Source: Candidatus Sericytochromatia bacterium (GTDB lineage Bacteria; Cyanobacteriota; Sericytochromatia; UBA7694). From it: a DNA stretch of 64,000 nt. Of this stretch, positions 1 to 64,000 are shown in pieces. The notes under the pieces were generated by a model. That model had not been told where the DNA came from, did not search any database, and saw only the letters and a program-made list of their open reading frames with translations. The stretch spans positions 12,673-76,672 of the forward strand of contig JBFWRL010000004.1 of the NCBI GenBank assembly GCA_050248915.1. Reading direction: 5' to 3'. A program made the position numbers and the translations under genes. Numbering within the stretch: position 1 is the first letter of the stretch; every line of letters starts with the position of its first letter.

Positions 1-541
1 ACACTCATGCGGTGATTGCCTTTGAGGTAGAGATCGGGCAAGAGCTTTGTATTCAGCCGGGCTTTAATTTCGGTGGCCGTCACACTTTCGACCTGCAGTA
101 AAATGCTGTCATCGAGCAACACGCGGGCTTGGGGCTCATTGCCCACAAAGCTTTGCTGCACCAGCGGTGACTCCCATTGAAAGAGGAAGTCTTTGAGCTT
201 GAAAGCCTTTTCGTTGCGCTTTTCAAATTTGCCTTGAATCGTCAGGCGAATTTCTGTCCCGGCATAGTCGGGGCTCAAGGCCGCAGGGGCATTGGGGCCC
301 ATCACTTTTTCACCCGTTTCTGTCAGCAGAATATCTGTGATCAACAATTCGGGGCTGCGCTCACAGCGGGAGCGGGGTTTAAAGTCTTTCCAGTCGCGCT
401 CAGCCAATTTGGGGGGCTTTTTGTGTTTTTCGTCTTCGCGCCGATTGTCTTTGCTGCGTTGAGCGTCGCGCTCAGATTGCCCTCGCACCGATTGCAGCAA
501 AAAGTCTTGCAGGCTGGACTCCTGAGGTGGTGAAGCCATAT
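1..541 (-). CDS. hypothetical protein, 5' portion; the gene runs off the left edge of the window
   Basis: My own reverse-complement translation of 1..541 gives an uninterrupted reading frame starting at the ATG at 539-541: MASPPQESSLQDFLLQSVRGQSERDAQRSKDNRREDEKHKKPPKLAERDWKDF... with no stop before the window edge. It is missing from the ORF track because it has no in-window stop. The plus-strand ORF 177..533 is its low-complexity shadow. Confidence 0.45.
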
Positions 542-679
542 TGAGCGATACATCTGTCAATTGACAGGCACTTAAGCTTAAACAGAGCAATAAAAAAGCG
601 GGCACAAATTTCATAAGACCTCCAGAACAGACGGGTGTGGAGCCAATCCAAAATGCGTGGATAAAAGGGAATTATATAC

Positions 680-689
680 GGGGGGGGGG
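680..689. repeat. homopolymeric G tract of about 10 G
   Basis: The run 'tatacggggggggggtatg' is seen directly in the 450-bp intergenic region upstream of the partial minus-strand gene. Confidence 0.8.
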
Positions 690-1004
690 TATGATTGGGG
701 TTAATCCAGAGAAAAAAGCAGACCCCAAATGAATTGAAAACCCAGCAGCGAAACTCATCGGCGTGACCTCGAAAAATGCTGAAAAGATGATAGCTTAATT
801 TAAAGGGATTGTAAAGCGAGGGTTTCGGATTTTCGTATTTTAATTGTCACACTCTTTAACAAAAGTCGAGCCCAAAGGTGGGTGTTTTGTTTGTCTGGGT
901 TGATTGGCTTTGTCTGAAAGTCAATGCTTCTCAAGTGTTTGGGGCAATCTGTAATTCTATTTTTTGTACTCAAAACGTCATCAAGATTTAATGTTACACA
1001 ACAC

Positions 1005-1823
1005 TCAGCGCCGAATGCTCATATGCCATTTCGAGAAGATCTTCATAAACGCCGGGTCTTTGCGCGCCGCTTTGAGGGCGGTATTGAGTTGTTTGAGCAA
1101 TTCAACGTTTTCGCTGTGCACCACGCCCACATACGGTGTTTCGGGGGTGATCGGCTCGCCCGTTAAACGCAGGCCGGGCACCTTGGACTGGTACCAACTG
1201 GCCAGGGCCCGCTCGCTTAAAACCGCATTCAGGCGCGATTGCCCGAGGTCCTGAAAGAGGGTCTCGGGGTTGTCGTAGGGCTGAACCTGAATCCCCGCGT
1301 CTTTGAGGCGGTTGAGATCGTCGAGCAGCACCTGGGAGACCGACTCTGAGATCACGCCTATTTTCTTTTTGCGCAGATCTGAGAGATTGTAGGTGAATTT
1401 ATCGCTTTTGCGCACGGTTAATTGCTGAAAAGCCGTGTAATAATGCTCGCTGAATGCGAGATGGGGCGGCAGATTGGTATTGGCCTGGGGTTTTTCGATG
1501 GCGTTGAGGGCCAGATCGACCTCTTTGCGAGAGACCGACTCCAGCAGTTTTTCCCAGGCAATTTCTTTGACTTCGAGCTTTTTGCCGAGCTTTTGGGCCA
1601 GGTATTTTAAGATCTCGTATTCAAAGCCGCCGTATTTTTCAGCGGTTTGTATTTTATAGACAAAGGGCCGGCCAATATTGGGATCCAGGCCCACGCTCAA
1701 ACGCGCAGCCAAGGTGGCCGGATCGGGCTGTTTGGGCGGGCAGCCCGCCAAGAGCGTCAGCAGCAAGGCTGGCAACAGGGTTGCCAGCAAGCGGCTCAGG
1801 CCTTGGCGTTGCCGAGACGTCAA
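1005..1823 (-). CDS. family-3 periplasmic solute-binding lipoprotein (polar amino-acid ABC transporter SBP-like)
   Basis: Lipobox signal LLAGC. SBP_bac_3-like core: FVYKIQ..GFEYEILKYLAQKLGKKLEV...DLALNAIEKP..YY. Confidence 0.65.
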   Translation of the reverse strand: MTSRQRQGLSRLLATLLPALLLTLLAGCPPKQPDPATLAARLSVGLDPNIGRPFVYKIQTAEKYGGFEYEILKYLAQKLGKKLEVKEIAWEKLLESVSRKEVDLALNAIEKPQANTNLPPHLAFSEHYYTAFQQLTVRKSDKFTYNLSDLRKKKIGVISESVSQVLLDDLNRLKDAGIQVQPYDNPETLFQDLGQSRLNAVLSERALASWYQSKVPGLRLTGEPITPETPYVGVVHSENVELLKQLNTALKAARKDPAFMKIFSKWHMSIRR

Positions 1824-4423
1824 ATACCCACCCCTTGCAAATACTCACTCAGCGCCGCAGAGAGTTTGTCCAAGCCGCTGGGATCACTGCCGCCACCGGC
1901 CTGGGCAAATTCGGGTTTGCCCCCACCACGTGCGCCCACGACTGGGCCCAGGGCTTTGATAATCGCGCCTGCTTGCACCCCGGCCTGAATCAGCTCGGGT
2001 GAGACACGGGCAACCAGATTGACCTTGTCTGCAATCACAGCGCCCAGCAACACCAGGCTCTGGGCCTGACGGCTGGCCAGGGCATCGGCGATCTGTTTGA
2101 GGGCCTCGCTGTCGGGCACATCGACCACGGTCACCAGCACCTGGGCGGATCCTTTGGCTGATTCACGGGGCTTAAACTGGCTGGCCAGTTCTTCGACCTG
2201 ATGCAAAGCGAGTTTGGACTTGAGTTGTTTGAGTTCTTTTTCTTGGTTGCGCAGATTCTCCTGCAATTTGCCCAAACGGCTTGGGATCTCAGCAAAAGGC
2301 ACCTTGAGATCGCGGGCCAGACTTTTGAGCAGCTCTTCGTTTTGGCGGCTGTAGCGGTAAGCGGCTTGACCGGCCACGGCGGTAATGCGGCGCACGCCCG
2401 AGGCAATGGCCTCTTCGCCAATCACCTTAAAGGAGCCAATCACACCGGTGGCGGGCACATGGGTGCCGCCGCAGAACTCTTTGCTATAATCGCCCATGCC
2501 AATCACACGCACGACTTCGCCATATTTTTCGCCAAACATGGCCACAGCGCCACTTTCGCGCGCCTGTTCAATTGGCAGCACCTGGGTTTGCACGGGGTGG
2601 TTTTGCATGATCTGCTCATTGACCAATTCTTCGACTTTTTGCACTTCTTCGGCGCTCATGGCGCGGTTATACGAAAAGTCGAAACGGGTTTGCAGATGGC
2701 TGACCTCAGAGCCTGCCTGTTTGACCTGATCGCCCAAGACATCTTTGAGGGCCTGGTGCATCAAATGGGTCACAGAATGGTGTTTCATGGTCTCGCGGCG
2801 GGTGCTTTGCTCCACTTCGCAGACCACTGAAATTTGGGGCTGCAATAGGCCAAATTCGTCGCCGCGAATCACATGCACAAAGACCTCGCCGACCTTTTGC
2901 ACATCGACCACTTCAAAGACATGGGCCCCGGCTTTGATCACGCCGTGATCACTGACCTGGCCGCCGCTCTCGGCATAAAAAGGCGTGCGGTTGAGCACCA
3001 GGCGGCGCAGTTCGTGGCTGTTGGTTTCGAGGCAGGCCAAGATCTCTGCGTCGCTTTTGAGTTCGCCATAACCTGTAAATTCGGTCGGGGCAAAACCCAC
3101 CACATGGGCCCCCATGTCCAGATTGGAGCGCGAAGCGGCACGGGCCCGTTCGACCTGCTCTTGCATGGCGGTTTTATAACCGGGCAGATCCACACTCAGG
3201 CCCTGTTCTTGGGCAATCTCTTGGGTCAGCTCCAGCGGGAAGCCGTAGGTATCGTAGAGTTCAAAGGCCACAGCGCCAGGAATGACTTTGGCCCCTCCGA
3301 GCTCGGCCAGGGCCTCTTCGAGTTTTTTGACGCCCCGGTTCAAGGTGCGGTGGAAGCGCTCTTCTTCGAGCAAAATGCTCTCGCGGATCTGCTCCCCTTT
3401 GGCTTTGACTTCGGGGTAATTGGGGTAGAGTTCGACGATCGTGGGCAATAATTTATACAAAAAGGGCTCGTTGATGCCAATAAAATGACCAAAGCGAATC
3501 GCCCGGCGCATCACGCGGCGCAGCACATAGGCCCGGCCTTCGTTGCCCGGTTGCACGCCATCGCTGATCAAGAGCACACTGGCGCGGCTGTGGTCGGCAA
3601 TCACCTGCAAAGCAGTGGTATAACGGGGGTTGCTCTCCATGCCGGGTGCTGCCAGGGGTTTGACCTTTTCGATAATCGCCTGCAACATGTCGGTTTCGTA
3701 ATTGCTGGCTTTGCCCTGCACAACTGAAGCGATGCGCTCGAGGCCCATGCCGGTGTCGATATTTTTGGCAGGCAAAGGCTCCAGAGAGCCGTCACTCTGG
3801 CGGTTGAACTCCATAAAGACCAGGTTCCAGACTTCGAGATAACGCACATCGTCGTCGTCGCCGGGAGTCAGACCTTTGTCGAGGTGGGCGCCCATATCGT
3901 AATAGATTTCTGAGCAGGGGCCACAGGGGCCGGTTTCTCCGGCGGCCCAAAAATTGGTCTCCCCGTCGCGGCGGGTGATGCGCTCGGCGGGCACGCCAAC
4001 TTTTTCGCGCCAAATATTTTCGGCTTCGTCATCGTCGAGGTAGACGGTCACGTAGAGTTTGTCTTTGGGGATCTCCAACTCGCCGGTCAAAAATTCCCAG
4101 GCCCAGGGAATGATCTCGTCTTTGTAATAATCGCCAAAGGAGAAATTGCCCAGCATTTCAAAGAAGGTGTGGTGGCGGGCCGTAAAACCGACATTTTCGA
4201 GGTCGGTGGTGCGAAAGCACTTTTGGTAGGTGGTGACCCGGCTGTGGGGCGGCTTTTCGGTGCCAAACATGATCGGTTTGAACTGCAACATACCCGCGGT
4301 GGTAAGCAAAACAGTGGGGTCGTTGTAAGGCACCAGGGGAGAACTGGGCAAATGGACATGGCCCTTATTTTTAAAATATTCAATAAATTTTTGGCGAATT
4401 TCAGCGCCAGTGAGACTTTTCAT
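1820..4423 (-). CDS. alaS: alanine--tRNA ligase
   Basis: 867 aa. Canonical AlaRS N-terminus MKSLTGAEIRQKFIEYFKNKGHVHLPSSPLVPYNDPTVLLTTAGMLQFKP. Editing domain HHSVTHLMHQAL and a C-terminal DHHA1-like GGGKPEFAQAGG. The 4-nt overlap with the downstream SBP gene suggests an operon. Confidence 0.95.
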   Translation of the reverse strand: MKSLTGAEIRQKFIEYFKNKGHVHLPSSPLVPYNDPTVLLTTAGMLQFKPIMFGTEKPPHSRVTTYQKCFRTTDLENVGFTARHHTFFEMLGNFSFGDYYKDEIIPWAWEFLTGELEIPKDKLYVTVYLDDDEAENIWREKVGVPAERITRRDGETNFWAAGETGPCGPCSEIYYDMGAHLDKGLTPGDDDDVRYLEVWNLVFMEFNRQSDGSLEPLPAKNIDTGMGLERIASVVQGKASNYETDMLQAIIEKVKPLAAPGMESNPRYTTALQVIADHSRASVLLISDGVQPGNEGRAYVLRRVMRRAIRFGHFIGINEPFLYKLLPTIVELYPNYPEVKAKGEQIRESILLEEERFHRTLNRGVKKLEEALAELGGAKVIPGAVAFELYDTYGFPLELTQEIAQEQGLSVDLPGYKTAMQEQVERARAASRSNLDMGAHVVGFAPTEFTGYGELKSDAEILACLETNSHELRRLVLNRTPFYAESGGQVSDHGVIKAGAHVFEVVDVQKVGEVFVHVIRGDEFGLLQPQISVVCEVEQSTRRETMKHHSVTHLMHQALKDVLGDQVKQAGSEVSHLQTRFDFSYNRAMSAEEVQKVEELVNEQIMQNHPVQTQVLPIEQARESGAVAMFGEKYGEVVRVIGMGDYSKEFCGGTHVPATGVIGSFKVIGEEAIASGVRRITAVAGQAAYRYSRQNEELLKSLARDLKVPFAEIPSRLGKLQENLRNQEKELKQLKSKLALHQVEELASQFKPRESAKGSAQVLVTVVDVPDSEALKQIADALASRQAQSLVLLGAVIADKVNLVARVSPELIQAGVQAGAIIKALGPVVGARGGGKPEFAQAGGGSDPSGLDKLSAALSEYLQGVGI

Positions 4424-4578
4424 CGCTACTTACCTCGCGTCACAATACAGCCCAGTATACCACCCGCGTTTGGCCCAGCAGAATAGGATGGGGCCTTGGC
4501 AGGCTTGTCGCTCAGGATTCAGACCGCTAGAATAGAGGGTTTTGAATTGAGAATTCTGAGTGAGGAAGATGGTGTCTG

Positions 4579-5913
4579 ATGAATATAAAACGTTTTTTGC
4601 CGGGTGCTCTGCTCTTGATAAGCACCTCTTTGGTGGCGGTGTCCCCTCTTTATGCCCAAGGCCCGTTCTCCAAAGGGGAGACCGTGGAGTTCTTTGTCAA
4701 GCCTGGTGAATGGATGCGCGGCAAAATTTTGGCTGTTGGGGCGGGTGGCTACCGTATCCAGGCTGAGGGATTGCCCAATACTTATCAGGTGCCGCTCAGC
4801 AGTGCGCGTGTCGCGCCGCCGGTTAAAAACAATGGCCAAACAGATATTCAGGTGGGTGACTATGTCGAGGTCATGGCCGAGCGGGGCGGAAAGACCAAAC
4901 AATGGGTGATTGGCCGGGTCGTTGAAATTAAAGGTGTGCGTTATAAGGTGGAGTATGGGGGCAAATACAACAGTGCTTGGTATGAATTAAACCAATTTCG
5001 CAGTTTGGCCCAAGAACAGCAGATGGCGCAAAACCAAGCCTTGGGCAAAGATTTTTACCAAGATCTTTTGCCCTATCGCCAGACATTGGCAACCTGGTTG
5101 GCCAAAGCCAATCCCCAAGAGGTTTGGGGCGATCCCCGCAAGACAGTCAACAATTTGGCCGATTTGCGTCAAGCCCGTGAAGAACTGAATAAAGCCGCCC
5201 AGATTGTGGCGCAAAAATACCCCCAAATTGAGAATCCTCCCCCCAATCAGATGGGCGGGAGCTTGCTCTCTGCGCCTGGCACCGTACGCAAAATGCTCGA
5301 ACAGCGCGAAGTTGTCACCGACCAATTTGAACATGGGCTGTTGCAGCAGCAGGGCAAACTTTTTTTGGAGACGCCCGGTCGTCTCAATGATGTTTTGCTG
5401 GGGCAACCCCTGATGAATGGAAGCCAAAAATTGACCTGGGATCCTTATTTGGCCTGTAATACAGTTCCGCAACTGAAACAGCTGCTCGAAAAAAACTTGG
5501 CGGGGTATCTTCGCGACTTTGGGCTTAAAACCCAGCCCAGCGACTATCTGCCCAATTTTGATCAGGTCGTCGCGCAGCGCCAGGCCAAGGTGCAGACCCG
5601 TCTGAGCTATCCTTTCAGTCAGACCTACAAGTACCATTTGCCCGAAGCCGAGGCCAAGGTCAAGCAGGACTTAAAAGGCAGCGCTCTGAAAATGGGCTTT
5701 TCTTCCAATCAATGGGAGGTCGTGATGTCTGGGGGTGTTCCCAAAGGGCGCAAACGCACTGGCGCTGCGATGTGGAAAGCCACCAACACCTCATGCAATC
5801 TCTGTGCCTGGGATCGCTTCAATTATTGGGAGGATTATCTCGGCGGGGGGCGCTACGGCAATGGCAAAATCATGTGGGAGATCAGTTCTGAATTGATCCA
5901 GTGCCAGCGTTAA
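4579..5913 (+). CDS. secreted hypothetical protein with tandem SH3/Tudor-like N-terminal repeats
   Basis: Signal peptide LLLISTSLVAVSPLYAQG. Two similar about 45-aa repeats (GETVEFFVKPGEWMRGKIL.. and GDYVEVMAERGG..WVIGRVVEIKG). No recognisable catalytic motif. Confidence 0.55.
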   Translation: MNIKRFLPGALLLISTSLVAVSPLYAQGPFSKGETVEFFVKPGEWMRGKILAVGAGGYRIQAEGLPNTYQVPLSSARVAPPVKNNGQTDIQVGDYVEVMAERGGKTKQWVIGRVVEIKGVRYKVEYGGKYNSAWYELNQFRSLAQEQQMAQNQALGKDFYQDLLPYRQTLATWLAKANPQEVWGDPRKTVNNLADLRQAREELNKAAQIVAQKYPQIENPPPNQMGGSLLSAPGTVRKMLEQREVVTDQFEHGLLQQQGKLFLETPGRLNDVLLGQPLMNGSQKLTWDPYLACNTVPQLKQLLEKNLAGYLRDFGLKTQPSDYLPNFDQVVAQRQAKVQTRLSYPFSQTYKYHLPEAEAKVKQDLKGSALKMGFSSNQWEVVMSGGVPKGRKRTGAAMWKATNTSCNLCAWDRFNYWEDYLGGGRYGNGKIMWEISSELIQCQR

Positions 5914-5989
5914 AAACCGTTTGACTTGGGGAGAAGCCCGATCAGGCAGTAAGATCAATGCAGATCTTCACGATTGAGAGGCACTCCCC

Positions 5990-6616
5990 ATGTTGAAACC
6001 CCTGCGTCCATTTCAGAGCTTTGTTTTAAGCGCGTTGTTGCTGGGAGGGGGGTATGTGTTGTGGCAAAAGTCTGTTCAAGCCGCTTTGCCCGAGCAGCAA
6101 TTGGCCAAATACGTTGACCTGGATCGCTATTTGGGCAAATGGTATGAAGTGGCCCGCATTCCCAATCCCTTTCAGCCCGAGAGCCATGTCGGTGGCAGCG
6201 ACAGTTACGAAAAATTGCCCGATGGCAGTTTGCAGGTGATCTATGGCTGGCACGAAAAAAGCCTGGCTGCCCCAGCCCAAAAAATGGTGGGCAAAATCCG
6301 CGTCGTGGATCCAAGCCATGCGCGCATGAAAGTGCAGTTTTTCTGGCCTTTTGAAGCGGATTATTGGGTTGTGGAATTGGCCGACGATTACAGCTATACG
6401 GTGGTGGGGTATCCCGACCGCTCAATGGCTTGGGTTATGAGCCGCAGCCCAGTGATCGACGAAACCCTTTACCAGGGTATTCTTACCCGGCTCAAAGCCC
6501 AAGGTTATCCGATTGAGAAATTGGTGCGCGTGCCACAGCCTGCCGATGCGCCCATTGAGAGTGCGCCGACTCAAACGGCCCCCATTCAAACAGCGCCTAC
6601 GACCACTCAGCCTTAA
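5990..6616 (+). CDS. blc: bacterial lipocalin (outer-membrane lipoprotein Blc family)
   Basis: Lipocalin signature YLGKWYEVARIPNPFQ. Typical length, then a C-terminal Pro/Thr/Ala-rich tail. Confidence 0.85.
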   Translation: MLKPLRPFQSFVLSALLLGGGYVLWQKSVQAALPEQQLAKYVDLDRYLGKWYEVARIPNPFQPESHVGGSDSYEKLPDGSLQVIYGWHEKSLAAPAQKMVGKIRVVDPSHARMKVQFFWPFEADYWVVELADDYSYTVVGYPDRSMAWVMSRSPVIDETLYQGILTRLKAQGYPIEKLVRVPQPADAPIESAPTQTAPIQTAPTTTQP

Positions 6617-7329
6617 CCCCCGTTGCCGCGTTCAACCGCACTGGTGGCGATTGTATCAAACGCGCTTTGGCTGAGATGTTTGGCGTTGTAAGTGCCCCCC
6701 GCTGTTTTTAGGGCATTGTGAAAGGCGCGCAAATGATTGCGCGAGCCTCGTTCCAGCTCTTGATAAACCAAGCGGATATCTGCTTGGTCGACGCTTTTGC
6801 TGAGGGTTTGCAAATCTGCAATATCCAATTCTTCGATCTCCAACCCGACCTGCAAAGCGGCAATTAATGACGTTTTGCCCTGTGTGATCAGACTGTCGTA
6901 GAGGCTTTGCAGGGCTGCAGCGTTGAATTTGCCTGTTTCTTTCAGGGCAGGATCGGCGATTTGGTAACGCTCGAGCAATTGCCTGACCGACTCGGTGTGG
7001 CTGGCTTCGCTGCTTGAGATATTTTGGAATTGGCGGGCCTGTGGCCACAGGCCCGCCAAGCTGAGATAAACGTCTTGGGCCAGTTTTTCTTCTTCACGCA
7101 TTTGCAAAAGGCCCGTCTTTTCAGCCTCTGAGAGCTCAGATGTGGGCATTTGTGCCAGGGCTTGGTTGAGTAAATTGTCAACCAAGCGGGTCGAGCCTTC
7201 GCTGTCGACTTGCACAAAAGGATTTTTATTGGCTCCAGGGTTGTTTTGATTGGGTCCCAACCCCAGGGTGCTGCAAGCACTGAGACTGCCCAGCAGGGCA
7301 AGGGTGGCGAAAAATTTGACTTTGAACAT
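6613..7329 (-). CDS. ferritin-like DUF2202 family lipoprotein
   Basis: Lipobox LGSLSAC. EEKLAQDVYLSLAGLW...EASHTESVRQLLERY and a second half-site EELDIADLQ...RNHLRAFHNAL typical of DUF2202 ferritin-like proteins. Confidence 0.6.
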   Translation of the reverse strand: MFKVKFFATLALLGSLSACSTLGLGPNQNNPGANKNPFVQVDSEGSTRLVDNLLNQALAQMPTSELSEAEKTGLLQMREEEKLAQDVYLSLAGLWPQARQFQNISSSEASHTESVRQLLERYQIADPALKETGKFNAAALQSLYDSLITQGKTSLIAALQVGLEIEELDIADLQTLSKSVDQADIRLVYQELERGSRNHLRAFHNALKTAGGTYNAKHLSQSAFDTIATSAVERGNGG

Positions 7330-7353
7330 GGGATTTAGACGCTTTCTATTTTC

Positions 7354-7977
7354 TTATTTTCTATTGCGGCCGTGTTGGCCGTGTTGGCCACGGGCAGAAC
7401 TGAGAAATTTTTGGAATTCAGTCTCAGAGAGATATTGGGGTTGGTAAGTTCCACCACTGGCTGCCAAGGCCCGATAAAAAGCCCCGAGGTGTCGCCCAGA
7501 GGCCTGAATCAAATGCTCAGCCGTTTGGGCTTCTGCAGGATCTTGGGTTTGACTTTGCCATTGTTTTAAGTCCAAAATATCTAATTCTTCAATTTCAAGC
7601 CCCACTTCAAGTGCTTTTTGTAGCGATATTTCCCCTTTGGTTTTGAGTTTTTGGTAGAGCGTTTGAATCTCTTGCTCTGAGAATTGGCCCTTGGCTAGGG
7701 CCTGGGTGGGATCGGAGAGTTGGCGCTGATTGAGCAAGCTGCGCAGACGTTGTAAATGCCGCATCTCTGCTGTTTGGATCTGCAAAAATACCGGGTGGTT
7801 CCACTGTTGACCAAAATGGACATAGAGATCGTGGGCCAGTTTTTCCGTTTCAGCCAAATGGGGCAACGAAACAGCTTTGGGCGTGGGATTGACAGGCGCT
7901 GCTGAGACCGTTAACCAGAAGGGGGAGAAAAAGGCGCCCCCGAGCAGGAGTGAGAGAGACAGGTGTTTGAGTGACAT
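7354..7977 (-). CDS. ferritin-like DUF2202 family protein, tandem paralog of 6613..7329
   Basis: Signal peptide. ETEKLAHDLYVHFGQQW..QTAEMRHLQRLRSLLNQRQL and EELDILDLKQ..GRHLGAFYRAL. Same architecture as the neighbouring gene. Confidence 0.6.
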   Translation of the reverse strand: MSLKHLSLSLLLGGAFFSPFWLTVSAAPVNPTPKAVSLPHLAETEKLAHDLYVHFGQQWNHPVFLQIQTAEMRHLQRLRSLLNQRQLSDPTQALAKGQFSEQEIQTLYQKLKTKGEISLQKALEVGLEIEELDILDLKQWQSQTQDPAEAQTAEHLIQASGRHLGAFYRALAASGGTYQPQYLSETEFQKFLSSARGQHGQHGRNRK

Positions 7978-8058
7978 GGTTGATTACCTCCATACTTATA
8001 CTATACACCCTATAGTATATTTGTGATTGATTCAAATCAAGGTTTTTCAGAGCTGGGG

Positions 8059-9228
8059 TTAGAAAGGGGCAAACCCTTCGGGCTCTTGCCGGGGCACCTG
8101 GTTAAAGCTGTGGCGGAATTCGGAGATCAGCTCGTAGACGGATTTGCGCACCCGATTGGTAACTCCCAGGGGGCGGTGTTCAGGCAGGGAGTGCCAGGGT
8201 GTAAATGAGAGGTTTTCACAAAATTGCATTTGCGCGGGGCTGTCAAAACTTTGGGGGGCCATCGTGATGCGGGCCACAGGCACGTAAGCTGAGACCTGTT
8301 CGGGCCATTCAACCGTGGCGTTTTCAACCGGCATTTGTTCAAAATTGCCGCTGTGGGGCTGCACCATCAACTCCATGCAGGCACTTTGCTGTTTGAGTGT
8401 GTTGGCCATGGCTTCACGCAGATAATTGGGGCCGGGTTTGGCGGGCATCGTGCTGCGCGGGGCCTGGCAGGGGCGCACCTTAAATTTGATCGGGCGATTG
8501 CCCAATTGGTAGGCTGTGGCGCTGAAAAATTCGCTTTCGAGCGGGTTGATGGTCTGTTTGCCAAAGATTTTGTAGAGGCGGTAACTCACGCGCGGGTGGG
8601 TGATTGCAAAACCGGCCAGACTTAACCCACCGTGGGCCACAGCCGAAGAAAAGGCCACATAGTCTTTGAGTTCTTCGATAAAAAACTCGCGGTTATTCAT
8701 CATCACAAAGTCTTGGGTGCGCGCGTCTGCTTGGGTGGGCAAAAGTTTTTTGCCGGGCACGCCCATCAATTTGATCGCCATACCGCGAATATCCCCTTTG
8801 GTATCGGGCACATTGGGGTCGCTGCCGCCATTGGAAAAACGCAGCCAAGCCGGGAAGTTCTGATTTTGGGCAAAAACACCCACGCGCATCGCCGGGGGCA
8901 GGGCCTGATTTTGCACCTGGAATTGGGCTTTGACACAGCCGTGGTGTTTGGCATGTACGTCACGTTTCATCGGTGGGGCCGTGAAATTCTTTTTGAGCGT
9001 GGCCAAAATATGTTGTTCGATTTCGCGGGTCGCAGCGGCTTCGTTGGGGGCCAGGGTCTCACCCAGGTTTTGGGCAATCTGTGTGGCACTGGCCTGGTAA
9101 TTGGCCTGGAACTGTTCCAAGCGGGCATTTTGCTGAGCATTGACTGGGGTCAGTGAGGTTTGTTGGCAGGCAAAAAGTGAGAGTCCCCCCAAACAGAGTG
9201 CGGTTGCAGACAAAGCAAAATATTTCAT
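8059..9228 (-). CDS. putative catalase-related haem-binding lipoprotein
   Basis: Lipobox LSLFAC. The motif RDVHAKHHGCVKAQFQV resembles the catalase distal-His region (R..VHAKG) in shorter catalase-related proteins. The assignment is tentative. Confidence 0.4.
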   Translation of the reverse strand: MKYFALSATALCLGGLSLFACQQTSLTPVNAQQNARLEQFQANYQASATQIAQNLGETLAPNEAAATREIEQHILATLKKNFTAPPMKRDVHAKHHGCVKAQFQVQNQALPPAMRVGVFAQNQNFPAWLRFSNGGSDPNVPDTKGDIRGMAIKLMGVPGKKLLPTQADARTQDFVMMNNREFFIEELKDYVAFSSAVAHGGLSLAGFAITHPRVSYRLYKIFGKQTINPLESEFFSATAYQLGNRPIKFKVRPCQAPRSTMPAKPGPNYLREAMANTLKQQSACMELMVQPHSGNFEQMPVENATVEWPEQVSAYVPVARITMAPQSFDSPAQMQFCENLSFTPWHSLPEHRPLGVTNRVRKSVYELISEFRHSFNQVPRQEPEGFAPF

Positions 9229-9311
9229 AAAGGGCAGGCTCCTGGGGGAATTTCTCTAGAATTTTAACATTTAACCGAAAATAAAGCCATTGCTGACTTT
9301 TTTAAACCAAG

Positions 9312-9333
9312 AAAAAAGGCCCCCGGAGGGGCC
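9312..9333 (-). terminator. putative intrinsic terminator after the EEP-family gene
   Basis: On the minus strand GGCCCC-TCCG-GGGGCC is followed by a T7 run immediately downstream of the stop at 9377. Confidence 0.5.
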
Positions 9334-9376
9334 AGCGTAGAGAGTTGGGAAAGAAAAAAAACTGTTTAGCGATCAG

Positions 9377-10399
9377 TTACCGATCTGTGGTGATATTCAG
9401 GTCAATCGTGACAGGAATATGGTCAGAGGCATTGTAAAAATGCAGATTCATCCATTGCTCACCCTGTTTAAAGGGTTTGTAGAGCTTCGCCGATTTGGGC
9501 ACGTATTCGTTGAGCATGCTCGGAGAGAGCAGGAGATAGTCAATCCGCGAGCGGTATTGCTGGGGATGATAGGTAAAGACCTCAGGGCCATTGCCCAAAT
9601 CTTTCATGATGATGTCGGTTAGACCCAAACCACTGACCTGGGGATTGACCAGCGGTTGCACGGGTTTTTCCAGGGGTTTGTCGTTGAAATCGCCCATCAC
9701 TACCACGTTTTCGCGGGGGTTGGCTTTTTGGAAGGCACCAATGATTTGTTGGGCTGCGCGAGCCTCGGCTTCGCGGCGGACATCGGCTTCGTCTCCCCCA
9801 TGTTGGGATTTGAGGTGGAGAACAAAGACGGTCAAAGCGTAATTATTCGGGCCTTGAATGCGCACTTGCAGCAAGTCGCGACTGAATCCGACGGGTTGAG
9901 CTTCGCCGGGTACGGGAAAACGCACTTCTTTATGGCTTTTGACAGCGGTCACGGGAAAGCGGCTGAAGAGGGCCACATCAATGCCACGGGTATCGTTGCC
10001 TTCGATTAAGACGACTTCGCGGTAACCCATGTCTGCCAGGTATTTGTCACGGAATTGGGTCAAGGTGGCTTTGGATTCGACTTCCTGCATGCCAACGACA
10101 TCGGCGTTGATATCGTGCATGGCTTGGCTCAAGGCGATTTTTTCTTTTTCGGGTTTGGCCTGTTCGGGTTCTTTGCCAGGGTCTTGAATGCCATCGAAGA
10201 GATTGCGAATATTATAGGTGGCCAGGCGCAGGGTGCCTGCTTGACGGCCGGGAGCGGCAGGAGCCACGGAGTTGGCGCGCACGTTCATGGGGCCGACTTG
10301 GCGTGGCATGATCGCAGATGGGTTCAGGGGGGCTTGGCCGCAGCCAATACCAGCCAATAAAAACAAACTTGAACAGAGTACGGACATTGCTTTTTTCAT
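9377..10399 (-). CDS. endonuclease/exonuclease/phosphatase (EEP) family secreted protein
   Basis: Signal peptide. LRLATYNIRNLFD, ADVVGMQEV, VMGDFND and a C-terminal SDHIPV, all typical EEP catalytic motifs. Confidence 0.75.
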   Translation of the reverse strand: MKKAMSVLCSSLFLLAGIGCGQAPLNPSAIMPRQVGPMNVRANSVAPAAPGRQAGTLRLATYNIRNLFDGIQDPGKEPEQAKPEKEKIALSQAMHDINADVVGMQEVESKATLTQFRDKYLADMGYREVVLIEGNDTRGIDVALFSRFPVTAVKSHKEVRFPVPGEAQPVGFSRDLLQVRIQGPNNYALTVFVLHLKSQHGGDEADVRREAEARAAQQIIGAFQKANPRENVVVMGDFNDKPLEKPVQPLVNPQVSGLGLTDIIMKDLGNGPEVFTYHPQQYRSRIDYLLLSPSMLNEYVPKSAKLYKPFKQGEQWMNLHFYNASDHIPVTIDLNITTDR

Positions 10400-10518
10400 G
10401 GGAATAAATCCTCTACGCGATTTTGATAATTTACTTATCGCGACATCGGGGGTTTTTATTCTTAACTTTGGATTGTTGGAGCTTTAAAGTCTGTTTAATC
10501 TTGGGTTTTGTTATGGGG

Positions 10519-11895
10519 TCAGGCCAATATCCTGCGAATTTCTTCGCTCACGCTCTCCTCGCGAACCTTGACCAATTGGCCTTTTGAGACCACCTGCTCG
10601 CCGCCGACAAAGACCGCTTGCAGGGCACTTTCGGGCCAGGCCGAAAAGATCAGCTGGTTGAGCACAGCGGTCTCCACGTCTGCGGCATAAGCGGCCGGCA
10701 GAAGTGAGGGGTGTTCCAGATCCACAATTTGAAAATCTGCCTCCATACCGGCTTTGAGTTCACCGATAGGCAGCCCCAGCAATTTGCCCCCCTGCAGATG
10801 TAACATGCGGTACAGGCTGCGGGCGGCTGGCACACAGCCCATCGAGAGCGACTGCACCCGCTGTAGGTATTCTGCTGCGCGGGCCTCCGCAAAGAGATTG
10901 GTTTCGATATTGGCATCGGTGCCGAGGCCAACAGAAACGCGACGTTTGACCCAGCCGGGCAAATCTGCCACGCCATCACCGAGGGCCATATTGGTGATCG
11001 GGTTATAGGCAATGCCCACCTGTTTTTGGGCGACCAGATCTTTGTCTGCTTCACTTAACCAGATCGCATGCACCAAAACGGTGCGGTGGTCCAAAACGCC
11101 CAGTTTTTCGAGGGCACCGACAGGGGTTGTTCCATACAGACTTTGGGCCAGCTCCAGATCGTGTTTTTGCTCAGCCAAGTGAATGTGCCAGGGGGTGTCG
11201 CGCTCTTGGGCCAGGGCGGCAGCGGCTTGAATCAGTTCAGCCGAGGCCCCGTGGAGTGAGTGTGGGGCCGGCAAAACGGAGATCAGGGGGTGCTCTGCAT
11301 ATTGCTGAGCCAATTGTCGCGTTTGCTCGATCGCTTGTTGCCAAGGCTCTTTAAAACGTTTTTGACCCTCTTTTTCGCCCTGATCGTAGAGGGCGCGAAT
11401 CAGGCAGATCCGCATGCCGAGATCGCGGGCGGCCTGCAATACGGCTTTGACGTTGCGCTGGCGGCTGCTGGTGCCGTCGGGCAAATTGTGTAAATAAAAG
11501 AATTCGCCGACGGTGGTGATGCCCTGTTTGAGCATTTGGCTAAAAACCAGCAGAGCTGAAGCATAGAGACTGTCTTCGTCGAGTTCGAGTACCAACGGAT
11601 AGAGAAAGCGATCAACCCAATCTTGAAAATGCTGGGGTTGGCCTGTGGTGGGGCGGAGTAGGACTTGGAAGGCGTGGCTGTGGGTATTGACGCAGCCGGG
11701 CATCAACAGGGAGTGGGGAAAATTCAACTCTTCTTCGACTTCATACTGGCGGTTCAGGGCATCTGCTTCAGCTTGGGAGCAGACCTTTTCGATTTTGCCC
11801 GTTTTGTCGATCAATAAACAGTGATCCACCAACCAAGTGGTTCCGGTATCGATGTATTTACTGTTAATCCGTTTCGTGGTACACATTGTTTGCAT
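10519..11895 (-). CDS. amidohydrolase-superfamily deaminase (formimidoylglutamate deiminase / 8-oxoguanine deaminase-like)
   Basis: Metal-binding motif PGCVNTHSHAFQ. Further HIHLAEQ and GLGTDAN motifs of the metal-dependent hydrolase fold. Confidence 0.7.
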   Translation of the reverse strand: MQTMCTTKRINSKYIDTGTTWLVDHCLLIDKTGKIEKVCSQAEADALNRQYEVEEELNFPHSLLMPGCVNTHSHAFQVLLRPTTGQPQHFQDWVDRFLYPLVLELDEDSLYASALLVFSQMLKQGITTVGEFFYLHNLPDGTSSRQRNVKAVLQAARDLGMRICLIRALYDQGEKEGQKRFKEPWQQAIEQTRQLAQQYAEHPLISVLPAPHSLHGASAELIQAAAALAQERDTPWHIHLAEQKHDLELAQSLYGTTPVGALEKLGVLDHRTVLVHAIWLSEADKDLVAQKQVGIAYNPITNMALGDGVADLPGWVKRRVSVGLGTDANIETNLFAEARAAEYLQRVQSLSMGCVPAARSLYRMLHLQGGKLLGLPIGELKAGMEADFQIVDLEHPSLLPAAYAADVETAVLNQLIFSAWPESALQAVFVGGEQVVSKGQLVKVREESVSEEIRRILA

Positions 11896-11949
11896 CTGTT
11901 TGTATCCTGTGGGTATTATTCATTCTAACGCAGAACCAAGGAGTCCTTT

Positions 11950-12477
11950 ATGGCAAATGATAATATGCAATATGTATTTGGCCTGAAGATCAAAGACAAA
12001 GAAATTCATTTTGGTGGCGATCGCATTTTTGTTGAAACGCAAGTGGAGAAATGGCTCCAGATTTTTGCGGGAGATCTGCCTGCGAATTTGATGCCAAATG
12101 TGGATCATACACCCTCGGCTCCTTCGGCCCGCGTGGCAGATATTGCCAACGCCACTCAAGCCCCGGCCGGTGGCCGCCGTTTGCCGACCTTGGCAGAGTT
12201 TCTCAAAACCAAAGAGCCCAAAGAAATTTCTGATGTGGTCTTGGTGGTGGGTTTGTATATGGAGCGCTTTCAACAAAAGAATCTCTTCACCCGCTGGGAT
12301 TTGATGCAGACCATTTTTAACCGGATCGGCAAAGAAGAAGCCGATGTGCAGCAGGCCTTGACTCAATTGGTGAATCAGCAGTTTTTGAGTGAAACCCAGA
12401 CCATGGGCAGCACGGAAATGTCTTATTCGCTGACCTTTTCGGGTGAGCAAGTGGTCAAAGAGGGTTTTTCCCGCTAA
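11950..12477 (+). CDS. hypothetical protein
   Basis: 175-aa ORF with RBS-like upstream context and no recognisable motif. A stem-loop terminator follows. Confidence 0.45.
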   Translation: MANDNMQYVFGLKIKDKEIHFGGDRIFVETQVEKWLQIFAGDLPANLMPNVDHTPSAPSARVADIANATQAPAGGRRLPTLAEFLKTKEPKEISDVVLVVGLYMERFQQKNLFTRWDLMQTIFNRIGKEEADVQQALTQLVNQQFLSETQTMGSTEMSYSLTFSGEQVVKEGFSR

Positions 12478-12518
12478 TTCAGCCAAACCTTAACTGAACT
12501 TCACAGAACCCCAACAGA

Positions 12519-12546
12519 AAAACCCCGCCATTTGGCGGGGTTTTTT
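12519..12546. terminator. bidirectional intrinsic terminator between convergent genes
   Basis: aaaaCCCCGCC-attt-GGCGGGG-tttttt, flanked by an A-run and a T-run. Confidence 0.55.
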
Positions 12547-12562
12547 CAGCTTAAATGGGGCT

Positions 12563-13414
12563 TTAGCGAATCAGGCTCAACGCGGTGTCGATATTCGAGA
12601 GCGAAACCTGAATGACCTTGGTGATCGCGGAATACATCTTCTGGGCCAACGACAACTCGGGAACCGTCTGTGTCAAAGAGGCATTTGAGGCCTCAAGCGA
12701 GTTGGGAACCACGCGGCCTGAAGGGTTGCCAAAGGCATCGTTGTAATTGCCGTTGACATCTAACAAACTGGTCGCTGGGAAAACAGCCCCAGGGGATCTT
12801 TCAAAAATGGTTGAACCATAACGCGAAAATTGCAGTTCCAGCTGGGGATTATTGACGATCTGAACCCGCAGGTGATCCAGTAAGATCTGACCATTAAACA
12901 CGTCTTCGTCATTGGTGCCCACAGCATTGACTTCCCCGGCCAGGGCGTCTCCGTCGTCAAAGAGCATGACGGCATCGTTGTCAGCACTCATCACGTACAG
13001 GCCTTGGCTGTTTACGAGCTTGGGGGGGGATTCTGTATTGAAGTGGAATTCCCCGTCACGGGTATAATAAGTGGTGCCTGTACCATCAGCCAAGCTGTTC
13101 AACATAAAGAATGCTGGGGCTGCACTGGTTTGCTGAATCGCCAAATGGGTAAAGTCGGTTGAAGCCGTAATTGCGCCTTGATTGAAATCCAGGGTGGTTT
13201 CGACAATGCCCAGACTCTGTTCGGCAATATGCACACCCAAACGGGGCGATACGGTTGGTTTTCCTGTTGTGACAGCGCCACCTTCAAATTTAACACGGGT
13301 TGCTTTGTAGCCAACACGGCCAGCACCGGCCATATTTGAGTTTAAGACCGAGATCCATTCGTCGATTGAACGCAGGGAGGCTACGGCTGCAAAGCTTAAA
13401 TCACCTAATCCCAT
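12563..13414 (-). CDS. flagellar basal-body rod / hook (FlgE/FlgF/FlgG) family protein, orphan
   Basis: N-terminal ..SVLNSNMAGAGRVGYKATRVKFE resembles the Flg_bb_rod motif (DVIANNIAN..T.GFK). The central YYTRDGEFHFN...LVNSQGLYV resembles the YTRDG.F..D..G.LVT motif. The C-terminal LEASNASLTQTVPELSLAQKMYSAITKVIQVSLSNIDTALSLIR resembles the rod C-terminal domain (SNVDL..E...MI.AQR.YQANSKVI). No other flagellar genes are present in the window. Confidence 0.65.
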   Translation of the reverse strand: MGLGDLSFAAVASLRSIDEWISVLNSNMAGAGRVGYKATRVKFEGGAVTTGKPTVSPRLGVHIAEQSLGIVETTLDFNQGAITASTDFTHLAIQQTSAAPAFFMLNSLADGTGTTYYTRDGEFHFNTESPPKLVNSQGLYVMSADNDAVMLFDDGDALAGEVNAVGTNDEDVFNGQILLDHLRVQIVNNPQLELQFSRYGSTIFERSPGAVFPATSLLDVNGNYNDAFGNPSGRVVPNSLEASNASLTQTVPELSLAQKMYSAITKVIQVSLSNIDTALSLIR

Positions 13415-13632
13415 GTGAGTTTTCTCCTCTTCATTTTCAGAACCTGTGACGAAACGGTTATTTCATCTTCAGTAGTTGGGTTTAAAGTTATACTTTTCCT
13501 TGTGCCATTATCAGGGATCCCCCTGAAGAAACTTTACCCACTTAACAAAAATATAACATAAAACCCGGCATTTTTAATTTTAAAACGCTACACTTAACAC
13601 ATTATTAATTTAAGGGTCTGCCAAGTAAAACC

Positions 13633-15198
13633 ATGTCATTCTTGCGTGCTGCCAGTTTAATTGCCATTCTCTCCTTGCTTTCCAAAGGCGTGGGACTCTT
13701 GCGGGACATGGTCTTTGCCTATTATTGTGGGCTGAGTATTGTCACCGATGCTTATAACACGGCTTATATGATTCCTGGCAGTTTTGCGCTTTTGATGTTG
13801 GGCGGCCTCAATGGCCCTTTTCATTCGGCGGTGATCTCGACCCTGACCCGTCCCTGGGAAGAGGACGATCAGGAGACGTATCAAACCGTCTTGGATACGA
13901 CGCTGCTGTTTACAGTCCTGCTGATGGGGGCCATTGCCTGCCTGCTCTATTTTGCGGCAGCGCCCGTGATTGGGCTCTGGAAAAGTCTCTCTCCCGAAAC
14001 GGCCAAACTGGCTGTTTTGCAATTGCAGATCATGGCTCCAATGTTTTTGCTTTCGGGGCTGATCGGGATTTCGTATGGGGTCTTAAATATCCGCAAGTCG
14101 TTTTTTACACCCAGTTTGAGCCCGATCATGGCCAGTTTGACCATTATTCTGGCGCTCGTCTTTTTTGCGGGGCCCGGCAGCACTGGTTTGGTACAGGCCC
14201 AAGCCCTGGCCTGGGGAACCCTGATCGGTGCTGTTTTTCAACTTTTATTGCAACTCATTCCGCTCTTGCGCGGCTTTCGGCCCCGGCGTTTGCGGATCAA
14301 TTTTAAACATCCGCTCTTTCACAGCTTGTTGCATCTGCTTTTTCCGGCGATGTTGAGCTCAACCGTGGGGCAGGTCAATCTCTTTGTGATCTATTTCTTT
14401 GCAGGGGCTGCAGACAAGGGCATCAGCGCCTTTCAATTGGGCAATCGGCTCTTACAATTGCCGCTGGGCATCCTCTTAACGGCTTTGTTGGTGCCGCTTT
14501 TGCCCTTGCTCTCTTCGGTGGCCCAGGCCAATGACGGCTATATCAGCCTCAAAGAAAAACTCAATCAGGGCCTGCGCCCAGTCTTGTTGATCACCCTGCC
14601 TGTCACCTTGATGTTGATCTTTTGGGGCCCGTTTTTGATTGCCTTTTTATTCCAAAAGGGCAATTTTACGGCTGAAGATACGGCTCTGACCCACCAGGCT
14701 CTGCTTTTTCTCTCGCTGAGTATCACCACCTACGCCATTCGCGATCTGTTGATTCGGGTCTTTTATGCTTTACAGGATTCGCGTATTCCTTTTTTAACCA
14801 CCTTTGTCTCGATTGTCGGTATGTTTGCCTTTAGCTGGCTCTTGGCTCCCCGCATGGGCGTGGGAGGGGTGTCTCTGGCCGCTTCGCTCTCGACTGGCTT
14901 GAACTTTTTGGTCTTGACCCTGTTGCTGCGCCGCCGGATTGGCGCTTGGTTTGAGCGGGCCTCTTGGCTGCATCTGGGGCGGGTCTTGTTGGGTTGCATT
15001 CCGTTGGGTCTGGGTGGCTGGGCCTGTCTGCTCTATTTGCCTTTATTGGGCCCCTGGCAGAGTGTGGGGACGTTTGTCAGTCTGGGGCTTTTGGGGGCGC
15101 TCTACCTGGGCGTTTTAATTGTGTTGCGTGATCCAGAGGTGGGGCATGTGATGGGCATGGTCACCCGGCGTTTGCGGCGGCGTTCCTCTGTGAGCTGA
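13633..15198 (+). CDS. murJ: lipid II flippase MurJ (MviN)
   Basis: 521 aa, polytopic. The N-terminus MSFLRAASLIAILSLLSKGVGLLRDMVFAYYCG is canonical for MurJ. Confidence 0.9.
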   Translation: MSFLRAASLIAILSLLSKGVGLLRDMVFAYYCGLSIVTDAYNTAYMIPGSFALLMLGGLNGPFHSAVISTLTRPWEEDDQETYQTVLDTTLLFTVLLMGAIACLLYFAAAPVIGLWKSLSPETAKLAVLQLQIMAPMFLLSGLIGISYGVLNIRKSFFTPSLSPIMASLTIILALVFFAGPGSTGLVQAQALAWGTLIGAVFQLLLQLIPLLRGFRPRRLRINFKHPLFHSLLHLLFPAMLSSTVGQVNLFVIYFFAGAADKGISAFQLGNRLLQLPLGILLTALLVPLLPLLSSVAQANDGYISLKEKLNQGLRPVLLITLPVTLMLIFWGPFLIAFLFQKGNFTAEDTALTHQALLFLSLSITTYAIRDLLIRVFYALQDSRIPFLTTFVSIVGMFAFSWLLAPRMGVGGVSLAASLSTGLNFLVLTLLLRRRIGAWFERASWLHLGRVLLGCIPLGLGGWACLLYLPLLGPWQSVGTFVSLGLLGALYLGVLIVLRDPEVGHVMGMVTRRLRRRSSVS

Positions 15199-15204
15199 GC
15201 CTGT

Positions 15205-17337
15205 CTAGAGGGGGCTGAAGCCTTTATGGCTCGCACCCCATTGACTGGCTGCTTGGTAGTGTTCTGGCGAGAGGGGTTGGGTCTGCTGGTTTTCGAGGGT
15301 GCGAATCACACGGGCCGCCGCCTGATAATTTGAGGCCTGGAGTGTGCCCTTGCGGCCCAAGGTGGTATAGACCCCATCGCCTTGGCTGCAGGCTTTGTAG
15401 ATCCACTCTCCGCTGAGGGTGTCCCAGCAAATCAAGGTGCCGTCTTTGCTGATGGAGAGCACTTGGTTTTGACCGGGAACCACCGCCACGCCCGTGACAT
15501 AATTGCTGTGCTGTTGCAAGCTGGCCAGGCATGGTCCGTGGATATCCCAGATTTTGAGGCTGCGATCCCAACTGCCCGAGACCAACCTGCTCCCGTCTGA
15601 AGACAGATCCAGACTGGTCACATCCAAGCTGTGGCCCTCAAATGTTTGAATGGTTTGACCCGTGCGCAAATCCCAATGTCTGAGTGTTTTGTCCCAACTG
15701 CTGGAAACAGCCTCGGCTTTGCCTGGGACAAAGCGCAGAGCCGTGATGCCACTGCTGTGCCCTGAGAGGGTGCTGTGTAATTGCCCATTTTCGAGATCAA
15801 TCAGGTGAATTTGGCCATTGCTACAGCCGACCAAGAGCAATTTGCCTTTGTGGGCCAAAGCCTGAATCCAATGGCTAAAATATTTTTGGCTCCAAATGGG
15901 TGTCAGGCTTTGGCTATCCCAGCAGATCAGGGTTTTATCTGCACCGCCTGAAACCAGGGTTCGACCGCCATTGGCAAAGCAGAGCGCGGTAATCCGATCT
16001 TGGTGGGCATCGGGTTGGAAACGCCAGGGCTGTTCCGCGTTTTCGGGCTCCCAGAGATGTAATTCATGGGCGCTGTCCCCGGCGGCAATCTGGCCGCTCT
16101 CTGCACAGGCCAAGCTGAGCAGTGCTGCTTGGGGGCCACTCAACACGTGCTCCAGGCGGCCGGTGGCAATCTCCCAGCGCTTGACCTGCTGGTCTTGTCC
16201 GCCGACCCAGGCTGTTTTGCCATCGGGACTCAAAGCCAGACAGAGCAATCCTTTGCTGGCGAGTGGGTGCAAGACCATCTGGGGCAATGGGCTTACTTTG
16301 TCTGGCTGTGTGGGCTTTGACGGTTCTGGTGCTGGCGGAGTGGGTGCGGGGTTGTGGATTTTGACCAGCCAGTCGGCCACATTTTGCGGACGTTCAGCAG
16401 GCAAAAGACCCAGCGCGTTTTCCAAGACGGTTTGCCAAGGAGAGGGCAACAGGGCTGATAACGGGCTGGGCAGAGCTGCAAAGTTCAGCTCTCTGCCTTT
16501 GAGCCGCTCCAGGGCGGTGGGGGCCATTTCACCCAAGAGTACCCCATAAAAGACCATGCCCAATTGGAAAATATCTGTCCAGGGGCCTGTGGGAAAGTCC
16601 AGGGAGATCAGCTCCACGGGGGCATAAGCGGGGGTACAAACCTGGGGCACAGCATTGGCCAGACCGCGCAGAGAAGAGCCAAAATCCAGCAGCAGGGCCT
16701 CGCCATTTTCGCGAATCCAGATATTGTCGGGTTTGATATCCAGATGTAAAATCTCCTGGGCATGTAAGGAGCGCAAGGCGGCCAGCAATTGTTTAAATAT
16801 TTGGCCTGCGCGTTCGGGGGGCAGGCGGTTGGCGGGGGCCCGTAGCAACATTTGCTCCAGGGTTTGGCCTTGCAGGTACTCCATCACCAGATAGGCGGTG
16901 CCGTTTTCTTCAAAGAGATCTTGGCAGCGAATCACGCCGGGTTCACGCAGTTGATACAACATGCGGCCCTCTTCGAGAAAGCGCCTGCGGCTGCTTTCGA
17001 CCACCCCGCTCCAAAAGGCCTGAATCTCAACTGATCCGTCGGGATTGCGCTCCATGCAGCGCTGGGGAAAAAATTCCTTGATCGCCACGGGTTGATTGAG
17101 CAAACTGTGTTCCGCACGGTAGGTAATGCCAAAACCGCCTTTGCCCAAAACACTGCTGAGACGGTATTTGCCTCCGTGCAAAATGTGGCCTTCGGGCAGG
17201 GTGTTTTGAAAATAGCCGGGAATGTCTGCTTCGCAGCCAGGACAATGCTTGGGCATGGGCTCTGACCAGGTTGTATGGCAGACCGGGCAGCGGTCTTGGG
17301 GCACGGTCTTTCCTCCTGGGAGATATTCTGGAATCAA
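15205..17337 (-). CDS. Ser/Thr protein kinase with N-terminal zinc ribbon and C-terminal WD40 beta-propeller
   Basis: N-terminal CPVCHTTW..CPGCEAD. Hanks kinase motifs (GKGGFGITYRAEH, VAIKEF, HLDIKPDNIWI, DFG). A Pro-rich linker is followed by about 7 WD40 repeats. Confidence 0.85.
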   Translation of the reverse strand: MIPEYLPGGKTVPQDRCPVCHTTWSEPMPKHCPGCEADIPGYFQNTLPEGHILHGGKYRLSSVLGKGGFGITYRAEHSLLNQPVAIKEFFPQRCMERNPDGSVEIQAFWSGVVESSRRRFLEEGRMLYQLREPGVIRCQDLFEENGTAYLVMEYLQGQTLEQMLLRAPANRLPPERAGQIFKQLLAALRSLHAQEILHLDIKPDNIWIRENGEALLLDFGSSLRGLANAVPQVCTPAYAPVELISLDFPTGPWTDIFQLGMVFYGVLLGEMAPTALERLKGRELNFAALPSPLSALLPSPWQTVLENALGLLPAERPQNVADWLVKIHNPAPTPPAPEPSKPTQPDKVSPLPQMVLHPLASKGLLCLALSPDGKTAWVGGQDQQVKRWEIATGRLEHVLSGPQAALLSLACAESGQIAAGDSAHELHLWEPENAEQPWRFQPDAHQDRITALCFANGGRTLVSGGADKTLICWDSQSLTPIWSQKYFSHWIQALAHKGKLLLVGCSNGQIHLIDLENGQLHSTLSGHSSGITALRFVPGKAEAVSSSWDKTLRHWDLRTGQTIQTFEGHSLDVTSLDLSSDGSRLVSGSWDRSLKIWDIHGPCLASLQQHSNYVTGVAVVPGQNQVLSISKDGTLICWDTLSGEWIYKACSQGDGVYTTLGRKGTLQASNYQAAARVIRTLENQQTQPLSPEHYQAASQWGASHKGFSPL

Positions 17338-17495
17338 GCTTGGAAGGGTGATTTGAGCCTATTTTAACCCGTTTGGATTGGGAATCAAACACCCCACGTA
17401 GGGGAGCAGAACTTTAACCCCCCCTGATAATTCAGGTCATTTTGCTGTTATAATGGCTTAAACAATTCAATGATAAATGCACAAAGGTTACGCGT

Positions 17496-18578
17496 ATGAA
17501 ACGTTGGCTTCGTTTTGGAAAGACCCTCTCTGCCCTGGTACTCGCCACAGCTCTGGGATTTAGTCCCGCCGTTTCACAGTCGGCGCTGGCCCAGCAATCT
17601 CCTGCCACCACTCCCAATTTGGTGATTCCGCTCGGGCAGGTGATCACGTTTCAGGTGCCGGATGGTATCAGTACCTTTGTTTTGGGCGATAGCAGTATGG
17701 CGCGGGTGGTTGTTCCCCCCGGCCAAGATCGCTACGCGGTTGTCACTGCTTTAAAACCCGGTGTCACCAATATGTTGATCTGGACCCAACGCAGCGAAAA
17801 GCCGATCAATTATGTCATTGAAGTCTCTCCCAATGCCCGCAGTGAACAAATTGCTGTGCGCGTCAAAGTCTTGGAGGTGGAATCCAGCTCCGATGGCAAA
17901 TTTGGGATTGATTGGTCAGATTTTGTCACCTTTCAAGAAGCCGTTCCCACTGCTCCTTTCCGCTTTGGTTTGCCCCTGCGCACGACCACCCTCAACGCCA
18001 AAATCGACACCCTGATCAACGATCGCAAAGCCCGTGTTTTGGCTGAACCCACCTTGGTGGTGCTCAATGGCAAAGAGGCCAGCTTTCTCTCTGGGGGTGA
18101 GTTGCCCCTGATTGTCACTGACCGTGACCGGATCAATGTGCAATGGCGTGAGTTTGGGATTCACCTCAATCTCAAGGCCCAGGTTGAAGGCACCAATATC
18201 ATTCAGATGGAATTGAGTCCCGAAGTTTCAGATATCGACAAAGCCAACAGTGTCACAATTGCCAACCAGCTTCAGGGGGGCTCGTTTGTGGTCCCGGCTT
18301 TTAAAACCCGCCGGGCCAAAACCACCTTGCGTGTGCCCGACAATCAGACGATTGTGATTGCCGGTTTGCTCAAAAACGACAAACAGGAAGTCAATCAAAA
18401 ATTCCCACTTTTGGGAGATATTCCGCTTTTGGGTTATCTCTTTAAGACCGTGGACTTTCTCGAAAGACGCAGTGAGCTTGTCTTTATTGTTACACCGGTG
18501 ATTGTGCGCGATCCCAAGCTGGTTCCCGAAGCCAATTATGGCAAGGAAGCCGACGTCGAGCGCCAGCCGAACCCGTAA
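17496..18578 (+). CDS. short secretin-family outer-membrane channel (CpaC/RcpA-like)
   Basis: Signal peptide. Secretin C-domain GGELPLIV...INVQWREFGIHLNLKAQV...IVIAGLLKND..FPLLGDIPLLGYLFK..SELVFIVTPVIV. Confidence 0.75.
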   Translation: MKRWLRFGKTLSALVLATALGFSPAVSQSALAQQSPATTPNLVIPLGQVITFQVPDGISTFVLGDSSMARVVVPPGQDRYAVVTALKPGVTNMLIWTQRSEKPINYVIEVSPNARSEQIAVRVKVLEVESSSDGKFGIDWSDFVTFQEAVPTAPFRFGLPLRTTTLNAKIDTLINDRKARVLAEPTLVVLNGKEASFLSGGELPLIVTDRDRINVQWREFGIHLNLKAQVEGTNIIQMELSPEVSDIDKANSVTIANQLQGGSFVVPAFKTRRAKTTLRVPDNQTIVIAGLLKNDKQEVNQKFPLLGDIPLLGYLFKTVDFLERRSELVFIVTPVIVRDPKLVPEANYGKEADVERQPNP

Positions 18579-19104
18579 CCGGGCCGTGAAAATCCCTCTG
18601 CTTTTGATGCTGGCAGCTGCTTTGTTCTGCCTGATCTTTTTTCAGACCAATCGCTCAATTTTTGTGCGCTCGGCGGGTCTGTTTTTGATCATGGCCTGTG
18701 GCTTTGTCTGGGAATTACAACTTTCACCTGAACCCCATTATTTGCTCTTGATCCTTTTGGCGTTGCTTTTGGCCATGGGTTTTGCCTCGGATTATTATTC
18801 CGCGAGTCTGCGCACCTGGTATTTTCGTGTGGCTGAAGAGTCGCTTTGGGGCGTTGTGATTGGCAGCTTTGTCGGAGGCTTTATTCTCTGGATGTTTTTG
18901 GGCTCGATTGGCGGCATGATTGTGGGCTCTTTGTTGGGAGCCCTGATTGGAGAGATCAAAGCCAAGGGCTTTGTCTCTTTTCGCCAAGTCACCAAAGCCA
19001 CTTTGGGCGCTTGTGCTGGGGTCTTTGGCATGTCTGCCAAGTTGATGTTTGGCCTGGAAATGGTCTATTGGATTTTGACCACAGCCAGCCGCTCCGGCCA
19101 TTAA
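18538..19104 (+). CDS. small integral membrane protein
   Basis: Four predicted TM segments. The start is uncertain; the ORF-track start at 18502 overlaps the secretin gene. Confidence 0.45.
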   Translation: MARKPTSSASRTRNRAVKIPLLLMLAAALFCLIFFQTNRSIFVRSAGLFLIMACGFVWELQLSPEPHYLLLILLALLLAMGFASDYYSASLRTWYFRVAEESLWGVVIGSFVGGFILWMFLGSIGGMIVGSLLGALIGEIKAKGFVSFRQVTKATLGACAGVFGMSAKLMFGLEMVYWILTTASRSGH

Positions 19105-19118
19105 ATCGGCCAGTCACT

Positions 19119-20297
19119 TCAGATCTGGGGCTGGTTAGCCATGCGAATCAGGGAGTCTCCCCGCCGCAATAATTCGTGGTAGAGGCTCAGGGTCTGCTGC
19201 AGACTGCTGGCACTGACCCATTCATCGGCCCGATGTGAATTTCCACCCACCGGTGCCAGGCTCAAAACGGGTTTGCCACTTTGGGCCAGAATATTTTCAT
19301 CGGCCACAGAGACCCCCATCACTTCGGGCAAGACCTGGCCCCGAAAACGTCCCATCAGATTCTGAACCCGTTCAACCAGGGGGTGAGTGGGTGAAATCCA
19401 ATAACCCTGGGCCATTGGGGTGGGCCGCTGCAAAAGTGAAACCCTCACTTCGCATCGGGTCCAGGCCTGTAAAAAGTCTTGCAAACGCGCTCTGAATTCT
19501 TCAATCTCTCGGCCCGGATGCACCAGGCACGAGAGCACCCAGTTGCAGCGCTCGGGCACACTCAGGGTGGCTTGCCCGCCCCTGATCTCGCGCACCAAGA
19601 TCTGCTCGCGTCCCCAGAGCGGATCTTGGGCCAAGGGCAAATCTGTGAGTTGTTGCAAGAGGCGGGCGCTTTCGAGAATGGCATTGAGTCCTTGGCCTGG
19701 AACTGCTCCATGGGCACTCTCTCCCACGAGTTCAACATTGTAGCTATAACAGCCAAACCGACCCAGCCCCAGAGTGGGGTGCAAACTGTCCACGCTGAGT
19801 TCTGGCACCAAGGCGGCGGCAATATCATCGAGCCAACCTGAATTGAGCAGGGTCCAGGCCCCTTGAGACCAACACTCCTCGTCGACACCCAGGGCAATTT
19901 TGAGTCTAAAATCCTGGGCACGAAACAGCCGGGCGGCTTCGAGAATCACTGCCAACCCGCCTTTCATGTCGGAGACACCCAGCCCGCAGAGGCGATCTCC
20001 CGTGCGTTGCAGTTCAAGGGGATCGCCATTCCAATCTGAGGCCGGTGGAACAGTGTCGAGATGGGCGTAAAGCAGAAGGGTTTGCGCTCCCTCGCCCGTC
20101 TCAGCCAAAATGTTAAAGCGCTCAGGCGCAACTGTTTGGTGTTCGGTTTGAAAGCCGCAGTCCTGTAGATAGCTCTCACACCAGAGGGCCAGGTCTTTTT
20201 CTTGGCCACTGACCGAGGGAATGGCCACCAACGAAGCCAGGGTATCCAGAATATTCATGGCCAGATCAGCGGTGTGGGGATCAGTAGCCGGTGCCAA
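19119..20297 (-). CDS. M20-family metallopeptidase (ArgE/DapE/acetylornithine deacetylase-like)
   Basis: LLLYAHLDTVP, GVSDMKGGLA and the dimerisation domain, all M20 signatures. Confidence 0.8.
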   Translation of the reverse strand: MAPATDPHTADLAMNILDTLASLVAIPSVSGQEKDLALWCESYLQDCGFQTEHQTVAPERFNILAETGEGAQTLLLYAHLDTVPPASDWNGDPLELQRTGDRLCGLGVSDMKGGLAVILEAARLFRAQDFRLKIALGVDEECWSQGAWTLLNSGWLDDIAAALVPELSVDSLHPTLGLGRFGCYSYNVELVGESAHGAVPGQGLNAILESARLLQQLTDLPLAQDPLWGREQILVREIRGGQATLSVPERCNWVLSCLVHPGREIEEFRARLQDFLQAWTRCEVRVSLLQRPTPMAQGYWISPTHPLVERVQNLMGRFRGQVLPEVMGVSVADENILAQSGKPVLSLAPVGGNSHRADEWVSASSLQQTLSLYHELLRRGDSLIRMANQPQI

Positions 20298-21141
20298 CCA
20301 CTTGGTTATTCAGCACCACTTCCCAACGCTTGTCGACCCGGCGGATCTGAATCACACTTTGGCCATTTTGCTGGATATCCACCGTGTTTTTAAAGCCCAG
20401 GGCGTCGATGGCGCCAAAGCCGTTATACGCTTTGCCTTGGAAGACGGTGTCGAAGCTGATCTGCCCATCGGTGACCGTGCCATCGAGACTGGCGCGGCCA
20501 TCGACCCGCAGAGCGATGGTATTGAGGGAGGGATGGCCCGTGTTTTCGCCCGTGCCACTGAGGGTGGTGTCAAAACTGCCGCGCAGGGGCACTTGGTGAG
20601 GCAATTTGGCATTGAGGGTCAATTTGAGGGTGCCCAGGGTGTTGGCGGGGTTTTGGGCCACACTCAGCTCGTAATGGGAGAAGTCCAGGGGGAAAACCTT
20701 GGCAGGTAAAGGACTGTTGCCATAATTGGAGACGGCCAATACATCAAAGGGGTAAGGCTTGTTTTGGGCATCTTTGAAACTCAGGGTGTAATTGCCGCGG
20801 CGCAAGGCGTCGTAACGGGTGTAATCTGTGCCATTAAAAAACCAATCGGGCAGACCACTTTTGACGTTGAAATAGATAAAGTTTTCGACCTGCTGGCGGC
20901 GGGTATTGATGCCGCGGGTCAGCACCATCAGGTTGGAGGCCTCTTGGGCCACGCTGATCATGTGGGTGGCCAGAGCGGTCAGGCCTTCGTCGCGGCTGAT
21001 CTTGTATTCATCGGGGGGGATCTCAGCAGCGCTTTTGAAGAGTTCGGGACGCACCCCTTGAATGACCTGGGGAACCCAGCAGCTGGTGAGAGTGGTGGCA
21101 GCCAGCGCGCAGGTGGCCAGAGAGAAAAGATTGCGTTTCAT
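20281..21141 (-). CDS. hypothetical lipoprotein
   Basis: Lipobox LTSC. No recognisable domain. 17-nt overlap with the upstream M20 gene. Confidence 0.5.
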   Translation of the reverse strand: MKRNLFSLATCALAATTLTSCWVPQVIQGVRPELFKSAAEIPPDEYKISRDEGLTALATHMISVAQEASNLMVLTRGINTRRQQVENFIYFNVKSGLPDWFFNGTDYTRYDALRRGNYTLSFKDAQNKPYPFDVLAVSNYGNSPLPAKVFPLDFSHYELSVAQNPANTLGTLKLTLNAKLPHQVPLRGSFDTTLSGTGENTGHPSLNTIALRVDGRASLDGTVTDGQISFDTVFQGKAYNGFGAIDALGFKNTVDIQQNGQSVIQIRRVDKRWEVVLNNQVVGTGY

Positions 21142-21265
21142 GATGCTTTTGCCCTTGTGTCTTCAAGTGTCGTGCTTTTTCTTCAAAAAATGTATAGGCA
21201 TCATACCACGAAGGGCAGGGGGGCCCAAATAGGGGGACCGTTGGAGCTTGCCCCAAGCCCAAGAC

Positions 21266-21841
21266 TCACTCTGCTCCCAGTTCAGCCAAATTCACCCGCT
21301 CGGCCTCCGCTTTCAGCACGTCCCGGCCATAGACGTGGTTGATCGCGGCCAGGCGCAGATTCAGGCGATCAATCGGCAAGGTATCCGGCAGCTCCAGGCT
21401 TTCGAGCGCGCCTTCAGCCGTAAAATTGAGCGGGCAGACATCCAGAAAAACCTCACCCTCTTCCGCTTCGGGGTCTTGAAAATGAATCGGGTAGCCATGG
21501 CTGCGGCAGATAACCGGGCGAGCGGCGTAGATGCTGCAGAGATCGTCGACCAGCAGGGGGCAGTGTTCCTGGGATGCTTCAGGCTGAGTTAAAGCGACCT
21601 GAGACTGCTCACGCACCCGCTCGCGCAGGGCGGGGTTGGCTTGGGCCAAGTGAGCCAGGGCGGCAGAGACGCTGGCAGCTTCGACCGGAAAGACGCTCAG
21701 GCCCGGCAGACAGCAGCCGCTGCATCCCGCCTGGCAGGTGATATTATTTGTGTGTTTTTGACCCAGGGCCTGGGTCAGTTTTTCCAGATCGCTGAGCAAT
21801 TGGGTATACGGTTCAAAAGGTTCAAAACTTTTCATAAACAA
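21266..21841 (-). CDS. YkgJ-family Cys-cluster protein (UPF0153, putative Fe-S/zinc chelating)
   Basis: CQAGCSGCC..., later ..CPL..DDLCSIY..RPVICRS. This CxxCxxCC pattern is typical of the YkgJ family. Confidence 0.55.
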   Translation of the reverse strand: MFMKSFEPFEPYTQLLSDLEKLTQALGQKHTNNITCQAGCSGCCLPGLSVFPVEAASVSAALAHLAQANPALRERVREQSQVALTQPEASQEHCPLLVDDLCSIYAARPVICRSHGYPIHFQDPEAEEGEVFLDVCPLNFTAEGALESLELPDTLPIDRLNLRLAAINHVYGRDVLKAEAERVNLAELGAE

Positions 21842-22053
21842 ATTATAATCTGAACTTGATCCCGATCATGTTTTCTCCGCGATAAAGCCAGTACGCTGAA
21901 GACATACCAAAACAAGTCCGATTGCTTGACTGCAAGCCTGAGCAAAGGTCAGACTTTGATTAGACGCGCTGTGTTACCAGCCGCAGGGACTTCGTGCTAT
22001 GGTGTAGAAGCCAAAAAGCATTAATTTCTGAATGAATAAGAGCAGGAACCCGT

Positions 22054-22785
22054 ATGCAAAACGCAGAAAAACAAACTGCCAAACCCAACGTCATTGATGC
22101 CATCCTCTCGATCTTTGACTCGACCGTTGGTCGCAAATATATTATGGGCCTTAGTGGCCTGGCCCTCGTGGGCTTTATTGTCTTCCATCTGGCCGGTAAT
22201 CTGAGCCTTTTCTTTGGAGAAGAGGCCTTTAACAGTTATGTACTCAAACTCGAAAGCCTGGGACCCCTGATTCGCCTGGCTGAATTGGGCCTGATGGCCG
22301 TCTTTGTCTTTCACATTATCTTCGCTTTCAGTGTCACGGCCCAAAACAAGGCCGCGCGCAAAACCCGTTATGCCGTCAATGGCAAAGCGGGCAAACCGAG
22401 CCGCAAAACAATTGCCTCCCAAAGCATGATCTATACAGGTCTGGTGCTGCTGATCTTTATTGTGGCCCATGTCTGGATGTTTCGCTTTGCCACCCGGTTT
22501 AACCCTGAACACGTGACCATTCATGGCGCAGAGGTGATCAACCTCTACACGCCCGTGGTCGCTGCTTTCAAGAATCCCTGGATTGCCCTGGCTTACAGTG
22601 CCGTCATGCTGCTTTTGGGCATGCACGTCAGCCACGGATTCTGGAGTGCCTTTCAGTCATTGGGGGCTTACCACCCCCGCTACACCCCCGTGATCTACAC
22701 TGCGGGTGTGTTGCTGGCTCTGCTCCTGGCCGTGGGCTTTATTGCTCTGCCTGGCTGGGTCTATTTTATGGTTCCCGTGAAATAA
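22054..22785 (+). CDS. sdhC: succinate dehydrogenase/fumarate reductase cytochrome b subunit (b558 type)
   Basis: 243 aa with five TM helices and conserved His residues. It sits immediately upstream of sdhA. Confidence 0.8.
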   Translation: MQNAEKQTAKPNVIDAILSIFDSTVGRKYIMGLSGLALVGFIVFHLAGNLSLFFGEEAFNSYVLKLESLGPLIRLAELGLMAVFVFHIIFAFSVTAQNKAARKTRYAVNGKAGKPSRKTIASQSMIYTGLVLLIFIVAHVWMFRFATRFNPEHVTIHGAEVINLYTPVVAAFKNPWIALAYSAVMLLLGMHVSHGFWSAFQSLGAYHPRYTPVIYTAGVLLALLLAVGFIALPGWVYFMVPVK

Positions 22786-24747
22786 TTGGAGGTCAATACA
22801 GCCATGAGTAAACTGAATATTCAAGAGGGCTCTCCCCTCCAGGCCCATCTTCCCGCAGGCCACGTCTCTGAAAGATGGGACAATTACAAAGCCGGGATCA
22901 AAGTCGTTAACCCTGCCAATAAACGCAAATACACCGTTTTGGTGATTGGTACAGGTCTGGCCGGCGCTTCTGCTGCCGCCTCTCTGGCCGAGATGGGGTA
23001 TAACGTCAAAGCCTTTTGTATCTCCGACTCTCCCCGCCGGGCCCACAGCATTGCGGCCCAGGGTGGGATCAATGCTGCCAAAAACTACCAAAACGACGGC
23101 GATAGCATTTGGCGTCTGTTTTACGACACGGTCAAAGGCGGCGACTTCCGCGCCCGTGAATCGAATGTCTACCGTCTGGCCCAGGTCAGTGTGAGTATTA
23201 TCGACCAATGTGTGGCCCAGGGCGTTCCGTTTGCCCGTGAATATGGTGGCATGTTGTCGAACCGCTCTTTCGGGGGCGCGCAGGTCTCTCGTACCTTTTA
23301 TGCCGCAGGCCAAACGGGTCAACAGCTTTTGCTGGGGGCTTATGGTGCCATGATGCGCCAGGTCGATGCGGGCAAAGTCCAGCTTTTCACTTACCGCGAA
23401 ATGTTGGATCTGGTCGTGGTCGATGGCGTGGCCCAAGGTGTGGTCATGCGCAATCTCAAGACCGGCGAACTGGAATCGTATGCTGGTGACGCTGTGCTGC
23501 TTTGCACAGGGGGATATGGCAATGTCTATTTCCTCTCCACCAATGCCATGAACTCCAACGCCACGGCTGCTTGGCGCTGCCACAAACGCGGTGCATATTT
23601 TGCCAATCCCTGTTTTACCCAAATTCACCCGACCTGTATCCCCGTTTCGGGCGATTACCAGTCCAAGTTGACCCTGATGAGTGAATCCCTGCGCAACGAT
23701 GGCCGGGTTTGGGTACCCAAAAAAGCCGGAGACAAACGCCCGCCTGATCAGATTCCCGAAGACGAACGCGATTATTATCTCGAACGCAGGTACCCCAGTT
23801 TTGGCAATTTGGTGCCCCGTGACGTGGCCTCCCGCAATGCCAAAGCCGTCTGCGATGAAGGCCGCGGTGTCGGAGAGTCGGGCTTGGCCGTCTACCTCGA
23901 CTTTGCTGAGTCGATCCAGCGCTTGGGGCTCAAAACCGTCGAAGATCGCTACAACAACCTCTTTGAGATGTATGAGCGCATCACCGGCGAAAACCCCTAC
24001 AAGGTGCCGATGCGGATTTACCCCGCTGTGCACTACACCATGGGCGGTCTTTGGGTCGATTACAACCTCATGACCACCATTCCTGGGCTCTTTGCCCTGG
24101 GTGAAGCCAATTTCTCCGATCACGGTGCCAACCGCCTCGGTGCCAGTGCCCTGATGCAGGGGCTGGCGGATGGCTATTTTGTTGTACCGTATACCATTGG
24201 TGACTACCTCGCTGGCAAAGCCCCGGTCAAAGCCGAAGCTGCCAAAGGCGAAGCCTTTACCCAGGTGCGCGGCGAAATTCAGGGCCAGATCGACAAATTG
24301 CTGTCGATCAAAGGCACCCGCACGGTGATGGAACTCTACCGCGAATTGGGTTTAAAAATGTGGGATTATGTCGGCATGTCCCGCACCGAAGAAGGCCTCA
24401 AACAGGTCTTGCAAGAAATTCCCAAGCTGCGTGAAGAGTTCTGGAACAATGTGCGCATCCCCGGTGATGCCGATGGCTGGAACAAAAATTTGGAATTTGC
24501 CAGCCGCGTGGCTGACTTCCTCGAATTGGGTGAATTGATGGCCCTGGATGCTTTGCACCGCGAAGAGTCCTGTGGTGGCCATTTCCGCGAAGAGTACCAG
24601 ACTGAAGAAGGTGAAGCTCAGCGCAATGATGAAGCGTATAGCTATGCTGCGGCCTGGGAGTACACGGGCAATTTTGCCCAGCCAGTCTTGCACAAAGAAC
24701 CCCTGGAATTCGAAAATGTCAAACCCTCACAACGAAGCTATAAGTAA
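22786..24747 (+). CDS. sdhA: succinate dehydrogenase/fumarate reductase flavoprotein subunit
   Basis: FAD-binding motif [28 protein letters not shown] with the covalent-FAD His. HYTMGG motif. 653 aa. Confidence 0.95.
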
Positions 24748-24758
24748 GGAGAAGCACC

Positions 24759-25532
24759 ATGTCTGATAATATGCGAATGAAGCTGAAAATCTGGAGACAA
24801 AAAGGGCCCAATAGCCCCGGTGCTTTCCGTGATTACGAGCTGGACAATGTCTCCAGCCACATGTCTTTTTTGGAGATGCTGGACGTGCTCAACGAAAAGC
24901 TGATCAAAGAGGGCAAAGAAGACCCCGTTGAATACGATTACGATTGCCGGGAAGGTATTTGTGGTACCTGCGGGGTGGTAGTGGATGGCGTTGCACATGG
25001 CCCTGTCAGACGGACCGCGACCTGCCAATTGCATATGCGCACCTTCCGCGATGGGGATACGATCACGATCGAGCCCTGGCGTTCAGAGGCCTTTCCCGTG
25101 ATCAAAGATTTGGTGGTGGATCGCAGCGCTTTTGACCGGATCATTCAGGCGGGGGGCTATGTCGGTGTGAACACCGGCTGTGCCCAAGATGCCAACAGCA
25201 TCCCGATTGGCAAAGAAGAGGCAGATAAATCTTTCTTTGCTGCGGCCTGTATTGGCTGTGGTGCCTGTGTTGCCGCCTGTCCCAATGCGTCGGCCTCCCT
25301 CTTTGTGGCAGCCAAAATCTCACAATACGCCCACCTGCCCCAAGGCAAACCCGAAGCCACCCGCCGGGCTTTGCGCATGATTGAGCAGATGGACGCCGAA
25401 GGCTTTGGCAATTGCTCCAACCACGCCGAATGTGAAGCGGTCTGCCCCAAAGGCATCTCAATCGACAATATCGCGGTCATGCGCCGTGAGTATTTTAAAG
25501 CCGCTTTAAAGACGGGCTCTGCCACGATTTAA
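24759..25532 (+). CDS. sdhB: succinate dehydrogenase/fumarate reductase iron-sulfur subunit
   Basis: 2Fe-2S cluster CREGICGTC. 4Fe-4S clusters [12 protein letters not shown] and [15 protein letters not shown]. Confidence 0.9.
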
Positions 25533-25548
25533 GACCTGTTTTAAGTTC

Positions 25549-25578
25549 AAAGGCGCTCTTACAAAGAGCGCCTTTTTT
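25549..25578. terminator. intrinsic terminator between the sdh operon and convergent kup
   Basis: AAAGGCGCTCTT-acaa-AGAGCGCCTTTTTTT lies directly after the sdhB stop. The A-run and T-run make it usable in both directions. Confidence 0.65.
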
Positions 25579-25596
25579 CATGAACAGGGAATGGGT

Positions 25597-27624
25597 TTAG
25601 ATCTCAATATGCATGCCCACTTCGATTACGCGCTCGGTGGGCAATTTAAAGAAACCGGCGGCTGACCAAGCATTGCGCGACATAAAGGCAAAGAGCGCCT
25701 TGCGCCAGCGGGCCATGGCCGTGCGGTGCTTTTCCATGAGCAGGGTTTGGTGGCCGAGAAAATAAGTGGTGTTTTCTCGGCGTACTTCGAGCAAAAAGGC
25801 TGGACAATTGTCCAAGAGAAGTGGAATATCTGGCGATTGCATAAAGCCGTACCAAGCAGTGACTTGGTAAACCCCTTCTCCCAGGTCTTTGACTTCCAAG
25901 GTTTGGTCCGCAGGCACAATTGGCACATTGCGTGACTTAACCGAAAGCAGAATCACCTGCTCGTGTAAGGCGTGGTTGAGTTTGAGGTGATGAATCAGCA
26001 CCGGTGGCACGTGGGTCGAAGAGACTGCCATAAAAACAGCGGTACCCGGCACACGGGCCACATCTTCGAGCATATCGCTGGTGAGAAAGTCCATTGAGAC
26101 ATGCCCCACGCGCATATGGTGGCGGGGCTGATAGAGGCGACCTGTGCCGGGTTGGGGGATCAGAGAGAGATCACCTTCGGCATCGTGGTAGAGTGGCAGG
26201 GTTGAAGCATTGATGCGTCTGTACAGCTCTTTGCGGCCATCGCGCCAGGTCAGGAACAGAATCAGCATAAAGCTGGCCACAAGTGCAGGCAGCCAGCCAC
26301 CATCGATAAATTTGATAATATTGGAACCGAAATAGGCCAGGTCAAAGGTCAAGAATAAAATCACCAGTGGCAGGGCCTTGAGCCAACTCCATTTCCAGCA
26401 ATAGCGCAGCACAAACAAAAACAGGGTTGAAGTCAGCACCATGTCGGTGGTCACGGCCACGCCATAAGCGGCAGCCAAATGGCTGGACTCTTTAAACAAC
26501 ACCACCACCAAGAGGCAGGCCAACATCATGGTGTAATTGACCAAGGGGATATAGATCTGGCCTTCGGTTTCACTGGAGGTATGCACTATATTCAAGCGGT
26601 TGAGAAAGCCCATTTGAATTGCTTGGCGGGTGACTGAAAAGACCCCTGAAATCAGGGCTTGAGAGGCGATGATCGTGGCGGCTGTTGCCATGATCACCAG
26701 GGGGATGATCAAATAGGTGGGCACCATTTCGTAAAAGGGGTTTTTGGCCTCGTGGCTGAGCAAGAGCGCACCTTGGCCAAAATAATTTAGAATCAGGGCC
26801 GGAAAGACAAAACAAAACCAAGAGATGCGAATGGCACCCCGGCCAAAATGGCCCATATCTGCATAGAGGGCTTCACCCCCGGTAATACAGAGCACCACCG
26901 AGCCCAGCACCAAGAAGCCTGTCATTTGATTGGTCTGAAAAAAATTCACCGCATAACCGGGCCAGACAGCTTTGAGCACCTCGGGATTTTTAAAAATATG
27001 CACCAGCCCCATCACTGCCAGCAGGGTAAACCAGCAGATCATGACCGGGCCAAAGATGCGCCCAATTGAGCCCGTGCCCTTTTTTTGAATCATAAATAGG
27101 CCGAGCAAAATGCCACAGGTCAAGGGTACTGTAAAGGGTTTTGCCGCTGCTGTGGCCACTTCCAGTCCCTCTACAGCAGAGAGTACCGAAATCGCGGGAG
27201 TAATCACCCCGTCGCCGTAGAGCAAGGAGGCCCCTGTTAACGCGGCCAGAACTACCATGCCCTGGGCTTTGCCTGACATCATCCCTTTGCCTGCTTTTTC
27301 TTGCAAGAGTGCCAGCAAGGCAAACATGCCGCCTTCGCCGTTATTGTCGGCACGCATCACAAAGGTCAGGTATTTGAGGGTCACAACCAGGGTCAAGGAC
27401 CAAAAGATCAATGAAAGTACACCGAGTACGTTGGCGGAATTAAAGGCAATGGCGTGGTGACCATGAAAACACTCTTTGAGGGTGTAAAGCGGGCTGGTTC
27501 CGATATCACCATAGACAACGCCAATAGCGCCCAGCGCCAGCGTTGCAAGAGAGGCTTTTGAATGATGGGGCTCGTGAACATGTTGATCACGTAAGGTCTG
27601 CGTTGGAGAGAGCGGCTCTGTCAT
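25597..27624 (-). CDS. kup: KUP/HAK/KT potassium uptake transporter
   Basis: 675 aa. N-terminal LATLALGAIGVVYGDIGTSPLY..GEGG is canonical for Kup. 12 TM segments plus a cytosolic C-domain. Confidence 0.9.
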   Translation of the reverse strand: MTEPLSPTQTLRDQHVHEPHHSKASLATLALGAIGVVYGDIGTSPLYTLKECFHGHHAIAFNSANVLGVLSLIFWSLTLVVTLKYLTFVMRADNNGEGGMFALLALLQEKAGKGMMSGKAQGMVVLAALTGASLLYGDGVITPAISVLSAVEGLEVATAAAKPFTVPLTCGILLGLFMIQKKGTGSIGRIFGPVMICWFTLLAVMGLVHIFKNPEVLKAVWPGYAVNFFQTNQMTGFLVLGSVVLCITGGEALYADMGHFGRGAIRISWFCFVFPALILNYFGQGALLLSHEAKNPFYEMVPTYLIIPLVIMATAATIIASQALISGVFSVTRQAIQMGFLNRLNIVHTSSETEGQIYIPLVNYTMMLACLLVVVLFKESSHLAAAYGVAVTTDMVLTSTLFLFVLRYCWKWSWLKALPLVILFLTFDLAYFGSNIIKFIDGGWLPALVASFMLILFLTWRDGRKELYRRINASTLPLYHDAEGDLSLIPQPGTGRLYQPRHHMRVGHVSMDFLTSDMLEDVARVPGTAVFMAVSSTHVPPVLIHHLKLNHALHEQVILLSVKSRNVPIVPADQTLEVKDLGEGVYQVTAWYGFMQSPDIPLLLDNCPAFLLEVRRENTTYFLGHQTLLMEKHRTAMARWRKALFAFMSRNAWSAAGFFKLPTERVIEVGMHIEI

Positions 27625-27757
27625 GGATATCCTCTTAGAGGCCCTATTTTACTCCCGTAATCCTGATAAAACAAGGGTATTAATCGTGTTTTCGACACTT
27701 GCCCAAAAGAGCTGAATCTGGCAAGATCAGAGCAGGTCATTTGAAGGGAGTTCTCAG

Positions 27758-27967
27758 ATGTTGGTTTGGCGCTCAATGGTGATTTTTTTGATCTGCTCTG
27801 GCACCTTGTTGCTGGGCTGTGTGCGCAAGAATTTGCTGCCGACAGAAACAGCCTGTCCGGGTATCTTTCAGCCAGTCTGTGGTTCTGATGGCAAAACCTA
27901 CAATAATTCTTGTGAAGCCCGTAAAAAAGGCATTACCCGTACCACTGATGGCGAGTGCGCAGCTTGA
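27758..27967 (+). CDS. small secreted Kazal-type serine protease inhibitor domain protein
   Basis: Signal peptide, then CPGIFQPVCGSDGKTYNNSCEARKKGITRTTDGEC. The Kazal pattern C-x-C-G-x-D-G-x-T-Y-x-N-x-C is present. Confidence 0.7.
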   Translation: MLVWRSMVIFLICSGTLLLGCVRKNLLPTETACPGIFQPVCGSDGKTYNNSCEARKKGITRTTDGECAA

Positions 27968-28866
27968 ACGCTGTGTCGGTCAATCAACCCCATCCATCGA
28001 ATCAATTCGCTGAAAATGTGGGTTTTTTTTGGAAACGCACGCCCCAAAAAGGGCTTTTGGAGTACCGCAATTCCCGGTTTGTCAAAGGTCTGTTTATTTG
28101 TCTACTCGGCTGGGGCGTGGTGGCTTTGTTTCCACTTTTGTTTGGCAATCCCGGTTTAACCCGATTGAAATGTATGCGCACGGCCCCCAATGTCGGCAAT
28201 TGCCAGCTTGAAAAGATCTATTTACATCCTTTTTTGGTCTTTTTTAGCAGCCGGGTTGAACTCCCTCTTTCCGAGATGGTGGCCCCCCAGGTCCACGAAA
28301 TTGTCGGCGATGAATCGGACTCTTATCAATTGGTTTTGCAGCACAAGCGCGGAAATTGGGAAATCATGACCGCGATGTTTGAAGAGACCGCTGAAAACGC
28401 TGCTGAAGACATTCAAATTTTCCTCAGATCTCCCCAGGAAGATCTGGTCAAGGTGCGGTATTTTGACACCCTTTTCTTTTGGATCATGTATCTGCCACTT
28501 TACCTGATGATCTTCTATCTGGGCATGGGCCTGTTTTTGAAATTGACGGGCAAGCCCTTTAATTGTTATTGGCTGGTACTCGATGGCGCGACCCGCCAGG
28601 TGGTGGTGATTCGCAATACGGCTTTGGGCTGGTCGTTTACCCAAAAGCACGCCATTGGTGCGGTGGCTGGCTTTGACCTGATTGAACAAGAAGGAGAAAA
28701 CACGGACTATATCCGCTTGCAAATGAAACTAAAATCAGGCACCCCTGTGAATTTAACCCCGCTGATCACAGCCAAAGACAGCCGAGAATTTGAAGACATG
28801 CAAGACTGGCTTTTGGACAATCTGAACCAGACCCTGAATGAGTTTCAGGGCCGGGTCTCGCCTTGA
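27955..28866 (+). CDS. hypothetical membrane protein
   Basis: Several hydrophobic segments and no motif. The start is probably an internal Met, since the ORF start overlaps the Kazal gene. Confidence 0.4.
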   Translation: MRSLNAVSVNQPHPSNQFAENVGFFWKRTPQKGLLEYRNSRFVKGLFICLLGWGVVALFPLLFGNPGLTRLKCMRTAPNVGNCQLEKIYLHPFLVFFSSRVELPLSEMVAPQVHEIVGDESDSYQLVLQHKRGNWEIMTAMFEETAENAAEDIQIFLRSPQEDLVKVRYFDTLFFWIMYLPLYLMIFYLGMGLFLKLTGKPFNCYWLVLDGATRQVVVIRNTALGWSFTQKHAIGAVAGFDLIEQEGENTDYIRLQMKLKSGTPVNLTPLITAKDSREFEDMQDWLLDNLNQTLNEFQGRVSP

Positions 28867-28935
28867 GGCCCTGAGAGGCGCTTTCCCCCTGTGTTATAAT
28901 TCAGCATTCTCAAAGGCGATGGGGGCATTGATAGC

Positions 28936-29811
28936 TTGAAACAGCGTTCCGAACTGGGGTGGGCCCTTTTGATGCTTTTGCCCAGCCTGCTGGGAGTGGG
29001 GATTTTTACCCTGATTCCCGTGCTGGCTTCGTTTGGGCTCAGTTTTGCCCAATGGAATCTGCTCAGCCCCCCCAAATGGGTGGGGTTTGCCAATTATGCC
29101 GCTTTGATGTCTGAGCCCTTGTTCTGGAAGGTGCTCGGCAATACCTTTGTCTACGCCTTCTCGGTGGTGCTTTTCGAAGTGCCCATTGCTTTGGCACTGG
29201 CAATTGCGCTCAATCAACAGGGCTGGGTCGTGAAAATTTTCAGAACCGTCTTTTTTCTGCCAGTGGTGACCTCGATGATTGCCATTGCTTTGGTCTGGAA
29301 TTGGATCTACGACCCTCAATACGGTCTGCTCAATGCCGCCCTGGGGGCAATCGGGCTCAAACCGATCGCCTGGCTCTTTACCACGGAGTGGGCTCTGCCC
29401 GCCCTGATTGTGATGGGCATCTGGAAAAACGTCGGCTATAGCATGGTGATTTTTCTGGCGGGTTTGCAAAATATCCCCGATGAACTCTACGAAGCGGCTT
29501 CCCTCGATGGGGCCAGCTCCTGGCAGCAATTTCTCAATGTGACCTTGCCGATGGTCAGCCCCACACTTTTCTTTGTCACGACCATGTCCACGATTACGGC
29601 CTTCCAGATCTTTGACTCGGTGTATATGATGACCCAAGGCGGACCTGAGAACAGCACCAATGTGGCGGTGTATTGGCTCTACCAGAATGCCTTTGAATTC
29701 TTTCAAGTGGGCCGGGCCTCTGCCATGGCCTACGTGCTCTTCGCAATTATTCTGACCCTGACGTTGATTCAATGGAGTTTAAGGAAAAAATGGGTGGCCC
29801 TCGAATCTTAG
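28936..29811 (+). CDS. carbohydrate ABC transporter permease (MalF/UgpA-like)
   Basis: Six TM segments. EAA loop EAASLDGASSWQQFLNVTLPM. Confidence 0.85.
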   Translation: MKQRSELGWALLMLLPSLLGVGIFTLIPVLASFGLSFAQWNLLSPPKWVGFANYAALMSEPLFWKVLGNTFVYAFSVVLFEVPIALALAIALNQQGWVVKIFRTVFFLPVVTSMIAIALVWNWIYDPQYGLLNAALGAIGLKPIAWLFTTEWALPALIVMGIWKNVGYSMVIFLAGLQNIPDELYEAASLDGASSWQQFLNVTLPMVSPTLFFVTTMSTITAFQIFDSVYMMTQGGPENSTNVAVYWLYQNAFEFFQVGRASAMAYVLFAIILTLTLIQWSLRKKWVALES

Positions 29812-30611
29812 CTTATCTCTTTTTGGCGCTGGGCTCGATCTCCATGCTGGTGCCTTTTGTCTGGATGCTGGCGACGTCTTTGATGACCCCCGAGCAGATG
29901 TTCAGCCTGCCGCCGCGCCTGTTGCCCAATCCGCTGGCCCCTGAGAATTACAGCCGGGCCATGATGACCGTGCCGCTGGGGCGCTTTTTTCTGAACAGTT
30001 TGCTGGTGGCCTGTTTGACCACAGCAGGACAGATGGTGACCGCATCGATGGCGGCTTATGCCTTTGCGCGGCTGCGTTTTCCCTTTAAAGATGGCCTGTT
30101 TTTTCTGTTTTTGGCCACGATGATGATTCCACCGCAGGTCAATGTGGTGCCGCTGTTTATGTTAATGAGCAAATTGGGATGGATCGACAGCTATGCTGCT
30201 TTGGTGGTGCCCGGCTTATTTGGGGCCTTTGGGATTTTTCTCTTGCGCCAGTGGTTTTTGGGCTTTCCCGAAGAATTGGAGCAAGCAGCCACGCTTGATG
30301 GCTGCAATATTTGGCAGATTTACTGGAAAATCGCCCTGCCCACGGCCTTGCCCGCTCTGGCCACGTTGGGGATCTTTACCTTTATCGCGACCTGGAACAG
30401 CTTTCTCTGGCCGCTGATTGTGACCAACAGCGAACATATGCGCACCTTGCCGGTGGGGCTGGCGGCCTTTAAAGGCAGTTTTCGCGAGACCACCGACTGG
30501 GGCCAATTGATGGCCGCAGGGGTGATCAGTGTGCTGCCGGCCTTGGCCGTCTTTTTGCTCGGACAAAAATACTTTATCCGTGGCCTGATGGCCGGCAGCG
30601 TGAAGTCATAA
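29772..30611 (+). CDS. carbohydrate ABC transporter permease (MalG/UgpE-like)
   Basis: EAA loop QAATLDGCNIWQIYWKIALP. It overlaps the upstream permease gene. Confidence 0.85.
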   Translation: MEFKEKMGGPRILAYLFLALGSISMLVPFVWMLATSLMTPEQMFSLPPRLLPNPLAPENYSRAMMTVPLGRFFLNSLLVACLTTAGQMVTASMAAYAFARLRFPFKDGLFFLFLATMMIPPQVNVVPLFMLMSKLGWIDSYAALVVPGLFGAFGIFLLRQWFLGFPEELEQAATLDGCNIWQIYWKIALPTALPALATLGIFTFIATWNSFLWPLIVTNSEHMRTLPVGLAAFKGSFRETTDWGQLMAAGVISVLPALAVFLLGQKYFIRGLMAGSVKS

Positions 30612-30622
30612 GCGCTTCTGGC

Positions 30623-31504
30623 CTAAACTTTTTTCTCTTCGGCCGGCGTCTCTGTTTTGGCGACTTCGGCTTTGGTCTCTTCGGGCTTTTCGTCTTTTTT
30701 GCCAAAGAGGCCGCCCAAAGCCTGATTCAAGAGCCCTGAGGCTTTTTCAGCCACAGCTTGTCCCACTTCGGCGGCATTTTCAAGCGCTTCAGCGGCTTTG
30801 ACCTGCATCTGTTGGGCGGCTTCAGCGACATTGTCACCGGCTTGGTTGAGCAATTCGGTGGCTTTGACCTCAACCTGTTTGCGCACTTCATCGGCCTGTT
30901 GTTGCACTTTATGGGCCGCTTCTTGGGCTTTTTCTTGCAATTGATGACCCGCTTCCTGGGCCTTTTCCTGAAACTGGTGAGCGGCTTCTTGGGCCTGTTG
31001 CTGAGCTTTGCCTGCAAACGAACCGGCGTTTTCGCTGACTTTTTTGCCGACTTCTTCGGCGGTTTCACTGGCTTTGCCTAAAATGCCCTGAGCGGTGTGG
31101 GCGAGGTTTTGACCGATGCCCAAAGCGGTTTCTCCGGCTTTTTCAAGCACAGTTGGGCAGGTCCAGGCAAAAACCTGTTCATTGGGGTTCATGGCTTCCA
31201 TCTGTTCGGTTGTGACGCCGTGAAGTTCTTGTGCCTGGGCCAAAAACCACTGGCCAAATTCATCGCTGGGATGGGTCAGCGAGTGCATAAAATCTGGGTA
31301 AGAACCGTCCAATTCAACCACCTGCAGCATCAGATCGCCGTGGGGAGTCGATTGGTGCCAGAGTTTTTCGCTGCGCACTCCGGCTTTTTGGCGTGCGAGT
31401 TCGTATTCTCGCTGTTTATCTGTTTTGAGGGCCTGGGCGAAAGCTTTCCATTGCTCCACTTTTTCGGGCAAGATGGGGATGGCTGTTACATAGGTCTTGG
31501 GCAT
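30623..31504 (-). CDS. hypothetical protein with C-terminal apolipoprotein/LEA-like amphipathic repeats
   Basis: The start is taken at MPKTYVT, which has an AGGAA RBS. The C-terminal half is made of degenerate 11-mer repeats (QEKAQEAGHQLQEKAQEAAHKVQQQADEV...). Confidence 0.5.
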   Translation of the reverse strand: MPKTYVTAIPILPEKVEQWKAFAQALKTDKQREYELARQKAGVRSEKLWHQSTPHGDLMLQVVELDGSYPDFMHSLTHPSDEFGQWFLAQAQELHGVTTEQMEAMNPNEQVFAWTCPTVLEKAGETALGIGQNLAHTAQGILGKASETAEEVGKKVSENAGSFAGKAQQQAQEAAHQFQEKAQEAGHQLQEKAQEAAHKVQQQADEVRKQVEVKATELLNQAGDNVAEAAQQMQVKAAEALENAAEVGQAVAEKASGLLNQALGGLFGKKDEKPEETKAEVAKTETPAEEKKV

Positions 31505-31636
31505 GATCGTATTCCTTTCAGAGAGGGACTTAAAGCACTTGGCTTTGGAGATTCGCCACTTGTTAAGCAAGTGGCATCAGTAGCATGCAACCAGTTGCGG
31601 GGCTTGTCAAGATCCCCACAACTGGCCAAAACAGGC

Positions 31637-32422
31637 TTAGCAGCCTTTCCAATTGGCAGCGCGTTTTTCGATGAAGGCGCTGATGCCTTCGCTTTTGTCT
31701 TCGGTGGCAAAGACCTTGTGAAAGTTTTGAATTTCCAGGCGCAGGCCTTGATTGATGGTTTTGGTCAGGCCTTCAGCCACGCTGTCGTGGATCAAACGCG
31801 AGGCCACAGGGGCTTTGGTGGCCACATTTTTGGCCAATCCCAGGGCTTTGGGCAGCAGTTCTTCAGCAGGCGTGACGTGGTTGACCAGACCCCAGGCAAA
31901 AGCGGTGGCGGCATCAATCGGATCGCCACTCAGCAGCATTTCCAGAGCGCGGGCACTGCCAATAATGCGGGGCAGGCGCTGGGTGCCGCCAAAGCCGGGA
32001 ATAATGCCCAAATTGATCTCGGGCTGGCCCATTTTGGCATGTTCCGCACAGAGGCGCAGATCGCAGGCCATGGCCAATTCCAGACCGCCGCCCAGGGCCA
32101 AGCCGTTGATCGCGCAGATCGTGAGCTTTTTCATATCTGCCAAGCGGTTGAGGGCGCGCTGACCGGTCTCGGCCAGTTTTTCAGCTTCAGCCGGTGTCAT
32201 GCCTGACATGGCCTTGATATCCGCGCCAGCGACAAAGATTTTGGGGCCAGCACCGGTCACAACCACAGCCAAGATTTCATCTTTGGCTTCGAGGTGGCGC
32301 AGCACTGCGTCCAATTCATCCACCACAGCTGGGCTGAGTGAATTCACAGGCGGGTGATCGAGGGTCACCACAGCGACTTTTTCTTGCAGTTCCAGTTTGA
32401 CAAAATGATTCTTTAATTCCAT
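31637..32422 (-). CDS. enoyl-CoA hydratase/isomerase (crotonase family)
   Basis: AVVVTGAGPKIFVAGADIK and a conserved Glu region LAMACDLR..GQPEINLGIIPGFGGTQRL. Confidence 0.85.
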   Translation of the reverse strand: MELKNHFVKLELQEKVAVVTLDHPPVNSLSPAVVDELDAVLRHLEAKDEILAVVVTGAGPKIFVAGADIKAMSGMTPAEAEKLAETGQRALNRLADMKKLTICAINGLALGGGLELAMACDLRLCAEHAKMGQPEINLGIIPGFGGTQRLPRIIGSARALEMLLSGDPIDAATAFAWGLVNHVTPAEELLPKALGLAKNVATKAPVASRLIHDSVAEGLTKTINQGLRLEIQNFHKVFATEDKSEGISAFIEKRAANWKGC

Positions 32423-32434
32423 TGAGAAAACTCC

Positions 32435-33787
32435 TTAAACATGTGTTTTGGCGGGGGTTTTTGCCGGAGGGCTAACGGGGTTGATACCCGTGGTATAAAC
32501 CGGGTCGTGCTGCTCTGCGTATTTCAGGGCTGCTGTGGCCAGGGTCTTGAGTGCTGCTAGCTCAAACCACTGTTTTTCGCTGTCGAGGGCCAGTGGCACA
32601 CCCACCCGTTCACCTATCCGAATCAGGGTTTCGGGTCTGAAAAATTCACAGAGCCTGACAAAGACGTCTTCAATTTGGGGCACAATCTGCTGTTCTATTG
32701 CCAGAGACTGGCCCACGGGGGAATCTTGCGCGCTGAGCACCTGCGGATAGGTCTCAAACTGCCAGCCGAATTGTTGAATGATCTCGTGAGCCAGGCTGTG
32801 CATCCAATTATTGGCGGCGGTGGCTTCGTTTAAGAGCAAAATTCGGCCTCGGCTTTTTTCGATCAGGGGTTGCATATCTGCCAGCGGTGCGGGTTTGAGT
32901 GTACGCAAATCCATCACGGCAATTTCTTGGCCTGTCAAAAAGCTCAGGCCTTGGGCCGCTTTCCAGGCCATTGGCATCAGGCGGCCATGGGAAAAGACCA
33001 CTCCATGATCGCCTTCGCGGGTCAGGCGGGCTGTGCCCAGACTGTCTTCGGGAATGATCAGGCCTTCGGGCCATTCTTGCACCCAGGTGCCATCGCGCTG
33101 GTCCATTGCCGCGGTGGTATAAGCCAACCACTGTGTGCGGGCGTTGGGGTTGCTGGCCAGGGTTGAGGGGCTTTCGAGCAGTTCTTTTTCGCCGGGCAAA
33201 AGCGCAAAACCGGGCAATTCGAGATGGGCCAATCCCTGAGTGGTGGCTGAATCGGTCGGAAAACCGGCATGGGCGCGGGGATACATAAAGTGGACGGGAT
33301 TGGGGTCTTTGATTGCGGCCACAAGCAGGGTGGCTGCGTCGTAGGGGTTGGAGACCGAGACCACCTTCCAACCGGGCAATCCCACCATTTCGTTTTCGAC
33401 GGTTTGGGAGTGGTAGAGAGCGCCTTTGCCACTCAGGGCTCCGTAAGCGGTCATGATCACCAGCGGCATGGGCACGCGCCCACCACTGGCCCAGCAGGTC
33501 TCACCAATCATTTTCATAATATCGTAGGTATTGTGCTGGTAATCGGCAAACTGCATTACGCCCACAGCAGGCTGGCGCAAAAATGCGGCAGAGTAGGGAA
33601 TCCAGGCCGCAGAGCGCTCGTTGAGAATGGTGTTGTGGGCAAAAGGCAGGCCTTGGGTCTCAGCCAATACACCGCCTTTGGCACCGGGGCCAACGCCTTC
33701 GTTGTCTTGACCCCAGACACCTGAGGTCAGCCAGCCCTGACGGTGGCAGTGTAAAAGCGCCAAACGCACTGCGTCTTTGATTTTCAT
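32435..33787 (-). CDS. 2-oxoacid dehydrogenase E1 beta-like / transketolase-like protein (pyrimidine-binding plus C-terminal domains)
   Basis: ..QFADYQHNTYD..GGRVPMPLVIMTAYGALSGKGALYHSQTVENEMVGLPGWKVVSVSNPYDAATLL..DPNPVHFMYPR matches the E1-beta pyrimidine-binding domain. A transketolase C-like domain follows. At 450 aa it is longer than the typical 325 aa, and no E1-alpha gene is adjacent. Confidence 0.6.
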   Translation of the reverse strand: MKIKDAVRLALLHCHRQGWLTSGVWGQDNEGVGPGAKGGVLAETQGLPFAHNTILNERSAAWIPYSAAFLRQPAVGVMQFADYQHNTYDIMKMIGETCWASGGRVPMPLVIMTAYGALSGKGALYHSQTVENEMVGLPGWKVVSVSNPYDAATLLVAAIKDPNPVHFMYPRAHAGFPTDSATTQGLAHLELPGFALLPGEKELLESPSTLASNPNARTQWLAYTTAAMDQRDGTWVQEWPEGLIIPEDSLGTARLTREGDHGVVFSHGRLMPMAWKAAQGLSFLTGQEIAVMDLRTLKPAPLADMQPLIEKSRGRILLLNEATAANNWMHSLAHEIIQQFGWQFETYPQVLSAQDSPVGQSLAIEQQIVPQIEDVFVRLCEFFRPETLIRIGERVGVPLALDSEKQWFELAALKTLATAALKYAEQHDPVYTTGINPVSPPAKTPAKTHV

Positions 33788-33837
33788 GGGTCAGAGACCT
33801 CCACTTCAAGGTGCGCTCAGTATACCATGGGGGGCTC

Positions 33838-34143
33838 TTAGACTTCGCTCGAACCAAAGAGCAGATCCAGAGCGACTTGGCCCTGCTGCATCAGAATATC
33901 TGTCTGGTACAGCTCTGTATAGCTGCAAGCGCTGCAAGAAGCGGAAATCACCCCGCACAGTTGCGGCTGGTCTTTCACCATTGCTTGGTTTTGGCCACAG
34001 CAGCGACAGATAAAACGGGTGCCCAAACTGGCCTTGAGGGCTTCTTGTCTCTGTTTGGGTCTGCCATCTTTGCGCGCCTCACACTGCCAACAACTCTGGT
34101 AAGCGCCTTCGTTTTTTTCGCCGCAATCACTGCACCGCCACAT
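33838..34143 (-). CDS. small zinc-ribbon (multi-CxxC) protein
   Basis: CSDCGEK..CWQCE, CRCCGQ and CSACSYTE, giving at least three CxxC pairs. The function is unknown. Confidence 0.4.
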   Translation of the reverse strand: MWRCSDCGEKNEGAYQSCWQCEARKDGRPKQRQEALKASLGTRFICRCCGQNQAMVKDQPQLCGVISASCSACSYTELYQTDILMQQGQVALDLLFGSSEV

Positions 34144-34144
34144 T

Positions 34145-35158
34145 TTAAACCTGCAAGACGGCTATTTTGAGGGGGGGCTGTCCGTCCCGCGAGGGAAAGT
34201 CTGCTTCGGGTTCCAGCCATTGCAAGGCTTGAATGTCCCGCCCGGCTTTGCTGGCGCAGCGCATCAGGCTTTCTGCCCAGATCTCGCGCTGGACCGCAGC
34301 CACGTTATTGGTGCAGAGCAGACGGCCACCGGGACGGGTGGCCAAGAGTGCGGGTTTAAACACACTCTGGTAATCGCGGATCAGGTCAATGGTGCCAAAG
34401 GGGCTTTTGGACCAACGTGGGGGGTCCAAGCAGACCAGATCAAATTGGCGGGGGGCCAGTTTGGGGTAGCTGCGGCTTTCAATCCCTTTGCCGCGCCGAA
34501 AGGTGATCGGCAGACCGGCCCACTGTTTGACAGCAGTAAAAAAATCACTATGCAAAAAATGGTGCTGCTCGTTGTCTAAGTGATTGAGCCGGGCGTTTTC
34601 TTGGCCGATTTCGAGATAACGGTTGGTAAAGTCCACATTCCAGACCTCACTTGCCCCGCCTTGCATGGCTGCGATCCCCAGACCACAGGTATAGGCGCAG
34701 AGATTGAGCACCGAGCATCCTGCGGCTTGGCCCAGCACATAGCGCCGTCCCACCCGCAGATCGAGAAAGAGCAGTGGATCTTGGCCGCTGTGTTTGCCCA
34801 TGACTGTATAAGCCAAATTCAGCTCGTGGCAGAGAAAGGTGTGGGGGCTGAGCTCGTTTTCATCTTTGCGGCGCGAATGGGCGGCGCTGCGGTCGTTATG
34901 CACCACTTCCAAGGGTTGAAAATGGTCACGGCTAACGGCTTCAATGGTGGCAAGATCGTCTGCACTGAGGGGGCTGTGAAAACTCTGAATCAGCAATTGG
35001 GGACCGTAGCGATCCACGGTCAGGCCCGGGCGGCCTTCGTTGCTGCCATGAAAGAGGCGATAGGCAGTGGTGTTTTCGGCGGCCAAAGCCGCGAAAAGCG
35101 CCGCGCGCCGCTCCAAGGCACTGCGCAGATCTTCCGCAAGTTGAGAGTCGTCAAACAC
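34145..35158 (-). CDS. class I SAM-dependent rRNA methyltransferase (RlmI/RlmK-like)
   Basis: PUA-like N-terminus. SAM-binding motif VLNLCAYTCGLGIAAMQGGAS..NVD. DLVCLDPPRW (the DPP motif). Confidence 0.7.
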   Translation of the reverse strand: MFDDSQLAEDLRSALERRAALFAALAAENTTAYRLFHGSNEGRPGLTVDRYGPQLLIQSFHSPLSADDLATIEAVSRDHFQPLEVVHNDRSAAHSRRKDENELSPHTFLCHELNLAYTVMGKHSGQDPLLFLDLRVGRRYVLGQAAGCSVLNLCAYTCGLGIAAMQGGASEVWNVDFTNRYLEIGQENARLNHLDNEQHHFLHSDFFTAVKQWAGLPITFRRGKGIESRSYPKLAPRQFDLVCLDPPRWSKSPFGTIDLIRDYQSVFKPALLATRPGGRLLCTNNVAAVQREIWAESLMRCASKAGRDIQALQWLEPEADFPSRDGQPPLKIAVLQV

Positions 35159-35932
35159 TCACAGATCCCGCCAGCGCAGCCAACCCCAAGAAGCCAGAGA
35201 AAACAGGGCAATATACCCCAGGGTCAAAAAGACCGAACGCCATTCTGGGTCTTTGGCCACACCCATGCCGAGCAGGGCTGGCAGGGGATTGGGAATCAGA
35301 TCGGCGATGATCTTCATCGGCAGGTAATCGCCCCAGCCCTGGGGCAGGAGTTTAAAGCGCAGGACGTTTTCGACCACCATCGAATAAAAGAGATAGGCAA
35401 TGATCGTGAGCCCTTGCTTTTGCACCACCAAGCTCAAAAACAGAGCAAAGACCAGTGTTGCATAACATTGTAAGAAGAAAATCCCGACAAAGTGGATTTT
35501 TTCTGTCGCGCTGGCCCAGCTGACGCCTTCGCCGTAAACCAGGCCACAACCCAGACCCACAGCCGCTACCAAAAGGGTTGAGACAATCGTGAACAGGAAT
35601 AAAAGCAGCAATTTGCCAATCAAGACCTCTTCGCGGCTCATCCCGTCGATAATATTCTGCCTCAGGGTGCGAAATTGAAACTCGTTGGTGACCAAGAGAA
35701 TCACGAAAAAATAGAGCAGCAAATTGAACCAAGAGGCCATGTAGGTGACGTTTTGCCAGACCTGGGGAAAGAGGTAGAGATTGAGGCCCAGACTGGTGCC
35801 GCCAGAGACCTGGATATTAAAATTGGCCAAACTCACGAAGAGCAGTGGCATCAGCAGGAGATAGCCCAAGGCCGAAATCCAGAAGGCGCGGTACCAGATG
35901 ACTTTTCTCAGCTCAATGATTAACAGGCGCAT
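35159..35932 (-). CDS. ABC-2 family transporter permease
   Basis: Six TM segments. It overlaps the upstream ABC ATPase gene, suggesting an operon. Confidence 0.6.
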   Translation of the reverse strand: MRLLIIELRKVIWYRAFWISALGYLLLMPLLFVSLANFNIQVSGGTSLGLNLYLFPQVWQNVTYMASWFNLLLYFFVILLVTNEFQFRTLRQNIIDGMSREEVLIGKLLLLFLFTIVSTLLVAAVGLGCGLVYGEGVSWASATEKIHFVGIFFLQCYATLVFALFLSLVVQKQGLTIIAYLFYSMVVENVLRFKLLPQGWGDYLPMKIIADLIPNPLPALLGMGVAKDPEWRSVFLTLGYIALFSLASWGWLRWRDL

Positions 35933-36866
35933 CTTGTTGATCCTCCCGTATCAAGGCCAAAAAGCCACTTTCGAGGTTGGGTTTGTAGATCGCCAAATGG
36001 CTCAGGGCCACTCCCTGCTCCATAAACCAGCGGTTGATCTCTGAAGGGGTTTTTTCGTTTTCGAGGTTGAGTTCGAGTTTGTCGCCATTTTCGCGGACTT
36101 GCTTGACTCCCGGACACTGCTCGGCCATTTGTTTCAGCGTGGCCAACTCACCCCCCGAAATTTGCAAAAGTGGCCCCGAGGTGAGCACCTCGCTGAGTGA
36201 ACCTGCCGCGAGGCGTTTGCCCTGTTTGAGCACGGCCACGTGGGTGCAAACTTTTTCGACTTCGTCGAGAATATGGCTGGCCATAATGATTGTTTTGCCC
36301 GTTTGGGCCGTGCGCTGAATGACCGCGCGCACATCGGCAATGCCCTGGGGATCCAGTCCGTTGGTGGGCTCGTCCAGCACCAAGACTTCTGGGTCTGAAA
36401 GCAGGGCCGAAGCCAAAGCCAGACGCTGACGCATCCCCAGCGAATAGGTGCTGATGGCGTCTTTGGAGCGCTGACTGAGCAAAACCAGATCCAGCACTTC
36501 TTTGATGCGCTCTTGGCCTCGGCCTTTGATGGCCGCGACAATTTCGAGATTGCGCTGGGCCGAGAGATAGGTATAAAAATTGGGGGTTTCGAGCAGCGTG
36601 CCCACCCGGCGTCGGGCCAGGGCTGTGGGCGGGGCCTCAAACCAGCGGTAATCACCTGTGCTGGCTTTGAGCACGCCCAAAACAATGCCCAAGGTGGTGG
36701 TTTTGCCACTGCCATTGGGGCCGAGAATGCCCCAGGTGCTGCCTGCTTCGACTTTTAAGTTGAGGCTTTGCAGGGCCTGGACTTTGCCATAGCGTTTGGA
36801 GAGATTGGAGATTTCAAGAACTGTTGCCATGTTTGGCATTGTACCTTGAGCAGAGGGGCAAGACAA
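35913..36866 (-). CDS. ABC transporter ATP-binding protein
   Basis: Walker A GPNGSGKTT, signature LSLGMRQRL and Walker B VLVLDEPTNGLD. Confidence 0.9.
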   Translation of the reverse strand: MSCPSAQGTMPNMATVLEISNLSKRYGKVQALQSLNLKVEAGSTWGILGPNGSGKTTTLGIVLGVLKASTGDYRWFEAPPTALARRRVGTLLETPNFYTYLSAQRNLEIVAAIKGRGQERIKEVLDLVLLSQRSKDAISTYSLGMRQRLALASALLSDPEVLVLDEPTNGLDPQGIADVRAVIQRTAQTGKTIIMASHILDEVEKVCTHVAVLKQGKRLAAGSLSEVLTSGPLLQISGGELATLKQMAEQCPGVKQVRENGDKLELNLENEKTPSEINRWFMEQGVALSHLAIYKPNLESGFLALIREDQQDAPVNH

Positions 36867-36907
36867 ACCTCTCTTTTAGCCGGACAAGGGTTCTGTATCC
36901 GGCGTGT

Positions 36908-37375
36908 TCAGAGCAGACTTGTGAGGGCGTGGGTCTCCCATTCTTTGACCTGTGGCTCAATCTGGGGAATGGTGTAGAGTTCGATGGGGTTGCCCACCGG
37001 ATCATTGACCGTGACGCCCCAATAGCTGCCATGCCGCCATTCAGGTTTGCTGGTCAAAAGCTGTTTTTGGGTGTGTTTAAGCTGGTAAAGCACGCCCAAA
37101 AACAGGGCCTCGGGCACCCGAATCGACCATTGACAGGGAATATCCAAATAGTCATAGGCTGTCGTTTGGGCCTGATGAACGGCCTTGCTCTGACAAAACA
37201 TGACCTCGGTCTGGCCGAGCTGAAAGACACTGTAGGTGTTCTCTTTCCAGATTCTTTCTTCGAGCCCCAGCAACTCGCCATAAAAAAAGCGAATGGCGCT
37301 CAAATCTGAACAGATCACGGTTGAAAGATCGGCCACACCTGTTGGTATCTGGTGGTTATGCTCTGGTTTCCACAT
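36908..37375 (-). CDS. VOC/glyoxalase-family protein
   Basis: A roughly 150-aa beta-alpha-beta-beta-beta module (..IRFFYGELLGLEE..). Weak similarity to glyoxalase/bleomycin-resistance proteins. Confidence 0.5.
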   Translation of the reverse strand: MWKPEHNHQIPTGVADLSTVICSDLSAIRFFYGELLGLEERIWKENTYSVFQLGQTEVMFCQSKAVHQAQTTAYDYLDIPCQWSIRVPEALFLGVLYQLKHTQKQLLTSKPEWRHGSYWGVTVNDPVGNPIELYTIPQIEPQVKEWETHALTSLL

Positions 37376-37555
37376 AGTCCGCCCTCTTAGCTCTCAAATT
37401 GGTTCTTTGCTTGTTCTCTTATACCCGTAGAATCTCGCCCATCCTGCTAAAAAAAGCGTCTTTTACAGAACATTTAATCCACTTTTGATCTGCACCCAAT
37501 ACACTTAATATAAAGAGGCTTTGTGTGACAATTTCGAGATCTTGCCACTGATGAA

Positions 37556-38863
37556 CTACATCCCTCCAACCCAAATGGGTATGGAGGGAGTTTCGTGCTT
37601 CGCAGAGAAAGACTTCTCTCCACACAGGGCCGATTCCCGACCCTTAATACTCTCTAAGGCCCAGTTTAAGATCACACGCGCAGCATTCTGATCGCGACTC
37701 AAGGTTAAGCCACATGGACATATGTGTTGCCTTTCGGATAAAGGCTTCTTTGCCTGATTGCCACAACCACAGCAAGTCTGACTGGGCTTGGCGATGCTGT
37801 CGCCATCCGTAAGCACTTCGTGCAACGGCTGCCGCTCCTTGCGCGTCGGCACTTCAATGTATCTCGTACCAGCCTCTGCCGCTTTGTACTTCAACATCGC
37901 GTGAAATGCCCCTGGGGCTGTGCTCAATATTTCTCTGTTGAGTCCCTTTTTTCTCTGACCGCCGTTGGCCGTCATTCCTTTGGTATTCAGCTTCTCGACA
38001 GCAATTAACCCATTTGATTTGATCACCCAGGCACTGCTCTGATGCAGAAACTCATGGCGCTTGCGGGCTATTTTGCTGTGTAATGCCGCAACCTTTTTTT
38101 TCGCTTTGAACCAATTGCGTGAGCCCCGCTTTTTATGGGACATCTCTCGCTGCAATTGGGCCAGCTTTTGCAATTCAAGCCTTAAATGCCGTTCGTTTTC
38201 TATCCGGCTGTAATCACCGCTTTCATGGGCCAAAGTGGCAAAGCTCTCTACTCCCCAATCCAGACCCACAGCTCCTTTGACCAGAGGGGGCTCATGCTCC
38301 TTGGGTTTGCGTTCAGGTTCACAAACCAAAACAACCGAGGCATACCATTTTCCCCCTTTGTACAAAATATCCAAGGTTTTCGGTGTACCAGGCGTTCGGG
38401 CTTGTCCCCGCATCCGAATATACCCTACTCCTGAAAGTTTGAGCAGGCCATGTTTCTTTTCTTGAGGGAACAATCGCCAGCCATCACCATGGGTTTTGTA
38501 GCCCCAACCAGAATAGCGCTGGAGTGGCTTGAAGCGCGGGAAGCCCACTTTTTCAGCGTTTTCTTTGACCCGTCTGAAGAAGTGTTGAAAAGCATGTTCA
38601 AGCCGCTTGAGGGTCACCTGACAGGATTGGGCGTTGAGGGCATCATATTCAGGCATGGCTTGACGCAAGTCGGTCAGGTCCTTGCACTGTTGGGCGAAAT
38701 GAAGCGAGACGCCACACCTGCGATAAGCGGTAATCCGTTGTTCGAGGGCTGCGTTGTAAAGTTGCTGATGCAAAGCACGGATTTTAAGCATTTCAGCTTC
38801 TTGCGCTTGGTTGGGGTACAAGCGATAAGTGACTCTGCGATTTAAGTTTTGAGAAAATTCCAT
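37556..38863 (-). CDS. tnpB: IS605 OrfB-family transposase accessory protein / RNA-guided endonuclease TnpB
   Basis: The N-terminus ..TYRLYPNQAQEAEMLK.. is typical of TnpB. A RuvC-like core is present. C-terminal zinc finger CCGCGNQAKK..HICPCGLTLSRDQNAARVI. Confidence 0.85.
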   Translation of the reverse strand: MEFSQNLNRRVTYRLYPNQAQEAEMLKIRALHQQLYNAALEQRITAYRRCGVSLHFAQQCKDLTDLRQAMPEYDALNAQSCQVTLKRLEHAFQHFFRRVKENAEKVGFPRFKPLQRYSGWGYKTHGDGWRLFPQEKKHGLLKLSGVGYIRMRGQARTPGTPKTLDILYKGGKWYASVVLVCEPERKPKEHEPPLVKGAVGLDWGVESFATLAHESGDYSRIENERHLRLELQKLAQLQREMSHKKRGSRNWFKAKKKVAALHSKIARKRHEFLHQSSAWVIKSNGLIAVEKLNTKGMTANGGQRKKGLNREILSTAPGAFHAMLKYKAAEAGTRYIEVPTRKERQPLHEVLTDGDSIAKPSQTCCGCGNQAKKPLSERQHICPCGLTLSRDQNAARVILNWALESIKGRESALCGEKSFSAKHETPSIPIWVGGM

Positions 38864-38910
38864 ACACTTAGTATACTACTGTTTTATTTAGAGTCCTAGT
38901 ATAATTAGTT

Positions 38911-39324
38911 ATGCTCAAAATAAATGACTTAAAAACGCTTTATCACTGTACATATAATTTAAATTATCATTTGGTTATTGTTACAAAATACCGTCGCAAA
39001 TGTATCAATAAACCCATGCTTGATTCCTTAGAAAACATCTTTACAGAGCTTTGCCAAAAATGGGAGTGTGAATTACTTGAATTTAATGGCGAAAAAGACC
39101 ATGTCCATTTATTACTTTCTCTCAATCCAAAGGTGCAACCCAGTAAGTTTGTTAATAATATAAAAACAGTTTCTTCTCGCTTGATTCGCAAGGAATTTGC
39201 AGAAGAAATAAACAAAGTATATGCCAAAGCGGTATTTTGGAGCCGTTCCTATTGCCTATTGACCTGTGGAAGTGCGCCATTGTCTGTGATTAAACAGTAT
39301 ATTGAACAACAAAGGCTGGAATGA
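38911..39324 (+). CDS. tnpA: IS200/IS605-family Y1 (HUH) transposase
   Basis: 137 aa. HuH motif DHVHLLLS. A catalytic Tyr region is near the C-terminus. Confidence 0.85.
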   Translation: MLKINDLKTLYHCTYNLNYHLVIVTKYRRKCINKPMLDSLENIFTELCQKWECELLEFNGEKDHVHLLLSLNPKVQPSKFVNNIKTVSSRLIRKEFAEEINKVYAKAVFWSRSYCLLTCGSAPLSVIKQYIEQQRLE

Positions 39325-39429
39325 GCGGCAGAACGCCGCTATCGCACTTCACCCCCCGCCAAGCCCAATGGCTATGGCAGGAGCACTGTGCGATAATTTG
39401 GTAGGCAAAACCTGAAACAATACCTCTAA

Positions 39430-40428
39430 TTGCAATTGGGAGAGTCGCTCACGATGTTACCTTTGCCCAAAACAGGCCAGTCTGACTGGCTGGCCAGCCA
39501 CCCCCATGAATGGGCCGCTCGCTGGCTGAGTGAACCCTTTACACTCAGTGAACTCAGCAGCAGTGTGAATTTTGTGCAGCACCTGCAGTCGGAGCAGACC
39601 CAGCTCGTGCTGCGTGTGAGCCATGCCCATCGCCGTCCTTTGGCTTGGCTTTTGGCTGAATCAGCTTGGCTGCAACATTTGCAGACCCAAGGTTTCGATG
39701 TTCCCCGGCCTCAGCTTTCGCGCCATGGCCTTTGGGTGGAATCTTCCGAGCCGTTTTATGCTGTGGCTTTTGCCTGGGCCGAAGGCCAGCCCTCGACCTT
39801 CTTTGACGAGCAGGCCTGGGGTTTGCAGGAGATCTTTGAGCTGGGCCGCTTAATTGGCAAATTGCATCTCTGCGCCGAGAGCTGGGAGCCCCCAGCAGAG
39901 CGCCGCCCTGATTGGGAGACCTTACATGCGCTGCCTGATTGCGATTGGGCCCCCGAAGAAGCAGAACTTTTGGCTGAATTTTATCAGACTCTGTTGCTCA
40001 GCCAGTCCTGGCCACGCAACAAAGCCGACTATGGCCTGATTCATGGCGACATCTCGCCCTTGAATCTCTTGGTGCGCCCCGATGCCAGCTTTACCCTGCT
40101 GGACTTTGACGATGCCTGTTATGCCTGGTACGCCCAAGATTTGGCCGGGGTGCTTTTTCACTATCTCTTGGTGAAGTCGGCCCACAACCGCCGCTTGTTC
40201 TTGCAGAAGTTTTTGCCCTGCCTGCTGGCGGGGTATCGCCAAGAGCGACCCCTGGAGAGCGTTTGGGAGGGTCGCATGATCACCCTGCTCAAGCTTCACA
40301 GCCTGTGGTTTATGCTCTCCGCGGCCCAGGTCTTAATGGCCCAGGGAGGGCCGCTTACCCCTGAGGTGCGCCAGACCCTGCGCACGCGTTTTGGGGTGTA
40401 TCAGGGGTTAGAAGACTCATTGGCATAG
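39430..40428 (+). CDS. phosphotransferase-family (APH/CotS/choline-kinase-like) protein
   Basis: Brenner motif LIHGDISPLNLLV. DFDDA corresponds to the DFG-equivalent. Confidence 0.7.
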   Translation: MQLGESLTMLPLPKTGQSDWLASHPHEWAARWLSEPFTLSELSSSVNFVQHLQSEQTQLVLRVSHAHRRPLAWLLAESAWLQHLQTQGFDVPRPQLSRHGLWVESSEPFYAVAFAWAEGQPSTFFDEQAWGLQEIFELGRLIGKLHLCAESWEPPAERRPDWETLHALPDCDWAPEEAELLAEFYQTLLLSQSWPRNKADYGLIHGDISPLNLLVRPDASFTLLDFDDACYAWYAQDLAGVLFHYLLVKSAHNRRLFLQKFLPCLLAGYRQERPLESVWEGRMITLLKLHSLWFMLSAAQVLMAQGGPLTPEVRQTLRTRFGVYQGLEDSLA

Positions 40429-40503
40429 GGGGTAGCCGCATTAGCGGAGGCTTGACCACTGAAAATGGATATGCCAGGATAAGCATAATTAAAACAGAGG
40501 TGA

Positions 40504-41037
40504 ATGGCTATGGGTTATGGCATCATGGCTTATCGGGTGAGTCTCAGCCGCTTAAAATCACGCTTTGGGGTTAGCGTCAGCTCTAAAAAAAGCAGTATTC
40601 GCAAAAAATGTTTTCCGATTGGCCGGCGCATCGATGACATGGGTTCTGACGATGCTCCCCGTTTGATGCAGGTGGTGGAAGAGTTGCTCGCAGCCAAAGT
40701 CGAACACCCCGAATATGCCTATCTCTATTGGTATGCCCTCAAGGGGTTTATTGAGGATTTGGGTGCGCCCATGTCCAATTCGGCCTGGTATCCGGCTGAG
40801 GCCGATCTGTTTTATGAACTGCCTGAATTTAAACTCTATGATATCGATGCGCCGATGGCATTGCCCCGCCCCGACGATTTTCCTGTGGTGTTTGTCTTGC
40901 GGGCCGAGCAGAACACGCAGGCGTTGGTTGAAAAAATGCACTCTAACATTAAAGAACCCGAACAATTACAAGAGGTTCTTAATTGGTTGCAAAGCGCTCA
41001 GCGCTATAAGCAGGATTTGGTCTTGTATTATCATTGA
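40504..41037 (+). CDS. hypothetical protein
   Basis: 177-aa ORF with no recognisable motif. Confidence 0.4.
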   Translation: MAMGYGIMAYRVSLSRLKSRFGVSVSSKKSSIRKKCFPIGRRIDDMGSDDAPRLMQVVEELLAAKVEHPEYAYLYWYALKGFIEDLGAPMSNSAWYPAEADLFYELPEFKLYDIDAPMALPRPDDFPVVFVLRAEQNTQALVEKMHSNIKEPEQLQEVLNWLQSAQRYKQDLVLYYH

Positions 41038-41052
41038 AGCTGTGGCGGGGCT

Positions 41053-41397
41053 TTAGGGGGTTGTGCGGGTTTGTACTTCTTGCACCAGCCGTTCTCCCAG
41101 CTTGAGGGTGGCCAACTCTAAATCATAATGGCTTTGCAGATTCAACCAGGATTGGGGATTTACCTCAAAATAGCGCCCCAGTCGCAAGGCCGTATCTGCA
41201 GTAATAGCCCGCTTGCCATGCACAATTTCATTGATGCGTCGCGGAGGCACCCCGAGCGCCTTGGCCAGGGCATATTGGCTTAACTCTAAAGGTTTCATAA
41301 ATTCTTCCAGCAGGATTTCGCCAGGGTGAATGGGAGGGATATCTCGGTTCATGGGCTTCTCCTCAATGATAATCCACAATTTCGACAGCGTCAGCAT
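41053..41397 (-). CDS. higA: HigA-family antitoxin (XRE HTH)
   Basis: ELSQYALAKALGVPPRRINEIVHGKRAITADTALRL matches the HigA HTH. It lies downstream of, and overlapping, the toxin gene. Confidence 0.75.
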   Translation of the reverse strand: MLTLSKLWIIIEEKPMNRDIPPIHPGEILLEEFMKPLELSQYALAKALGVPPRRINEIVHGKRAITADTALRLGRYFEVNPQSWLNLQSHYDLELATLKLGERLVQEVQTRTTP

Positions 41398-41644
41398 GAC
41401 CCGCTATCCAAACAAAACAAATGCGCCATTGATCGTTGATTCGAATACTGTATTGGCCTTTGCGATTGCCTTTCAAGGCTTCCAGTTTATTGCCTGGGGG
41501 CACCTTTAAAAAATCCAGATCGACCGCTGCATGGATTTGCAGCAATTTACGTAGCGCAATGCGATGCAGACTGGGAGGCAATCTACGCGGGGTTTTGCCG
41601 TGAAATAGCTGTTCTGTTTCTTTGTTGGCAAAGCTTTTGATCAT
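41363..41644 (-). CDS. higB: HigB-family toxin (RelE/ParE superfamily, plasmid-maintenance killer)
   Basis: 93 aa. FANKETEQLFHGK...GNRKGQYSIRINDQWRICF is typical of HigB. Confidence 0.75.
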   Translation of the reverse strand: MIKSFANKETEQLFHGKTPRRLPPSLHRIALRKLLQIHAAVDLDFLKVPPGNKLEALKGNRKGQYSIRINDQWRICFVWIAGHADAVEIVDYH

Positions 41645-41689
41645 GCTTTGATATTAACGCAATGCAATAATAACGTCAATCGTTAATAG

Positions 41690-41751
41690 TTGCTGTGGCG
41701 AGTATTTGTAAGTACCCAGGGCTGAGTGCCGAAGAGGTGATGGGGCTTTAG
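41690..41751 (+). repeat. 3'-terminal fragment of the Rpn-like (DUF4351 tail) gene, convergent with paralog D
   Basis: It encodes ..VASICKYPGLSAEEVMGL*. It is homologous to the 3' ends at 50893-50963, 51900-51983 and 46660-46724. Confidence 0.6.
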
Positions 41752-44700
41752 GGCTGTTGCGGGCAAGGCTTTTGAGCTGCTGTGCTGAAAGAGGCATTGG
41801 CAGGCAGCATATTGCAGGCATAGGTGGTCTGTTCGATGCGGTTGCTGGGAATATTGGCTGAGCGCGCTTCAATCCAGCCCCCTTTTAAGGCCTGGTTGGG
41901 GATATTTACAAACATATTTTGAATCTCTACCCCATCACTGTCGATTTTGGACTCTAAAAAGACAGGCTTTTGTTTGATTTCTTTGCCCACTTCTGAGCGG
42001 GGCTGAAAGATAATTTCTGTCTTGGATGGAGCAAAACCTGTACCTGTGAGGTCGAGTTGGGGAGCGGCTTTGTCGGTGGTGATATCTTGGCCGTCTTTCT
42101 CTTTGGGCCATTCAGCCGAGAACAGTTTGGGGCCGAGGAATACTTCGAGATTCATTGTGAACATCTCTTTGTGCTGAGAAAGCCAAGTATCGTATTCCCA
42201 TAATGTATTAAAAACAGAAAGAACAGCTGAGCGAACAGGTTGCGTTTGTCCAAATGAGGTCATCATTAAGTAGCCAGCTTTATTTGTTGAAAAATCACTG
42301 CTGATATAAGGTTTTCTTCTTTTAAGGCCAGATTCAGTGACTTCTTTGACGGCCTCTCCTTCGAGATTATTCACTCCCACCATCCCTGGAATCAAAAATT
42401 CACGCACCTTACGAAACTCACCATTAATGGTTTGACTTAATTTTGGACCTGGAGAAACGGCTCTCACATATAGGTTCCGAGGTTCTCTGATATTTTTATC
42501 TGCTTGCAAAAGCAGATATACCGCAGAAAGAGGCTCTGTGCCTGAACTAGAAACGCTTAATGGTGTTGCAACTGAATGACTGGCTTTGACGATATGGGTT
42601 TTGTGATAGCCAATGTGCGGAAGTGTAATATCTGGAAACAAACTTACATTTTTATGAATGATTGCATCTGTCGCGAATTTGATAAAATAATCAGCTAAAT
42701 GGTCTCTCTGGGATGAATTGTTTTTTTGTTTTAAAACTGCATTTAATGCAGCAGTAGAACGTAAGGTGTCTTTGATTTGCTTTTTTTGGTTTAAGCCATA
42801 TTCTTGAACTACATCAGCAATTATTGACGCTCCCCCGTAATGATTAAATAGATGAGTTCAAAAGGGTACCGTTAAATAAGGGCTTCGAGCCCTTCCTGCT
42901 ATTCTTTTGAGATACATGCTTTCAGTTAATTGGTTTAAAATATCAAATCTTTCTGCATATTCATATAAAACGGGTACAGTTTTTCCCAAACCTAACTCTG
43001 TTGAGTTTAGTTCTGTGGCAACGGTGCCCATTAATGCTGCTGTGCCTTCAATTAACCAGCCATCAAGAGCTGAATTTATTTCGTCTTCGGGTGTGTTTGT
43101 ATAAGCTTGTTGAAATACATGAAATAATTCATGCATTGCTGTTTCAGAACGTACTTGTCCCCAATAATCTGGTTTGAGTAGACCTCCTAAGGTACCTTGA
43201 GTAATATTTAATTGAATAGCAGAGCCCTTATATGTAGTTTCTTCATACAATTCATAAGCAACACCATTAGCAGAGCTAGGAACATTTAAATTTGTTGTAA
43301 GTAAATTTTGAAAGCGGTTAACAAGAAATACAGGGATTTTCGGGTTTTTAAACCCACGATCAAGATAAGGCGGAGGTTTTTTTTACTTCAATTCAAGATA
43401 TTGAATATAGGCTTTTTCTAGGTATTCTTTTGCATTTTTTAGAGCCTCCGGACAGGCTACTCCATGGTTGTCGCTAATAAAAAAATATTTTGAAGAATCA
43501 TCAAACTGAGATTTTTGGGGTGGTGTACAATTCGAATTTTGATTTTGGATTTGGAAAGGAAGGGTTATGTTATTTTCATTATTTAGGAATTGATCCATTT
43601 CCTTTGATGTATAGGCTATCTCGCGAGAGAAAAAACCAAATTTCTGTACCCAAAGCGGGAAATTATGGTGAGTAATATCGCTAAAATTTTCCACATCAGG
43701 TCTTTTTGCTAAGAGAGGGTAATATCCCCAAGATAAAGAATTAAATACATTCATACTTGACGTATCCCAAATGGTTGGTGCACTAAATTTTTGGAAATAA
43801 TTATAAATGGGTAAATTGAGACGTGCTATTTGATTAAGCGTCATCCCCATCGGTTCAATTTTCACGATGGGTGCAGCAAAAACCCACCCTGGAGCACAAT
43901 CATCAGGATCGTTGGGATTGGTACAATTTTGTTTGCGAGAAGCTACCTCTTTCTGCTGGCGCATAACCACCACTGTCGGCGCACTTAAGGCCCCCGCAGG
44001 CAAATCCAGCTTGGCCACCCCCTGCAACTCCACAGTCCCCCCGGCTGGCCCAATCTGCTTGATCCCCGGCGGATACGCCGCCTGCTGATTCGTCGTCCAC
44101 CAGGCCATCTGAAACTCTTTCACTGTATCGGTCTTAAACTTAAGCACTAGATTCTGCCCATCGGGGTTGTACCAATCGCTCGGCACAGGCACAGGCCGCA
44201 CACCCAACAAAAACCAGCGGTTGAGGTCAATGGGCTTGCCTTGTTTGGAGCTGAGGGTGTCTTTGACATAATACAGCTCATCGCTCACTTCTAAGCTGCT
44301 ATTGGGTTTCCACTGGCCTTGCAGGTGCAGCAAAGCCTCGTAGCTGTGCTGCGGCAGGCGAATGGTGGCTTGCCCATCGCTGGCATCGCCATCGAGAATT
44401 TCCAGCTTCTTGCCAGTCCCCGCTTCGAGCACGAGTTGAAACGCACCGTTTTCGGGAATCTTGACCTGCTGCTTGCCGTTTTTGGCCTGGGTCATAAAAC
44501 GCACGACAAAGATCTGGGGCAGATTAAAGCTCTGCACAGCAAAGCCTTCCTCTGTGGGCTTTTCGGCAAGGGCCTGCTCCAGCGCGGCATTGAGCTGGGC
44601 ATTTTTATCGGCGGGCAGGTTTTGCGCCAAGGGTGTGGTTTTCACCCTATTGGGAAAGGTCACCTTTTCAGGCGGCTTTTGGCCTGTGTGTCCAACGATG

Positions 44701-44756
44701 AGTAAGCTAAGTAAAAGGATAGAAAATAAGGTTCTGTATTTCTTCATTCTGTTCAA
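41748..44756 (-). pseudogene. frameshifted paralog (copy D) of the giant HExxH lipoprotein family
   Basis: Three ORF pieces (43383..44756, 42858..43250, 41748..42641) align in order with the N-domain, the HExxH core (AMHELFHVFQ) and the C-domain (..TYACNMLPANASFSTAAQKPCPQ) of paralog B (51986..55021). Confidence 0.7.
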
Positions 44757-45733
44757 CTTTGGGTGAGTGAGTCAAATGCTTGTAAACGCATTTTGAGCAT
44801 GTGCAGACTTTCTCGGATGGCGGTAATGTCTGGCAAATCGCCGTAAACCAAAGGACGAAAACTACTTTGATAGGTTTGGTTCAACTGCTTCCAAAGAATG
44901 TCTGTATCACTGAAAATCAGGGCATGGACCAAAGGTGCTTGATTCCATTCCCCCTGAAATTCCCGGCTGTCGGCATCGTCTTTTTGTGCGTCTTGCAAGG
45001 TCTCAAAAAACCGCCCACTGTTTACAAATTCTCTCAGCGGTTGATGATTCATTAAAATATGTAAATCATAGGTATGACGAATCTTGTTTTGAAGTTGCGC
45101 AATGGGGTCGGCATGGTAAGAGGCACGGGCCAGTGCCAAGACTTTTTCTACCAGTGTTCGCTCTGGGTGTAATACCAGAATAGAAAAGGGTTCAAGCCCA
45201 TATTGACTGATCAAGGCTTCTTGGTTTTGAGCCGCGAAGAAGTCGGCTATCATTGTGTTGATTGGGGTGGGCTGATAGGGGGACGGATTGCCGAAGGCAT
45301 TTAACTCTAAAACAAGAAATGCGCTGATCTGGCTCTGCGGTGCGGGGGCTAACTCTAAAACAGGATAAAGATGGGCCGTTCGGCGAAAGCGAGACCACTT
45401 TTTGGTGATGCCTTCCAGCTTGAGTTCGCTTAAATGGCGTGTGATTTCTTTGGAAACCTTGTCTATTCTGCTTTTGATCTGATTCCCGGTTAAACCTTCC
45501 GCCAGCAAAGCCAGATCAACATCCTCTGAAAATCGCTGGATCAGGCCAAACGCTTTGGAGAGAGAGGTTCCTCCTTTAAAGACAAATCGCTCATGATAGG
45601 GGGATTCTCCCAGCTTTTTTAAGACGGTTGTAAGCCAATAATCTTTTTCGACCCAGGTATCAGGCATTCCCAAATGAACTGCAGCAGCACGAATACTGGC
45701 TTTAAAGAGTGGTGGATTCTCATGTAAATTCAT
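44753..45733 (-). CDS. AbiEii/AbiGii-family nucleotidyltransferase toxin (DUF1814)
   Basis: FKGGTSLSKAFGLIQRFSEDVDL matches the minimal-NTase motif of AbiEii. 326 aa. Confidence 0.7.
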   Translation of the reverse strand: MNLHENPPLFKASIRAAAVHLGMPDTWVEKDYWLTTVLKKLGESPYHERFVFKGGTSLSKAFGLIQRFSEDVDLALLAEGLTGNQIKSRIDKVSKEITRHLSELKLEGITKKWSRFRRTAHLYPVLELAPAPQSQISAFLVLELNAFGNPSPYQPTPINTMIADFFAAQNQEALISQYGLEPFSILVLHPERTLVEKVLALARASYHADPIAQLQNKIRHTYDLHILMNHQPLREFVNSGRFFETLQDAQKDDADSREFQGEWNQAPLVHALIFSDTDILWKQLNQTYQSSFRPLVYGDLPDITAIRESLHMLKMRLQAFDSLTQS

Positions 45734-46458
45734 CGAATATACCAGTTGCGGTAGTTTGGAAAAGTGTCTTTGTCTATTTTGAGGCGATAACGACTGCTGG
45801 GATTGAGGGTTTGCGCCAAAGTCTGGGCCAGTCTCTTTTTTCCCAGACTTTCCAAAACCAAACCCACAAAGGCCCGGCAGGAGGGGGGATAATTCAGGGC
45901 CAGTTGGGCAAGCTCATCTTGCTGATCCCGTTTGAGTTCTTTAATGCGCAAGCGCAATAAAACAGAAGATTTTTCTGGGGTGGTGGCAGGGATGTTATCC
46001 ATTTCCCGAATGGCATCCAGAATTTGCAAGAGATAGGTGTCTTGGACGGCTGTTTTGACATAACTGGGAATAAAGCGAATGGTGGTAGCCCCAGAAACAA
46101 TCGGCATTCGACGCGGCTTGTCAGAGGCGATGACATACTCGGTGGAGACCTGTGTGGTGAGGCCCATTTGGGTATAGGCTGGCAGCCCGGTTAAATAGGC
46201 AATGCTGTCTTTGTACAGAAGTAGCAATTTATCCAGGAGGCCGCGTGTTGTGGGTGGGAGTTCGCCAAAAGGGCTTTGTTCAGGTTTGTAATACAAACCC
46301 TTGGTAATGCGTTGCAAACCACCTGCTCGGTAAAGTTCGCTCAGGGCCTTTTCCAAGGCAATTTTTTTTGCCAGAGGCAGTTTAAAATCCTCCAGAGATA
46401 GCAGCGCGCCCGCCGCTGTATTTTGCACCTGTGTTTTTACCCACTTATTTACATTCAT
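45730..46458 (-). CDS. putative AbiEi-like antitoxin / regulator partner
   Basis: It lies immediately upstream of AbiEii with a 4-nt overlap. RITKGLYYKP is the kind of motif seen in AbiEi/DUF6088-type partners. The start is taken at MNVNKW. Confidence 0.45.
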   Translation of the reverse strand: MNVNKWVKTQVQNTAAGALLSLEDFKLPLAKKIALEKALSELYRAGGLQRITKGLYYKPEQSPFGELPPTTRGLLDKLLLLYKDSIAYLTGLPAYTQMGLTTQVSTEYVIASDKPRRMPIVSGATTIRFIPSYVKTAVQDTYLLQILDAIREMDNIPATTPEKSSVLLRLRIKELKRDQQDELAQLALNYPPSCRAFVGLVLESLGKKRLAQTLAQTLNPSSRYRLKIDKDTFPNYRNWYIR

Positions 46459-46620
46459 TTTGAATTGGCCTAAATTGTTTTCTGACTTGGGTTTTATTGT
46501 AATCAAGTGGACGATATAAATCAAGTTTTTTTATGAAAAACCTGATTATTTTGAACTCAAGACCTTTATGCGTGGCGGGAAAGAATGACAAGATGCCCTG
46601 CGTCTGGGTTTGCAGCAATG

Positions 46621-46724
46621 AGCGGGTAGTAATTTGCTGAACGAATACCTTAGCCGATGGCCTGCCTGTGGCGAGTATTTGCAAGTATACAGGGCTGAGC
46701 GCTGAAGAGGTGGCGGGGCTTTAG
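46621..46724 (+). repeat. internally deleted remnant of the Rpn-like gene 3' region, convergent with paralog A
   Basis: The sequence gtagtaatttgctgaacgaatacctta matches 50677-50695 and is joined directly to gccgatggcctgcctgtggcgagtatttgcaagtatacagggctgagcgctgaagaggtggcggggctttag, which matches 50893-50963. Its stop overlaps the stop of paralog A. Confidence 0.7.
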
Positions 46725-49700
46725 TGGTTTTTGCAATTCCCTGCGCTGGTAATGCGGTAATCAGCTCCTTTGGGTATCATATTGCAAACCAGTTCGATTT
46801 TTTCTTTGTATTCACTCTCTAAATTCCCTGATTTTGCATAGATATAACTTTCCTCCTCTGGGGCTGCGTCATCAGGTACTTTCACAATAATTTCCTGTTC
46901 TTGCTCAATACTGACAGGTTGGGCTAAGTTGCTGACACTGTGTGCTTTTACAGCAATATCCGGCAAATTTGCTAAACGATGTTTGAAATAAACAACCGTA
47001 TCTGTTAAAGAGAATCCTGAACCCCATAGTGCGAGCATTTTATTTTCGGTTACTCCATCTGATTCAGTAAAAGCTCTTTTGCCCCAAATGGTGGGCGAAA
47101 CAAAGGCTTTGAATTGAAACGAGATGGTTTTTTTGTCTGAATTGGTTGTGATATAGGGATTGGTGATACTTAAAATCAGGCGTACACGGTGGGGTTCAGC
47201 AGGATTGTTTTGGGTGGGCCTGTCTTCCTGGGGAATGGGAATGCCCAAGATATAAACACTTCGCGGAAGAACCCCTTTAATACTGGGGTTTCGTGATTCT
47301 GTAGGTACATTTATACGTTTTTCAAATTTGAGAGGCTCGGCCACAATTTTGGGATCAGAAAGCCATTTTACTTTGGCCAAAAGGGGTTTTTCATCCTTCC
47401 AGTTGTCCAGGGGCTTCGGATTTTTGAGTACTAAGACTCGTGTTCCTTTGGCGATAAAATCTTCTGCTTGTTCATCTGTCAAACCCTCTGCGGAGGCTCT
47501 GTCGAGGTAGATATATGCCATATAGGGGTCTTTAAACTTTTTTGGGTCTTTGTCTGATAGTTTTTGAGTTACCAGTGGAAACTCCACATAGCGATGTGCC
47601 ATTTGAAGGTTTTGGAGTGAGCTGTTGGTTACCATTTGAGGGTTGTTGGGGGTGTTGCGGGTTGTGACCAATATAGGGTTTGCACGGTCATTTGGTTGAG
47701 CGGGAATTGTGTAGTTCACTGTTTCGAGGTTGCCCGTATTATTGGCTATTGGTCGTATTTTAGGACGTTCTAAATATTTAAAATTTTCAGGCTTTTCAGA
47801 TCCCATGCCATAATCTTTTAATGCTACTTTGGCCCCAAAATTTGGAAAAGTTGTATCAAGTTGAGCATAGTTATGGAGCGAGGAAACGGCACCCTCATTT
47901 GTAAATTCTCGTTTTTGAAGATAGTGAACATTTATATCGTGAATTTTCTGAAAGGCTATTTGATTTGGATAAAAATTGCTAATAAGGTTTAATATAATAA
48001 GACGATAATAAGCATTTTCGCCGTCAGGTATATTTGGCTCTTGATATAGAGATGTTTGATTTAACAGATCTAAACCTTTACTCAAACTACCATGGTAAGG
48101 AATTTTTCCATATAAAAAGACAACAGGATTTGGGTCAATTCCGTATTTTTTGTACAATTCATGATGCTTAAAGGTACTTATGCTACCCATAAACCTACCA
48201 GAACTTTCAATTAACCAAGCTCGATCTACTGTGCTTAAAGCCCAACCCCAGGGATTGAATGCTTGGTTTGGAAGGTCAAAACTTTTTACATTTGCAACTT
48301 GAAAAGAATGATAATTTTCATGGGCAGTAGAATCTATTAAGTTGTCAATATTGGGACCTGGATCTACCCACATCTCGGCATTGCGAAACCCGTTTCCTTT
48401 TGCATAAGTGTACCCATTGGTTGCTCCTCCTGGTCCAGATGTAATTGGCTTAAGATACAGAGGGATTCCTTTGAAATCCGTACCTCCATGCCGAAAATCT
48501 TCCCACTTGGATGGCATTATTCCCCTGGCATACGGAATAAAGTCTTCACGACTATTTAGGAGAACTTCACATGCTGCATTTTTCTTTTCTTCAGAAGGAG
48601 AAACATCCCATCTTAAAATATATTGAGGTGTTAAGTCGTTGTGAGTATTGATGGGTGGGTTTGGACAAGGTTGTTCACTAACAAGAGCAATTTGAAATTC
48701 TTCTTGTTCATTATTTCCAATATAAGAAGGGGAATAAGTTCGCGGAGCTACAAGTATACGAACAAATGAAAAATGATGTATTTCATACCACTCGTGTTTG
48801 GTCATATAATGAGCTTGCTTTTTTTGGGGGGCCAGATGAAGTATTTCTGCCTGTTCCCAGAAAATGCCATTATCGGGAAACAAATAATAATGTATAGTGC
48901 TCGGCAAATATCCTTTAGCCTTTTCTAAGTCAATTTTCAAGCGTATATTTGCTGGTTTTAAGAATTGTAAGCCGCTGGGTTGGAGTTCAACAGGTGTTGC
49001 CAGATCTATTTCATCTGGACCGGGTGTAAAATCTTCATCAGGAAATTGATATACTTCATCTTTTTGTTTGATAACTATTACTTTATTCTCAGTCAAAGCC
49101 CCCGCAGGTACTTCCAATTCAGCCACCCCCGGCAGCTCCACGACCCCTCCGCCAGGCCCAATCTGCTTGATCCCCGGTGGAAAGGGAGCCTCACCGCGCT
49201 GCTTTTGCAGGAGCAGCTCAAACTCTTTGATCTGCTTGGCCTTAAACCGCAGCACAAAAGCCTGCCCATCAGGGCTGTACCAATCACTCGGCACGGGAAT
49301 GGGTCGCAGCCCCAGCTTGAACCATTTATTATCCCGCTCATCGTGGTGCCCCTTGTGCTTGCGCTCTTTGCTGAGGGTGTCTTTAACATAATAAAGCTCA
49401 TCGCTGACATCTAAGCGGCTATTGTCTTTGGCCTCTTCTAAATGCACCCAGGTTTTGAGCGTGCTTGCGGGCATTTGCACCCGTGCTTCGCCATCGCGGG
49501 CATCTTTGTCTAGTAGCTCAAAGCGTGGGCCAGCTTCGAGTGTGAGCATAAATTCACCTGTTTCAGGCATGAGAATCTGGCGCTTGCCCTTGGCCTCTTT
49601 GCTTTTGAATTCAAGCACATAGGCGGCGTTGTTATCCTGTTCATTGTGTTTGTCATCTTTGTCTTTGTCGCTGGCTGTGCTGAAACCCGTGCCAGGGTCA

Positions 49701-49963
49701 ACACTTGGGTTGTCTAAAAAAGCCCTGAGCAGGGCGCTCACTTCGTCTACTTCGCTGGGCTCGGGGGCCTCTAGCAAAGTGGTTGTGACCATATTGGGAA
49801 AGGTCACTTTTTCAGGTGCTTTGACTGTGCCCGTATTGGCCACGGTTTGTACCTGTGCCTGCTCAGGGCTTTTGCTGCTTTGCTGGGCCGGGGGAATCCA
49901 AGAGCAGGAAGCCAGGAGTGTTGCCAGCAGAGTCGAAGATAGGTATTTGAGAGATGCTTTCAT
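46721..49963 (-). CDS. giant HExxH lipoprotein, paralog A (putative secreted/surface zincin-like protease)
   Basis: 1080 aa. Lipobox LLASC. N-domain with PEKVTFPNMV and PGIKQIGPGGGVVELPGV. HExxH at about 48305-48325 (TAHENYHSFQ). C-domain GSGFSLTDTVVYFKHR...VCNMIP. A strong SD caaggaggtaattaaATG precedes it. Confidence 0.85.
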   Translation of the reverse strand: MKASLKYLSSTLLATLLASCSWIPPAQQSSKSPEQAQVQTVANTGTVKAPEKVTFPNMVTTTLLEAPEPSEVDEVSALLRAFLDNPSVDPGTGFSTASDKDKDDKHNEQDNNAAYVLEFKSKEAKGKRQILMPETGEFMLTLEAGPRFELLDKDARDGEARVQMPASTLKTWVHLEEAKDNSRLDVSDELYYVKDTLSKERKHKGHHDERDNKWFKLGLRPIPVPSDWYSPDGQAFVLRFKAKQIKEFELLLQKQRGEAPFPPGIKQIGPGGGVVELPGVAELEVPAGALTENKVIVIKQKDEVYQFPDEDFTPGPDEIDLATPVELQPSGLQFLKPANIRLKIDLEKAKGYLPSTIHYYLFPDNGIFWEQAEILHLAPQKKQAHYMTKHEWYEIHHFSFVRILVAPRTYSPSYIGNNEQEEFQIALVSEQPCPNPPINTHNDLTPQYILRWDVSPSEEKKNAACEVLLNSREDFIPYARGIMPSKWEDFRHGGTDFKGIPLYLKPITSGPGGATNGYTYAKGNGFRNAEMWVDPGPNIDNLIDSTAHENYHSFQVANVKSFDLPNQAFNPWGWALSTVDRAWLIESSGRFMGSISTFKHHELYKKYGIDPNPVVFLYGKIPYHGSLSKGLDLLNQTSLYQEPNIPDGENAYYRLIILNLISNFYPNQIAFQKIHDINVHYLQKREFTNEGAVSSLHNYAQLDTTFPNFGAKVALKDYGMGSEKPENFKYLERPKIRPIANNTGNLETVNYTIPAQPNDRANPILVTTRNTPNNPQMVTNSSLQNLQMAHRYVEFPLVTQKLSDKDPKKFKDPYMAYIYLDRASAEGLTDEQAEDFIAKGTRVLVLKNPKPLDNWKDEKPLLAKVKWLSDPKIVAEPLKFEKRINVPTESRNPSIKGVLPRSVYILGIPIPQEDRPTQNNPAEPHRVRLILSITNPYITTNSDKKTISFQFKAFVSPTIWGKRAFTESDGVTENKMLALWGSGFSLTDTVVYFKHRLANLPDIAVKAHSVSNLAQPVSIEQEQEIIVKVPDDAAPEEESYIYAKSGNLESEYKEKIELVCNMIPKGADYRITSAGNCKNH

Positions 49964-50063
49964 TTAATTACCTCCTTGCGGGTAGAGGATATAGCGGCCT
50001 GTATTGGCCAGGGTGTCTTGGACCTCCACCTCTAGCGTATGGCCTGGCAGGCGATAGGGCAAG
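49964..50063 (-). repeat. about 100-bp boundary repeat: 3' end of a 930-aa-type gene plus SD, upstream of paralog A
   Basis: It is nearly identical to 55022-55122 and to the genuine 3' end of the 930-aa gene at 58343-58445, which encodes ..LPYRLPGHTLEVEVNDTLANTGRYILYPQGGN*. Confidence 0.8.
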
Positions 50064-50111
50064 AGGTAAATACCAATGGTCTGTATACTTTTGTATGTTA
50101 TAATGGACTGA

Positions 50112-50963
50112 ATGAGTAAACACCGAATTCATTGGGATCATTATTTCAGTCAATGGCTGGCACACGCTTTGCCCCGCCATGATTTGGTGGTTGAAGAAAA
50201 ACCCCAGTTCAGTCAATTGCCCTTAGAAGCAGACGTTTTAATTATTGCGGCTTCTCAGGCCAAGTCTGCATGGCAAAAGCATCCCCTGTGGTGTCATTTG
50301 AGCCCTTATACGGTGCTGGAGTTTAAGTCTGTCGTCGATCCCTTTCGCGCTCATGATTTGGAAACGCTGTCTGCTTATGTGTCTCTGACCCATCGTCAAC
50401 ACCCCTTGTCGTTGCCTACAGAGGTAAGCGGTTGGTTGGTTGTTTCGGCGATGAACAAAGCGTTGCGGAGCCGTTTGCAAAGTTATGGGATTCAATTGGA
50501 ATCACGGCTATCTGGGTTTTGGCAGGCAGAGACGACGTTTTATCGTCTGGGAGTGGTGGAGTACAACCATTTGCCAAATACCGAAGCTTTTTTTGAGTTA
50601 AAAACCTTTATGCGCTCAGGACAAGCGTTGCGAGAAACCCTGCGCATGGGTTTAAAGCACTTAGCAGGTAGTAATTTGCAGAACGAATACCTTACAATAA
50701 TTTCAGCGCTACACAAACAGGAGGCCGAAGCCGTGATTCAGGTATTGGAAAGTGAAAAAGAGAATGTGGCTTGGGTTGTGGAGCAGTTATTAGAGAAGTC
50801 TCCCGACTTGAGTGAAAAGATCCCCTTCATTCAAGCACAGAAATCTTCGGGTAAGCTAGAAGGGTTGCGTGAGACCGCCCGCCAGATGAAAGCAGATGGC
50901 TTGCCTGTGGCGAGTATTTGCAAGTATACAGGGCTGAGTGCTGAAGAGGTGGCCGGCCTTTAG
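50112..50963 (+). CDS. Rpn-family / DUF4351-tail protein (putative PD-(D/E)XK recombination-promoting nuclease/transposase-like)
   Basis: 283 aa. The C-terminal ..ARQMKADGLPVASICKYTGLSAEEVAGL is the characteristic DUF4351 tail of Rpn/YhgA-like proteins. The N-terminal region is weakly nuclease-like. Confidence 0.55.
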   Translation: MSKHRIHWDHYFSQWLAHALPRHDLVVEEKPQFSQLPLEADVLIIAASQAKSAWQKHPLWCHLSPYTVLEFKSVVDPFRAHDLETLSAYVSLTHRQHPLSLPTEVSGWLVVSAMNKALRSRLQSYGIQLESRLSGFWQAETTFYRLGVVEYNHLPNTEAFFELKTFMRSGQALRETLRMGLKHLAGSNLQNEYLTIISALHKQEAEAVIQVLESEKENVAWVVEQLLEKSPDLSEKIPFIQAQKSSGKLEGLRETARQMKADGLPVASICKYTGLSAEEVAGL

Positions 50964-51089
50964 GGGGCTTTTGCTTGGGTTTGGTTACAAGGTGTAGTGG
51001 GTTTATTCTGCAAGGTATTTGAAATCACATAGCTCGCATTGCTCTGAACGCTGTTGCATGAGACAGGTGTGATCCCAAAAACTTCGATT

Positions 51090-51150
51090 TCGAAGTTTTC
51101 TTTGACCTCCACCTCCAGTGTGTGGCCTATTAGCCGATAGGGCAAGTGAG
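51090..51150 (-). repeat. degenerate third copy of the 930-aa-gene 3'-end boundary repeat
   Basis: The minus-strand ORF fragment encodes ..LPYRLIGHTLEVEV... Compare LPYRLPGHTLEVEV at the true gene end. Confidence 0.6.
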
Positions 51151-51227
51151 CGTTGGTTAAAAATAGCCTCAAAACACCCATGCAAAATTCCTGTTAATTT
51201 TGTATATACATATGATATATTTTAAGT

Positions 51228-51512
51228 ATGCGTTTGCCAGATCAAATCCGTACTATTTCATCCGCCCACAAACATGGGGTAACTGAAACCCAAATTTTAG
51301 ACAGCTTGTACAACCCCTACCAACGCCCCTTGCTATTGCGTTCAGAGTCTGACCCGACTGTGGTACTGGCTCTGGCGGAAACAGAAGATGGAGAATTGTT
51401 TGAAATTGGCTATGTACCTGAGCAAGAGGGTGTGGCTAGAGTGATTCATGCCATGCCCATGCGCCTCAGTTACCAAAAACGCTATCACACCAAGAGGAAA
51501 AGGCGAAGATGA
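51228..51512 (+). CDS. putative BrnT-like toxin (DUF497)
   Basis: 94 aa. AHKHGVTETQILD...LFEIGYV...ARVIHAMPMR resembles BrnT. It is paired with the downstream antitoxin by an ATGA overlap. Confidence 0.5.
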   Translation: MRLPDQIRTISSAHKHGVTETQILDSLYNPYQRPLLLRSESDPTVVLALAETEDGELFEIGYVPEQEGVARVIHAMPMRLSYQKRYHTKRKRRR

Positions 51513-51781
51513 AACGAACTGTGCCCCAAACGCTTGCTGAATGTCAAACAGATGAGCAACGTGCAGACTATCTTGTTAAACATGATGTCTTTGAAAGCGA
51601 TGAATTCAAGTATGAAGGGGTGGCCGAGCCTCCCCGTCGTCGCTTGATGCAGCAATTGCATATGCGGATTGACGAAGAAACCATTGCCCGTCTGCGCAAA
51701 GTGGCTGACAGTAAGCGCATGGGGTATCAGACGTTGGCCAGGATGTGGCTGATAGAGCGTTTGGAACAGGAAGAAGTCTGA
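51509..51781 (+). CDS. putative BrnA-like antitoxin (RHH/CopG-like)
   Basis: ..RIDEETIARLRKVADSKRMGYQTLARMWLIERL resembles the BrnA C-terminus (..GIPYQTLI..). Confidence 0.55.
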   Translation: MKRTVPQTLAECQTDEQRADYLVKHDVFESDEFKYEGVAEPPRRRLMQQLHMRIDEETIARLRKVADSKRMGYQTLARMWLIERLEQEEV

Positions 51782-51785
51782 GGCA

Positions 51786-51983
51786 ATGGGTTTGGCCGCA
51801 GAACGTCAGGAATTGAGAAAGACCATGCTTGAGTTGGTGAAAGAAGATGTTGAAAAAACATTACAAGCACGTGAACTTCAAAGTAAACGCGAAAGCGCCC
51901 GCCAGATGAAAGCCGATGGCTTGCCCGTGGCCCGAATTTGCAAGTACACAGGGCTGAGCGCTGAAGAGGTGGCGGGGCTTTAG
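51786..51983 (+). pseudogene. truncated Rpn-like gene fragment (DUF4351 tail only), convergent with paralog B
   Basis: A 65-aa ORF ending ..ARQMKADGLPVARICKYTGLSAEEVAGL*. Its N-terminal part is unrelated to the intact gene at 50112. Confidence 0.55.
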
Positions 51984-51985
51984 GG

Positions 51986-54900
51986 CTATTGAGGACAGGG
52001 CTTTTGAGCTGCTGTGCTGAAAGAGGCATTGGCAGGCAGCATATTACAGGCAAGAGTTGCATCAATGAGTCGGTTGCTGGGGATATTGGCTGTTTGCCCC
52101 TCTACCCAACCGCCACGCAGAGCTTCGTTGGGAATATCCACCACAAATTTTTGAATTTCAACTCCGTCACTGTCTGCTTGAGAGTTGAGAAAATGGGCTT
52201 TGCGCTTAAGATTTTTGTCTATTCCTGAGCGGGGTTCAAATACGATTTCTGTCTGAGTAGGTGTGAATCCAGTCCCTGTGATTAAAAGCTGTGGCAACCC
52301 TTTTTCAGCTGCTTGGCTGAGCTCGTTGTCCTCTTGGGGCCATTCTGCGGAAATGAGCTTGGGGCCGAGGAATACTTCAAGGTTCATGGTGAATTTTTCT
52401 GTATAAGCTTGTGTCCAAATGTCTGTTTCCCAGAGAGTATTAAAGACAGATAAAATGGCTGATTGAACAGGTTGATTTTGACCAAAAAGAGGCATCATAA
52501 AATGCCCTGATTTATCAAAAGCAAAACCACTGCTGATATATGGTTTGCGTTTTTTACCACTGGCTTCAGTTATTTCTTTGACCGCTTCTCCTTCCAGATT
52601 ATTCACACCGACCAAACTGGGCGCTAAAAACTCTTTGACTTTTCTGGCTTGTTGATTAATGGTGTGGGTCAAATTGGGATCAGGAGAAATGGCGCGAACG
52701 TATAAGTTGCGCGGTTGCAGAATCTTCTTATCCGCTTGTAAGAGCATGTATATGGCAGATAGGGGTTCTGTGCCGTTGGTGCTAATGTGAAGTGGGGATT
52801 GGACTGTATGATTGGCTTTGACGACATGGGTATGCCGGAAAGCGACATGGGGCAATGAATAACTGGAGAAAAGGCAAATATCTTTGTGGATGATGGCATC
52901 TGTGGCAAAACGCGTAAAATAATCACTGAGAAGGGTGTCATCTTTTTTCTTTAAAAATGCTGCCAGAGCACCTGTTGAACGAGGTGTGTTTGGGGTATTG
53001 GCTGGTCTTTTTCTAAAGTTTAAGCCGTATTCTTTAAAGAGTTCAGCTATGCCGTTGGGGCCGTAATAGTTCGCAAAATGGGTCCACAAGGGAACTGTGT
53101 CATAAACACTGCGATTTTCGTTATAATCACGTAAATAATAAAAACTTTTTTCCAGTTGTTCCAGAGAACGAACACGCTCATAGTAGCTGTAAACTTGGGG
53201 ATCTATTGCTTCTAATCCAATATCTGCTCTTCTCGTCTCGACCGCAAAAGGCCCCATATATGCTGCTGTGCCTTCGAACATCCAGCGATCACCGATGGAT
53301 GCGTCATCTTCAGGTGTTTGCAAATAGGCATCTTGAAAAATATGAAACAACTCATGTGCGCTTGTATCTGCAAAATTGTGTCCCCAAAAATCTCGGCCAC
53401 CTACCAAACTGTCTTTTTCGATATTCATTTGCATAGCTGAGCCTTGATAGACATTGTTTTTATAAATGGGATAAGCTACGCCATTTGCATTTTGGGGGGT
53501 GGTAGATGCAATGTCCCTCAAGAGATCTTGAAAGCCCTCTACTATAAAAACAGGAATTTTGGTCTCCTCCAGATCGGTTGGAGAATAAAATTGTGGAGGT
53601 GCTTTCATATCCCAACTGGCATAGACAGAATAGGCATTTTCAAGATATTTTTTTATACTGTCCATGGCTTCTGGGCAAGCTTCGCCATCATTGTCGCTAA
53701 TATAAAAGTGTTCTGTAATTTCTCGTTGAAACGTACCCTTTTTTTGACAAGTAGGATTATAGCTCTGAATTTTAAAAGACTCTGATTCAAAAAACTGATC
53801 TACACTGGGTGTATAGTGTTGTTGCTTTGAAAAATAGGCGAATTCTTGGATCCAAAGAGGAAAATTATGATGTGTAATATCACTAAATTTTCGGACATCT
53901 GTACGTTTTGCTAAATAGGGAAAATACACCCAAGAAAAAGGTTCTAAAATATTTGCTGTTGCTACATCTTGTTGGCTTAATGGATCATAACGTTTAAAAT
54001 AATCATAAATTGGTAAATTCAGCTTAGCTGGTTGGTTGAGTTTTAATCCTAATGGTTCTATTTTAACAATGGGAGCAGCAAAAACCCAGCCAAGAGCACA
54101 GTCTTGTGGATCATGTGGATTTGGGCAATATTTTTTACGAGAAGCTACCTCTTTCTGCTGGCGCATAACCACCACCGTCGGCGCGCTTAAAGCCCCTGCA
54201 GGCAAATCCAGCTTGGCCACCCCCGGCAGCTCCACAGTCCCCCCCGCAGACCCAATCTGCTTGATCCCCGGCGGATATGCCGCCTGCTGATTCGTCGTCC
54301 ACCAGGCCATCTGAAACTCTTTCACTGTATCGGTCTTAAACTTCAGCACCAGCTTTTGCCCATCGGGGTTGTACCAATCACTCGGCACAGGCAAAGGCCG
54401 CACACCCAACAAAAACCAGCGGTTTAAATCGAGCAATTTGCCCTGTTTGGAGCTGAGTGTGTCTTTGACATAGTAGAGGTCATCGCTCACCTCTAAGCTG
54501 CTATTGGGCTTCCAGGGGCCTTGCAGGTGTAGCAAAGTCTCGTAGGTATGCTGGGGCAGGCGAATCGTGGCTTGGCCATCGCTGCCATCGCCATCGAGAA
54601 TTTCCAGCTTCTTGCCAGTCCCCGCTTCGAGCACGAGTTGAAACGCGCCATTCTCGGGAATTTTGACCTGCTGTTTGAGGTTCTTGGCCTGGGCCATAAA
54701 GCGCACGACAAAGACCTGGGGCAGATTAAAGCTCTGCACAGCAAAGCCCTCTTCGGCAGGCTTCTCGGCCAGGGCCTGCTCCAGCGCGGCATTGAGCTGG
54801 TCGTTTTTATCGGCGGGCAGGTTTGTGTCCAAGGGTGTGGTTTTCACCATATTGGGAAACGTCACCTTTTCAGGCGGCTTTTGGCCTGTGTCGGCAGCGG

Positions 54901-55021
54901 TCTGCACCTGTGCTTGTATCTGGGCCTGTCGCTGGCTGCTTTGCTGGGCCGGGGGAATCAGGCTGCAGGCAGCGAGAAAGCTGGCGAGCAGGGCTGCGGA
55001 TAGGGGTTTGAGTAAATTCAT
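51986..55021 (-). CDS. giant HExxH lipoprotein, paralog B
   Basis: 1011 aa. Lipobox FLAAC. B/D-type N-domain. HExxH at about 53341-53370 (SAHELFHIFQ). C-domain TGTGFTPTQTEIVFEPRSG...ATLACNMLPANASFSTAAQKPCPQ. The same SD and boundary repeat lie upstream. Confidence 0.85.
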   Translation of the reverse strand: MNLLKPLSAALLASFLAACSLIPPAQQSSQRQAQIQAQVQTAADTGQKPPEKVTFPNMVKTTPLDTNLPADKNDQLNAALEQALAEKPAEEGFAVQSFNLPQVFVVRFMAQAKNLKQQVKIPENGAFQLVLEAGTGKKLEILDGDGSDGQATIRLPQHTYETLLHLQGPWKPNSSLEVSDDLYYVKDTLSSKQGKLLDLNRWFLLGVRPLPVPSDWYNPDGQKLVLKFKTDTVKEFQMAWWTTNQQAAYPPGIKQIGSAGGTVELPGVAKLDLPAGALSAPTVVVMRQQKEVASRKKYCPNPHDPQDCALGWVFAAPIVKIEPLGLKLNQPAKLNLPIYDYFKRYDPLSQQDVATANILEPFSWVYFPYLAKRTDVRKFSDITHHNFPLWIQEFAYFSKQQHYTPSVDQFFESESFKIQSYNPTCQKKGTFQREITEHFYISDNDGEACPEAMDSIKKYLENAYSVYASWDMKAPPQFYSPTDLEETKIPVFIVEGFQDLLRDIASTTPQNANGVAYPIYKNNVYQGSAMQMNIEKDSLVGGRDFWGHNFADTSAHELFHIFQDAYLQTPEDDASIGDRWMFEGTAAYMGPFAVETRRADIGLEAIDPQVYSYYERVRSLEQLEKSFYYLRDYNENRSVYDTVPLWTHFANYYGPNGIAELFKEYGLNFRKRPANTPNTPRSTGALAAFLKKKDDTLLSDYFTRFATDAIIHKDICLFSSYSLPHVAFRHTHVVKANHTVQSPLHISTNGTEPLSAIYMLLQADKKILQPRNLYVRAISPDPNLTHTINQQARKVKEFLAPSLVGVNNLEGEAVKEITEASGKKRKPYISSGFAFDKSGHFMMPLFGQNQPVQSAILSVFNTLWETDIWTQAYTEKFTMNLEVFLGPKLISAEWPQEDNELSQAAEKGLPQLLITGTGFTPTQTEIVFEPRSGIDKNLKRKAHFLNSQADSDGVEIQKFVVDIPNEALRGGWVEGQTANIPSNRLIDATLACNMLPANASFSTAAQKPCPQ

Positions 55022-55126
55022 CTTAACTACCTCCTTGCGGGTAGAGGATATAGCGGCCTGTATTGGCCAGGGTGTCTTGGACCTCCACCTCTAGCGTATG
55101 GCCTGGCAGGCGATAGGGCAAGCTAA
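55022..55126 (-). repeat. about 100-bp boundary repeat (3' end of a 930-aa-type gene plus SD) upstream of paralog B
   Basis: It matches 58343-58447 including the extension ..gcaagctaaaac. There is no intact 930-aa gene upstream of B. Confidence 0.8.
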
Positions 55127-55228
55127 AACTGACCTTTACTGTTATCCCTCACCGCTACCTTTTGCTTTTACATTCTTTCTGAACGCAGTACGATAGCCTG
55201 CAAGAATCTTGTGAGAGGAGGTGCAAAC

Positions 55229-58200
55229 TTATGGGGGATCAGAGTCTGATGTACATGGGTTTACGCTCGTGAGCGAAAAATCTTCTTGCAACATATTGCA
55301 GGCAAAAGCTGTATCGTTCAGTGTATTACTCGGCGTTTCTGCTGATAATCCGTAAGTCTGACCTGATACTTTTGCATGATTCGGTATTTGGACTAATAAT
55401 TCTTGCACTTCTAGGCCATCACTGTCTGTAGATAAAACTTTTATGTCTTGAGGGTTGACTTTTGTTTTGATGGCAATTGCCCCAGATTTTGGTTGAAAAA
55501 CCATCCACGTGTCATTCGGATCAAAACCAACCCCTTGAAATGATATACGTGTAAGCGTTTCATCATCAGAAAGGGCAATTTTTTTGCTTGATTTTAACTC
55601 TGGTGCAAGGTAATAGTTTATGTCCAGAAATATCGATAAGGGTGCTTGGGCGGATTCATAGAAATTTGAATTGGGTATGGCTAAGACTAATTTTTCAACA
55701 TTGGTTTTATTTAAAATTACAGCAGGGAATCCATTTGTTTTGTCTATAAATCTCCTGTAATTTAATACTTTATCAATTCCATTTTCGCTTTTAATCAAAA
55801 ATATGCGCGCATATTTTGCAAAATCAGAGGACTCTTCTTTATTTAAAATTTTAGGAGGAATAGATGAGCCCAAATTTTTAACGATATTATTTAAAAATAC
55901 TATAATCTTTTTATTTGATGGAATATCTTGAGTATCTATTTCAAAAAAATGCACAGAATCTGCCGATAGCTCTTTTCTTAAATTTATTTTGTCCTTTGGG
56001 TAGCTTGTTTTTTTTATTTTTTCTATTTTATCAATAGGGGAAAATAATTCAATATTATAATCATTTTTAATCTTAATAAGATTGCTAGCCGAGTTCATGC
56101 CATAATGTTGGCGCGTATAAAGTGAGTGGGAATATTTTCCCCAAATTTCTTCCCAGCTGTCGTCTTCTAATTGAGCTTTTATGGTATTGTTTTGAAGAGC
56201 TAAAGTTTTTAAAGGGACAACTTGATGGTCAGAATTGTTGTGAAAAGATTGTACGTAACTGAGTAAAAAAGAGTTTCCAAGGTAATCGTTCTCTGGCTTG
56301 CTTTCAGAGCTTCCTACCAAATGCCAGAAATAGGACATGAGAGAGACTTGCTGATAAGGATCTGGCGTTAGTCTAACAGGCTTTTGGGTGTTTTTTATGC
56401 TTGGCAATAAATCTTCGATGTATGCAGTTAAGGAGCTACTTGACTGTGGACTGGACCAAATCAAAGAAAAAGCAGATTTCCCTGTAAAGTTTGTTAATAT
56501 ATTATAGTTGTTAAAATCTCTGTATAGTTGATGTGAACCCACAAAACGAGCCGTACTTTCTCCCGGTAGTCGACCATAATTACACGTTTTACAATATAAT
56601 TGGATATATGTTGAGTAGTCTAAATTTCCAAACTGGAAAACATGAAACATCTCATGATAAACTTTCTCAACACCTAATGGGTATGTTAATAGCGGTATGG
56701 TTACAGAGGATGAGCCTGCTTTAAATTCTTTTAATTTAGTTGTTGCCTCAATGAGATTTGAACCTATATTTATTCTCTGTTTTCGGGAGGTGTATCCAGG
56801 TATTTGGTCGTCTAAAATCGGCAAAGAAATGTTAGCTTGATCTTTTTTTGAGAATTTTTGGTAAGATTTTTCCGCTGCTACCATATATGCAAGGATATAA
56901 GCCGCATCAAGAGCTGAATTTGTTTGGTCATTTGTTATATGGACAAAAATATGACCAGGATCTGGTGCTGGTTCATTGCAAAGTTCTTCAAGTCTTTGTC
57001 TTGCTGAAGAAACAGATATGATTTCATTTGCTAGAGAGATTCTTGTTAAGCAAAATTTGGAGCTACCTCCTTGATTTGGCTTTGGTGCTGGTAACGTATT
57101 GGTTGAAATTAGAAAATCATTGTCGGTTAATTTGGCAAAATATGAAAAATGATTTACTAAATAACCTACTTCGTCAATATTATTAAATTGAGGGTTAATT
57201 TGTTTTGTTTCAAAGTCTAGAGATTGGCAATTTACGTTTTGAAGAGGTGATGTCTTCAACTCTGGACAGGAAATCATTTGTATTAAACCAATGTGATAGG
57301 GCCAATTTTTAAAAAAAGTGCTTAAACGCATGACTGCAGGTTTTTGAAATGTAAGCCCAGTTGGATTCATTTTTACAATAGGGGATACAAAAGTAAAATC
57401 ATTAAATGGATACGTAGAAACAACCTGCCTCATAGAGATAACTACTGGTGCTAATAATGCACTTGCTGGCACTTCAAGTTTTCCCACCCCCGGCAGCTCC
57501 ACTGTGCCCCCCGCAGGCCCAATCTGCTTGATCCCCGGTGGAAACGGAGCCTCACCGCGCTGCTTTTGCAGGAGCAGCTCAAACTCTTTGATCTGGTTGG
57601 CCTTAAAGCGCAGCACAAAAGCCTGCCCATCAGGGCTGTACCAATCACTCGGCACGGGAATGGGTCGCAGCCCCAGCTTGAACCATTTATTATCCCGCTC
57701 ATCGTGGTGCCCCTTGTGCTTGCGCTCTTTGCTGAGGGTGTCTTTAACATAATAAAGCTCATCGCTGACATCTAAGCGGCTATTGTCTTTGGCCTCTTCT
57801 AAATGCACCCAGGTTTTGAGCGTGCTTGCGGGCATTTGCACCCGTGCTTCGCCATCGCGGGCATCTTTGTCTAGTAGCTCAAAGCGTGGGCCAGCTTCGA
57901 GTGTGAGCATAAATTCACCTGTTTCAGGCATGAGAATCTGGCGCTTGCCCTTGGCCTCTTTGCTTTTGAATTCAATCACATAGGCGGCGTTGTTATCCTG
58001 TTCATTGTGTTTGTCATCTTTGTCTTTTTTATCGTCATCTTTGCCTTTGTCGCTGGCTGTGCTGAAACCCGTGCCAGGGTCAGCACTTGGGTTGTCTAAA
58101 AAGGCTTTGAGCAGGGCGCTCACTTCGTCTACTTCGCTGGGCTCGGGGGCCTCTAGCAAAGTGGTGGTGACCATATTGGGGAACGTCACTTTTTCAGGCG

Positions 58201-58342
58201 GCTTTTGGCCTGTGTCGGCAGCGGTCTGCACCTGTGCTTGTACCTGTCGTTGGCTGCTTTGCTGGGCCGGGGGGATCAGGCTGCAGGCAGCGAGAAAGCT
58301 GGCGAGCAGGGCTGCGGATAGGGGTTTGAATAAGGCTTTCAT
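55229..58342 (-). CDS. giant HExxH lipoprotein, paralog C (mosaic)
   Basis: 1037 aa. The first about 55 aa are B-like (MKALFKPLSAALLASFLAACSLIPPAQQSSQRQ). The N-domain is A-like from PNMVTTTLLEAPEPSEV onward, including a KD-rich insertion. The unique very AT-rich core has HExxH at about 56640-56668 (VYHEMFHVFQ). The C-domain is B/D-like: ..TAFACNML. Confidence 0.85.
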   Translation of the reverse strand: MKALFKPLSAALLASFLAACSLIPPAQQSSQRQVQAQVQTAADTGQKPPEKVTFPNMVTTTLLEAPEPSEVDEVSALLKAFLDNPSADPGTGFSTASDKGKDDDKKDKDDKHNEQDNNAAYVIEFKSKEAKGKRQILMPETGEFMLTLEAGPRFELLDKDARDGEARVQMPASTLKTWVHLEEAKDNSRLDVSDELYYVKDTLSKERKHKGHHDERDNKWFKLGLRPIPVPSDWYSPDGQAFVLRFKANQIKEFELLLQKQRGEAPFPPGIKQIGPAGGTVELPGVGKLEVPASALLAPVVISMRQVVSTYPFNDFTFVSPIVKMNPTGLTFQKPAVMRLSTFFKNWPYHIGLIQMISCPELKTSPLQNVNCQSLDFETKQINPQFNNIDEVGYLVNHFSYFAKLTDNDFLISTNTLPAPKPNQGGSSKFCLTRISLANEIISVSSARQRLEELCNEPAPDPGHIFVHITNDQTNSALDAAYILAYMVAAEKSYQKFSKKDQANISLPILDDQIPGYTSRKQRINIGSNLIEATTKLKEFKAGSSSVTIPLLTYPLGVEKVYHEMFHVFQFGNLDYSTYIQLYCKTCNYGRLPGESTARFVGSHQLYRDFNNYNILTNFTGKSAFSLIWSSPQSSSSLTAYIEDLLPSIKNTQKPVRLTPDPYQQVSLMSYFWHLVGSSESKPENDYLGNSFLLSYVQSFHNNSDHQVVPLKTLALQNNTIKAQLEDDSWEEIWGKYSHSLYTRQHYGMNSASNLIKIKNDYNIELFSPIDKIEKIKKTSYPKDKINLRKELSADSVHFFEIDTQDIPSNKKIIVFLNNIVKNLGSSIPPKILNKEESSDFAKYARIFLIKSENGIDKVLNYRRFIDKTNGFPAVILNKTNVEKLVLAIPNSNFYESAQAPLSIFLDINYYLAPELKSSKKIALSDDETLTRISFQGVGFDPNDTWMVFQPKSGAIAIKTKVNPQDIKVLSTDSDGLEVQELLVQIPNHAKVSGQTYGLSAETPSNTLNDTAFACNMLQEDFSLTSVNPCTSDSDPP

Positions 58343-64000: not shown

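Follow-up and report, generated by a model that had tools for sequence, protein, structure and literature searches.

The window, a stretch of 64,000 nucleotides from a Candidatus Sericytochromatia bacterium, carries a gene for a 930-aa lipoprotein, here called the partner, and an array of paralogous genes for HExxH lipoproteins, designated C, B, A and D from the partner onward, with a remnant of a fifth paralog, E, between B and A. The partner, the paralogs and the partner-derived segments discussed below all lie on the minus strand; the corresponding locus tags in the source metagenome-assembled genome (MAG) are AB7I41_01855, AB7I41_01880, AB7I41_01890 and AB7I41_01895. The partner gene (58343-61135) is intact and is listed by NCBI as AB7I41_01895 with a product of 927 aa. 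The initial annotation had taken positions 58343-58447 for the true 3' end of this gene, and the ORF of 58343-61135 does run to that point, ending in LPYRLPGHTLEVEVNDTLANTGRYILYPQGGN and a stop codon. Besides the lipobox LLSC, the encoded protein has a linker rich in Pro and Cys and a C-terminal domain that is conserved. Only five homologues of it were found among the 5.8e9 proteins searched. Compared with the partner of the related locus L002 (7154-10000) the gene is a mosaic, with approximately 45 % nucleotide identity in the 5' third and 97-100 % in the last ~1 kb. The N-terminal half of the protein is far closer to P0015, a second partner-like protein of 1214 aa from the same MAG, than to the L002 partner (65 % identity over 60 % of the partner query), and the C-terminal half of P0015 is unrelated. 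Exact-protein look-ups with the 930-aa ORF, paralog C and P0015 returned no record, and searches of PDB sequences with paralog B and the partner gave nothing usable.

Paralog C (55229-58342, 1037 aa; P0001, AB7I41_01890) starts with an ATG that abuts the partner TAA. It is followed by paralog B (51986-55021, 1011 aa), paralog A (46721-49963, 1080 aa) and the B-like paralog D (41748-44756). In the public annotation, paralog B (P0006, AB7I41_01880) is a protein of 834 aa starting at residue 178 of the ORF; the sequence supports the full 1011-aa ORF with its Shine-Dalgarno (SD) sequence, ATG and lipobox. Paralog D consists of a single frame over ~3 kb with two in-frame stops, after LELK and after TVPF, and an altered N-terminus lacking a lipobox, while the HELFH motif is still present; it is either a pseudogene or a case of sequencing error or read-through. 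The apparent remnant of paralog E (50964-51098) was read by eye, from its position and from its alignment with the other paralog 3' ends, as the 3' end of a deleted gene terminating in PCNQTQAKAP and a stop. A perfect palindrome, AACTTCGAAATCGAAGTT, is present at 51078-51098, exactly where the homology of a degenerate partner segment ends. As no second copy of this palindrome occurs in the window, a MITE or other repeat element at this deletion junction was rejected; the sequence may represent a hairpin formed at the junction of the deletion.

The paralogs are lipoproteins with the lipobox LAAC or LASC, a conserved N-terminal module of ~330 aa, an HExxH..Q..E motif and, at the C-terminus, a conserved domain that contains Cys. 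The residues H556, E557, H560, Q563 and E583 (numbering of B) are invariant in 10/10 sequences, a pattern that fits the HExxH...E signature of gluzincins. The NCBIfam model MXAN_6640_HExxH matches the paralogs weakly (E 1.8e-5, 24.7 bits against a cut-off of 140). Pfam ZU5 was found on paralog C at aa 274-341 at a sub-threshold level (E 0.002, 18.7 bits against a cut-off of 21) and on P0058 of a relative with 22.1 bits. The AF2 model of paralog B is confident only at aa ~100-290, and the best PDB matches to it in Foldseek were the ankyrin ZU5A-ZU5B domains (E 2.6e-5), with low TM-scores. ZU5 modules have been described on bacterial surface proteins that carry enzymatic domains (PMC3482391). 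The lipoproteins of the window resemble these in combining a conserved ZU5-like N-terminal module with a variable, putatively enzymatic part, here of the gluzincin type, but differ in that the ZU5 assignment is weak in the window. The family is rare: a word-indexed search gave 10 matches and an exhaustive search 124 cluster representatives, most of which match only the N-terminal module. Sequence conservation among these representatives is seen in the N-terminal module, with variation in the C-terminal part. The 930-aa lipoprotein together with the ZU5-like/HExxH lipoprotein is flagged here as a rare, uncharacterised two-gene module.

Short copies of the partner 3' end lie elsewhere in the array. 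Using 58343-58447 as the query in BLASTN against the whole 64 kb, matches were obtained at 49964-50063 (96.0 % identity over 100 nt, E 3e-43), at 55023-55127 (95.2 % over 105 nt, E 3e-44) and at 51099-51146 (83.3 % over 48 nt, E 1e-9), and no further match was seen below E 0.01. The near-identity of the first two to the partner end that had been described initially was thereby reproduced, at values above the 90 % that had been set as the lower limit for a shared origin, so that a common origin of these segments with the end of the 930-aa gene is supported. The degenerate copy that had been noted near 51090-51150 was located as well. These last ~100 nt of the partner represent the source type of the segments, which will be called scars.

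Scar A (49964-50063) aligns to 58343-58442 and is a relic of 100 nt comprising the last 32 codons of the partner, its TAA and the SD sequence; it directly abuts the ATG of paralog A at 49961-49963. Scar B was longer than originally described: the match at 55023-55127 holds, and when the partner genes of the related loci L009 and L008 are used in the alignment, it extends to 55135. This relic of ~114 nt contains 33 or more codons, the TAA, the SD sequence AAGGAGG and one base, after which the ATG of B follows (55019-55021; motif CAAGGAGGTAGTTAAGATG). Its outermost bases, AGGTCA, are of the L009/L008 allele type, unlike those of the window's own partner. Scar E (51099-51146) corresponds to the upstream half of the relic. 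The SD sequence AAGGAGG is invariant across all copies. Homology to the partner 3' end stops abruptly, at 50063 in scar A and at 55135 in scar B. The base at which it is lost, just before TTGCCC (C/TTGCCC), is identical in scar A (50063), scar E (51146), a second scar in L009 (at 16699) and L012. Three substitutions that scars A and B have in common were considered as derived states and rejected as such; they are L009-type states and give no proof of an exclusive A-B lineage. The assertion that each paralog keeps a scar is correct for A and B and not for D: the D-B homology ends at 44689, and an AbiEi (DUF6088)/AbiEii module (44753-46524, minus strand; PF08843, E 6.5e-30; PF19570, E 2e-9) sits where the scar and signal peptide of D would be.

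The other recurrent element of the array is a gene on the plus strand. Its full-length form (50112-50963, 283 aa) converges on unit E and points away from scar A, from which its start is separated by 48 nt. It is called Rpn-like only, a weak assignment, because NCBIfam TIGR01784 matches its C-terminus alone (E 8e-4, 19.3 bits against a cut-off of 52.1); Pfam gave no match, so that neither TIGR01784 nor PF04754 was reached above cut-off. Fragments of its 3' end are found behind A, B and D. The fragment at B (51786-51985, plus strand) is convergent with B, abuts its stop, is 88 % identical to 50868-50965 and is conserved in L009 and L002, with a 65-aa ORF retained. Small C-terminal antitoxins, RpnS, are known from the rpn genes of E. 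coli (PMC10400941), and this ORF is reminiscent of them. The remnant at A (46546-46734, plus strand) abuts the stop of A and has decayed into two pieces with an internal deletion, 46652-46734 being 90 % identical to 50891-50974 and 46546-46652 being 76 % identical to 50588-50694. A short fragment at D (41693-41760, plus strand) abuts the stop of D and is 86-87 % identical to the other copies. In A, B, D and E as well as in L002 and L009, the paralog stop is joined to the Rpn-like 3' end at one common point. A small conserved gene was sought behind each paralog and not found; only Rpn-like fragments or toxin-antitoxin (TA) modules are present there. One TA module (51228-51781, plus strand), with genes for a 94-aa protein and a 90-aa CopG-type antitoxin (PF12441 CopG_antitoxin, E 4.7e-6), separates unit B from the degenerate scar and is syntenic in L009 at 16065-16618.

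The search for intact pairs in related genomes that the initial annotation had proposed was successful. The partner and a lipoprotein gene occur together in L002/L003 (abutting), in L008 (abutting; the contig ends within the lipoprotein gene) and in L009, a Sericytochromatia MAG from Lake Mendota that is syntenic with the window, the malate synthase and isocitrate lyase (ICL) genes having 90 % nucleotide identity. The pair is therefore ancestral, in agreement with the original proposal of a conserved unit of partner and HExxH lipoprotein. The gene behind the partner is B/D-like in L002 and L009 and is C in the window; paralog B is of the type that is orthologous to this single copy in L002 and L009. 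The abutment of stop and start codons that had been ascribed to the ancestral unit applies to C and A, but not to B, where one base intervenes, nor to L009, where 26 nt separate the two genes. In L009 (12780-12856, compared with window 58343-58375), the partner stops at a TGA, and an SD-bearing spacer precedes the lipoprotein ATG. Both L009 copies read GGTAACTGA, a 23-nt spacer and AGGAGGCAATTAAATG. None of the window copies A, B and C has the spacer of 23 nt, nor do L002 and L008. In the window, L002 and L008 the partner ORF accordingly reads through the former SD sequence (QGGN and stop) and its TAA abuts the ATG.

The gene order in L009 is partner, lipoprotein, Rpn-like 3' fragment, convergent TA pair, scar 2 (16699-16821) and a truncated second paralog. 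Window positions 51093-52811 align contiguously with L009 15027-16752, across the junction between TA pair and scar; the alignment takes in the 3' end of B, then the Rpn-like fragment and the TA pair, and lastly the initial ~50 nt of the scar. Scar 2 of L009 is thereby identified as the orthologue of the degenerate scar at 51099-51146, and the duplication that formed the relic must predate the split between the window and L009. L012 (JBIKWL010000189.1), a second contig of the L009 MAG, has the same TA/scar junction as scar 2; there, the lipoprotein ATG has been lost and unrelated DNA begins after ~20 nt, which makes it either a strain variant or a second locus without the paralog. An additional partner fragment in L009 extends from -250 to -29 and has boundaries of its own. 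Pattern scans for further instances returned none in metagenome contigs and, among genome contigs, only the L009 MAG.

It had been proposed initially that the whole pair of partner and lipoprotein was duplicated and that each later copy then lost its partner by deletion, with the last ~30 codons left behind. This is improbable for the array as a whole. Had the deletions been independent, scar A, scar E, L009 scar 2 and L012 would not share one edge, and no partner pseudogene is left upstream of any relic. The same edge in these four copies, together with the orthologous TA/scar junction, instead argues for one truncation that was inherited by the later duplications. In addition, the Rpn-like gene that directly flanks scar A belongs to the unit before it, as is expected for tandem repeats of a unit composed of the 100-nt relic starting at -100, the lipoprotein gene and the Rpn-like gene. 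Partner loss may be retained in part. Scar B, with its own edge at -114 and its L009/L008-type outer bases, may be what remains of an original partner that was displaced on the arrival of a response-regulator gene, the present partner and C; the third partner fragment of L009 with its different boundaries and the existence of P0015 as a second partner-like gene in the MAG would also suit such losses. For scar A, scar E, L009 scar 2 and L012 the idea is not supported.

The preferred reading, to which a probability of roughly 70 % is assigned, is that the scar was left by a segmental duplication that had its upstream breakpoint ~100 nt inside the partner gene, that it has been homogenised by conversion, and that it now serves as a passive leader. 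The features by which a segmental duplication is recognised were found here, namely high identity with an abrupt and fixed end, and the same boundary, including an orthologous junction, in L009. Starting from the observed homology, boundaries, orthologous junction, mosaicism and genome-specific indel, the order of events was reconstructed from four genomes. The ancestral locus would have consisted of the partner and the lipoprotein gene followed by the convergent Rpn-like gene. A unit made up of the final 100 nt of the partner with the SD sequence, the lipoprotein gene and the Rpn-like gene would have been copied in tandem at a time when the L009 lineage had not yet split off, and re-copying of this unit would have given rise to E, A and D, with the edge inherited base for base. 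Scar B, with its 114 nt, would go back to an event of its own, in which paralog C became placed between the partner and B. At a later stage, most of E would have been deleted, TA modules would have been inserted and D would have decayed. Recombination and conversion would have kept the relic, SD sequence and signal-peptide region nearly identical within the genome, while the gene bodies were reshuffled and diverged. The relic would be transcribed as an untranslated leader that supplies the SD sequence, from promoters that may lie in the AT-rich flank for A and E or upstream in the operon for B. It would thus probably serve just as an SD-bearing leader and as a stretch of recombination homology.

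The patterns of divergence along the array are relevant to the second part of this reading. Between A and C, 4 mismatches are present in the scar, ~50 (~36 % different) in the signal-peptide and linker region of A (49817-49955) and ~10 in 49184-49816, which includes a perfect run of 367 nt; below 49152 the two are unrelated. The 367-nt run was reached in 0/5000 permutations, the permutation mean being 36. Paralog A is thus a mosaic, with a signal-peptide region of its own and an N-terminal module nearly identical to that of C. Between A and B, 1/99 positions differ in the scar and 27/88 in the adjacent 88 nt. Paralog B is C-like over the scar and signal peptide (92 %) and D-like afterwards (84 %). 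In L009, all 11 differences between scar 2 and the intact partner end fall in the upstream ~75 nt (~15 % drift), and from about -47 to +175 only 0-2 differences remain, as in a converted tract. The relics of the window deviate by 4-5 % from the intact end, although the duplication is older than the split between window and L009. The 23-nt indel points in the same direction: as the copies are older than the split and nevertheless have the state of their own genome, they bear a signature of concerted evolution. Both hallmarks of concerted evolution were found, mosaic tracts longer than expected by chance and genome-specific states common to the copies within a genome. From these comparisons it appears likely that gene conversion or homologous recombination among the direct repeats keeps the relics alike.

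A functional explanation for this constancy has to be weighed. The last ~100 nt of the partner could be a cis-acting element for lipoprotein expression, either an internal promoter with a leader or a device for translational coupling, that is kept by selection, with a deletion bias that trims each copy to the functional edge. Two independent edges do converge, at -100 and -114, and their lying 14 nt apart in a gene of 2.8 kb is a coincidence that random breakpoints do not account for and that gene conversion, too, leaves unexplained. The SD sequence is unchanged in all copies, and the relics are far better conserved than the adjacent coding sequence of A. Between the intact genes of the window and L008, synonymous divergence (pS) drops at precisely the scar edge, from 0.71 just upstream of it to 0.08 across the final 33 codons. 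Gene conversion limited to the extent of the homology explains this drop; selection on the sequence would equally yield it. The comparison with L009 is less favourable to an element under selection: over the final 33 codons of the partner, pS amounts to 0.37 and is not under the housekeeping background of 0.295 measured for ICL, and it is 0.57-0.77 in the partner body. The relic block therefore seems to evolve at about the background rate between window and L009, the partner body being far older. The upstream 75 nt of L009 scar 2 have drifted by the ~15 % mentioned above, and a -10-like TATATC is CACTATC in that scar.

Candidate elements within the relic were examined and rejected. Scans with sigma-70-type consensus sequences for an internal promoter, and a search for a terminator, gave no site on the sense strand in or beside any scar. 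Folding energies are no better than those of shuffled sequences (z -0.15 to -0.63), and no Rfam match at E<=1 was obtained across 41-62 kb, which disfavours a structured RNA leader. A 32-aa ORF that starts with TTG at the relic edge in A and B has no SD sequence and is an artefact of a Leu codon, so that it is not regarded as a leader peptide. Taken with these results, a cis-acting element is considered unlikely, and the inherited breakpoint with subsequent conversion is preferred.

Conserved sequence in front of each paralog is more general in the family. In the distant relative L013, each tandem paralog has the same upstream block of ~120 nt, at 263-459, 4788-4984 and 6882-7055, in which a hairpin is followed by TGCTAGAAT, an extended -10-like sequence; the third copy truncates the ORF of P0008. 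The block also contains TTTAGCTTGC, a 10-mer identical to the mark at the scar edge in the window, which may be coincidental. Since the L013 paralogs each have a conserved block of their own, a conserved 5' block is a habit of the family, for which partner coding sequence is used in the lineage of the window.

The direct repeats could also have been maintained for exchange. The relic, SD sequence and signal-peptide region would then be a 5' handle and the Rpn-like fragment a 3' handle, by which recombination swaps, deletes or duplicates whole lipoprotein genes behind a fixed partner, possibly with help from the Rpn-like nuclease. The flanks are indeed better conserved than the interiors, A and B being 99 % identical in the 5' relic and 92 % in the 3' fragment with a saturated interior. 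A nearly identical partner 3' end precedes C in the window and a B/D-like gene in L002: the block of 98-100 % identity between the two loci ends ~50 codons into the lipoprotein gene, and different paralog bodies follow. The joining of the L012 relic to unrelated DNA and the conserved N-terminal and variable C-terminal parts among the 124 cluster representatives would fit as well. If this were the case, the locus would offer recombination-based variation of a surface ZU5/metalloprotease lipoprotein in Sericytochromatia, analogous to the exchange of orphan cassettes in polymorphic toxin loci but moving whole genes. It is regarded as doubtful. Every copy is a complete gene, A to C each having its own start, SD sequence and lipobox, and no silent partial cassette is present; the relic ends in a stop codon and makes no in-frame fusion to a variable part; the Rpn assignment is weak; and ordinary homologous recombination accounts for all patterns.

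Several known systems share some of these properties. In the vlp and vsp lipoprotein families of Mycoplasma, a block of 5' non-coding and signal-peptide sequence is near identical between genes and the mature parts vary; these loci vary by poly-A tracts in promoters or by site-specific inversion. The array differs from them, since neither tracts of this kind nor inverted repeats nor a recombinase were seen at it. An inversion switch was rejected, since 40000-62000 contains no inverted repeat of at least 30 nt and all copies are in direct orientation, and no recombinase was found among the neighbouring genes tested. Invertible or site-specific phase variation of the shufflon or vsa type, which rests on such repeats and a recombinase, was accordingly not recognised beside the array.

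Recombination of cassettes is a known mode of polymorphic toxins (PMC3482391). In the orphan toxin/immunity cassettes of the Rhs and CDI polymorphic toxin loci, as in the array, a short piece of the conserved part of the main gene is repeated before variable modules and can be used as recombination homology. In those systems, however, the repeated piece and a partial toxin tip that has no start of its own form an in-frame fusion; here, the relic ends in TAA and the next, complete lipoprotein gene has an SD sequence, an ATG and a lipobox. No immunity genes were identified. The type VII secretion system immunity genes esaG and tsaI of Firmicutes form tandem arrays of paralogues that evolve by homologous recombination (PMC9484751). 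Like the present array they consist of non-identical paralogs in direct repeat, in which recombination produces mosaics, deletions and duplications and the copy number differs between strains. The difference is that the repeat unit in the window begins inside the neighbouring gene and drags a coding fragment of it along as a non-coding leader, and that the proteins are unrelated large lipoproteins.

On the preferred reading of an inherited duplication breakpoint, the relic is a molecular fossil that dates and orders the duplications in an array of an uncultured, non-photosynthetic relative of the cyanobacteria, and it indicates that the lipoprotein array is older than the species split. It would also be a worked example of a non-coding fragment that is kept nearly constant by gene conversion and not by function. 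The mechanism is textbook genome evolution, ordinary in kind, in an uncharacterised lipoprotein family. Judged from sequence, the mosaicism of the module and its setting among toxin-antitoxin genes suggest a fast-evolving surface or conflict function.

In each of the lineages examined, namely the window, L006/L007 and L013, TA modules lie interspersed among the paralogs. An AbiE module is also present in L006 (7940-9633); two unrelated genomes have AbiE immediately upstream of a paralog. In L013, antitoxin-like genes, judged from their translations, were seen at 1-189 and 4265-4546. The GC content of the array (42000-58000) is 0.39-0.48, as compared with 0.51-0.58 elsewhere in the window. A TnpB/IS605 OrfB-type gene (37556-38863, minus strand; PF01385 and PF07282) is located ~3 kb past the distal end of the array.

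Follow-up and report, generated by a model that had tools for sequence, protein, structure and literature searches.

Rpn proteins have been recast as products of toxin-antitoxin genes that take part in phage defence (PMC10400941). Those of E. coli, RpnA-E, illustrate the RpnL/RpnS arrangement, where the antitoxin is encoded inside the toxin gene (Zhong et al. 2023, PMC10400941; PDB 7TH0), and separate RpnS genes such as ypaA have also been documented (PMC10400941).

Here we describe a stretch of 64,000 nucleotides from a Candidatus Sericytochromatia bacterium (contig JBFWRL010000004.1, positions 12,673 to 76,672), referred to below as the window, in which an intact Rpn-like gene, rpn1, and several remnants of such genes abut large lipoprotein genes. 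We think it probable that rpn1 is an Rpn-type gene-within-gene toxin-antitoxin or defence gene and that the other tails are relics overwritten by other modules, left as passive boundaries. The features concerned are as follows, with the basis of each in brackets.

40504-41037, plus strand: DUF7691 gene, directly after APH, 39430-40428 (synteny)
41035-41080, plus strand: fifth rpn relic, comprising the terminal 22 nt of the tail and ~25 nt of downstream junction (repeat family D15, junction alignment)
41053-41644, minus strand: module of HigB, 41363-41644, and HigA-HTH, 41053-41397 (HigB-like_toxin, E 7e-18; HTH_3, E 2e-10)
41695-41751, plus strand: D-flank rpn relic, last 18 codons, decaying (tblastn, alignment)
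41748-44756, minus strand: lipoprotein paralog D, a pseudogene in three ORF pieces with its 5′ end missing (ORF list, comparison)
44753-46524, minus strand: AbiEi/AbiEii abortive-infection module (AbiEii, E 2e-87; AbiEi, E 4e-41)
46546-46724, plus strand: A-flank rpn relic, a pseudogene (aa 160-195, with two stops, joined to aa 261-283)
46721-49963, minus strand: lipoprotein paralog A, 1080 aa (ORF list, mosaic identity to C)
49964-50077, minus strand: copy of the last ~100 nt of a 930-aa gene with RBS, just upstream of paralog A (repeats D6 and D13, alignment)
50112-50963, plus strand: rpn1, intact Rpn-like gene, 283 aa (ORF list, homologs, AF2 model, dN/dS)
50719-50735, plus strand: predicted internal start of rpn1, AGGAGG at 50719-50724, 8 nt, then GTG (V208) at 50733-50735 (conservation)
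50850-50873, plus strand: 4-aa repeats (GKLE-GLRE) of the long helix that precedes the tail (unit number varies between close orthologs)
50963-51181, minus strand: remnant of a sixth paralog, E, convergent with rpn1 (L011 comparison, repeat D13)
51228-51781, plus strand: two-gene module of a 94-aa protein, 51228-51512, and a 90-aa CopG-type antitoxin, 51509-51781 (CopG_antitoxin, E 4.7e-6)
51786-51983, plus strand: 65-aa free-standing RpnS-like ORF (C-terminus of clade-2 rpn, starting at the conserved internal Met of that clade)
51986-55021, minus strand: lipoprotein paralog B, 1011 aa (weak match to an HExxH metalloprotease family)
55023-55136, minus strand: copy of the 930-gene tail preceding paralog B (repeats, alignment)
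55229-58342, minus strand: lipoprotein paralog C, 1037 aa, with lipobox LAAC and HEMFH motif (the only paralog without a 3′ rpn tail)

The intact 283-aa gene at 50112-50963 noted in a preliminary description of this DNA is confirmed by the ORF and its translation, which ends in ...ADGLPVASICKYTGLSAEEVAGL followed by the stop codon. It is under purifying selection, with dN/dS of 0.06-0.11 against its orthologs in L001-L003; gene conversion with full-length paralogs could push these values, and those of the free-standing ORFs below, up or down. The protein is laid out as an N-terminal PD-(D/E)XK-like domain (D41, E70-F71-K72), a helical linker and a C-terminal RpnS-like tail of three helices. 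D41, E70, F71, K72 and S73 are invariant in an alignment of 23 homologs, and in the AF2 model (pLDDT 85.7) the motif residues D41/E70-F-K72-S lie on beta2 and beta3 of an alpha-beta-beta-beta-alpha-beta core. Foldseek related this model to NucS/EndoMS (probability 0.97) and XisH (0.80), as weak matches (E 0.07-0.14, TM 0.27-0.47). Pfam, searched at E ≤ 1 with the 283-aa protein, returned no match for the PD-(D/E)XK, Transposase_31 and DUF4351 profiles under which the gene had been provisionally placed, and nothing relevant was found with 22 aligned homologs (E ≤ 0.1) or 10 distant members (E ≤ 0.001); PADLOC models did not match the rpn1 protein either. When the N-terminal 200 residues (131 sequences) were compared by hhalign with 100 PF12784 Rpn proteins the probability was 0.5%, as it was with RpnA, neither local nor greedy mode finding a relationship, and phmmer matches of RpnA to all retrieved proteins were confined to the tails. 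The resemblance to a PD-(D/E)XK nuclease is confined to the D41/E70-x-K72 motif and the predicted fold of this N-terminal domain, which would be the toxin part.

Judged by these comparisons, what is demonstrably Rpn-like is only the last ~40 aa of the rpn1 protein. The one NCBIfam match, the TIGR01784 model (Rpn family), covers residues 212-281 alone, at E 8e-4 and below the model cut-off; the family profile retrieves PDB 7TH0 (RpnA-S, E 1.6e-4); hhalign aligns 40 C-terminal residues with those of E. coli RpnA (probability 92%, E 6e-7) and the tail of the family with the 100 PF12784 proteins (E 6e-8, probability 94.7%). A near-identical tail is carried by canonical PF12784 Rpn proteins, the same peptide occurs in Rpn proteins from unrelated phyla, and the precomputed domain PF27070 is common to the rpn1 family and PF12784 proteins. 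The Rpn assignment of the preliminary description is thereby upheld for the tail (7TH0, RpnA, PF12784, TIGR01784) and finds no Pfam or hhalign match in the N-terminal domain; judged by the refuting condition set in that description, the absence of any Pfam PD-(D/E)XK or DUF4351 match, it fails. Its label for the tail, DUF4351-type, is not borne out: the Pfam model (PF14261) matched neither the 283-aa protein, even at E ≤ 1, nor the 65-aa ORF, nor the short homologs. Cluster representatives of the family number 3460 when searched at E ≤ 1e-3, falling to 183 at E ≤ 1e-10; the shared tail alone may have brought in some of them. It is specific to a few lineages (Sericytochromatia, Blackallbacteria and Melainabacteria), and defence-island neighbours, sought in L002, L003, L005 and L017, were not found.

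Two further properties of the 3′ third agree with the gene-within-gene arrangement described in PMC10400941. The number of 4-aa units (GKLE/GRLE/GRQE) is two in the window, four in L001/L002 (94% identical proteins), five in L015 and seven in L003, so that it differs even between 94%-identical orthologs, and the free-standing clade-2 copies are variable too. Translation from the predicted GTG at 50733 would give a 76-aa RpnS-like product. The combination of AGGAGG, 8 nt and GTG is kept in six clade-1 genes (the window, L001-L004 and L015; 47-94% aa identity), and for a free-standing 88-aa protein, P0037, the gene caller places the start at the same GTG. In clade 2, AGGAGGT is invariant 10-11 nt before the internal start in all eight genes (ATG in seven, GTG in L013), and the synonymous sites around it vary while the motif itself does not. 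By analogy with E. coli RpnL/RpnS, this internal Shine-Dalgarno sequence and GTG most likely yield a separate small antitoxin, predicted to bind the long form. In L013 the nuclease and RpnS parts seemed at first to have separated naturally into two genes, but a frameshifted full-length gene is the simpler reading.

The 3′ end of rpn1 recurs in the window at 41695-41751, 46546-46724 and 51786-51983, together with a remnant of 22-45 nt at 41035-41080. A 26-nt tail consensus, allowing ≤3 mismatches, has four matches in the window (0 expected by chance, 100 shuffles), and every tail copy sits stop-to-stop against a lipoprotein paralog or paralog remnant. The fragments announced earlier at the stops of D, A and B were thus recovered by tblastn and by the consensus search; the claim that they mark every paralog has to be given up, since neither search finds one at C. 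The shared boundary stands for D, A and B and extends to the E remnant and the fifth remnant. The A and D relics overlap the stop of their paralog in TTAG (ORFs ending at 46721 and 41748, relic stops at 46722-46724 and 41749-41751), and the B-fragment stop (51981-51983) lies 2 nt from that of paralog B (51986-51988), the ORF coordinates agreeing with the geometry first described for A and B.

The A-flanking fragment begins at 46546 and not, as first given, at 46621. With the rpn1 protein as tblastn query, 46547-46654 corresponds to aa 160-195 (61%, two in-frame stops) and 46653-46721 to aa 261-283 (100%), and it is therefore an internal-deletion derivative, as had been proposed. It is identical to the L003 rpn at 98 of 107 nt (92%), compared with 81 of 107 (76%) for rpn1, from which its tail differs by five synonymous and no non-synonymous changes; this pseudogene is, to judge from the alignment, derived from an L003-type rpn allele. 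In the D flank, 41695-41748 matches rpn1 aa 266-283 (89%, E 2e-4) and shows decay, the invariant T273 being replaced by P and an A by M. The fifth relic lies between the DUF7691 gene and HigA, and the same junction follows both rpn1 and the L011 gene. In the B flank, 51873-51980 matches aa 248-283 (83%, E 2e-13) and belongs to a clade-2 rpn, rpn1 being of clade 1. The alignments show that the fragments are not copies of rpn1 and that no fewer than three distinct rpn alleles or clades contributed to the locus. Gene conversion between units was rejected as a cause of tail similarity, as the tail is the protein's most conserved part family-wide and the differences are synonymous. Three of the rpn relics are dead.

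The 65-aa ORF, which had been recognised from the outset at 51786-51983, differs in its state of preservation. It matches the TIGR01784 tail (E 1e-4) and aligns over its full length with the C-termini of clade-2 genes, and the best PDB match of its AF2 model is RpnA-S of 7TH0 (probability 0.99, target-normalised TM 0.86, rmsd 0.8 Å). Intact orthologs of 65-77 aa, starting with ATG or GTG, stand behind CopG in L012, L014 and GCA_041445565.1, and the free-standing ORFs of this length with a common CopG junction have dN/dS of 0.13-0.27, as expected of purifying selection. With the 94-aa gene and the CopG gene the ORF forms an operon-like trio, which is found after APH in GCA_041445565.1. In L005 similarity to the sequence upstream of rpn2 ends at the rpn2 RBS, and in L011 similarity to the rpn2 gene restarts at 51779, 7 nt before the ATG of the ORF; between these two edges, the rpn2 RBS and the point 7 nt short of the internal Met, the 94-aa/CopG pair has taken the place of the RpnL-only part of a clade-2 rpn. 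No cognate full-length rpn precedes the ORF, its upstream neighbours being the 94-aa gene and CopG, and the nearest full-length gene, rpn1, belongs to the other clade. P0011, a full-length protein of clade 2, has the same NCBI locus-tag prefix and therefore probably comes from the same MAG; it has an unrelated gene context on the contig retrieved for it and is one 4-aa unit longer. The 65-aa ORF is probably a functional orphan antitoxin-type gene; the orthologs show that it is conserved as an RpnS-like gene in free-standing form, and its translation would be coupled to that of CopG. The 94-aa protein may be BrnT-like, given its position before a CopG/BrnA-type gene. PDB sequence searches were empty for this protein, for the 930-aa protein and for paralog C.

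The surroundings of the tails suggest how they arose. About 100 nt of 930-gene tail precede paralogs A and B and the E remnant, in copies that are 91-100% identical; the copy upstream of A adjoins the rpn1 promoter region (50064-50111). Paralog E is almost wholly deleted: its last ~48 codons (50963-51106) continue, as a fusion, into a piece of 930-gene tail (51099-51146), and its stop overlaps that of rpn1 in TTAG. These codons share 77% aa identity with an L011 ORF whose matches in the window are the C-terminal ends of paralogs C, B and D. Paralog D has lost its first ~23-46 codons relative to L012; the AbiE module has replaced this 5′ end along with the 930 tail belonging to D, and has also replaced the A-flank rpn over its 5′ half. 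The HigBA module is flanked by two rpn-tail relics. The DUF7691 gene occupies a site where relatives have rpn2: directly after APH there is a clade-2 rpn in L011, and across L011, L014 and GCA_041445565.1 the site holds either rpn2 or the trio of small gene, CopG and RpnS. The 5′ edges of the rpn fragments adjoin the HigBA module (on its HigB side), AbiEi and CopG; none adjoins a 930 tail, and the sole 930-tail/rpn junction in the window is at the complete rpn promoter. The locus was built of units in which an rpn gene with its promoter converges on a lipoprotein paralog preceded by ~100 nt of the 930-gene tail. In four units the nuclease-encoding 5′ part of rpn was later overwritten, by DUF7691, HigBA, AbiE and the small-gene/CopG pair. 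That only rpn 3′ ends survive is likely due to insertions having come in from the promoter side of rpn and to the effect of 5′ truncation, which deletes the toxin but leaves intact both the antitoxin-coding tail and the lipoprotein gene next to it; with the 5′ parts overwritten, the tails would mark the unit boundaries passively. Four relics are too few to establish a 3′-end bias (1/16 by orientation alone); among resolvable metagenome loci, 9 of 67 have tail-only short ORFs.

The preliminary description had instead seen in the fragments the breakpoints of one duplicated segment, comprising 930 tail, lipoprotein gene and rpn tail and copied from the rpn1 neighbourhood. Segmental tandem duplication of this kind agrees with the head-to-tail order of the units, the identical stop-to-stop position of all tails and the presence of a 930-tail copy ahead of A, of B and of the E remnant, and Rpn arrays elsewhere in bacteria do arise by tandem duplication (PMC10400941). 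We nevertheless consider it unlikely: the 5′ ends of the fragments adjoin different modules and never a 930 tail, the one 930-tail/rpn junction is at a complete promoter, the fragments are unequal in length and of different alleles or clades (92% to L003 versus 76% to rpn1; clade 2 versus clade 1), and in relatives the site is occupied by a full-length gene or by the CopG-RpnS trio. The repeated 930 tail of the original unit stands, but the units carried a whole rpn with its promoter and the fragments come from different alleles. Still less can be said for the tail as a nucleic-acid element, whether a terminator or 3′ UTR shared by convergent genes or a site for a site-specific recombinase, which we regard as extremely improbable. 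The zero intergenic distance and overlapping stops at four junctions, and a junction core of ~45 nt that persists even with both flanking genes gone, would suit such an element. Terminator-like signals are, however, not above chance (11 found, 14.9 expected) and folding z-scores for both tail strands range from -1.6 to +1.9, for which reasons the terminator or RNA-structure reading was rejected; moreover, tail substitutions are codon-wise synonymous and the only candidate for a nearby recombinase is an unrelated IS200/IS605 pair.

A more active role can be imagined, in which breaks made by the resident Rpn-like nuclease stimulate recombination and the lipoprotein genes swap or duplicate their variable C-terminal two-thirds, with the rpn tail as 3′ homology arm and the 930 tail or the conserved 5′ kilobase as 5′ arm. 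The paralogs are indeed mosaics with sharp identity boundaries: between A and C identity is 75-100% in the first ~1 kb, beyond which the two cannot be aligned; A and B are ~40% identical internally but 76% in the rpn-tail flank; and D, over its final 400 nt, matches a contig from a different sample at 90-99% identity. The 930 tails, as noted, are close to identical, and a 930-like gene and a convergent rpn bracket differing genes in L001, L002 and L012. Overexpressed E. coli Rpn proteins increase RecA-independent recombination (Kingston et al. 2017, as cited in PMC10400984), and PMC10400941 offers the speculation that RpnL might initiate events of this kind. Yet the mosaics are equally well explained by ordinary RecA-dependent recombination, paralog C is without a tail, the tails have five different inserted modules beside them and not recombinant lipoprotein junctions, and the family is present in other genomes without any lipoprotein array. 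The conservation of the tail is accounted for by selection on the protein, because the differences are nearly all synonymous and the peptide is kept in unrelated phyla. We therefore give this role little chance, and less to a cassette-exchange system in which the rpn and 930 tails as homology arms and the resident Rpn-like nuclease as the source of breaks would together diversify large surface lipoproteins in non-photosynthetic relatives of the cyanobacteria.

If rpn1 is, as we favour, a toxin-antitoxin gene and the tails are passive relics, the RpnL/RpnS design would extend to a sizeable family whose nuclease domain is missed by current Rpn and Pfam models, which suggests that the RpnS module is combinable with divergent PD-(D/E)XK toxins. 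The 65-aa ORF would provide a natural example of the exchange of precisely the toxin-only part for another toxin-antitoxin pair, with retention of the small antitoxin ORF, and such swaps predict that relics should be 3′ ends. In annotation, short hypothetical ORFs ending in ...KYTGLSxxE(V/I)xxL beside larger genes should be read as RpnS-type relics or orphans. The rpn relics alone do not account for the rearrangement of the lipoprotein array.

Compared with E. coli RpnA-E, the rpn1 family shares a protein of about 280 aa, a homologous C-terminal region of ~40 aa with a three-helix HTH-like fold, a long helix in which the 4-aa repeats, each of one hydrophobic residue with charged residues or Gly, are hypervariable in number, and a conserved internal Shine-Dalgarno sequence and start codon in the 3′ third, the latter known in the rpn1 family as sequence signals. 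Both have a D...ExK-type motif, and the xDxxFxQ of the rpn1 family resembles by eye the PHDALFK of RpnA. The two differ in that the rpn1-family N-terminal domain is not recognised by PF04754, PF12784, TIGR01784 or hhalign, in the size of the predicted small products (65-89 aa with an extra N-terminal helix, against 49 aa for RpnA-S) and in the position of the repeats, ~30-45 residues after the predicted start instead of 8-20. On its sequence and models, rpn1 would be an Rpn-type gene-within-gene toxin-antitoxin or defence protein. Like the free-standing RpnS genes (ypaA/rpnE-Ss and the "DUF4351" proteins), the 65-aa ORF consists of the Rpn C-terminal domain only, intact, conserved and with its own start; unlike them, it does not follow a cognate rpn but a small-gene/CopG pair that replaces the toxin part, and it lacks a match to the Pfam DUF4351 model.

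The loss of a toxin part with persistence of the antitoxin-coding part is also the pattern of orphan antitoxins, and HigBA, AbiE, CopG-type and Rpn modules crowd together and replace one another as in the turnover of defence islands. In the window, however, toxin and antitoxin share one reading frame, and loss of the toxin therefore appears as a 5′ truncation; the modules, moreover, are interleaved with a lipoprotein gene array and do not form a classical island. With Rhs/CDI orphan arrays and capsule or O-antigen loci the array has in common a conserved 5′ segment, a hypervariable remainder, mosaic copies and a short conserved piece of the upstream gene that recurs ahead of every downstream copy. 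It differs in that the paralogs are full-length lipoproteins with HExxH motifs and not toxin tips with immunity genes, and in that the 3′ flank is here an unrelated convergent gene.

The intact Rpn-like gene of the window, rpn1, is a complete ORF (50112..50963, + strand) of 283 aa whose C-terminal end is ...ARQMKADGLPVASICKYTGLSAEEVAGL*. It had been labelled Rpn with a DUF4351-type tail. No match to Transposase_31, PDDEXK or DUF4351 was found in Pfam, so the DUF4351 label is wrong; from NCBIfam, TIGR01784 (Rpn family) alone matches, below threshold, at residues 212-281. The Rpn label itself stands for the tail, which is genuinely Rpn-like: the crystal structure of RpnA-S (7TH0, 49 residues) is hit by a profile built from 23 homologs (E 1.6e-4), the last 40 residues of the family align (hhalign) to E. 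coli RpnA (E 6e-7) and to 100 canonical PF12784 Rpn proteins (E 6e-8), and a near-identical tail peptide, SARQMKADGLPVETIAKYTGLT..., is found in canonical Rpn proteins of other phyla. For the nuclease domain the label is unproven. For the N-terminal 200 residues, profile comparison detects no resemblance to the nuclease domains of canonical Rpn proteins (probability 0.5%), but D41 and E70-F-K72-S are invariant in the homolog alignment, and an alpha-beta-beta-beta-alpha-beta core is seen in the AlphaFold model, which is confident (pLDDT 85.7); its most meaningful PDB neighbours, with weak E-values, are the PD-(D/E)XK proteins NucS/EndoMS and XisH. We regard the domain as a putative nuclease, by motif and predicted fold rather than by family membership.

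Close homologs of the protein come exclusively from Sericytochromatia, Blackallbacteria and Melainabacteria MAGs. An exhaustive profile search retrieved 3460 cluster representatives at E<=1e-3 and 183 at E<=1e-10, and the ten distant members checked carry no Pfam domain. The dN/dS of rpn1 (0.06-0.11) points to strong purifying selection. In two loci, L003 (8332-9945) and L017 (2592-4184), whose rpn genes belong to different clades, a Peptidase_S8 (subtilase) gene lies directly 5' of the rpn-like gene.

Genes of the rpn type have been described as toxin-antitoxin or phage-defence genes, in which RpnS, a small C-terminal protein produced from an internal start and sometimes encoded by a separate gene, blocks the long nuclease RpnL, and the helix common to both carries 4-aa repeats of hypervariable number (Zhong et al., PMC10400941; commentary, PMC10400984). 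Every one of these hallmarks that can be read from sequence is present in the window family. Repeat number varies among near-identical orthologs: GKLE-GLRE in the window, GKLE-GRLE-GKLE-GLRx in L001 and L002 (proteins 94% identical) and seven units in L003. Clade-2 genes (rpn2) have an invariant AGGAGGT 10-11 nt 5' of a conserved internal start codon (8/8 with DNA available; ATG in seven, GTG in L013) and the synonymous positions around it vary. Six clade-1 genes including rpn1 keep AGGAGG, 8 nt and GTG at V208.

A repeat search and tblastn of the protein against the window recovered the 3' end of rpn1 at the three places previously reported, flanking lipoprotein paralogs A, B and pseudogene D, and there is a fifth remnant:

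51873-51980, B-flank fragment, matching aa 248-283 at 83% (E 2e-13)
46653-46721, A-flank tail piece, matching aa 261-283 at 100%
46547-46654, A-flank upstream piece, matching aa 160-195 at 61%, with two stops
41695-41748, D-flank fragment, matching aa 266-283 at 89%
41035-41080, fifth remnant, the last 22 nt of an rpn tail plus ~25 nt of downstream junction

The 26-nt tail consensus (<=3 mismatches) has four matches in the window and none in 100 shuffles. The preliminary description is largely borne out: the two pieces at A together form an internal-deletion derivative, the B-flank copy is a 65-aa ORF, and the geometry of fragment and paralog stop codons is as described. A tail was also said to mark every paralog, which fails for paralog C (55229..58342). 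The HigA ORF ends (41053-41056) in a TTAG stop overlap with the fifth remnant, just as paralogs A and D overlap their own fragments, and the last HigA codons read through the junction sequence of the remnant.

The fragments are not copies of the resident gene. The A-flank upstream piece is identical at 98/107 nt to the L003 rpn versus 81/107 to rpn1. The B-flank ORF is a clade-2 C-terminus, matching the tails of L005, L006 and L011 over its full 65 aa and starting exactly at the clade-2 conserved internal Met. Tail differences are almost purely synonymous (5 synonymous and 0 non-synonymous between rpn1 and A, 8 and 1 between rpn1 and B), so the copies were functional genes while they diverged; in the D-flank copy, which is decaying, an invariant Thr is gone.

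The 5' edge of each fragment adjoins a different inserted module:

40504-41037, DUF7691 gene
41053-41644, HigB/HigA
44753-46524, AbiEi/AbiEii, whose insertion also deleted the 5' end of paralog D
51228-51781, 94-aa gene and CopG-type antitoxin gene

Such replacement is directly visible in comparative loci. In L011, from a Blackallbacteria MAG and syntenic with window 28766-40409, a full-length clade-2 rpn, frameshifted, comes after the APH gene and converges on a lipoprotein C-terminus; this orthologous copy (9855-10679) is broken into three frames, either as a pseudogene or by assembly error. The post-APH position is occupied in GCA_041445565.1 and L014 by the 94-aa gene, CopG and 65-aa ORF, and the CopG-RpnS junction of L012 faces, in convergent orientation, the genes for a 1005-aa lipoprotein and for a 948-aa protein homologous to the 930-aa one. 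Homology to the L005 sequence 5' of rpn2 ends at the rpn2 ribosome-binding site and homology to the L011 rpn2 restarts 7 nt 5' of the internal Met (window 51147-51227 and 51779-51786), so exactly the RpnL-only (toxin-only) part of the clade-2 rpn was replaced by the 94-aa/CopG pair. Relative to L011, where window 37548 joins 39400 directly, the window also carries an inserted IS200/IS605 pair (37556-39324; TnpB 37556..38863, -; TnpA/Y1 38911..39324, +).

The best supported explanation, and probably the correct one, is that rpn1 is an Rpn-type intragenic toxin-antitoxin gene and that the tails are relics of sister genes whose toxin-encoding 5' parts were overwritten. The 3' ends alone would persist because it was on the promoter side that insertions came in and because, as we infer, 5' truncation removes the toxin but leaves intact both the antitoxin region and the adjoining lipoprotein gene. 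It is unlikely that the fragments are duplication breakpoints, as originally proposed, since their alleles and junctions are too heterogeneous for this. The ~100-nt copied tail of the 930-aa gene adjoins rpn solely at a complete rpn promoter (window 50064-50111, and likewise L005), so the repeated unit carried the whole rpn gene. In L005, a different genome with no 930-aa or lipoprotein gene near its clade-2 rpn, a ~90-nt homolog of this tail lies directly 5' of that gene (9884-9967), as if the two had moved together.

Active recombination, in which the resident nuclease would drive cassette exchange with the tails as homology arms, is a reading that draws on the striking mosaic structure of the lipoprotein paralogs. 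This too we consider improbable, and a recombination role for the gene speculative, since protein-level selection explains tail conservation, there is no tail at paralog C, and members of the family are found elsewhere with no lipoprotein array. No support was obtained for the tails acting as terminators or DNA sites, which is very unlikely.

A remnant of a sixth paralog is convergent with rpn1:

50960..51181, - strand, last ~48 codons 77% identical to the C-terminus of a lipoprotein paralog in L011 and fused to a piece of 930-aa gene tail

The mosaics (46721-49963 against 55229-58342; 41748-44756 against 51986-55021 and L012) point to recent recombination or transfer: A and C are 75-100% identical over the 5' kilobase (300 nt at 100%) and unalignable beyond it, the 5' ends of B and D are 87-96% identical, and over its final 400 nt pseudogene D matches a metagenome contig of another sample at 90-99% identity. 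Searches of Pfam, PADLOC and PDB sequences gave no match for the ~1000-aa lipoproteins, which carry a LAAC lipobox and an HExxH motif, or for the 930-aa protein (58343-61135); paralog B weakly matches the MXAN_6640 metalloprotease family. The stop of the 930-aa gene directly adjoins the paralog C start (58343 / 58342).

One NCBI Sericytochromatia MAG has the 65-aa ORF among its annotated proteins (P0029, 100% identical). Copies sharing the CopG junction keep an intact frame of 65-77 aa with an ATG or GTG start, vary in repeat number and diverge at dN/dS 0.13-0.27. The AlphaFold model of the 65-aa ORF comprises one long and two short helices, with RpnA-S as top PDB neighbour (probability 0.99, target-normalised TM 0.86, rmsd 0.8 A). 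Among 80 metagenome loci encoding an Rpn-type tail (L018-L097), 57 ORFs are full length and nine that do not lie at a contig end are short (<150 aa; 9/67 resolvable tail-bearing loci), so tail-only ORFs are common among Rpn-type genes in rumen and other metagenomes. We conclude from sequence and model that the 65-aa ORF is a free-standing RpnS-type gene. Free-standing RpnS genes (ypaA) are of a kind already described, from which that of the window differs by its unusual operon-like position.

Follow-up and report, generated by a model that had tools for sequence, protein, structure and literature searches.

Paralog C, one of four neighbouring copies (A-D) of an uncharacterised lipoprotein gene, resembles different relatives along its length, which raises the question of whether it was built by recombination within the array and, if so, from how many pieces. 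The window, a 64-kb stretch of a metagenome-assembled contig (MAG), comes from a Candidatus Sericytochromatia bacterium, a member of an uncultured, non-photosynthetic sister lineage of cyanobacteria. A, B and C are full-length, each with its own U-tail and ribosome-binding site, ATG start and lipobox (Table 1). D is a decayed copy with two in-frame stops (TAA at 43385-43383, TGA at 42860-42858) and a 5′ leader that is unrelated to the family and adjoins AbiEii; it is ~90% identical to B at the nucleotide level up to about residue 300 and ~57% thereafter. The public gene calls in this region are unreliable, B being truncated and D split. The family as a whole consists of ~1000-aa lipoproteins restricted to Sericytochromatia (~240 clusters among 1.8 billion representatives), in which a signal peptide with lipobox is followed by an N-domain, a ZU5 domain, an HExxH domain and a C-terminal beta domain. 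Searches of Pfam, NCBIfam and PDB sequences returned sub-threshold matches only for the paralogs and none for the 930-aa protein encoded upstream, and literature searches found no account of the lipoprotein family or of gene conversion in Sericytochromatia.

Table 1. Features of the paralog array and its flanks, in window coordinates, listed in the direction of transcription.
Feature	Position	Strand	Remarks
Gene U	58343-61135	minus	930 aa, upstream of C; stop adjoins the C start codon
U-tail	58343-58456	minus	last ~105-114 nt of U including AAGGAGG ribosome-binding site; copied ahead of other paralogs
Paralog C	55229-58342	minus	1037 aa (AB7I41_01890 at NCBI); signal peptide of the lipoprotein type ending in ..LAAC|S, then the N-domain, a ZU5-like domain, the metallopeptidase motif HEMFH and a beta domain at the C-terminus that carries ACNML..C
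5′ segment of C (S1)	58185-58342	minus	signal peptide and linker, b-type; nucleotide identity 94% to B, 92% to P0003/L001, 72% to A
Breakpoint 1	58169-58184	minus	last B-type to first A-type informative site; within conserved island encoding EKVTFPNMV
Conversion tract common to A and C	57517-58169	minus	encodes the N-domain; A counterpart at 49156-49787
Insertion in C relative to A	58028-58048	minus	21 bp, 7 codons, K/D-rich
Motif GPAGGTVELPG	57488-57520	minus	start of ZU5-like domain; kept across paralogs; breakpoint 2 at its 5′ edge
C-specific core	55625-57512	minus	ZU5 remainder, HExxH helical region, beta region; not alignable to A, B or D at the nucleotide level
C-terminal domain of C	55229-55624	minus	33-34% amino acid identity to B/D; synonymous sites saturated
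U-tail copy ahead of B	55023-55136	minus	
Paralog B	51986-55021	minus	1011 aa; b-type signal peptide, B/D-type N-domain
Fifth-copy remnant	50960-51181	minus	degenerate U-tail (LPYRLIGHTLEVEV) fused to last paralog residues (..CNSVQSNASY..PC..)
U-tail copy ahead of A	49964-50077	minus	
Paralog A	46721-49963	minus	1080 aa; conversion-tract partner; own diverged signal-peptide segment and unique core
Paralog D	41748-44756	minus	decayed copy; family homology from ~44689

The segment encoding the N-domain carries the strongest signal. Between 58169 and 57517, C and A are 98.7% identical, and C is A-type at 253 of 256 discriminating sites, compared with 15/78 outside; the longest exact run spans 367 nt (57975-57609). 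The same N-domain segment of C is only 57% identical to B/D in nucleotides, and everything either side of the tract is deeply divergent between A and C. A phylogeny of the N-domain recovered the {A,C} split in 300/300 bootstrap replicates, and identity matrices computed segment by segment likewise place C beside A here. Within codons for the same amino acid, 184 of 188 third positions are identical between C and A from residue 81 to 287, falling to ~35% after residue 288; therefore neither relaxed nor strong protein constraint can have caused the step in identity. The sequence-only reading had placed a switch to near-identity with A at about 58170 and taken uniform divergence along the alignments as the outcome that would speak against mosaicism. 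The switch is real, and two sharp breakpoints were found instead of uniform divergence, with a two-breakpoint maximal chi-square of 238.9; the 200 permutations averaged 13, peaked at 31.9 and never reached the observed value. The breakpoints, the synonymous-site identity and the permutation test thus bear out recombination or gene conversion inside the array. However, identity to A continues past 57801, where the earlier comparison had ended, to 57517, and what had been described as a single 18-bp K/D-rich difference, correctly as to composition, is 21 bp long (58048-58028) and accompanied by 8 substitutions. This insertion resembles an imperfect tandem copy of the adjoining 21 nt.

Both ends of the tract fall in short islands that are kept in all paralogs, one encoding EKVTFPNMV and the other PPGIKQIGPAGGTVELPG at the start of the ZU5 domain, where the second breakpoint lies between 57517 and 57513. 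Exact A/B runs at the two boundaries are only 14 to 21 nt long and coincide with the breakpoint intervals. Alignments of the related contigs L001, L003 and L004 to C all stop at 58161. A diversity-generating retroelement was considered and rejected, since the 8 substitutions between C and A are not adenine-specific; the ORFs that were inspected included no reverse transcriptase.

Upstream of the tract, the proposed match between the 5′ end of C and that of B was confirmed, with 43 of 45 A/B-discriminating sites between 58332 and 58184 being B-type. In a tree of the U-tail and signal peptide, C grouped with the b-type sequences B, P3 and P4 to the exclusion of A (300/300), and beside its positional orthologue P0003 in 194/300 replicates. 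Moreover, the 5′ end of C aligns in synteny with the orthologous position of the related contig L001, at 92-98% identity, up to 58161. Because of this synteny, the "B-type" 5′ end is to be regarded as the resident sequence of this array position.

Downstream of the tract, nothing in the 64-kb window matches C after 57513, and neither blastn nor blastp found a match to A, B or D between ~57440 and 55625. A unique core, proposed to span ~55400-57400, is therefore confirmed, although the unique part begins at 57513. The 3′ third of the core has a 78.6% identical nucleotide counterpart in contig L018. This C-type fragment from another sample (L018/P0090) matches C at a uniform 72-78% through the core and the C-terminus, which indicates that the two were inherited together. 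The supposed return of the C-terminal domain to the B/D type could not be upheld: C and B share 33.6% amino acid identity over 134 residues, 11 of 32 third positions are identical and there is no match at the nucleotide level, whilst P0012 (37%) and P0116 (40%) score at least as well as B/D. The ACNML motif is family-wide. Judged by these alignments, the resemblance of the C-terminus to B/D is an ancient family likeness and not a product of recombination. The three-way mosaic thus reduces to less than was claimed: two of its three pieces hold and, with the 5′ end resident and the C-terminal resemblance old, the simplest history is a single ~0.65-kb tract exchanged between A and C.

We consider it probable, from the pattern of identity along the genes, that C is a real recombinant produced by gene conversion of this ~0.65-kb tract between A and C, most readily in the direction A into C, and that it represents one case of a family-wide reassortment of modules. 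The exchange would have been non-reciprocal and homologous, between two genes in the same orientation and 8.4 kb apart, leaving the N-domain-coding segment nearly identical in both and resolving in the conserved islands, which would be the sole A/C homology outside the tract able to serve. The ancestor of C would have combined a b-type signal peptide, a b-type N-domain and the C core, a type of combination that is found in P0004. Transfer from A into C is favoured because one event accounts for both breakpoints. We infer a RecA-type conversion mechanism, as we do the direction of transfer and any adaptive role; against such a mechanism counts the short flanking homology between A and the ancestral C, with exact islands of 14-21 nt. 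None of the outgroups has a close A-type or C-type N-domain joined to the corresponding core, the nearest A-type N-domains elsewhere being fragments of 71-77% amino acid identity and the sole C-type relative, L018, coming without its 5′ half. A scan of metagenome contigs turned up no more than five relatives, distant or fragmentary ones, and in none of the contigs did the C junctions occur a second time.

Several other histories were weighed against conversion of C by A. A real if lesser possibility is that unequal crossing-over or inter-strain DNA uptake brought C as a whole, or all of it that lies 3′ of breakpoint 1, into the first array position, with the left crossover in the signal-peptide/linker region and the right one in a U-tail copy, the near-identity to A coming along or arising by later conversion. 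Consistent with this, in L001 and L004 gene U is followed directly by a B/D-like gene without C; the C-type gene of L018 also has a spacer and a U-tail copy behind it, which suggests that C and tail move as a unit; and the cassettes of L012 are 95-97% similar to the window compared with 88-90% for the housekeeping flanks, suggesting exchange between lineages. Nevertheless, L001 and L004 could just as well have lost C, through unequal crossover between the 5′ regions of C and B, and a 98.7% identity to A that is limited to the N-domain would still need A-C conversion or a common donor. The reverse transfer, from C into A, or an older state in which the A/C-type N-domain is native to C and the b-type signal-peptide junction stems from a separate earlier recombination, seems rather unlikely. 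Three-sequence breakpoint tests cannot polarise the event, and P0035 combines an A/C-type N-domain (76%) with a ZU5 region somewhat closer to that of C (42%); yet two events would be needed compared with one for A into C, and a b-type signal peptide occurs with a b-type N-domain in three others (B, P0003 and P0004). That selection alone kept the N-domains alike has almost no chance of being correct. N-domains are indeed kept at the protein level across species, and B is 95% identical in amino acids to the L004 paralog over the 180 residues before the motif, the neighbouring U protein reaching 48%. However, purifying selection as the sole cause is refuted by the synonymous third positions, with 98% identity within the tract and saturation beyond it. 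The low identity of this same N-domain to B/D and the incongruence of the segment phylogenies at 300/300 support also count against it.

Assembly could also mimic a mosaic, were the contig a chimera of paralogs or co-existing strains created through shared k-mers or collapsed repeats. The source is a MAG, the A/C repeat holds the 367-nt exact run, and related contigs break directly behind such genes, with L001, L002 and L005 ending inside a paralog or shortly past it. We find an artefact quite unlikely, given that at breakpoint 1 the exact sharing between A and B is at most 14 nt and C has private bases at 58181 and 58166, too little for a k-mer mis-join, and that a path swap in the 367-nt repeat would trade the downstream cores whilst keeping both breakpoints and the mosaic. 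Retention of the substitutions and the indel means that the A and C copies were not collapsed, and blocks of similar structure are found in four or more independent assemblies made with different assemblers. As the 367-nt exact repeat is longer than any short-read k-mer, the linkage of N-domain to core in each copy does rest on the assembler's resolution of the repeat. Lastly, silent copies might keep donating to an expressed copy, in a programmed cassette system of antigenic or phase variation. In Neisseria pilE/pilS, Borrelia vlsE, Anaplasma msp2 and Treponema tprK, one expression site is served by many promoterless partial cassettes and switches at high frequency. Common to those systems and the present array are surface proteins, here predicted surface lipoproteins, clustered related sequences and segmental, non-reciprocal transfer ending in conserved stretches; the architecture is modular with conserved junction motifs, and the non-functional D and the remnant copy could act as sequence reservoirs. 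Unlike them, the array has three intact genes, each with its own expression signals, and thus no single expression site, two decayed copies only, and one detectable tract, which made the copies more alike and not more different. No inverted repeats were found in the array and no dedicated recombinase was identified. Programmed switching is very improbable, and from one historical event nothing follows about switching that is ongoing or programmed. The proposed cassette-based diversification is not borne out in the sense of antigenic variation, the paralogs A, B and C being full-length, and survives in the weaker sense of a modular family reassorted at conserved motifs across genomes.

With conversion between A and C as the preferred reading, we turn to the array around it, which is plastic. 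Each cassette is surrounded by fragments of the U-tail and of a 283-aa gene, and in L012 a deletion/fusion has occurred with swapped cassettes. On its 3′ side C has a 207-nt spacer that contains no ORF; behind B and A lie 283-aa-gene fragments and unrelated TA modules. Arrays of this kind may grow, shrink and rearrange by unequal recombination between the repeated cassette flanks. No inverted repeats of at least 40 nt were found in 41000-61500, and thus there is no sign of invertible elements; a promoter/terminator consensus scan of the intergenic spacers gave nothing interpretable.

The boundary at breakpoint 2 recurs in other Sericytochromatia MAGs and loci. Tandem paralog pairs in L004, L010, L005 and L006 have 5′ blocks that are 87-93% identical, including ~120 nt upstream of the genes, and in L004 and L010 the block ends ~30 nt past the motif. 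Similarly, P0004/L003 matches B at 87% to 5 nt past the motif and then continues into a different core. Amongst 53 family proteins, 33 pairs reach 70% or more identity in the N-domain, and in 26 of these the core identity is 37% or less. The converse is also seen, in pairs with 70-72% core and 44-47% N-domain identity, and overall the two identities correlate at r = 0.25. These comparisons support the view that N- and C-terminal modules have repeatedly been reassorted or homogenised at the ZU5-start motif throughout the family.

As for the proteins, the lipobox [LVI][ASTVI][GAS]C can be read directly in the sequences (..FLAAC|S in C and B, ..LLASC|S in A). Single sequences score 13.5-18.7 bits against ZU5 (Pfam PF00791), below the cutoff of 21, whereas a family profile matches three Pfam-verified ZU5 domains of P0130 at a whole-library E = 2.4e-12, aligning at positions 265-411; on this profile evidence, what follows the junction motif is truly homologous to ZU5. 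A has HHFSF and C has NHFSY in the strand whose counterpart in the eukaryotic ZU5 alignment carries SFS/NFS, making HFS a putative autoproteolytic site, and the position reads EFA in B and KFG/QFA in D/P0003. The HExxH motif lies ~280 residues past the junction motif in all members, and most full-length members have the C-terminal CNML motif. H563, E564, H567 and E595 are invariant, as a putative gluzincin-like zinc metallopeptidase with HExxH and a downstream Glu ligand would require. Matches to known peptidases are weak (aminopeptidase N family 4fgm, E = 0.005; DUF5700, E = 0.027; M61, E = 0.08), and the MXAN_6640 HExxH match reaches 24.7 bits against a cutoff of 140. An AlphaFold model of C built from a 10-sequence family alignment had a mean pLDDT of 43 and a pTM of 0.29, too poor for fold searches, and hence the domain limits rest on sequence profiles.

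A mosaic of this kind is what textbooks describe for gene conversion between paralogs, and it adds no new principle. A close parallel is babA/babB/babC of Helicobacter pylori, outer-membrane adhesin paralogs that become chimeric by intragenomic gene conversion, with exchange seen both experimentally and during infection. There too the paralogs are full-length and independently translatable, with near-identical 5′ (sometimes 3′) segments and divergent middles, and chimeras arise from non-reciprocal tracts of a few hundred bp without a need for silent cassettes. The bab genes differ in being dispersed and not arranged in tandem between pieces of neighbouring genes, in encoding beta-barrel adhesins and not lipoproteins with ZU5 and HExxH, and in that their exchange has been observed, whereas here it is deduced from one assembly. 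Concerted evolution of tandem families by unequal crossing-over and gene conversion, as in rRNA operons, tuf and the M-like protein genes emm/mrp/enn, likewise yields copies that are partly closer within a genome than orthologues are between genomes, copy numbers that vary and border repeats. In contrast, homogenisation here concerns the 5′ module only, the 3′ modules being as different as those of distant family members, and the outcome is a family of conserved heads and variable bodies as opposed to uniform copies.

Polymorphic toxin systems with orphan cassettes, such as Rhs, CdiA and MafB, offer a further comparison, in which ZU5 is listed as a processing autopeptidase (Zhang et al. 2012, PMC3482391); this is the sole mention of bacterial ZU5 that we found in the literature. 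They resemble the present family in that a trafficking part at the N-terminus is conserved and the C-terminal part highly variable, that recombination occurs at a conserved motif joining the two, and that decayed or displaced copies pile up nearby; in the family studied here, a conserved N-terminal and a hypervariable C-terminal region are joined at the GPAGGTVELPG motif. They differ in that no immunity gene lies 3′ of any paralog here, that the variable parts are all built alike, from ZU5, HExxH and beta domain, and are not unrelated toxin folds, and that the variable part comprises ~700 aa compared with a toxin tip of 100-300 aa. No dedicated secretion system was identified in the last ~28 kb of the window, the part surveyed. 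A more specific proposal would be that the array is a previously undescribed polymorphic effector locus of Sericytochromatia. The encoded proteins would be lipid-anchored, and their conserved head, made up of signal peptide and N-domain, would present a metalloprotease body that can be released after autoprocessing by ZU5. Heads and bodies would be swapped at the ZU5-start motif within and between genomes, and displaced alleles would be stacked in tandem, each still flanked by pieces of the ancestral neighbours, namely the 930-aa gene (its tail) and an Rpn-like nuclease gene (its 3′ end); the nuclease gene may itself promote the exchanges. We regard this as unlikely in its entirety. If the proteins are surface or secreted effectors, the array would be a candidate locus for inter-strain conflict or host/prey interaction in Sericytochromatia. 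The mosaic serves as a marker of a locus that is both hypervariable and structurally unstable, in an uncultured lineage about which little is known. This locus encodes a small uncharacterised family of large lipoproteins uniting ZU5 and HExxH domains and has been gained, lost and reshuffled between genomes ~90% identical in its flanks.

The final 22 kb of the window contain an array of paralogous genes for lipoprotein-family proteins of about 1000 aa (A to D), lying on the same minus strand as gene U upstream of C. Each copy is built in the same way: behind a lipoprotein signal peptide (..LAAC|S) come a VTFPN motif, an N-domain and the motif PPGIKQIGPAGGTVELPG; HExxH follows some 280 residues further on, and CNM[LI] stands close to the C-terminus. 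D is a pseudogene, one reading frame broken by TAA (43385-43383) and TGA (42860-42858). Its 5′ leader has no relation to the lipoprotein family and has been replaced, still resembling a non-lipoprotein signal peptide (MKKYRTLFSILLLSLLIVG). The TGA is absent from the related contig L012 (8708-10399), so this nonsense change is recent. Protein C exactly matches one public record, from a Candidatus Sericytochromatia MAG (AB7I41_01890); A is AB7I41_01855. Public annotation of B (AB7I41_01880, P0006) gives 834 aa beginning MSDDLYYV, leaving out the signal peptide and the greater part of the N-domain. The missing part is clearly coding (signal peptide 94%, N-domain ~90% nt identical to paralogs), and an antisense ORF was probably called in its place.

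Features of the array and its surroundings (window coordinates)
Feature	Position	Strand	Remark
Gene U, 930 aa	61135-58343	minus	heads array
U tail	58343-58456; copies 55023-55136 (B), 49964-50077 (A), 51099-51146 (remnant)	minus	
Paralog C	58342-55229	minus	first of array, after U
Paralog B	55021-51986	minus	
Fragment ORF of 283-aa gene	51786-51983	plus	
Two small overlapping ORFs, 94 and 90 aa	51228-51781	plus	between B and remnant copy
Remnant of fifth paralog, 73 codons	50960-51181	minus	U tail fused to paralog C-terminal residues
283-aa gene, convergent to paralogs	50112-50963	plus	weak Rpn-family match
283-aa gene 3′ end	50868-50965; copies 51888-51985, 46629-46726, 41656-41753		
Paralog A	49963-46721	minus	
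AbiEii + DUF6088 partner; HigB/HigA-like	44753-46524; 41053-41644	minus; minus	toxin-antitoxin modules between cassettes
Decayed copy D	44756-41748	minus	
TnpA, Y1 transposase	38911-39324	plus	IS200/IS605-type pair just beyond array
TnpB/OrfB	37556-38863	minus	IS200/IS605-type pair just beyond array
HFS/EFA site	C ~57150 (aa 398-400); A ~48790; B ~53880	minus	

Judged from its alignments, C is a genuine recombination mosaic, of two parts rather than three. The 5′ 1.3 kb of A, B, C and D, with 300 nt upstream, were aligned and sites scored at which A differs from B and C agrees with either one. C is B-type at 43/45 discriminating sites from 58332 to 58184 and A-type at 253/256 from 58169 to 57517, so the B-type 5′ piece and the switch to A type proposed by the sequence-only reading are both real. 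From 57513 onward the A/B signal is mixed and the alignment is soon lost; the unique core that reading placed from about 57400 therefore exists, with its start at 57513. The best two-breakpoint partition gave a chi-square of 238.9 (200 permutations: mean 13.1, maximum 31.9). Within the tract, 8 substitutions and one indel (58048-58028) separate C from A, with 367 nt as the longest exact run. The indel is 21 bp long, not 18 bp as described earlier, and is not the sole difference. Third positions of codons for the same amino acid are identical between C and A at 184/188 across aa 81-287 and at ~35% beyond; between C and B they are identical at 34/36 across aa 2-41 and at roughly half beyond (18-74% per window). 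As the identity steps are seen at silent sites, differential protein constraint cannot cause them.

The third piece of the proposed three-way mosaic, a C-terminal domain returning to the B/D type, did not hold. The last ~135 residues of C are 33.6% identical to B (blastp, E = 8e-17) and have no blastp match to A; no nucleotide-level match of this segment to the other paralogs was found, and silent sites between C and B are saturated (11/32 third positions identical). The ACNML motif cited as a B/D mark is a family-wide feature, and the family proteins P0012 (37%) and P0116 (40%) match this end of C no worse than B, D and P0003 do (33-34%). Moreover, a gene fragment of C type from a different sample (P0090, contig L018) shows 78.6% nt identity to the last 1269 nt of C, evenly through core and C-terminus. 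Therefore, core and C-terminus belong together, with no breakpoint between them. On its 3′ side this gene is followed by a spacer and a U-tail copy, as in the window.

The 5′ end of C is, on sequence and synteny, the vertically inherited end of its array position. The same ~105-114 nt lie directly upstream of the A, B and C start codons. At C they are the 3′ end of U, AAGGAGG ribosome-binding site included, which makes the copies before B and A duplicates of the U tail. In the related contig L001, U is followed directly by P0003. This contig aligns to the window at 90% nt identity through all but the first quarter of U and on into the first ~180 nt of C. The alignment ends at 58161, the position of breakpoint 1, and beyond it L001 carries a B/D-type gene. 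Tail identity is 98% for C-P0003 and 95% for C-B. The signal peptide and linker of C match B at 94%, P0003 at 92%, P0004 at 88% and A at 72%. Its N-domain matches A at 99% and B, D, P0003 and P0004 at 56-58%; those four are 85-90% identical to one another. Bootstrap trees of the N-domain group A with C in 300/300; those of tail plus signal peptide set A apart from the b-type (B-like) sequences (B, C, P0003, P0004) in 300/300 and place C beside P0003 in 194/300. Taken together, these data leave one inserted A-like tract to explain.

Conservation of U itself is uneven: against L001 (7184-9997) its first ~840 nt are unalignable at nt level, while its 3′ three-quarters are the part that matches. 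Against contig L004 (7191-9968) the downstream b-type N-domain is 95% aa identical and U only 48%. U, which matches no Pfam family, contains a Pro/Cys-rich linker at aa ~490-600.

We best read the mosaic as one gene-conversion tract in a modular, recombination-prone lipoprotein family. Exact A=B runs near the boundaries are short, 14 nt at the EKVTFPNMV island and 19-21 nt at the PPGIKQIG / GGTVELPG island, and the breakpoint intervals (58184-58169 and 57517-57513) fall inside these islands. A single non-reciprocal exchange from A into C, resolved in these islands, explains both breakpoints. No outgroup polarising the transfer was found, and A into C is favoured because the opposite direction requires an extra older event and because the commoner arrangement, seen in B, P0003 and P0004, joins a b-type signal peptide to a b-type N-domain, followed by various cores. 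The window comes from a MAG. An assembly mis-join at breakpoint 1 is unlikely, given that A and B have only those 14 nt in common there and that the bases at 58181 and 58166 are private to C. If the assembler had swapped paths inside the 367-nt exact repeat, the cores following the two N-domains would be exchanged, and both breakpoints would remain. None of these data point to ongoing or programmed switching. Gene conversion is an ordinary process, and the locus is moderately interesting.

Similar patterns recur across the family, which a scan of genome contigs placed only in Sericytochromatia and Blackallbacteria MAGs. At four loci, tandem paralogs share 5′ blocks 87-93% identical that begin ~120 nt upstream of the start codon; these end ~30 nt past the GPAGGTVELPG motif in L004 and L010 and run ~390 nt longer in L006. 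P0004 (L003) tracks B at 87% to 5 nt past the motif, then has a P0007-like core. When 53 family proteins were split at the motif (180 residues before vs 150 after), 26 of the 33 pairs with >=70% identity before it showed <=37% after it. Conversely, P0008 has cores 70-72% but N-domains 44-47% identical to P0010, P0011 and L011. Overall, head and body identity correlate at r = 0.25. These comparisons indicate that head and body are reassorted family-wide at the same motif. The adjacent L010 paralogs, with a 90% identical 5′ block (9089-10297 / 12765-13976), a divergent middle and an internal 3′ block of 450 nt at 97.6% (12063-12512 / 15790-16239), are a clearer three-part mosaic than that claimed for C.

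The array is also unstable. The U tail (last ~35 codons of U) precedes A, B and the remnant and is absent from D, and a ~98-nt piece of the 283-aa gene 3′ end lies behind A, B, D and the remnant, with none behind C; behind A, B and D it is a copy, while the remnant adjoins the gene itself. L004 and L005, from another species, have the same bracket. Cassettes bracketed by neighbour-gene fragments imply repeated duplication or insertion of a unit with ends inside the flanking genes. In the remnant a degenerate U tail (LPYRLIGHTLEVEV) runs into a paralog C-terminus (..CNSVQSNASY..PC..), which shows that almost all of the fifth paralog was deleted. The Rpn-family match of the 283-aa gene (TIGR01784; recombination-promoting nucleases/putative transposases) is sub-threshold (E = 8e-4) and covers the C-terminal 70 residues only; the conserved C-terminal peptide (..ARQMKADGLPVA.ICKYTGLSAEEVAGL) is the part copied behind the paralogs.

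Comparison between strains, which the sequence-only reading had suggested, showed sequences that had been duplicated, deleted, rearranged and probably exchanged laterally. Both L004 and L012 are 90% identical to the window in the isocitrate-lyase flank. L004 and L001 have U followed by a B/D-like gene, and no C. In L012 (MAG_89, JADMKE010000038; 8366-13098), U codons ~10-93 are fused straight to D at 43384 and the whole array is missing (compared with window 60855/43384, 41036-46725); the D-3′/HigBA and AbiE cassettes are in swapped order. These cassettes are 95-97% identical to the window against 88-90% for the housekeeping flanks, which suggests that cassettes were probably exchanged laterally between lineages. 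The IS200/IS605-type pair is absent from L012 at the matching place, the alignment skipping from window 39400 to 37548.

Lastly, Pfam ZU5 matches of single sequences were sub-threshold. A family profile searched against 1.84 billion representatives matched 238 proteins (E <= 1e-3), one of them a eukaryotic NACHT-ZU5-Death protein with three Pfam-verified ZU5 domains, which align at profile positions 265-411 (E = 2.4e-12). This places the recurrent boundary at the start of a ZU5 domain, a known autoprocessing domain also found in polymorphic toxins (PMC3482391). On the strand aligned to the cleavage strand of eukaryotic ZU5, A and C have HFS, B has EFA, D has KFG and P0003 has QFA; self-cleavage is possibly a property of some paralogs only. 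HFS, carried by the ZU5-like domains of A and C, is the canonical autoproteolytic tripeptide. An AlphaFold model of C was unusable. The HExxH region resembles M1/M61-type peptidases and an MXAN_6640 HExxH family only weakly, and we infer a lipid-anchored, possibly self-cleaving metalloprotease.

Follow-up and report, generated by a model that had tools for sequence, protein, structure and literature searches.

Organization of the locus

We analysed a window of 64,000 nt, a stretch of a metagenome-assembled contig from a Candidatus Sericytochromatia bacterium. The Sericytochromatia are little-studied, non-photosynthetic sisters of the cyanobacteria. The reverse strand carries three paralogous genes, A, B and C, and a broken fourth copy, D. 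Paralog C (55229–58342) encodes a predicted lipoprotein of 1037 aa with a lipobox, an N-module, a ZU5 domain, an HExxH peptidase region and a beta-rich C-terminus. In the NCBI annotation it is a hypothetical protein (AB7I41_01890), and it is a 100% match to P0001. Its N-module (57485–58342), which shares 90% nt identity with that of A, ends in the junction motif GGTVELPGV (57485–57511, aa 278–286) and is followed by an AT-rich 3′ module (55229–57484), the segment flagged by an earlier sequence-only reading of the window. The predicted ZU5-fold domain (57122–57541, ∼aa 268–407) straddles the junction and terminates in HFSYF. The putative zinc-binding motif HEMFH lies at 56642–56656, with an invariant glutamate (E595) 28 residues further downstream. 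Paralog B (51986–55021, 1011 aa) has the junction motif at 54218–54244 and HELFH at 53342–53356, and paralog A (46721–49963, 1080 aa) has GGVVELPGV at 49124–49150 and HENYH at 48308–48322. Paralog D (41748–44689; motif GGTVELQGV at 44016–44042) is split into three ORFs and is missing the first ∼130 nt. It consists of a GC-rich N-module and an AT-rich remainder and thereby adds a fourth instance to the pattern for which the sequence-only reading had listed A, B and C.

Upstream of C, and on the same strand, lies a gene for a secreted Pro/Cys-rich protein of 930 aa (58343–61135). Its final 114–235 nt recur before A (49964–50077) and B (55023–55136), and the 3′ end of this gene thus belonged to the duplicated and converted 5′ tract. 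A forward-strand ORF (50112–50963) resembles the Rpn family of PD-(D/E)XK recombination-promoting nucleases (NCBIfam TIGR01784, E = 8e-4, short of the curated threshold). Remnants of 98 nt, derived from the 3′ end of this ORF, follow the stop codons of D (41656–41753), A (46629–46726) and B (51888–51985); the last of these is overlapped by an ORF at 51786–51983. Downstream of B the remnant is followed by a convergent toxin-antitoxin pair, and downstream of A by AbiE, as part of a DUF6088 and AbiEii toxin-antitoxin pair (44753–46524, reverse strand) located between A and the 5′-truncated D. A homologous DUF6088/AbiEii pair was seen at locus L005, upstream of the truncated paralog P0010. The spacer between C and B is 207 nt long and contains only ORFs of at most 44 aa.

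Base composition along the paralogs

As background we used 300-nt windows over positions 1–41000 of the window. Their mean GC content was 0.532 (sd 0.047), and only 0.6% of them were at or below 0.35. The N-modules have a GC content of 54–57%, and the remainder of each gene is far lower (N-module/rest: A, 0.538/0.395; B, 0.567/0.421; C, 0.547/0.347; broken D, 0.552/0.390), the 3′ part of C (55229–57484) being at 34.7%. The variable cores had been described as AT-rich relative to both conserved termini and to the host. This holds against the N-modules and the background, but not against a GC-rich C-terminus, as the AT-rich segment spans the motif to the stop codon, where the trough ends. The final ∼130 codons, which are weakly conserved, have a GC content of 0.40 in A and C and 0.49 in B. 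For 55800–56100, put at roughly 30 percent GC, we measured 0.262, and 0.342 for 55300–57400. The cores of A (47800–48300, 0.345) and B (53400–54000, 0.363) are, as claimed, far below the N-domain (57500–58300); the latter measures 0.542, so that “above 55 percent” was a slight overstatement while the contrast remains.

The drop is found mainly at third codon positions, that is at synonymous sites. GC3 is 0.60, 0.69 and 0.62 before the motif in A, B and C and 0.32, 0.36 and 0.27 after it, and 33 other ORFs of the window have values of 0.50–0.70. GC1 and GC2 are also lower in the cores, and FYMINK residues make up 30–33% of the cores (33% in C) vs. 22% of the N-modules. A single-change-point likelihood test with 200 permutations gave likelihood ratios of 66–104 for A, B and C vs. 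a permutation maximum of 14–16, and the AT-richness noted in the earlier reading is confirmed relative to the N-modules. When relatives are included the ratios are 34–104 vs. a maximum of 12–20. The change-point falls exactly after codon 286 in C and codon 280 in A, the end of the motif, as it also does in the relative P0004. In B it falls after codon 289 (∼position 54154), 21 codons past the motif end, and in B, P0003, P0005 and P0009 the offsets are 4–27 codons. In the Karlin dinucleotide signature the N-modules (delta* 102) deviate from the background as much as the cores do (98), and the two are not separated from each other; this signature can therefore not demonstrate a foreign origin.

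Homology between the paralogs ends at the junction motif

The DNA of A and C is 89.8% identical across nt 1–860 with no homology beyond, and the homology stops within 20 nt of the end of the motif in C. The same is seen for B and P0004 (89.6% across nt 1–805) and for P0008 and P0009 (93.7% across nt 1–1087). Between P0010 and its adjacent paralog, identity is 92.5% at the 5′ end and 97.6% in the final 449 nt, and the middle portions are unrelated. A conserved block of ∼45 nt encoding GG(T/V)VELPGV forms the junction, and it is here that the compositional change-point and the break in paralog homology coincide. The locus is thus a clean and replicated example in which the change in composition, the break in homology and the protein motif fall within a few codons of each other.

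Synonymous divergence follows the same boundary. dS is 0.2–0.6 between N-modules and saturates past the motif, with core values of 0.95 to >2 between types. Within one genome the cores of the paralogs are 17–23% identical and the N-modules 40–90%. Among genomes, the relationships of N-modules and 3′ modules are incongruent: P0008 and P0009 share 93% identity in the N-module and 26% in the core, P0008 and P0010 share 50% and 70%, respectively, and B and P0004 are 95% identical in the N-module while the P0004 core groups with that of P0007. The same types of 3′ module are found elsewhere joined to other N-modules, and all copies have their own start codon and lipobox. The N-modules are thus homogenised within genomes, and the 3′ modules represent types that separated long ago. 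The sequence-only reading had suggested that the catalytic modules were imported or recombined in from a low-GC donor. The homology break at the compositional change-point, the jump in dS and the incongruence support recombination; a low-GC donor is plausible, given that the family has hosts of 26–37% GC.

The 3′ modules are under purifying selection, with a dN/dS of 0.09–0.37 in every comparable pair of cores. The 3′-most 1269 nt of the C module are 78.6% identical in nucleotide sequence to L010, a locus from another sample, with 2 gaps and a dN/dS of 0.15. These values and the absence of template/variable repeats from 41–62 kb contradict the distinct mutational or diversifying regime that had been offered as an alternative. 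Low GC3 persists as well: it is 0.27 in both the C module and L010, 0.35–0.37 in the B-type core in three genomes, and still 0.37–0.46 in orthologous cores (P0010/L019; P0003/L012) that have diverged to dS ∼0.5 in hosts with a GC3 of ∼0.62. On a star tree of B, D and P0003, polarised substitutions in the two directions were nearly balanced. When polarised with outgroups, the cores showed an excess of AT-to-GC changes (111 vs. 62; 52 vs. 33) and the N-modules an excess of GC-to-AT changes. We rejected these counts as evidence of amelioration, as synonymous sites of the outgroups are saturated and parsimony then yields the same bias, expected to be ∼1.8:1 at a GC3 of 0.36. Being either near balance or based on saturated outgroups, they neither show nor exclude amelioration.

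Predicted domains and function

Inspection of the protein sequences places a lipobox at residues 16–20 (FLAAC|S in B and C, LLASC|S in A). The predicted signal peptides thus end in L-[AS]-[AGS]-C, the pattern of bacterial lipoproteins. The match to Pfam ZU5 (E = 0.002, 18.7 bits) is under the curated cut-off of 21 bits. In the AlphaFold2 models of C and B the N-module, the ZU5 region (pLDDT 70–89) and the C-terminal beta domains are confident. The best Foldseek matches of the C model are the ZU5 domains of ankyrin and ZO-1 (E = 3e-7, target TM-score 0.62–0.64), and both models match ZU5 with a probability of 1.0, E values of 3e-7 to 8e-6 and target TM-scores of 0.62–0.67, so that the models predict a ZU5 beta-sandwich fold. 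In PIDD, Unc5CL and Nup98, HFS is the C-terminal catalytic motif of autoproteolysis. Here, only A and C carry HFS where the predicted domain ends, and in the other members F-[AG]-Y occupies this site. A C-terminal CxH motif has also been described for ZU5 (PMC3482391).

An HExxH motif is present in every full-length relative. It is followed 25–30 residues on by an invariant glutamate in the context W-x-x-E-[GS]-[TS]-A, and all 11 aligned members have H563, E564, H567 and E595 (numbering of C). This is the ligand set of the gluzincins (clan MA(E)), with the glutamate corresponding to the third zinc ligand in the M1 motif “NEGFA”. The peptidase region matches M1 aminopeptidase-like, M9 collagenase-like and DUF5700, DUF2268 and MXAN_6640-type profiles weakly but concordantly, all under the family thresholds. 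The best E values are 1.4e-4 in Pfam, 1.8e-5 in NCBIfam and 0.03 for a PDB profile (M1); Pfam DUF5700, M9 and M1 score between 1e-4 and 5e-3, and NF045524 reaches 24.7 bits vs. a cut-off of 140. A phmmer search of C against the PDB gave no match. As the peptidase region is poorly resolved in the models (pLDDT 22–35 in C, 43–73 in B), the fold search, which returned no peptidase match for it, could not classify it. All variable modules can be aligned, and share the HExxH...E motif, the remainder of ZU5 and a C-terminal ...ACNM...C motif. The AT-rich part contains HExxH...E as well as most of ZU5 and the C-terminal beta domains, and “catalytic modules” was thus a fair term for these segments. 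From the motifs and models we infer that the products may be surface or secreted lipoprotein zinc peptidases whose specificity has diversified and which possibly cleave themselves at ZU5.

Distribution of the family

This family of lipoprotein ZU5-gluzincins is previously undescribed, and no Pfam or NCBIfam model covers it. In a set of 1.8 billion representative proteins it accounts for ∼70 clusters, and it is apparently confined to Sericytochromatia and relatives; every relative of the cores that we found belongs to the same Sericytochromatia-type family. Independent assemblies yielded identical products in identical arrangements (L001 from JGI and L002 from Logan; L003 from NCBI and L004 from ENA; L005 and L006). 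Close relatives of cores A and C were found only for C, namely L010, and none were found in the low-GC hosts that carry the family (contig GC 0.26, 0.35 and 0.37). No relative of the C core turned up when JGI metagenomes were scanned, and a profile search with 11 core sequences in a word-indexed database matched only C itself and P0011. An exact look-up of C in a contig index gave no match, although P0001 is identical.

The N-module has a higher GC3 than the rest of the gene in each of ∼25 members from ∼14 other assemblies. In three members whose hosts have a low or intermediate GC3 the step is small and non-significant, and a member in a host with a GC content of 0.26 has no step. Across hosts, GC3 follows host GC3 with a slope of 0.79 for N-modules and 0.43 for the rest, and on average the two parts deviate from the host by +0.03 and −0.19, respectively. 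The step shrinks with falling host GC (slope 0.36, p = 0.048). A reverse step, with GC3 lower in the N-module than in the rest, was never seen; this speaks against pool exchange, since a pool exchanging in both directions should sometimes yield one, and the one-sidedness therefore also fits an intrinsic mechanism.

Origin of the composition step

Taken alone, a GC trough is nothing unusual: AT-richness is common in gene segments that vary and are exchanged, with Rhs as the textbook case. We lean towards the explanation that the paralogs are two-part mosaics in which the GC step is a recombination junction and the AT-richness stems from a shared pool of modules. The 5′ part would extend from ∼114–235 nt upstream of the start codon through codon ∼280, ending at the GG(T/V)VELPGV block within ZU5, and gene conversion (concerted evolution) would keep it alike between copies within a genome, at host composition. 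The 3′ part, ∼730–800 codons encoding the remainder of ZU5, the gluzincin-like HExxH peptidase and the beta-rich C-terminal domains, would represent old, deeply diverged module lineages that are under purifying selection, are joined to different 5′ parts in other Sericytochromatia genomes, and have long been low in GC3 with an AT-shifted amino-acid composition. With such distinct histories of the two parts, the GC step would mark a recombination junction, by the same logic as the C-terminal displacement of Rhs genes. The AT-richness is then probably the composition of the exchangeable pool, which includes that of low-GC members of the clade and has not equilibrated to a host of ∼53% GC. The GC3 retained by the orthologous cores after dS ∼0.5 is slow for simple amelioration and counts against this explanation, and so does the search for relatives of cores A and C, which led to L010 and to no donor.

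The step could also have arisen by compositional divergence in situ, without any foreign origin, in a long-duplicated family whose composition was split by recombination; we regard this as possible, if less than probable. The 5′ parts would recombine among themselves and with other strains, and GC-biased gene conversion or effective selection would hold them at host GC3, while the diverged 3′ modules, lacking a recombination partner and with a small effective population per type, would slide to an AT-rich mutational equilibrium. Bacterial mutation is reported to be AT-biased (PMC2936535) and recombination to be associated with GC (PMC4450053), both of which favour such divergence. So do the uniform sign of the step in all ∼25 genes, its decrease with host GC and its disappearance in the host of GC 0.26, as well as the concerted evolution of the N-modules (90–96% identity within a genome vs. 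50% between lineages), the cores that are sometimes better conserved between genomes than the N-modules, and the persistence of AT-rich cores over dS ∼0.5–1 in GC-rich hosts. However, the GC3 of the N-modules equals the host mean and does not exceed it, so the anomaly resides in the cores; ordinary single-copy host genes, which have no paralogs, are not AT-rich; and core types common to different N-module lineages (P0004/P0007; P0008/P0010) require recombination in any case. That the step is a standing intragenic equilibrium rather than a scar of foreign DNA, with the 5′ part kept at host GC through frequent conversion (GC-biased repair or effective selection) and the 3′ modules resting at an AT-rich mutational equilibrium as they rarely recombine, is a suggestion we make tentatively and consider rather doubtful; many old 3′ types would then be retained, perhaps by balancing selection. 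If true, nature would have provided in this family a replicated within-gene experiment on the role of recombination in maintaining bacterial GC, with a boundary set by a 9-residue motif in the ZU5 domain. The locus is in any case a useful test case for foreign origin vs. recombination-maintained GC, and it warns that low GC in a variable segment is neither evidence of hypermutation nor automatically a sign of a low-GC donor.

Three further readings were considered and rejected. Localised hypermutation or positive diversifying selection, by a diversity-generating retroelement (DGR) or an error-prone process, would give both variability and AT bias and would account for the low identity of cores within one genome relative to their N-modules, but it is very hard to reconcile with the dN/dS values and the near-gapless alignment of the C module to L010. 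Nor did 41–62 kb contain inverted repeats or template and variable repeats differing at adenines, the sole repeats there being the paralog homologies, and no reverse transcriptase was present among the scanned ORFs, which lay beyond 37 kb. It is similarly improbable that low GC is a by-product of the amino acids needed by catalytic domains. The lower GC1 and GC2 and the FYMINK enrichment point that way, but GC falls most at the third codon position (from 0.62 to 0.27 in C), which is not governed by the choice of amino acid, and the GC3 of homologous cores in other hosts varies from 0.1 to 0.5. An assembly chimera of a GC-rich and an AT-rich organism is conceivable for a contig from a metagenome with a conserved block of ∼45 nt at the junction; we give it hardly any weight, as host-like DNA flanks each AT-rich module on both sides within one contig, no junction interrupts the reading frame, exact repeats shared by the copies do not exceed ∼48 nt, and independent assemblies agree.

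Comparison with known systems

The closest analogue is the C-terminal displacement of Rhs/YD-repeat genes. In these genes the core is G+C-rich (67.7%) and the tip A+T-rich (46.4%), and the exchange of old tips, not rapid divergence, accounts for their variability (Jackson et al., 2009, PMC2935791). In both systems a short hyperconserved motif separates a 5′ part that is conserved and G+C-rich from a 3′ part that is variable and A+T-rich, and both show an exchange of old modules with a GC signature at the homology boundary, and tandem full or partial copies together with degenerate relics. Unlike Rhs, A, B and C have no RHS/YD repeats in Pfam or NCBIfam searches and no PAAR, VgrG or T6SS context; the variable part is ∼750 aa instead of 130–180 aa; the variable parts are mutually homologous (ZU5 remainder, HExxH peptidase, beta domains); no immunity genes follow them; the AT trough ends at the stop codon; and the conserved part is a lipoprotein N-module under within-genome concerted evolution.

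In multigene families of surface proteins, conserved ends are commonly under concerted evolution. The present family resembles them in that the 5′ part is homogenised per genome and the variable regions are old types, and differs in showing no sign of programmed switching or silent cassettes. ZU5 domains also occur in bacterial surface proteins bearing degradative enzymes (Zhang et al., 2012, PMC3482391), from which the present proteins differ in that a candidate autoproteolytic triad, HFS, is found only in A and C. Polymorphic toxins differ in having C-terminal modules of many unrelated toxin folds, which here belong to one fold family, and no immunity gene directly downstream (spacers after C, B and A) or orphan toxin cassette was seen. 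Shared with polymorphic toxins are a conserved N-terminal trafficking part and a variable C-terminal part meeting at a conserved junction, a predicted Sec/lipoprotein signal, a ZU5-superfamily domain beside the variable enzymatic C-terminus, and a putative effector-type HExxH metallopeptidase. In addition, the island that contains the relative P0007 (L003) also encodes an integrase, an LHH toxin and a SUKH immunity protein.

The Paralog Array

Three of the four tandem paralogs in this contig of a Candidatus Sericytochromatia MAG are long minus-strand ORFs: A (46721–49963), B (51986–55021) and C (55229–58342; 100% identical to NCBI AB7I41_01890). The fourth copy, D (41748–44689), is frameshifted, lies in three ORFs and lacks the first ~130 nt, and with them the signal-peptide end. 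A lipoprotein signal (FLAAC|S or LLASC|S) otherwise opens all copies and is followed by a common N-terminal module (N-module) of about 270–285 residues terminating in GG(T/V)VELPGV. The part after this motif, here called the core, is much more divergent and holds an invariant HExxH.FQ with a Glu downstream; the C-terminus is weakly conserved (...ACNM...C). In the NCBI record, B is annotated with 834 aa (P0006) and an internal Met as its start. The uninterrupted B ORF has 1011 aa and opens with the lipoprotein signal seen in A and C, making an error in the deposited start probable.

Composition and Homology Break at the Same Point

The AT-rich cores described in the sequence-only reading were borne out by measurement, with 26.2–36.3% GC in cores against 54.2% in the N-domain of C (57500–58300). 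The values were 26.2% at 55800–56100 and 34.2% over 55300–57400 in C, 34.5% in A (47800–48300) and 36.3% in B (53400–54000). In 300-nt windows over positions 1–41000, background GC was 53.2 ± 4.7%, and 0.6% of windows did not exceed 35%. Synonymous positions carry most of the drop: GC3 falls from 0.60 to 0.32 in A, from 0.69 to 0.36 in B and from 0.62 to 0.27 in C, and lies at 0.50–0.70 in 33 other ORFs of the window. GC1 and GC2 are lower too, and FYMINK residues rise from 22% to 30–33%. The conserved termini had been described as GC-rich, which holds for the N-terminus but not for the C-terminus, where the last ~130 codons have 40–49% GC; the AT-rich tract extends as far as the stop codon.

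The break was located by a single-change-point likelihood scan of GC3 compared with permutations. In A and C it falls at the motif end (after codons 280 and 286, respectively); in B it follows codon 289, and the motif ends at 268. Likelihood ratios were 66–104 (permutations ≤16).

This composition break coincides with a break in homology. Identity between A and C is 89.8% across nt 1–860, beyond which similarity is undetectable. Between B and P0004, a homolog found in another sample, it is 89.6% across nt 1–805, exactly to the motif end, and the two are unrelated beyond it; P0008 and P0009, which are adjacent paralogs, reach 93.7% across nt 1–1087 and are likewise unrelated beyond. P0010 and its neighboring paralog are similar in their 5′ parts (92.5%) and again in the final 449 nt (97.6%), with an unrelated middle. 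The shared tract reaches upstream of the start codons, and the 3′ end of the upstream 930-aa gene is copied (114–235 nt) in front of A and B. The junction itself is a conserved GC-rich block (57485–57530 in C, 54218–54260 in B, 49124–49165 in A), right after which the AT-rich sequence begins. The block, GTGGAGCTGCCGGGGGTGG, is identical, synonymous sites included, in seven genes, namely A, B, C and four from other assemblies. The identity of GTGGAGCTGCCGGGGGTGG could simply reflect conversion and a constrained motif, or it could mark a preferred crossover sequence.

N-Modules and Cores Have Conflicting Relationships

P0008 and P0009, on one contig, are 93% identical in the N-module and 26% in the core; P0008 and P0010, from different samples, are 50% identical in the N-module and 70% in the core. 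P0010 and its L019 counterpart share 93% and 85%, respectively. The N-modules of B and P0004 are 95% identical, and the P0004 core groups with that of P0007, from a Melainabacteria-labeled MAG. These conflicts show that N-modules are homogenized within genomes by concerted evolution. Core types predate the genomes carrying them, and this requires recombination, by 5′ tract conversion, 3′ module replacement or both. The earlier proposal that the cores were recombined in thus gains support from the coinciding breaks and the differing relationships.

Nei–Gojobori estimates gave dS of 0.2–0.6 and dN/dS of 0.07–0.24 for N-modules, and saturation between cores of different types (dS 1.2 to above 2). 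Every comparable same-type core pair is under purifying selection, with dN/dS of 0.15 for C and L010 (421 codons), 0.24–0.28 for B and P0003, 0.09 for P0008 and P0010, 0.37 for P0010 and L019, and 0.24 for P0003 and L012_8001. The C module recurs in the unrelated sample L010 with 78.6% nucleotide identity, 2 gaps in 1269 nt and the same GC3 of 0.27. A search of 41–62 kb for a template/variable repeat pair and for an inverted repeat found neither. A diversifying or distinct mutational regime, the alternative offered in the sequence-only reading, is therefore unsupported, because the cores are under purifying selection, the C module is conserved in L010 and the 41–62 kb region holds no template/variable repeat pair.

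The family is small and clade-restricted. A word-indexed search found 10 homologs, and a profile search run exhaustively over 1.84 billion representatives yielded 73 matches, most of them at the same match position in proteins of similar length. Ten of these were looked up; a source organism was given for two, Sericytochromatia where named. All nine loci in GTDB genomes belong to Sericytochromatia or Blackallbacteria.

Origin of the AT-Rich Cores

N-module GC3 exceeds that of the rest in every member; in most, the step is significant, at 0.18–0.36. The step is small and non-significant in P0007, L016 and L012_11967, whose host GC3 is low or intermediate. It is absent from the member in L022 (2939–5533; also in L023; motif variant GGSVSLTGV, HEMWH), where GC3 is uniformly low (0.04–0.22); as this groundwater contig has 26% GC, the family has very low-GC hosts. 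Across hosts, N-module GC3 follows local background GC3 (slope 0.79, mean offset +0.03), with a weak relation for the rest (slope 0.43, offset −0.19).

We lean toward an explanation in which the 3′ modules would come from an exchangeable pool of AT-rich composition and would not yet have equilibrated to this host. The pool would include members from the low-GC part of the clade (contig GC 0.26, 0.35 and 0.37), making a low-GC donor plausible, and such exchange fits an N-module at host composition fused to a core far below it. It also resembles the picture drawn for Rhs genes (PMC2935791), in which AT-rich modules are exchanged from a pool. Alternatively, the 5′ tract may recombine often and so stay at host GC, with the non-recombining, diverged modules resting at an AT-rich mutational equilibrium. 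We regard such in-situ upkeep as the less likely of the two; it agrees with a step that never changes sign and with low GC3 persisting over dS of about 0.5–1 in GC-rich hosts. Polarized substitution counts were balanced on a star tree. With outgroups the cores showed an AT-to-GC excess, which is predicted alike by amelioration and by a known parsimony artefact, and dinucleotide signatures do not discriminate between module exchange and in-situ upkeep. The phenomenon, C-terminal displacement with a GC trough, is of a known kind; the protein family is undescribed.

Predicted Protein Features

No Pfam or NCBIfam model scored above threshold against the paralogs. The HExxH with its downstream Glu and weak but concordant matches to M1, M9, DUF5700, DUF2268 and MXAN_6640 indicate a predicted gluzincin-type peptidase. 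AF2 models had mean pLDDT of 50 (C) and 60 (B), with confident N-module, junction domain and C-terminal beta domains. The top Foldseek PDB matches of both were the ZU5 domains of ankyrin and ZO-1 (probability 1.0, target TM-score 0.62–0.67), consistent with a Pfam ZU5 match below threshold. The junction motif supplies the opening strands of the predicted ZU5 domain, which puts the recombination point within a domain.

The predicted ZU5 domain closes with an HFS tripeptide in C (aa 398–400, 57143–57151) and A (aa 397–399, 48767–48775). HFS is the autoproteolysis site of the ZU5-like domains of PIDD, Unc5CL and Nup98. Its occurrence in A and C only, with F-[AG]-Y at that site in other members, suggests that any self-cleavage may be confined to a subset of the paralogs. 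ZU5 autopeptidase domains occur in polymorphic toxins and in bacterial surface proteins with degradative enzymes (Zhang et al., PMC3482391). We do not class these proteins among the polymorphic toxin systems, since a search for co-oriented downstream ORFs as immunity-gene candidates found none and, unlike in such systems, the variable modules are all homologous to one another.

Genomic Surroundings

The array sits in a plastic region. Around it are toxin–antitoxin pairs, namely a HigB-like toxin with an HTH antitoxin (41053–41644), AbiE, and a BrnT-like/CopG pair (small ORF and CopG-type antitoxin, 51228–51781), as well as an IS605-type TnpB gene (37556–38863). Among the background windows, the one with the lowest GC (0.307) begins at 38851, immediately beyond the upstream end of the TnpB gene. 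An intact plus-strand Rpn-like ORF (50112–50963; recombination-promoting nuclease/putative transposase family) has 98-nt 3′-end remnants directly after the stops of D (41656–41753), A (46629–46726) and B (51888–51985). The duplicated unit therefore comprises the 3′ end of the upstream gene, the paralog and the convergent Rpn gene.

In the D region (41748–44756), 64 nt separate the AbiEii stop codon from the start of D homology downstream of it. In an unrelated Sericytochromatia MAG (L005, 7940–13309), a DUF6088/AbiEii pair (52% aa identity) lies just upstream of the 5′-truncated paralog P0010. The toxin–antitoxin module may recurrently enter the 5′ end of these genes, or may be carried along with that end. 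P0007 (L003, 1921–10704) has a phage-type integrase on one side and an ankyrin-repeat gene on the other. These are followed by an LHH nuclease toxin accompanied by a SUKH immunity gene, and by an Rpn-like gene; surroundings of this kind, a conflict-system island, were not seen in the window.

The upstream secreted Pro/Cys-rich protein (58343–61135, 930 aa), for which no Pfam match was found, has homologs preceding family members in L001 and L002 also. It is a mosaic relative to the L001 homolog (7154–10000): in the alignment, by eye, similarity is weak over the N-terminal ~290 aa and rises to near identity over the C-terminal ~640 aa.
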